The notes below the pieces were generated by a model. The model was not told the origin of the DNA, searched no databases, and saw only the letters and a program-made list of their open reading frames with translations. The position numbers and the translations under genes are program-made. A DNA stretch of 23,633 nt. Source: Ancylonema sp. (Eukaryota). Of this stretch, positions 1 through 23,633 are shown in pieces; position 1 is the first letter of the stretch; each line of letters begins with the position of its first letter. Location of the stretch: the NCBI GenBank assembly GCA_050230475.1, contig JBFLGF010000006.1:186001-209633 (forward strand), read 5' to 3'.

Positions 1-7
1 GCGCACG

Positions 8-860
8 GGGCACGCTGCGGTTAGCACCCTTCACAAGTTGGCGAGGCCAGGGTTCGTGAGGGGGCTGGAGGGTGGCCTGGTTGGGGAGCTGGGAGTCTGC
101 CGTGGCTAGTTGGGCAAGCCGCTGGCGAAACCCCACCCGCAGAAGGATCCAGCCTTCCGAGCAGGGAAGCCGCTCGATCTCGTTCACGCTGACTTGGCAG
201 GCCCGATCAAGCGTGCCACCTGGGGTGGGAAGCTCTACGTGTTTGTTCTCATCGACGATTACAGCAGGAAATCATGGGTAATTTTTCCAAAGAACAAATC
301 TGATGTCGAATTGAGGGTGAAGGAGTGGACAGCGCTGGTAGAGCGCGAATCCGGTTATCGGGTGGGGCGGTTCCGTACTGACAACGGGGGGGAGTTCGTG
401 AAGCAGACGTTGAAAGACTGGTTTCGTCTACGTGGCATCACCCAGGAGTTCACCCCTCCCCTGTACTCCACAGGCGAACGGGGTCGCCGAGCGACTCAAT
501 CGTACCCTCCAGGACCGAGTCCGTAGCATGATGACGGAGGCTGGGCTCGGGGGCGGACGGAAGCTGGGGGGAGGTTTCTGGCGGGCATTGTACCTCAGGA
601 ACCGGGGGCCGGTTACTGGATTGGATCTGACGCCGCACGAGCTGTGGAGTGGGAAGAAGCCAACCTTGGTGCACTTGCGGGCCTACGGCTGCAAGGTGTA
701 TGCGCCCATCGCGAGAAGGGTGACAGGGCAGGGAGCTCCGGGAAGGTGCGCTGGGAGGGGGTGCTACTCGGTTACTCGGACAACAGCCCTTCGTACCGGG
801 TCTAGGGGGATCCGGTGAAGGGGAAAGTCTACAATGTCGGCGGAGCAGACTTCGATGAGG
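8..860 (+). pseudogene. Copia GAG-pre-integrase and integrase core (rve), frameshifted
   Basis: GHAAVSTLHKL...CRG*LGK; LDLVHADLAGP, IDDYSR, RTDNGGEF; after a frameshift near 460 TPQANGVAERLNRTL, YLRNR, TPHELWSGKKP, HLRAYGC. Confidence 0.93.
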
Positions 861-973
861 ACGTGGAGGGGGGCTGATGGAGGCAGCAGCTTCTGCAAGG
901 TGACTTGGAAGAGCCTGTGGAGATCCCCCAAAACTGGGCGGCAGATTCTGGCGCAGGCGCAGGCGACGGGCCA

Positions 974-1003
974 CCCCCTCCCCCTCCCCCTCCCCCTCCC
1001 CCT
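974..1003 (+). repeat. (CCCCCT)5 microsatellite encoding polyproline in the Copia integrase-RT linker
   Basis: Five perfect CCCCCT units. Confidence 0.9.
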
Positions 1004-1365
1004 CCTGCAGGCGGGGAAGTAGCCCAACCTCCTGCAGGTGGGGGGAGGACGGTGACGACGATGACGAGGGACGATGATGATGATACCCCCAGCCTAGTCA
1101 GTGATAGCAGTGATGACGAAGAGGAAGACGAACGAAACTGGCAGATTTGGGTGATGATGACTACGACGACAACGGGGGATTTCAGTTTCTGCGACGGGAT
1201 TTGGGCTCCCATTTTTACGGGCTCAAGGGGCCGGGGGTACGGGGCCACGGGCTCAAGCGACGGGGTCAGGGCAGGGAGGCCAGGGCTCGCAGCCCAAGCG
1301 CTCAGGCAGGCAGCGGGGCCTGCCGCTGGCGGTTCGCAGACTCCTACGCTGCAGCCGTGGACCTG

Positions 1366-2440
1366 GTCTGTCCTATCACTGTAGCTGAGGCACTTGCAGG
1401 ACCTGAGCGAAAGGAATGGAGGGAAGCTTTAGACTCTGAGTTGGGGAGCTTATAGGAGAATAATGTGTATGAGGAGGTTGAGAGGCCCAAGGGCAAGCGG
1501 GTCATTAGCATGAAATGGGTGCTCCGCATCAAGAAGGACCAGGACGGGAACGTTGAAAAATTCAAGGCGAGGGTAGTCGCTCGGGGGTTCAAGCAGATGG
1601 AAGGTGTAGACTATGAAGAGACATTCGCTCCTACAGTCCGACATGAAAGCATTCGGGCGCTCATCGCCTTTGGGGCAAGCGACAATTGGGAGTTCGACCA
1701 GATGGACGTCGGCACGGCCTTTCTCTACGCGAACTTAGAGGAGGAGGTGTACGTGGAAATTCCGGAGGGGGCACCAGGGTATGGTGTGTTGGGGAGAGTG
1801 TGGCGCTTGTGGAAGTGCCTCTACGGCTTGAAGCAGGCGCCGAGGATGTGGAACCAGACGATAGACGTGGTGCTTCTTTCGATGGGGTTTGAGCGGTTCT
1901 TATCGGATCACGGAGTGTATGTAGTGGGGGTAGGAGACTTGAGGGTCTTCATCTGTCTATATGTAGACGACCTCCTTCTTATGTGGAAGAGTGTGAAGTC
2001 TCTCGGGGAGGTCAAAGCGGGGCTTAGTGACAACTTCAAGATGAAAGACTTGGGGAGTGCGGTTTTCTTGTTGGGGATAGAGATCACTCGAGTAGACGGG
2101 GGTGTGTTCCTCGGGCAAAGGAAGTATGTCGAGGATTTGGTGAGGAAGTACGGCTTGGAGGGGGGGAAGGCGCGGTGTGCACCCCCTTTGAGTCGGGAGT
2201 GGTCTTATAGGGGTGGAAGACTCCCCCACCACGGAGGAGGGGGAGAAAGAGATGGCGCGCTACCCCTACCGGTTCGTGGGGAGTCTCATGTATCTCGCGG
2301 TGTGGACTCGTCCCCCTTGCAATGGTGGTTTCTACACTTAGCCGTTTTTGCCAGAATCCGGGGGTGAGGCATTGGGAGGCGGCGAAGAGGGTAGTGAGGT
2401 ACTTGGTGGGGACAATTGACAAGGGGCTCTTCTACGGGAA
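1366..2440 (+). pseudogene. Copia reverse transcriptase (RVT_2), frameshifted near the C-terminus
   Basis: PITVAEAL..EWREALDSEL; KWVLRIK, KFKARVVARGFKQ, DYEETFAP, QMDVGTAFL, LYGLKQAPRMW, YVDD at 1960-1971, MKDLG. Confidence 0.95.
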
Positions 2441-2454
2441 GGATGAGGAGGTAG

Positions 2455-2932
2455 AGGTGTGGGGTTACACCGACGCGAGCTACGGGAGTGACATGGAGAC
2501 TAAAAGGGGGCGCTCGGGGTATGTCTTCATGAGTGCGGGAGCGGCGATTTCGTGGGGGAGCAAGCTCCAAGAGGTGATGGCTTTGGGCTCTACGGAGTCG
2601 GAGTACATGGCGATGTCTTTTGCAGTTCAAGAGGGGGTGTACTTGGGGATGTACCAAAGGGAGATGGGAGTCGAGAGTGAGAAAGTCTTGGCTCTTTGTG
2701 TGACAATCAATCGGCTATGAAAATCGCCAAGAACCCCGTCTTCCACAAGAGGAGAAAGCATATTGGCATCAAGTTTCAATTACGTGAGGGAGAAGGTGGA
2801 GAGTGGAGAGGGGAGTTGCACTTTGTGCCTACCAAGGCAATGGCGGCGGACTACGAAGCACGTAGGGGTGAAAGTGTTTGTAGAGGGAAAATGTCTTATG
2901 GGTATGATAGCACTAGGAGGGTAGAGTGCTAG
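2455..2932 (+). pseudogene. Copia RNase H, frameshifted
   Basis: GYTDASY, GAAISWGSKLQ, STESEYMA, CDNQSA, NPVFHKRRKHI, MAAD. Confidence 0.92.
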
Positions 2933-3176
2933 ACATGTAGTGGACATGTTGTGGAGGAGGAGGAGAAAAAAATAAAATAAACAAAGCATAGGGTCATCGG
3001 GCATTTGACTTGTAGTAAAGAGAGGGGGAGGGGAATGAAGTAAATTAGTTCTTTAATCAAGGGAAATGCCGAGTTGTGGCGATAGTAATAATTGTAGAAT
3101 TAGCGTGGACCGGAGATGTGACTAATAATGTGCATGTGTGTCTATGTTGTGAGCCGATACAATATGCATGAGGATG

Positions 3177-3625
3177 TGAATCGACAATTAAGGTTGCACT
3201 TAGGCATGGGCGCGGAAGCGAGTACGATGAATTCGTACCGGTTTACTCTAGTACCGGACTAAGTTGCACTAGATTTGCATAGTTGAGTGTGCACCAATGG
3301 GGTCAATATGAATAGTCGCATTATTGTGTTCACGGGAAATGACGTTAGCGAGTAGACTTTAGTCAACCTACGCACCACCGGTTGGTTAAACCGATTATTT
3401 GTCCTTGGCTTGTAAGGCAAATTCAATATATACTCTACGGAGTTTTCATAACAAACAATTCATACCATCATCGCTTTTGTTTCCAGTGGGATTCTAGTTT
3501 GTTGGTGTCTTGCCATTTGTTACGGACAGTTTGGCTTTGTATGTAATTCACGAGAAGTCGGAGAGCCGGCGAATTTAAGACCTGTACGGCAGGCAAGGGA
3601 TTGGCCCACTATGGCTGATCCTTCA
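3177..3625 (+). repeat. Putative Copia 3' LTR (about 450 bp)
   Basis: Begins TGAA after a short purine-rich ATGAGGATG, ends TTCA exactly where phytochrome coding sequence resumes; TATATA at about 3427. Partner LTR is not in the window, so boundaries are inferred. Confidence 0.6.
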
Positions 3626-3626
3626 G

Positions 3627-5693
3627 GACGAGCTGAGTACTGTGGCCAATGAGATGGTCCGCCTGATCGAGACAGCTACGGCCTCGATCCTGACAGTGGA
3701 TGCCACGGGAACCATCAACGGATGGAACACAAAAGTGGCGAAACTCACAGGGCTAACCGCTGCAAGAGCCATGGGGCTCTCTCTAGTTAAGGACGTGGTG
3801 CACCCCAACTCGATGGAGACTGCAGAGAGGCTTGTTCACCTCGCCCTCCATAGTAAGAGGGGCTCTAGGAATAAGAGTAGGAGTGAGGCTGGTTGGTCGA
3901 TTTCGCCAAAAAAAATCAAGCTGCGTTTCAGGAGGGCTTCTGTTGGCAGGTGAGGAGGTGCAAAACGTCGAGCTCCAGCTGCGCAGGTGGGGCGGGTCAG
4001 GCCCTCAAACAGACTTCCCTGTCATTCTGGTGGTGAACACCTGTGCATCGCGAGACACGAGGGATGCTGTGGTAGGGGTCTGTTTCGTGGGTCAAGACGT
4101 GACCGAGCAGAAGACGGCCATGAAGCATTTCACGCGCCTCCAAGGGGACTACACCACCATCGTGCAGGCCCCGAATTCACTCATCCCCCCCATCTTTGGG
4201 GTGGACAAGTCGAGGTACTGCAGTGAGTGGAACCCCGTCATCGAGCGGTTAACCGGGGTGGGGAAGATTGATGTGGTGGGGAGGACGGTGGCCGGAGATA
4301 TATTTGGGAGAGGGGGACTGTGCCCTCTGAAGAGTGGTGACGGCATGACCAATCATTACTGTGCTCAATAACGCCATGGGAAGGTAGGAAATGGGCAGAG
4401 TGCCTTTCACTTTCATGGACACGAAGGTGAGTCGGCGTTGTGGGATGGTGTGGGTGGGTTGCACAGAGGTTAGGGGGGTGGGGGGAGTTATTCGGGAGAT
4501 GTTGCAAGGGTGGGGGTGTGGGGTACCTCTTTGATTGCGGGGCTGATGTGGAAGCTGTTCCCTGTTCCCTGTTGCTTTGTGCAGGGCAAGACAGTGGACG
4601 CCTTGATTAGCGCCAACAAGCAGGTGGATGGTGGGGGCGAGGTGATGGGAGTGTTTATCCTGCACACGGCCTCCCCGGAATCGTAACAGGCGCTGGCGGT
4701 CCAAAAAGCGTCGGGAACGGTGGTGTGGAGCAAGGCCAAGGAGGTGGCATACATCCGCCAGGAGGTGAAGAACCCGTTGAACGGGATCGAGTACGCCTAT
4801 AGTGCCATCCTTCGTACGCAGCCTCCTAGTGAGGAGCAGCGCCAGCTGGCGAACACCGGAGCCATGTGCGAACGGCAGCTGAGGAGGGTTGTGGAGGACG
4901 GGGATGTGGAAAGGATTGACAACAGGCACATGAAGGTGGAGGGGGCGGAGTTCACGGTGGGAGCGTTGGCAAACTCGGTGATCTCGCAGGGCTTTCTGAA
5001 GGCGTCTGAGAAGAGACTGCAAGTGCGCTATGACATCCACCCCCACCTCAACGCCTTGCGCTGCCTTGGGGACGTAATGAGGCTACAGCAGGTCATGGCT
5101 GACTTTCTGCTCAATGCCATAAACTTCACGCCACGTGGCGGGTGGGTGGAGATGACTGCGGTGACCGAGAAAGGGGGATGTTGCAAAGATAGAGTTCAGG
5201 TATGTGGGGTCTTTTGGGGAGGAGTGGGTGATTTTGCAACCAATGGAGGACGCTATATAGTGGGTGGTGATCGTGCGGGAAATCATGCAGGTCGTTTGCT
5301 TTGTGGTCTATTGCTTACTGTTTGTCTTACACGGGTTTGTAGCATGGACTCGATGGCTTAAGCCAGTGGTGCAGAAAAGAGGATAATGGGTACTCTACTC
5401 CGCTAAGTATGCTCTGTCTCGCATATCAAGTCTTTGCCTCCCCTCCTCCCCCTCCTCTTGGCAGAGTAACTCATGCCGGCAACGGCCTCCCAGAGGAACT
5501 GATTCAACAAATGTTTGATTGTGGAGACAACCCCATCAAGTCTCAAGAAGGGTTAGGCTTGTCCATGTGTCAGAAGATCGTTTGGTTGATGTCTGGTGAG
5601 GTGAAGTACATACGCGAGCAGGAGAGATGTTACTTTGAACTCATCATGGATCTACCATTGGCGATCCGGGACGATGCAGGAAGTGCTAATTAG
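3627..5693 (+). pseudogene. PHY: Phytochrome C-terminal half (PAS1, PAS2, histidine-kinase-related domain), pseudogene; exons 3627-3852, 3950-4426, 4585-5199, 5465-5693
   Basis: [132 protein letters not shown] introns 3853-3949, 4427-4584, 5200-5464. Lesions: frameshift near 4350, TAG 4385-4387, TAA 4684-4686, frameshift near 5175. Confidence 0.95.
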
Positions 5694-7330
5694 AGTTTAG
5701 GAGCGACTGATTGGTTAGGAATGATAGCTACGTGGTTGAGATGGCTTGAGGGGTTTGTATTTGAATCCTTGCTGAGAGGTGGGAGGGGAGATGTGTATAT
5801 GTTGAGAAAAAAACGTGTATGAATGATTATGTTTGGGTCTGGGGGAGGGTGACCAATCCATGGGAGAGGAATCTATACGTGGAGAAGTTTTAGATAAAAA
5901 GAGACATAGATTGGGTGTTTTCTGCCAAATAATGGTTGGGGTTCTTGAGTTTTGTGGAAGGGTTACTAGATGTTGATCTAGGAATTGTATAACTACATTT
6001 TCTAGTACAGATCTAGGGATATTCATTCTTTAAAAGTATTAATTCATGTATCTAATATATTCATGTCACGTATGACCAAGGAAAACGTTTTTCTCCATGT
6101 ATGGTGTCAAACTGAATCGCTCCTGGCTTGTCCATGAATGTGGGAAATGGATCCCAATTCCGGACCGATCCAAAATTAATGTTATATATCGCCAACAACA
6201 CAGGCGTATTTGACATATAGCTAGATTTTGTGAATGGACTCTGCGCTCGCATAACAAATTAGTATTTGAACGGCAAAGTGCCCGGATCGAAGATCGGAAT
6301 TGAAGAACATCTTGCGAATCTTGTTTTTTTTTAGAATAACTAGCATTGTGGGGGGCATGGTGGGAAGACATTCGATAGTATTGTACCATGCTAATTGTAC
6401 CAAAATGTATTGTACCATATTAATTGCGGCTTCACAAAACTATTTTCGAGAGTGTTTCTCCACAAAAACACTGGTTTCGCTTTCACCATTGCGCAGGTCG
6501 ATTTGAAATCGAACTCGCTTGGTCCCCTGACTGTTCTTCCACGGAAGCAAAACCAAACATGATGACTCTTCTCGATCCGAGCAACGGGTATATCTGGGAG
6601 GACCATTTTATATTCAATATCTACTTCGAGGTATTAAAGAGCCACGTATTATGGATTTTTTTTAACGATAAGTCGTCCATTTTGTATCTCCTCTTCATCT
6701 TTTGATATATGGGCATGCCTACTCAAATAACATATTGTGAAAGAGAAAGGAAAAAGTGGGCAAAAGAAAAAGGAGAGAAGAAAAAACAGACTAAAGTAAA
6801 AAGAAAGGGGGCAAAATAACCCAACAACTCTACGTCAATATTGAGTACAATGAATTTCTTCGTTCCCGTCTCCGCGTTTGCATTTTACGTGATGCCCTCC
6901 ACAAGCTCTCCTTTTGAAGAATTCATTTATGAGGGTTTGAGCCATCTTCTCTTCTAATTGGCATTTGGGTCATTCGTAGGCACCTTTCCCCCTTTCTTCC
7001 TCGTTCAAGTGGAGGCTTTCAAAAAAGGTCCACAATGAACCACCCTCCATTCTAAGTCGCCACGAGGTGAGATGTATTTTAAGTCGCCGCTTATGACAAT
7101 CATTTTACGATGTATGTGAGAGTGAGACCACTTTTTGTAGAATTAGATTTCTAGTTAATCAACCATAACGAAATATGAAGTGTTGGGTAAGATAGTGCGG
7201 TTATGCATTTTGCATAGAACATGTGGTATATTTGCGCGGTATATTATTGTGCATCGAAATTATCGGAAAAGGAGAGTGAGCGATTATCATTATTGATTGT
7301 CATGAATAAAAAATATTGAGTGCGTTCCAG

Positions 7331-8195
7331 GTTCCTCTATCAACGTTGCTGGCTGTACCGACGAATTCCTTTATGACAGCACTCAAAGATTTTCTTGCCG
7401 AAAAAATATCGACAGATGTCATCGTCAAAACTATTTGTGGCGAAGAGATTCATGCTCACAAGCTGGTTTTGGTGAGTTATTTTCTTTTTTGTGGATAACT
7501 CGCCTCCGTTATTCATGAAACGCTTTCAGGCACATAGGATGGCCTTTCGGGTCACTTTATTTCTCGTAATGTTTCAATACTCTTACTAAGAAATGAGGGG
7601 TGATAAATATGAGTATGAGAGTGCTACTGTAGGCCTGCTATTTTCTTGAGGAGGTAGATACTTTTTTTTTCAGTGTCAAGCCTCCCACGACAACGGTTGC
7701 GATAAGTTTAAGAGATATCGAATATACAAAGTTGGAGTCCTAAATGTTGTTTTACACTTGTTGCAGATGTTGATGTCCCCAGTGTTTCAAAAAATGTTTC
7801 AATCAGGCATGAAGGAGTGCTCTAGTCATTCCATATCAATCACCAACTTTCCCTCTCCCCCCGTGGTGGCATTTGTGCAATTCTTTCACTACTTAGACGT
7901 TGTACCTGATTTGTTAAAGGAGTACAGTGTTGAGCTCTGGGCACTCGCCGACAGATACCAAGTGAAGGGTCTCAAGCAACACATCATTGAACGCCGACAA
8001 CGGTTTGTGACTCCCGAAAACGTGGTGGACGTGCTTGATCGTGCTGAGAAGCACAAAGCCAAGGATGTCAAAACGTTTTGCGTCAACTACTTCGCAAAGA
8101 ATGCTAAAAGTATTGGCAAGAAGAACACCAAAAAACTTACATCTTTACCCTACAACATACTAGCTGAACTCTTGGACGCCGTTGTTGAGGATTAA
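7331..8195 (+). CDS. BTB/POZ domain protein (SPOP-like BTB plus BACK-like helices); exons about 7331-7471 and 7767-8195; start uncertain (ATG at 7373 or an upstream exon)
   Basis: TDVIVKTICGEEIHAHKLVL joined via phase-0 GTGAGT...TTGCAG intron 7472-7766 to MLMSPVFQKMFQSGMKE...LWALADRYQVKGLK...VTPENVVDVL...VKTFCVNYF; no stops in these exons. Confidence 0.85.
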
Positions 8196-9887
8196 AGTAG
8201 AGGTAGCCGAGTACTAACTTCTCTACGTACTGTTATATTGATTTTATATTGGTAAGGGAAAGAGTATGATAACACGTCACAAAGAGGACTAGTAAGTCCA
8301 TCATGATGTAGAATAACATGTAAAGCGAGAGGGGAAAACGTACAACTTGACAGTGCTACTTTTTGTCATATGATAATAATGCCAAAGATCCGAAAGCCAT
8401 CGTGTTGGTAAGTTTAGTAACAAACTTGTTTGCAACATTTGACATCTTTTTTCTCTCCACTTTAGTTCATAGTGGTGTAACGCACGACCAACATTGGACC
8501 ACTATACTTATCATGTAAATCGAATGTCGAGTTCAAATCGATAATAGTCACCTTTCGTGTTGGTTCAAACACTTTTAATTGTAATTGTTGTATTCCGCCT
8601 TTCCAACATTTTCCTATCCTCGTTAATGCAACTAGACTATTCTAGGCTTTATTTATTCTCCAAAAAGCATTTGTATGTTGACTCTTGCCTTCATAAGACA
8701 AGACAACCAATAAAATGGCATCTTATTCCCTCCAATCAATTATATCTCATTCTGTCCACAAGAAAACAATTTGAGATTTTTTCCACCAGCTTTCTCTCAC
8801 TGTATTGCGCAGTTAAAATAGCCTTGCCATTCATCCCTAAATATTTTGTATCTTTTACTTGGAAGTCAATAAAAACAAGCTCCATTCCTTCGACATCGTG
8901 GCTATGTTTCGCCATAAGACCCAGCATTGAACCAACAATTTGAAGCTTGAGATACGGTTATGCAAGTCCTTGACTCCACTTGCATGTTACCTCATGATCC
9001 ATGGGAAAAAGATGAGTTGTTGCGATGAATTTTCCACAACTTACTAGTTGTGCCTCTACTTCCAATAAAGCAACCTTATGCTTTCTTTAACTCTCATACT
9101 CATGCTCTTTGCCATACCACTACACCACCGAACCACGGTCGCACTTGAGAATTCGCCCCCCCCTTCCGAAATAATTTATAGTGGTTATAACTTTCTAAGA
9201 TCACATGCCCTCCCTCTCATATCGGCAAGGCACATGATCCTTCGTACATACGACAACAAAACGTGTTTTGTTGGTTTGTGTAGGTAGCCAAGATTGCTTC
9301 AAAATGTAGTAAAAGCCACATACCATTTTTTATCTTCAAAAAAAGAGCGGATGGGGGAGAGGGAGGGGTAAAATGTGGCTAAGAGGGTAAGGGAATCTTG
9401 TCGACCCCGATCTGTCCAGGACTCTTCCGGACCGAGTCACGATAATTACCAGCAAGGACATAGCAGGATCACTCCCGACCATGACTTCCGAGCATACTTG
9501 CAAAATGCCAAAAACCTTCCCGGATGCGAACTAAGATCCACATTTCGAAGGTTCGTCCTTGAAAGCCAAAAAAAATGCCCCAAAACCTTGGACCGACGGT
9601 GGTTGTTTTTTTGTTCCCTTCCCATTTGGGTATTGGAGTAGACAACTGCCCAACGTACGACTCTATATCTTCATCGATATTCAGATGCAATTTGGTGCTG
9701 AAAATTGCTTGACTACCCTCTTCAAATTTCCACCTCTAGTTGAATCTGATCGCTTTATAAAATACGGGATTCTTTTTGTTTTATTCAAAAGCAACAAATT
9801 CAGTAAGTATTTTTAGTAGTACCAAATGTCATTTGCCAAGTCTACCTAAAGACAATCTGATTGTAATTACTTACCCCTGATACCGCA

Positions 9888-9891
9888 GTCG
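9888..9891. other. Left target-site duplication GTCG (partner 22981-22984)
   Basis: ...CCGCA GTCG|TGACGTG at left and ...CATGACA|GTCG CTCTCC at right; the match extends to CAGTCG if the terminal CA is counted. Confidence 0.8.
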
Positions 9892-10093
9892 TGACGTGCT
9901 GTTTGGAATCGGCCGCCCGGAAATAGTGTTCTTCATACTTTGATTTCTCTCTAAACTGAAGTTCTCTCTTTTGATGTCTTCATGACTTCTTCTCTCAGTT
10001 CTGAATGGTGATCAGCTCATACACTCACAATCTTGTATCGATGAATGTTGGTACTATCTCAGAAAGTCACAATGTGGTATTGTGCTGCTCTCA
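9892..10093 (-). repeat. Repeat Y2 (about 200 bp), 3'-terminal copy
   Basis: Direct repeat of 11255-11459, about 90% identical; TGACG...CTCTCA on +. Confidence 0.95.
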
Positions 10094-10095
10094 CT

Positions 10096-11252
10096 AAGTA
10101 GTATTGCAGATTGAGTCTTTGCTGAGATATCAATATTATATCTATCACACGTCTCAACGGTGTGGTGAAATTCACTACTTAACGCCGAGGGCGAGCTAAC
10201 AGATGGTTTATAGTACAAAAGTCAATGAAAATACTATAAAGCAAACAAGATAGTCTAGTCTGGCGCAGACTATCAAGGTTAACAACCGTAAGAGTTGCTT
10301 TCGGTGCGAAAGCAAAGTATCGGCGTCGATAAAAGATGTTGGCTCAGAAAGAGCGTCAGCAGACAGATGTAAACAACAAATGCTGGCTCGGAGCAAGCGA
10401 CAGCAAACACACACACACAAAGGAAATTGCCGGTTCGGAGCGAACAAAGGCAAATCGACAGATGCTTTTCACACACATGCACGCTTGCTGGCTCAGAGAG
10501 AGCGTCAACGAATCGATGTAAGAAATTACAGTCGATAAACAAGCTGGCTCAGAAAGAGCGTCAGCAACAGATTCAGATGAATTAGGTAAAATAAACACAC
10601 ACACAGATTGCAAAGAATGATTTGCAAACTTACCGTCTGGCTGACGGATGTCAGGCGACGAGCACGTTGCGAAGTCGCATAAGCGAAGGGATGCAATATT
10701 CACAGAATTGCAAGGATTCAGATAACACAGAAGATTGTTGGAAAGGATTTCTTAACAGCGCAATCTGATAGCGGAAGCTGGCAGATCTGAAAGTACAAAT
10801 TTACTTTTATCACAAAGTTGTTGCGCGGTGCTAACCGGCAGAGTTAACTAGAGTTAAACTGTCAAAGACAGGCTGGCTTAGCGACAGTCGAAGGCGGGCT
10901 TCTAGAACATTACACTTACTCTCGGCGCTCCGATGAAAACGACGAGAGATATTCCTCTAGTTCTACGGCTGGATTTAATCGCCGGGATTATCGACAAGTC
11001 GAAAGAGACTTCTGATTTTAACAAAATCGACACGCAGCTATTTGTTGGAGACTTCTCGATTCTAGACTTCGGAAAATACGCCACGCGTTATTTTCGAGTC
11101 GTACGAATTTCGTACTTCACTATTTTTCTTGTAAAGTACTAGTTCTAGAAAATCGTTGTATCGAATACTCTCGTAATAGCATAGTATTAATTTATAGGGG
11201 TTTTTGATCAATCTAGAGGGGTTTCGCCTTAGCCATCTCTAGCGTCATGACA
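10096..11252 (-). repeat. Repeat X2 (about 1.15 kb)
   Basis: Direct repeat of 17678-17740 plus 21888-22980, over 90% identical. Confidence 0.95.
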
Positions 11253-11254
11253 GC

Positions 11255-11459
11255 TGACGTGCTGTTTGGAATCGGCGGCCCGGAAATAGTGTTTTTCATA
11301 CTTTGACTTCTTTATGAATTGAAGTTCTCTCTTTTGATGTCCTCATAACTTCTTCTTCTCTAAGTTCTGAATGTTGATCATCTCATATAGTCACAATCTT
11401 GTATCGATGAATGTTGGTAATATCTCATGAAGTCACATTGTGGTATTGTGTTGCTCTCA
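11255..11459 (-). repeat. Repeat Y1, PPT-proximal (U3-like) part of the intact 3' LTR
   Basis: Direct repeat of 9892-10093; immediately follows the PPT on the minus strand. Confidence 0.95.
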
Positions 11460-11470
11460 CTCCCCCCCCC
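11460..11470 (-). promoter_or_regulatory. Polypurine tract of the DNMT-Gypsy element
   Basis: GGGGGGGGGAG on minus, about 30 nt after the pol stop (11503) and directly before TGAGAG. Confidence 0.9.
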
Positions 11471-11523
11471 TAGTTGTGAAATGGTAGTGTAAGAATTGGG
11501 TATCAGGAGCAGCGTTCTCCTTG

Positions 11524-11658
11524 GTGGTCAGGACAGAACCATGCGCCGTCAGGTATTGTTTTGAGCCGGGGTGTGAGACAATAGATGTGATAGCCATCGT
11601 TGCAATCGTCACACAAAATGAGATGTTTCTCATCGTTACGTGAACCGCATTGTTTGCA
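11524..11658 (-). CDS. PHD finger at the integrase C-terminus
   Basis: CKQC-x11-CDDC-x4-H-IYC..IPDGAWFCPDH: PHD C4HC pattern with conserved W; last ligand is His. Confidence 0.92.
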
Positions 11659-11659
11659 T

Positions 11660-12750
11660 AATGTAGGATCCGAACTGTTGAACAAACTTCTGTCAATCTG
11701 GTCATCTTTGATGGAGAGGCTGTAGGGTGAAATGTTTTTCATATGTTCCCAGATGCGGCGTCCATCTTTACCCTGTAACTGCACATTTCCAGAGGGTCGG
11801 ATTTGTGTAATCCGAAGGATTTGTGGATGTGTTTTGATGTCAAGTGTGCCTTTGGTTTGGCGTTTCACATAAACATATTGATGTTTGAGGAGACGAGGGC
11901 GAGGTCGTGCCCATGCACTACTGTGTACCCGAAAGTATTGATGCTTGTCTTGTTATTGTGCAATGGCAAGGTTGCGCATTACGAGAGGCATGACTTCCTC
12001 AAAAAAATTATTGCGTTCCAGAATGAATTTTGGTAACTCTTTTAGTGCCTCAGGTAAGGGGTCATGTTCAGCTGCCTGTATTTGTGCCTGGAAGATAGGG
12101 TGTCTTCCATACACCAAATAGTATGGTGAATACCCGGTAGAGGCCTATTTTTTTATGCGATACCCCATGGCGACATAAGGTAGGTAAATGTCCCAATCCG
12201 CGCGATGTTCCTTTAGGAGGATTTTCCTTAAAGATAGTTTCATCGTTTGAACCATGCGTTCTGCTAACCCATCAGATTGTGGGTGTTCCCGGGCTGCAGT
12301 ACGATGTGTAACTCGATGTCCGACAAGTAAGTCGGTGAACGCCCCTTCAAATGCTGCGTCTTGGTCAGTGATGATTTCACGAGGGGCTCCAAGACGAGAA
12401 ACGACATGAATGGGGCATGTGGTGCTGATTTTGAAGATTTGTCGGGTAAGGCGAAGTCCACTCCCCAACGGTAGAAGAGTCCCCGACTTGGTAATGGTTG
12501 TAGTTGGGTACGTCCATCAGCAAAGTTTGTTTTTGCCCGAGAACATGCTGGACATTCTTTGATGACTTGAATGACATGATCACCCATCCCATGCCACCAC
12601 TAATCTTGTTGTAAAGCGTGGAGCACGCGTTTCCCCCCAAAATGACCGTATCGTGTGTGCATGGTATTGATCAGAGGAATTTGTTCCGATGGTGGTGGAA
12701 CGATTATCATGTGTCCAGAGGTAGGGATTTTGTAGACATATCTCCCCATC
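11660..12750 (-). pseudogene. Gypsy DDE integrase (H2C2 zinc finger, rve core), frameshifted with an internal deletion
   Basis: HTRYGHFG...CPAC; RWGVDFA fused directly to LPDKSSK (roughly 30 aa missing); GAPREIITDQDAAF; HPQSDGLAERMVQTMK; WDIYLPYVAMGYR; TGYSPYYLVYGRHP. Confidence 0.92.
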
Positions 12751-13019
12751 CATCTATATTTGAGAGCCCGTCGGTATGTACGGTTTCGTTGTTGTGGTGT
12801 CAAATCTGGTAGGTATGCATGAGTTTTGAGAAGTGTCATTGTGGCATTATCATCCCAAATGTTCACTTTGACATCCTCTGGTTGTTGTAGACCTTGGTGA
12901 AAACTCAGAAAGTATGATGGTGCACTAAGACCCGTGGGTGAAGTATGCATGTAGTAGCACGGTGTTTTCTTCCCTAATGTTTCAATCTCATGGTTGTCAG
13001 TAGTTGTCTCTGGTAACGG

Positions 13020-14440
13020 ACAACGACTGCACCCGTCGGCATTGGAGTTTGCAACACCGAGGCGATGTATCACTGCCAATTCATACTCCTAAAGTAAGAG
13101 TGCCCAACGCGCAAATTTGACGGTGAGTTTGGTGGTTGTCATGATCCATTTGAGGGGTGCATGATCGGTAATGAGGGTAAATGGTTTACCAAACAAAAAT
13201 TGACGAAAATGTTGCACCGCCCAAATTATAGCAAGACACTCCCCGCGAAAGTTGTTGTAGTTCCGTTCCGCATTGTTACAGCTGCGACCAGCAAATGCGA
13301 TTGCATATTCGGTACCATCATCATCTGTCTGACTCAAAACGGCACCTAAACCATGTGCACTCCAGTCGGTCGCTAACAAGTATGGTTTATTAGTATCCGG
13401 TCTGCGGAGTTCAGGCTCTGAACATAGTGCCTGCTTAAGTTCGATAAAGGTTGTCTCTTGAGTCTCGTCCCAATGCCATTTGACATCCCCTTTCAGAAGT
13501 CCGTTGAGTGGGGAAGCAATCGTGGAGAAGTGTGGAACGAACTTGCGGTAATATGAAAACAACCATAGAGCAGCACGAAGTTGGTGAATATCCTTAGGTG
13601 TCGGCATATCCTTAATGGCTCTGATTTTCTCATCTTGTGTTGCAATACCTGTCCCAGAGATCTTATGGCCTAAAAAATCCATTTCATCTGCAAAGAATAA
13701 GTACTTACCTGGATGACATTTCAACTTGAACTACCGAAGGCGATGAAAAACTTGTCGAAGGTGTTGAAGATGGTCCTCGAAAGTATTGCTTCAGTTGCTG
13801 ATGTCATCAATGTAGCATCGCGAGTTGCGAAGTCCTGCCAAAATTCGGTCCATGGTACGTTGGAAGAATGGTGGTGCATTCTTGAGTCCATATGGTACGA
13901 CATTCCATTCATAAAGTTGACGGTCAGCTCCCCAACATGCGGTTTTGTATTTGTCCGTTTCAGATATAGGGATTTGGTGGTATCCTTGTCGTAAATCCAA
14001 TTGGGTAAAAAAATCGCTTCTTTCATGGAAAGATGTCCTCAATTCTTGGAAGCTGATACTTGTCCTGTTGGGTTTGGTTGTTGATAGGACGATGATCACC
14101 ACATTGGCGAAAGTCCGTTGGTTGTCCATTCTCGTTCTTCTTTCGTACCACGACGGTTGCCGAGGCGTAATTGTTACTATCACTTTTGCGAATCATGCCT
14201 AGTTCGAGAAAATTTTGACAGTTATCTCGAACAAAACTCCATTCGGTGTCAGAAAGACGATGGGAGTTTTGAAAAATTGGTTAAGTTGTTTGCAAAGGAA
14301 TTTCCATAGGAGTATTGTTGGGTGGAAGTAACTCTTTCAGAGAAAATGCAAAGACATCGCGGTTTTCCTCCAGAAGATCAATAACTTGGAGTTTTTGTTC
14401 CTCCGTAAGATTATTGCCAATTTTCCATGTAATAGGTTTC
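13020..14440 (-). pseudogene. Gypsy reverse transcriptase and RNase H, frameshifted
   Basis: FTQLDLRQGYHQI, KYKTACW, YEWNVVPYGLKNAPPFFQRTM, YIDD at 13803-13814, FLGHKI, LATDWSAHGLGAVL, ECLAIIWAV, TDHAPL, NSNADGCSR. Confidence 0.95.
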
Positions 14441-14769
14441 ACCTCATTTTCAAGTGGTGAATCTGGGTTGGATGGAATCATGTTGTCATCGGTGACAGTT
14501 GTTGATTGGTAATCGGTTTCACTCAATAATGGTTGAGTGATAGGAATTGCATCTTGAGCAAGTTGGTGTTGCTCAGGTGAAGTGTGATGCTGGTGATTCC
14601 TATTGTTGTAAAATTCATTGGTCGCAGAATTGTAATGAAGGATGTGGTATAATGGATGAATAGAGTAGTTGCCCCCCCCCCTTTCCTTGGTTGGCAAGGT
14701 GGGGTATGTACCCTATGCACGAGGCTATAAGATGGGAGTGCATGTATAGCCATTAGAATGCCTCCCAAA

Positions 14770-15735
14770 AACATTTAACCATGTTGCGGTCCATTGTGCG
14801 TCCCAGCATTGCTCTTTCCGAGTATTCTCTGAAATGCCTGGTGCACATGTATCTCCATTGTCAAAACCCATGAGTCTCTCACGTTCCCAGACATTCGCTT
14901 CCTCCCAGTCATGTTTCTCCGTGTTGTAAAGCATTCCAGGGCTTGGTTGATTGTACCCTTGAAACTTAAATTGGTAGCTGCCTGGGTAGAAACAAGTGTC
15001 GGTAATGCACGACGTAGTGCGCCAGTTTTGTTAACTGGAGTGAACGGTGGTTCATCATCTTTAAGCACTTTGTTAGGTCGATGATGTGGTTCAATAATGG
15101 TTGACAAAGGTGGTAATTCCGGGGTGTTAGGAATAGCCAGTTCCGATACATTCGGTGATATCCAATTTGTCCAGATGCCTCGAACAAGGTGGGCTGTGCT
15201 ACCGAAACTGCATGCGTCGGCAATTGCTGGGAAGCCCAAAAAGGACTTGATGAGTGTAGTTGTATCTCGAATTTCACCAGATCTCCAAATGGATAAGTGT
15301 TTTCCAAAATAAATACTCGTGGGTATTTTTGGACTCTGTTTGATGAGATGGTTGATGGCTCGACTGAGGTCAAAGAAGTATGGAAATCGTCGATCATAGT
15401 AGCCTTTGCCTTGTCCGGCTTTGCTGACCATCTGACATTCCCACCCAGTGAAGATGAAGTCGATAGGTCCTCGTTGTAGGATCAGTTCATCCAAATCGTC
15501 GTTTGATATTTTGGAAACATCATGAGAAAGTCGAGTGTCGAAACCTTTAATTGCACTGGTTGACAATTGTCGTGGGTATCGAACTTGAAGTTTGGGTAAT
15601 GTTGCACGAGTGATGTCACGTGCATCTTGGTCAATGTCACTGTGGGTATATGTACCAATGTTGTTTCCAGCTTCAAGGTGCATGATAGCGCCACTGCAGC
15701 TCATGCCACCAAAAAGCTCCCAAATGTGTAGACCA
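14770..15735 (-). pseudogene. C5 cytosine DNA methyltransferase domain (DNMT3-like) inside pol, frameshifted
   Basis: Motif I LHIWELFGGMSCSG; II SDID; III HDVSKI; IV GPIDFIFTGWECQ (Cys codon 15435-15437); VI FILENT (15296-15304, adjacent frame); VIII ADACSFGSTAHLVRGIWTN; IX ERERLMGF..DT (ORF 14725-14934). Confidence 0.88.
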
Positions 15736-16319
15736 TCTTGCAGCGCCTTAGGTTGTAAGCGAGCTGTATAAGATGGGCCAATTGGTACACCATCGCGAAT
15801 CGGTATACCTTTCCATGCGTTCCATTGTGGTAATGGCTGGTCTTGTATTTTGTCGATGGCCTTGCGCAAATACTGTGCGCTCTTGATACGCAAGGTTGTA
15901 AGTCTGTTAACTGCATGGTGCTCATTTATTTGTGCCATTGTTCTGGCTACTGCATTAAGTTGTGGTCGATGCGCTTGACGAATGTCCGTATGTTTGGTTG
16001 TAGCAAGGTAAACCATGGTATTGGTTTCCCATTCTTGCATCTGAGGTTGGTACTCATTGTCGATGGGTCCATCTGGAAAATGTTGTGGTTCGTGGTATAC
16101 ACCTTCTTCCATGATACGAAACTCAAATTCTGTCAGAATGTCGGCTTCTTCTGTTGAATGTAACAAATCCTCGTGCGGAATTTGCATGAATGTGTTAGAA
16201 AAAGTGTAAGTAACACCTTCATCCATGTATTGACAATGCACCGATGCCGCGTGTGGCAAACTGTATTTGACTGGAATCGAGGCACGGTGTGTACCTTGTT
16301 TTTGCCAGTCGTCGCGGTA

Positions 16320-16660
16320 ATGAAAGTGTTGACTCCATGGATCTGTAATACCTCCTATTGGTCCCGGGAAAGTACTGCTCAACAAAACGTCGTATTTGTC
16401 GGAAGGTGTCAAATGAAGTTTGGCGTTAACCGAAGTTTGGTTTTTTCCATGTCCAATGGTGATGGTATATGCTTTCTTGGTGGTCCCCAAAGATTGTTGG
16501 TATTTGCCATCTGAAGTTACGTATTCTTCTCCAGGATCAAGGTCTGGTGGTGTAAGCCTGAGTTGTTTGGCAAATTTGGTACCAATGGTCACGTTCTCTG
16601 CACCTGAATCGAATATTGGTAGTGAAGGTGTTTCTCCACCAATCGTGAGTATTGATTGAC
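16320..16660 (-). pseudogene. Retropepsin-like aspartic protease of the DNMT-Gypsy element
   Basis: PIFDSGAENVTIG (DSG 16602-16610) in frame with the 605-aa ORF that continues into the DNMT; flap VTSDG and YDVLLS. Confidence 0.8.
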
Positions 16661-16849
16661 TGTTGTCAACAGTTGGTATATCAGTTGGTTGTCAATCTGG
16701 CGTTGCAAGGGATCACCGGTGGTCTGGTGTTTTGTGGTCCCATTACAGAGAGTGCCATTGGTGGTTGTGGCATCTCTGTGCTTGTCGAGGGTAATCATGT
16801 GGTGGTGGTATGTCACCCTGAGGTGAGTCAAGTAACAAATTCTCGTCGT

Positions 16850-17534
16850 CGTGGACAGTTGGTCATTGTATGTCCTGTTTGTCCACAGAAATAACATCGT
16901 AATTCTTTTTCAATGACATCGTATGGTTCTTCAAAATAGGTCTGTTTGGTGCCTGATGTGGTGCAGACTCGAGTGGTGTCGAGGTACATGAAGGTGAAAG
17001 GTGTGGGTTGGTATCAATGGAATACCCCAGGTTATGTTCGATCTTCGTGATTGTTGTAGTCGTTCGAAGATTTGTCATGAGTTTTTCCAGTACTCGTTCA
17101 AGTTGTTCATCAAAAATGTGAACAAAAATGGTCGACTCAGGTGCCATAACTGTGTAAGCTGGTGGATACACTTCTTCAGTCTTAGGCTGGGCGTATCGTG
17201 TGAAAGCCAATGTAGCTTTCCATACCTCCTCCGCTTGAAGCAACTGGATGGTGAGATGACGAGGGATGTGCTCTTGCCACTCCTGCTTCCTGTATGTTTG
17301 TAACATCTGGACGTGCGCCAATGTTTGTTCCCGCATATGAGGTGGTAATAGGTGTACCATTTGGTTTTGTTCCTCAATCTGACTCTGAATGAGTCCCAGT
17401 TTGAAAAATCGAAAATTTTGTCCCAGATCAGTTGCTATGGAAAGCAAATCTTTCTCTGCTGTTAATTTGTTCAACACATATTCAATTTTTGATGCTCTTT
17501 CGACCCAATGTCCATGATTATAAACGTCTATCAT
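16850..17534 (-). pseudogene. Gag-like ORF with CCHC zinc knuckle
   Basis: 223-aa ORF in gag position; CYFCGQTGHTMTNC (CX2CX4HX4C) at 16855-16896 in an adjacent frame. Confidence 0.7.
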
Positions 17535-17675
17535 TGAATTGTGATATGAAAAGTGTATATCTTCAATGACGTAGTAGTCAAGAAAGACAACAGATGTTCA
17601 GGAAAAAAAAAAATCTGGTTCCAATATTTGATACAAACCTTTAATTATCAAAATCAAGGTCTTCCGCGGTCGGAT

Positions 17676-17740
17676 TGAAGCAGTATTGCAGATTGAGTCT
17701 CTGCTGAGATATCAATATTATATCTATCATACGTCTCAGT
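17676..17740 (-). repeat. Repeat X1, U5-end fragment (split by nested insertion)
   Basis: TGAAGCAGTATTGCAGATTGAGTC... matches 10096-10158. Confidence 0.92.
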
Positions 17741-18172
17741 TGTTAGGAGTGGAATAGAATGGAACTCCTAGCAATCTATGTTGCAAGTGCACACACAAAG
17801 TAATGGCGAATTGAGCCGATAGGATGGAGGCTAATGAGCCGAGGATCAAATGGTCGGGTTGATATGATAAGGCACAACAGGGTGCACGTACATGAGTTGA
17901 TAGGAATGCTCCAAAGGCATTCCTATGGACTAGTTATAGTGAAAGTCGACATCCACAAGCTAATCAAGATGTGGGATAACTAGAACTCTCTATAAGAACA
18001 AACTGGAAAGCTAAGGGTCGGCACTCGATATAAGAACAAAGGGGCTAAGGACACACATATCACTATAAAGGGACAAAACTCGCTATAGGGAAAACTGCGC
18101 TAGTAGCGCTGCTTCTGTGGCTCTGGTGCTAAGTGTGCTAGGGAGCCCTAGTGACTGTAGCGAGGGTCCTAA
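17741..18172 (-). repeat. 3' LTR of nested element
   Basis: TGTTAGGAGTGG...GAGGGTCCTAA, direct repeat of 21466-21882; inner terminal bases and PPT lost. Confidence 0.92.
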
Positions 18173-19800
18173 GGAATAGCCAGACGGCCGCTGCGGTAGA
18201 GTAGGCCCTCACGGAGTGTGTAATTAGCCGATGACCTGCCTGAGGGTGGCCTCAGGTTTAATTCCTGAGCAAGTCGTTGTAGCAAGTCTGTCGCGATAGC
18301 CTAGAGAGCCGGGTCCGCCAGCTGGGCCTCCTTAATGGTAGGTAGGAGAGGATCTGAGATAGGTAGAAGAGCTGCATCTGGAAGGATAGGGTGGGGGGAT
18401 TGGGCATGTAGTCAGGTCTGCGGGAGAGGGCGTCCGGCTTGCCATTGCTGGACCCCTTCCTGTAGACGATAGAGAAATCGTAGGCCGCCGGCGTCTTGGC
18501 TCACCGTGCATGCCTCCTAGAGGTGGTTCGTGCAGCTTGAAAGTACTCGAGGTTCTTGTGGTCCGTGTAGATCATGATAGGGTGCGCCGCGCCTTCCAGG
18601 TAGACCCGCCACTGGCGGAAAGCAGCGACAATTGCGAGCAGCTCCTTGTCGTAGATAGGGTAGTTAAGCTCCGCAGCACAAAATTTCCTCGAGTAGTAAG
18701 CGACGGGGTGGAGCTCGCCTGTCGCGTCAGTCTGAGAGAGGACGCAGCCCAGGCCAAAGTCGGAGGCATCCGCTTCAATGGTGATAGGTAAGTCTGGCTG
18801 GAAGTGCTGCAGGATAGGGGCCGAGGTGAAGGCAGTCTTGAGGGACTGAAAAGCTGCCTGCGCCTCGGGGGTCCACTGGAACTTGGCCCCCTTCCTGGTC
18901 AGAGAGGTGAGGGGACAGGCTAGGGTAGAGTAACCATTGATAAACTTTCGGTAGAAGTTGGCAAAGCCTAGGAAAAACTGCACCTCCTTGACCGACTGGG
19001 GAATTGGCCAGTCAAGGAGGGAAGCCAACTTGGCCGGGTCCATGTCCACTCCGGCTGGCGAGATGATGTAGCCCAGAAAGGCGATGGTGTCCACGTGGAA
19101 CTCGCACTTCTCTAGTTTAGCGTAGAGCTTGTGCCTTGCGTAGGACTGCCATGACTGCACGGACGTGGGGAACGTGTTCCTCTTCGGTGTCTGAATAGAT
19201 TATCATGTCGTCTAGCATGCCCGCTCATCGAGGTAGTCCCTGAAGACGTCGGAGATAAAGGACTGGAAGGCTGCCGGGGCGTTGGTAGGACCGAAAGGAG
19301 AGACTACAGACTTGGTATTCGAAGTGCCCATAGCGACAGCGGAACGCTGTTTTGTACTCATCCCCCTCTTTGACCCGCAACTGATGGTACGCATTGCGCA
19401 GATCTATTTTGGTGAAGACCTTTGCGCGGTGAAGCCGATCCAACAGCTCAGATATGAGGGGGAGGGGGCATCGGTTCTTTACCGTGACCGCGTTAAGTGC
19501 TCTGTAGTCCACACAGAGCCTCAATTTGCCGTCCGGTTTCTTTATAAACATGACTTGGGCCCCCCCCGGGCTACTAGACGGCCTGATAAAGCCGTTTGCC
19601 AGATTGTCTTGGATGTAGGTCTTCAGAGTTGCGAGCTCAGGTTCGGAGACGGAGTAAATCGGACCCCAAGGGGGTTCCTTGCCAAGTAAGAGGGGGATTT
19701 GCAGGTCATAGGGTCCGTGGGAGGGGAGGGTATTTGCAGCTCCCTCAGAAAACACGTCTGCATAGTCGTGATATTGAAGGGGGAGCTTGGCTAACAAGGT
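18173..19800 (-). pseudogene. RT and RNase H of nested element, frameshifted, truncated just before integrase
   Basis: [53 protein letters not shown] at about 19207-19215, FLGFANFYRKFI, EADASDFGLGCVL, DKELLAIV, TDHKNL, NGKPDALSR; ends GLLYRSGRLAIP fused to the LTR. Confidence 0.94.
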
Positions 19801-19899
19801 AAGGTTGGGCTGGGGGGATACAGCGGCTAAAATTGCAGTTGTTGGTTTGGGATCGGGAGGGATGATGGGGCGGGAACTGGGTTGCAGGCACTAGGCAAC

Positions 19900-20230
19900 G
19901 CATTGGGAGCTGGAAAATGACAAGGTGCCTATCTGCCAGTCGATATGTGGGTTGTGTTTGTGAAGCCAGGGGAACCCGAGGACGACCTGGCAATGTGCCA
20001 GACGGGTGACATCCAAGGTAAGTGTTTCTGTATGGGTCCCTTGGGTTCGGATCTGGGCAGGGTAAAAACAAGTAATAGGACCGGCAGCGGGAGGGCTACC
20101 ATCGATGAGTTGGATTGGGATAGGGGTAGGGTGGGGCTGGGGTAAAAGGTTGTTATCTGCCAATAGTTGCGGATCCACAAAGTTGCCTGACGCGCCAGAG
20201 TCAATCAGCACTTGTATGGGGATGGGGTGG
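19900..20230 (-). pseudogene. Aspartic protease of nested element
   Basis: VLIDSGASGNFVD (DSG 20194-20202), VVLGFPWL..HNPHIDW. Confidence 0.92.
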
Positions 20231-20399
20231 AGTGGGTAACGCAGGACCTGGCAGGCCAGCAAGAGCTGGCGGGGTTGGGGAAAGGGGGAGGGTAGGGAAG
20301 GGGGACCCGCACAGACCCCTCCTAGGACTGTGTGGGAGGTTCGTTTTTTGGCTCGTCGGGTGCAGATCCAGGAAACGCACCGTGCGGGTCCGCCCCTTG

Positions 20400-21377
20400 T
20401 TTGGGCAGTATCGGAGGGTGTGTCCAGCGATACCGCAGTAGTGGCGGAGATTGCCGTCAACGCGGCGAGCCATCTCAGTTGGGTGAACCTTCAGAACTGG
20501 ACGGCGGGTTCTATCCAGTTCCATGGGGACCACCTGAAGGTGAGGGGGGATTGGCTGGGAGGACTGATCTGCAACTCTGGCCTGGGGGGGAAACGTAGGT
20601 GGAGCGGAAAGGTCGTTTGTCCAAACGAGCAGCCAGGGCGTTCTCGATGTTCTTCACGAAGGTAACATACTCGGAGAAGGTGTCAGGGGGTAACTGAACC
20701 TTCAAGATCTCCTGCCTCAGCTCGGGCTTCAGTTTGTCAAAGTAAGTGAAAATCATAGGGTGACCTCCCCACCCCTGAAACCCCCTAACTAAGGCTCGGA
20801 ACCTGGCAGTAAAGTCCTGAACTCCCCCTGTGTCTGTTTGAGTTCACGCAGCTGGCGTTATGTGGTCAGGTTGGAGGGGATGTCGCCAAAAGCCTCACTC
20901 AGACCCTTCAGGAGGGCGTTCACATCATAGCCCGCGGGAAGGTTGTTGTCGGAGTCGGTTGCTGAGTGAACCACTCTCTAGCAGCACCAGTTGGGAAAGA
21001 AGAAAAGTAGAGGACTGTATGATCAGGCTCAGAGAATCTGATAGAAGCCACCCGGATCTAGTTGCGCACTAGTCGTAGAAAGGTAGCCAGACTTGCAGAA
21101 TCTCCTGAATATTTTTGTAATTCAGGAAGGACCATTTCTGAGGGAGTTGGCTGGTAGGCTGGTGGAAAAACAGGGATAGGCTGAGGGAAAGAAGGGGGTG
21201 GGGCTGAGATAGGAGATGGGGTGCTGAGGTGCGCCTCCACCACCTTTTTTTTTTCATGAAGCTCATTGGAGCGAATAAGGTCGTGATTCTTTCATATGTT
21301 TCTGCTTGCCGTTCCATATTCTCGCTCATTTGAAAACTCATGGCTTTCAAAGTATCCACAATCTGTTGCAACTCCAT
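20400..21377 (-). pseudogene. Gag of nested element, frameshifted
   Basis: LPELQKYSGDSASLATFL, YFDKLKPELRQEI, VPMELD, degenerate knuckle RHYCGIAGHTLRYC (about 20405-20446). Confidence 0.85.
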
Positions 21378-21452
21378 GAGGAAAAGAAAAAATGGAAACT
21401 CAGAAAAAAAGTGAGGTTTTCGCCTTAAAAGAAGTTAAAAAACCTCAATTGT

Positions 21453-21463
21453 ATTCCTATCAA
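21453..21463 (-). promoter_or_regulatory. Self-priming-type primer binding site of nested element
   Basis: Minus-strand TTGATAGGAAT 2 nt after the 5' LTR end; complementary to an 11-mer within the LTR (perfect at 17897-17907, one mismatch at 21622-21632); no TGG start. Confidence 0.8.
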
Positions 21464-21465
21464 AG

Positions 21466-21882
21466 TGTTAGGAGTGGACTTCGCAATCTATGTTGCAAGT
21501 GTTAGGACCCTCGCTACACACAAAGCACTGGCGAATTGAGCCGATAGGATGGAGGCTAATGAGCCGATGATCAAATGGTCGGGTTGATATGATAAGGCAT
21601 AACAAGGTGCAAGTACATGAGTTGAGAGGAATGCTCCAAAGGCATTCCTATGGACTAGTTATAGTGAAAGTTGGCATCCACAAGCTAATCAAGATGTGGG
21701 ATAACTAGAACTCTCTATAAGAACATGGAAAGCTAAGGGTCGGCAGATATAAGGACAAAGGGGCTAAGGACACACATATCACTATACAAAACTCGAACTC
21801 GCGAACTGCGCTAGTAGCGCTCTAGTGCTAAGTGTGGGGAGCCTTGCTAGGGAGCCCTAGTGACTGTAGCGAGGGTCCTAAC
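21466..21882 (-). repeat. 5' LTR of nested element
   Basis: TGTTAGGAGTGG...GAGGGTCCTAAC, direct repeat of 17741-18172 with several indels. Confidence 0.92.
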
Positions 21883-21887
21883 TCAGC

Positions 21888-22980
21888 GGTCTGGTGAAAT
21901 TCACTACTTAACGCTGAGGGCGAGCTAACAGATGGGTTATAGTACAAAAGTTTGTGAAAATACTAAAAAGCAAACAAGATAGTCTGGTGCAGACTATCCA
22001 GGTTAACAACCGTAAGGGTTACTTTCGGTGCGAAAGCAAAGTATCGACGGCGCGTCGATAAAAGATGTTGGCTCAAAAAGAGCGTCAGCAGACTGATGTA
22101 AACAACAAATGTTGGCTCGGAGCGAGCGACAGCAAACACACACACACAAATGAAATTGCCGGTTCGGAGCGAACACAGGCAAATCGACAAATGCTTTACA
22201 CACACACGCACGCTTGCTAGCTCAGAGAGAGCGTCAGCGAATCGATGTAAGAAATTAGAGCCGATAAACAAGCTGGCTCAGAAAGAGCGTGAGCAACAAA
22301 TTCAGATGAATTAGGTCAAATAAACACACACACAGATTGCAAAGAATGATTTGCAAACTTACCGTCTGGATGACGGATGTCAGGCTGAGACGAAAGACAA
22401 GCACGTTGCGAAGTCGCGTAAGCGAAGGGGTGCAATATTTAGAGAATTGCAAGAATTCAGATAACACAGAAGATTGTTGGAAGGGATTTCTTAACAGCAC
22501 AATCTGATAGCGGAAGCTGGCAGATCTAAAAGTACAATTTTACTTTTATCACAAAGTTGTTGCGCGGTGCTAACCGGCAGAGTTAACTAGAGTTAGACAG
22601 TCAAAGATAGCGACAGTCGAAGGCGGGCTTCTAGAACATTACACTTACTCTCGGCGCTCCGATGAAAACGACGAGAGATATTCCTCTAGTTCTACGGCTG
22701 GATTTAATCGCCGGGATTATCGACAAGTCGAAAGAGACTTCTGATTTTAACAAAATCGACACGCAGCTATTTGTTGAAGACTATTATTTATAGACTTCGG
22801 AAAATACGCCACGCGTTATTTTCGAGTCGTACAAATTTCGTACTTCACTATTTTTCTTGTAAAGTACTAGTTCTAGAGAATCGTTGTATCAAATACTCTC
22901 GTAATAGCATAGTATTAATTTATAGGGGTTCTTGATTAATCTAGAGGGGTTTCGCTTTAGCAATCTCTAGCGTCATGACA
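21888..22980 (-). repeat. Repeat X1, main part (5' terminus of the DNMT-Gypsy element)
   Basis: Matches 10159-11252; ends CGTCATGACA and is followed by GTCG and unrelated DNA rather than by Y. Confidence 0.95.
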
Positions 22981-22984
22981 GTCG
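22981..22984. other. Right target-site duplication GTCG
   Basis: Identical to 9888-9891. Confidence 0.8.
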
Positions 22985-23633
22985 CTCTCCACGTTGTGGT
23001 TGCGAAGAAGAATGTAGTATTCATTAGTGGCAGATGGGAGCCCTAAATTGTCAAGACGTATTTTAAACGTCCTCGAATCGCAAGATGTGTACGGGCAAAC
23101 TGATATACGGGCAAGGTGTAATACGGGCAAGGTGATTTCCTTAGTCTTGTTGTGCACACCAATCTAGCCTAACTTTGTGGCAAGTAATAACAAACAATCA
23201 TATGGACATTGTAATCGCCAATTTCGTATTTTAAAACCTCCACCTAGGGTCCTAAACATTGTGAGGATCTACATACGCGTCGGTTTTCACCTACTACAAG
23301 AAAGGCAACTTTCAACATTTGTACATGTCCATATACCAAAATTGGGGATATCGACCGATTCTAACTATGAGCATATAACAACCATTGAACGGTCTCTAAA
23401 AGTAAATTGCCGCACTTTCTTCGGATGCCATATGGAGAAACAGTCACCGAGAAAACAAACACATGGCAAGATCACTCAAAGCGTAGAAGAAGAACCTAAT
23501 TGTCGTCAACACTTGTGAAATAGTATCATTTGCCACATGCTATGATGTACTCTACGCAAATATGTTGCGGCAACGATTTCAAAACGTTTTTTTGCTTCGA
23601 AATGGATTTGTTGTTTTTCGCCATAAACTTCAA

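Follow-up and report, generated by a model that had tools for sequence, protein, structure and literature searches.

The window analysed here is a stretch of 23,633 nucleotides from Ancylonema sp., and all positions refer to it. Its minus strand carries a Gypsy element in the order A1-PBS-gag/PR/DNMT/RT/RH/DDE-integrase/PHD-PPT-B1-GC-A2-B2, with GTCG duplicated at the flanks. The A repeats are also called X, and the B repeats Y.

9888-9891, no strand: target-site duplication GTCG, 4 bp, left copy (sequence)
9892-10093, minus: B2 (outer Y, Y2), copy of the PPT-proximal 205 nt (self-comparison); its CA at 9893-9892 is the 3' end of the element
10094-10095, minus: AG at the A2/B2 joint, CT on the plus strand (sequence)
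10096-11252, minus: A2 (X2), with the promoter part, R and most of U5
11245-11262, no strand: internal att palindrome, sense CACGT-CA GC TG-TCATG
11255-11459, minus: B1 (inner Y, Y1), directly 3' of the PPT
11460-11471, minus: polypurine tract (PPT), nine G and AG, then TG; on the plus strand CT and a C-run (11460-11470)
11518-12866, minus: integrase, with H2C2, stops and a frameshift that splits the D-D-E core, followed by a PHD finger at the C-terminus
13005-14427, minus: reverse transcriptase and RNase H, disrupted by a frameshift as well as by stops
14955-15935, minus: C5 cytosine methyltransferase-like domain, between protease and RT
16400-17597, minus: gag with zinc knuckle and aspartic protease, broken (weak Pfam scores)
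17625-17636, minus: predicted self-priming PBS, exact complement of 22884-22895
17637-17738, minus: A1 3' end (5' repeat); 17676-17738 is common to A2
about 17740-21881, minus: nested, different Gypsy with PR-RT-RH; LTRs of about 430 bp, 4.9% apart
21886-22980, minus: A1 5' part; TG at 22980-22979 is the 5' end of the element, TATAAAT lies at 22924-22918 (minus)
22895-22884, minus: predicted transcript start and self-primer
22981-22984, no strand: target-site duplication GTCG, 4 bp, right copy (sequence)

The gag-PR-RT-RH-IN order is present in the window and intact in an open-framed relative (L009), and PBS, PPT, TG...CA ends and a 4-bp target duplication are all there, as in Ty3/Gypsy; the window copy is a dead, broken member of this group. 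The first-pass annotation, made from the letters and their open reading frames, had reported an rve core. H2C2 was matched in Pfam (E 3e-12), and tblastn with rve-bearing relatives aligned the D, D and E positions across the frameshift, but Pfam rve itself gave no score on the split core; in L009, rve scores above the Pfam cut-off. The methyltransferase-like domain scores below the cut-off in Pfam (E 0.003), is recovered by tblastn with relatives (E 2e-21 to 7e-23) and matches the DNMT of L009. A tyrosine recombinase, which the annotation had not seen either, was not detected in 12 frames over 9892-22984 (E<=0.1), nor in the ORFs and six frames scanned of L009. After the integrase, no chromodomain was matched in the window or L009, and a PHD finger is found there instead. 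The nested Gypsy is flanked by CTCAG on both sides, gave no integrase match in the profile search and plays no part in the mechanism.

Self-BLAST bears out the X-internal-Y-X-Y layout and coordinates that had been proposed, with E-values far beyond chance (0 for the X pair, 2e-74 for the Y pair). X1 spans 17676-22980 and is broken by the nested Gypsy. X2 and X1 differ at 54 of 1139 sites (4.7%), Y2 and Y1 at 19 of 202 (9.4%). The AG of the A2/B2 joint recurs at B1, between the G-run and TG (11461-11460). The outer TG...CA ends with their GTCG duplication, also noted before, were confirmed in the sequence; each corresponds to one half of the internal palindrome CA-GC-TG once its GC (11253-11254) is left out, and they sit 205 nt inside the PPT-defined repeat. 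The element is thus a Gypsy by its enzymes, yet no canonical LTR element, since the tips set by PPT and PBS are not the integration ends. Among the records searched, none covers this arrangement in full. One contig of single-copy depth, possibly derived from the source sample, extends from the left flank as far as 9920; with 29 letters beyond the junction it falls short of the 31 required for a bridge.

The stretch 10096-11459 had been read as an intact LTR with TGAAG as its tip. It is without the TG of this end, and A2 stops about 40 nt before the PBS-adjacent end present at A1. No primer match was found in the 36 nt directly after TGAAG; the match lies 40 nt further in. Because the PBS lies at 17625-17636, the 5' repeat probably runs about 40 nt beyond X2, 17637-17675 would be a U5 stretch of A1 absent from A2, and TGAAG is most likely a mere stopping point of X2 rather than a true tip. 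With the transcript start predicted from the TATA box, the self-priming pair at TATA+29 matches at 12/12 positions in the window and 13/13 in L009 (0 of 3000 shuffles in each); no such pair was found in L003 or L004, two other relatives. This predicted self-priming, new here, would be of the Tf1 type. As in the available descriptions of Tf1, Tj1 and Tcn1 (PMC4600332, PMC6317226), the PBS is the complement of the sequence predicted to begin the transcript; those elements have conventional LTR ends and a chromodomain, whereas the window has internal ends and a PHD finger.

Whether the layout was family-wide or a single event had been left undecided; contigs and relatives point to the former. From one sample, 3269 contigs of sequencing run X1 (296 partly) and 1175 of run X2 (199 partly) were placed; these run names are distinct from the repeat names. 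Among the loose ends listed, 55 contigs of run X1 (median 198 letters) and 43 of run X2 (median 255 letters) leave the repeat at exactly 11252, and the flank agreement of 0.36 indicates unrelated flanks. Of the predicted ends TGACG/ATGACA, ATGACA is found in dozens of contigs, but few data place the outer Y tip in further copies: a single low-depth contig that begins at 11255, and one joint of which one side has 24 letters. Conventional ends at CTCTCA may also occur, the loose ends seen being those listed. The six-base spacing at the X-Y joint is kept in 5/5 variants among those listed, and deletions in single-copy contigs (2 rows) share a start at the Y tip but differ on the X side. The X repeats have a higher summed contig depth than the Y repeats, and the interior has the lowest; these depths are not copy numbers. 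In runs X3 and X4 the repeat is present and the flank absent.

The same site and layout recur in distant relatives. All five loci that extend past pol (four families; three further loci end too early) have a G-run, 54-113 nt and then ACG(T)GA-CA GC TG, a pattern fitted after viewing the loci. A 9-mer taken from the window alone recurs after the PPT in L003, L004, L009 and L010; L008 stops after its first six letters and holds one further match elsewhere. L010 reads PPT-B1-GC-A2-B2 followed by other sequence, with B1 and B2 identical at 106/106 positions and an end at CA. In the tree, named chlorophyte proteins group with L003, L005, L006 and L008 at 100/100 support; the window and L009 fall outside this clade, the window on a long branch whose place is not fixed. 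The six genomes behind L003-L010 yielded no sites beyond those already found, and scans of viral contigs found no relatives. A pattern scan of metagenomes gave two matches, which were rejected as chance 20-mers with no further likeness. The 40 nt around att, folded as single-stranded DNA, did no better than their shuffles in 4/4 sequences (z -1.5 to +0.2), and we thus claim no role for an att hairpin.

By eye, 16 of the 26 Gypsy internal entries seen of the Chlamydomonas library end in CA-GC, the active Gypsy-7a included, and two more begin GC-TG. Gypsy-18 reads A-int-PPT-B-GC-A-B in its entry and shares its att with L004; B is about 50 nt in Gypsy-18, -3 and -6 as listed there, 6-8 bp in several families and 8 bp in Gypsy-7a. 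For Gypsy-7a, 86 recent insertions are reported in one laboratory strain of Chlamydomonas, and the legend for Gypsy-7a_cRei gives a left LTR without its final 8 bp (Craig et al., PMC9940879). As in the window, the library's internal part of Gypsy-7a_cRei ends PPT-B-GC before TG and the right repeat ends in B. Going by the same entries, Gypsy-7a differs in the length of B (205 in the window), in a TGG-type PBS and in a PHD before the integrase; the two are set side by side by layout, not by tree. The A/B joint is ragged in the window (about 40 nt lost) and apparently fixed in Gypsy-7a.

The suggestion that such a route might be undescribed has to be qualified for the layout, which appears in two figure legends (2018, 2022) that give no mechanism. 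One is that of Gypsy-7a_cRei (PMC9940879). The other is Fig. 4c of de Mendoza et al. (2018, PMC5890265), whose legend gives DIRS-like repeats to KnitGypsy-Dnmt3 of Klebsormidium nitens. As there described, that element resembles the window in its Gypsy domains, a DNMT in pol and A-coding-B-A-B repeats. The parts of that text available to us mention neither an att site nor a duplication, and neither how priming occurs nor any mechanism. The likeness is drawn from this description, our sequence searches having returned no K. nitens sequence. Split direct repeats in the order A1-coding-B1-A2-B2 are also those of the YR retrotransposons (PAT, Ngaro, VIPER); these encode a tyrosine recombinase, whereas the window has a DDE integrase, PPT, PBS, TG...CA and a 4-bp duplication.

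In our view the cDNA ends are probably joined, and the DDE integrase would then re-cut the internal CA-GC-TG before insertion. Transcription would start from the TATA box of A1, the first 12 nt would act as self-primer at the PBS, the PPT would prime the plus strand, and an ordinary linear cDNA, B-A-int-B-A, would result; the signals for this step are present in the sequence, and their use is what we infer. The right cDNA end would then be joined to the left end, with the two bases left by the PPT kept. The joint itself is observed; an end-to-end jump of the reverse transcriptase is the likelier, if tentative, way of making it, and host end joining a possible but weaker one. In a third step, the integrase would nick both strands after CA in the palindrome adjoining the joint, yielding CA-3' ends and 5'-GC overhangs, equivalent to processed ends. 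Strand transfer would produce the observed outcome, a 4-bp duplication and loss of GC. The product, A-int-B-GC-A-B, would retain promoter, PBS, PPT and 3' R and could thus start the next round. This route is read from genomic sequence, from which we infer its cDNA, circle and cleavage steps.

For the internal cleavage, foamy virus offers a likely analogy. Its integrase cuts CA-AT-TG on both strands and leaves 5' AT (Delelis et al. 2005, PMC1180852; HIV-1 counterpart, PMC4372172), and integration through a circle, as the first-pass annotation suggested, would, as an interpretation, gain a biochemical precedent. As far as these sources go, prototype foamy virus shares the staggered cut after CA in CA-NN-TG, the processed ends and the loss of two bases. 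There, however, the palindrome is the joint of two cDNA tips, leading to a provirus with normal LTRs, and the junction route is accessory and debated; in the window the palindrome is encoded inside U3 and the route would be obligatory.

Several observations count against this joining route. The Y pair is twice as diverged as the X pair (Fisher p=0.011), although under the model neither pair should differ when the element inserts. The sparse data for the outer Y tip, the lack of a self-priming pair in L003 and L004, and the ragged joint here beside the apparently fixed one of Gypsy-7a also weigh against it. A closed 2-LTR circle with two equal sites should also give A-B-A-int-B (X-Y-X-int-Y) equally often; such copies, which the first-pass annotation had predicted too, were absent among the few elements with readable layout.

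Alternatively, the A2/B2 joint could be inherited rather than remade, as in PAT or Ngaro: a transcript would run through B2, repeat-to-repeat template jumps would yield a circle or unit-length DNA, and integrase would open it at the B/A site. The layout is identical to that of YR elements with split direct repeats, the excess of Y over X divergence fits B copies inherited separately, and the library consensus entries show a defined joint. We nevertheless regard this as unlikely, as a PBS after A1 and a PPT before B1 imply that standard priming would never copy B2; the identity of B1 and B2 in L010, the contig deletions starting at the Y tip and the nucleotides lost at the window's joint also speak against it. 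More doubtful still is insertion with no prior joining, in which integrase would cut linear cDNA at the 5' palindrome and insert both pieces, and host repair would connect A, at its free end, with the free start of B. The product would be the same, including the ragged joint and the two PPT bases kept, but the chromosome would break at every insertion. Moreover, a B of 6-8 bp, as in several Chlamydomonas families, is not long enough for integrase to hold it as a viral end. From what is generally known of intasomes, the 8-bp B of Gypsy-7a would be too short for binding as a separate end, so joining should precede cutting. That an ordinary (Y+X) LTR element was autointegrated, recombined or misassembled once is close to refuted, for although no single record spans the arrangement, dozens of contigs stop at this one internal CA, distant relatives and the curated library show site and layout again, and the outer ends carry a 4-bp duplication.

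With somewhat less assurance than for the joining route itself, we favor the reading that much of green-lineage Gypsy, with roughly half of the Chlamydomonas families examined here and relatives as far as streptophytes, gave up tip integration, so that joining became obligatory and the DDE integrase opens CA-GC-TG in U3. The standard view, as these sources present it, is that integration uses the tips of linear cDNA and that 2-LTR circles lead no further; the evidence for junction cleavage by integrase comes from in vitro work or drug reversal alone (PMC1180852, PMC4372172). Ends always cut from an internal palindrome would make such cleavage a natural, obligatory pathway, and this would be a natural retroelement lineage with joined, circle-like cDNA as its true integration precursor. 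It would also give a DDE-based way to reach the split-repeat layout, which has been taken as a mark of tyrosine-recombinase elements, and split repeats would no longer be proof of such a recombinase. Software that searches for a matching pair of LTRs with TG...CA tips will overlook such elements or date them wrongly. The active Gypsy-7a makes the route testable in Chlamydomonas. The window has no clear counterpart of one further feature of L009, in which the PBS start and the B start overlap by 7 nt, a hint at a template jump.

Self-comparison and exact motif positions gave the coding-strand order flank, CGAC, A1, internal region, PPT, B1, GC, A2, AG, B2, CGAC, flank, which confirms the X-internal-Y-X-Y layout read in the first-pass annotation (its X and Y are our repeat parts A and B). 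The B1|A2 boundary reads CACGT-CA GC TG-TCATG. The right end of the element is the left half of this palindrome up to CA, the left end is its right half from TG, and the GC spacer is absent at both integrated ends, which carry a 4-bp target-site duplication. Within the 1364-nt B+A unit, CAGCTG occurs only once. A2 differs from A1 at 54 of 1139 sites and B2 from B1 at 19 of 202; A1 is split by an unrelated Gypsy element, flanked on both sides by CTCAG, whose LTRs differ at 19 of 390 sites. These divergences indicate that the host copy is old and that the nested element arrived soon afterwards.

A Pfam scan of stop-to-stop ORFs and of all 12 frames across the element matched zinc knuckle, aspartic protease, RT, RNase H, integrase H2C2 and PHD finger domains and, weakly, a C5 methyltransferase, all on the minus strand and disrupted by stops and frameshifts. 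A tyrosine recombinase was found in none of these ORFs and frames, as had been claimed from the sequence. The claimed rve domain stood only in part: the Pfam model gave no score because a frameshift splits the integrase core, and tblastn with rve-bearing relatives aligned the three acidic positions. By its enzymes the element is Gypsy; it resembles PAT and Ngaro in its split repeats but is not one of them, having a DDE integrase and no recombinase.

Features in the window and in the relative locus L009 (window coordinates unless stated)
1-2900, plus strand: decayed Copia (Ty1/Copia) element with rve, SH3 and RVT_2 matches
near 3020-3030, plus strand: purine-rich tract of the Copia remnant
~3600-5690, plus strand: phytochrome-like fragment, C-terminal half with PAS and HisKA, containing short introns and in-frame stops
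~7330-8195, plus strand: BTB/BACK gene of BPM/SPOP-like type, at a distance of 1.7 kb from the insertion
14955-15935, minus strand (L009: 2235-3260): methyltransferase domain before RT
17740-21881, minus strand: nested Gypsy, conventional LTRs of ~430 bp, 4.9% apart; PR, RT and RH found

The Pfam frame scan found no integrase match in the nested Gypsy, so its 3' end has probably been deleted. The 5' part of the phytochrome-like fragment is apparently missing behind the Copia element. Together with the BTB gene, the Copia and phytochrome-like remnants indicate that the host is a plant, broadly taken.

Public contigs were aligned to two window stretches, 11120-11540 and 8800-11254. On the first, 55 contigs of sequencing run X1 (3269 aligned) and 43 of run X2 (1175 aligned) had loose ends exactly at 11252, the CA of the internal palindrome; the median length was 198 letters in X1 and 255 in X2. 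Agreement among these loose ends was 0.36, the value expected for unrelated flanks. Both runs come from one sample, possibly the source of the window. None of the 12 rows listed for this stretch, with 201 further rows unlisted, lay at the PPT-defined tip. The A tip is thus used family-wide, one of the two options offered at first pass, and the site is also conserved in distant relatives. For the other outer tip (B side), further copies give slight support, consisting of a depth-3 contig that begins at 11255, preceded by 810 other letters, and of one contig joint that falls on 9892. At the left junction, a contig of single-copy depth extends only 29 letters into B. Among the joints listed on 8800-11254, two single-copy contigs carry deletions that start from the B tip and take away a portion of A. 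The six-base spacing of the palindromic site (att) was kept in all five variants listed on 8800-11254. This site (11251-11256) contains CAG/CTG, a CHG methylation context, and the variants listed there are mostly C-to-T or G-to-A.

Protein searches identified as relatives a large group of PHD-bearing Gypsy polyproteins, many with a methyltransferase, whose named members are from chlorophyte algae. An alignment of 30 relative proteins, used to scan contigs of genomes, yielded eight loci (L003-L010) inside six bacterial/archaeal genome bins; the contigs are evidently eukaryotic and contaminate these bins. Five of the eight extend past pol, and in all five a G-run is followed after 54-113 nt by the same palindrome, GC spacer included, which in L003 and L004 is perfect over 16-20 bp. 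L010 has the order PPT-B1-GC-A2-B2, with B1 and B2 identical across 106 nt and 21 nt of other sequence directly 3' of the CA of B2. L009, 87% alike to L010, has open gag-PR-DNMT and RT-RH-IN-PHD frames in the domain order of the window, and no recombinase in the coding content scanned. One stop (3489-3491), 3' of the protease, separates these two in-frame parts; read-through or separate expression is possible.

An RT-RH tree built from 38 rows grouped L003, L005, L006 and L008 with the named chlorophyte proteins (support 100/100); the window and L009 fell outside, the window's own placement being without resolution. In the chlorophyte group (relative protein P0001, L008) the methyltransferase follows RH and precedes integrase; it lies before RT in the window and L009 and is absent in L003 and L006, so it moved or was gained more than once in this clade. 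Since att is found without this domain, with it after RH and with it before RT, the site is common to all three kinds.

The 12 nt at 22895-22884, starting 29 nt after the A1 TATA box, are the exact complement of 17636-17625, and L009 has a 13-nt complementary pair at the same offset from TATA; 0 of 3000 shuffles reached either length. Neither L003 nor L004 yielded such a pair. A primer-binding site (PBS) complementary to the transcript start is described as self-priming in Tf1, Tj1 and Tcn1 (PMC4600332, PMC6317226), and the sequences of the window and L009 predict a similar arrangement. The predicted PBS would end the 5' repeat ~40 nt beyond the stop of A2. The TGAAG tip and the "intact LTR" of the first-pass annotation are therefore probably artefacts of a shortened A2|B2 joint with A2 truncated. 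With these priming sites the cDNA would be linear and of ordinary form, B-A-int-B-A, and its tips differ from the genomic ends. In L009 (7414-7427, 6947-6953) the predicted PBS start shares seven bases with the sequence right after the PPT. This match could guide an end-to-end jump; the A2|B2 joint of L010 falls at that sequence.

Most probably, the cDNA ends are joined and integrase then re-cuts the internal palindrome. The right cDNA end would be joined to the left, retaining two bases after the G-run, and integrase would cut the palindrome closest to the A|B joint in staggered fashion, directly giving processed ends. The ragged A|B joint of the window copy fits host end joining. All readable elements share the order A-int-B-A-B. 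A closed circle has two equal sites and does not predict this; a reverse-transcriptase end-to-end jump coupled to cutting would explain this bias. Counting against joined ends, B2/B1 is more diverged than A2/A1 (p=0.011), as a templated PAT-like route predicts, a route that we consider unlikely. Two-piece integration without prior joining is more doubtful still: it is implausible that a B of 8 bp is held as an end of its own, and joining should therefore precede cutting. Beside the family-wide use of the A tip, a one-off event or artefact is highly improbable.

Re-cutting of joined ends would work like the junction cleavage of foamy virus, made obligatory. Foamy-virus integrase is described as cleaving each strand of the LTR-LTR palindrome after the CA, which leaves 5' AT, and integration costs two bases (Delelis et al. 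2005, PMC1180852), and a like case is argued for HIV-1 integrase (Thierry et al. 2015). The interest lies mainly in an active element making a long-disputed question testable.

The layout is already in print, in passing. The Fig. 4c legend of de Mendoza et al. (2018, PMC5890265) gives the Klebsormidium nitens element KnitGypsy-Dnmt3 a DIRS-type repeat structure with Gypsy domains, and this legend says nothing further on the repeats; a legend in Craig et al. (PMC9940879) gives the active Chlamydomonas Gypsy-7a_cRei a left LTR that is missing the right LTR's last 8 bp. The full-text literature, a scope outside which lie theses, Repbase reports, the REM1 paper and most subscription journals, yielded no internal att site or mechanism for these Gypsy elements. 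The suggestion of a possibly undescribed route needs qualifying for the layout, present in two figure legends. The mechanism was not found in print, and neither were the conserved internal site, its occurrence in roughly half of the Gypsy entries read from Chlamydomonas, or self-priming. In the library of Craig et al. (PMC9940879), counted by eye in parts 282 and 296 and in header places 9-128 of 158, Gypsy-18 reads A-int-PPT-B-GC-A-B. Among 26 internal entries with the 3' end seen, 16 end in CA-GC, and in at least 14 of these the final bases of the LTR entry recur; two more start with GC-TG and follow an LTR whose end is CA, and eight look conventional. By numbered family (n=24), 12 have the site, eight are conventional and four are assigned neither way.
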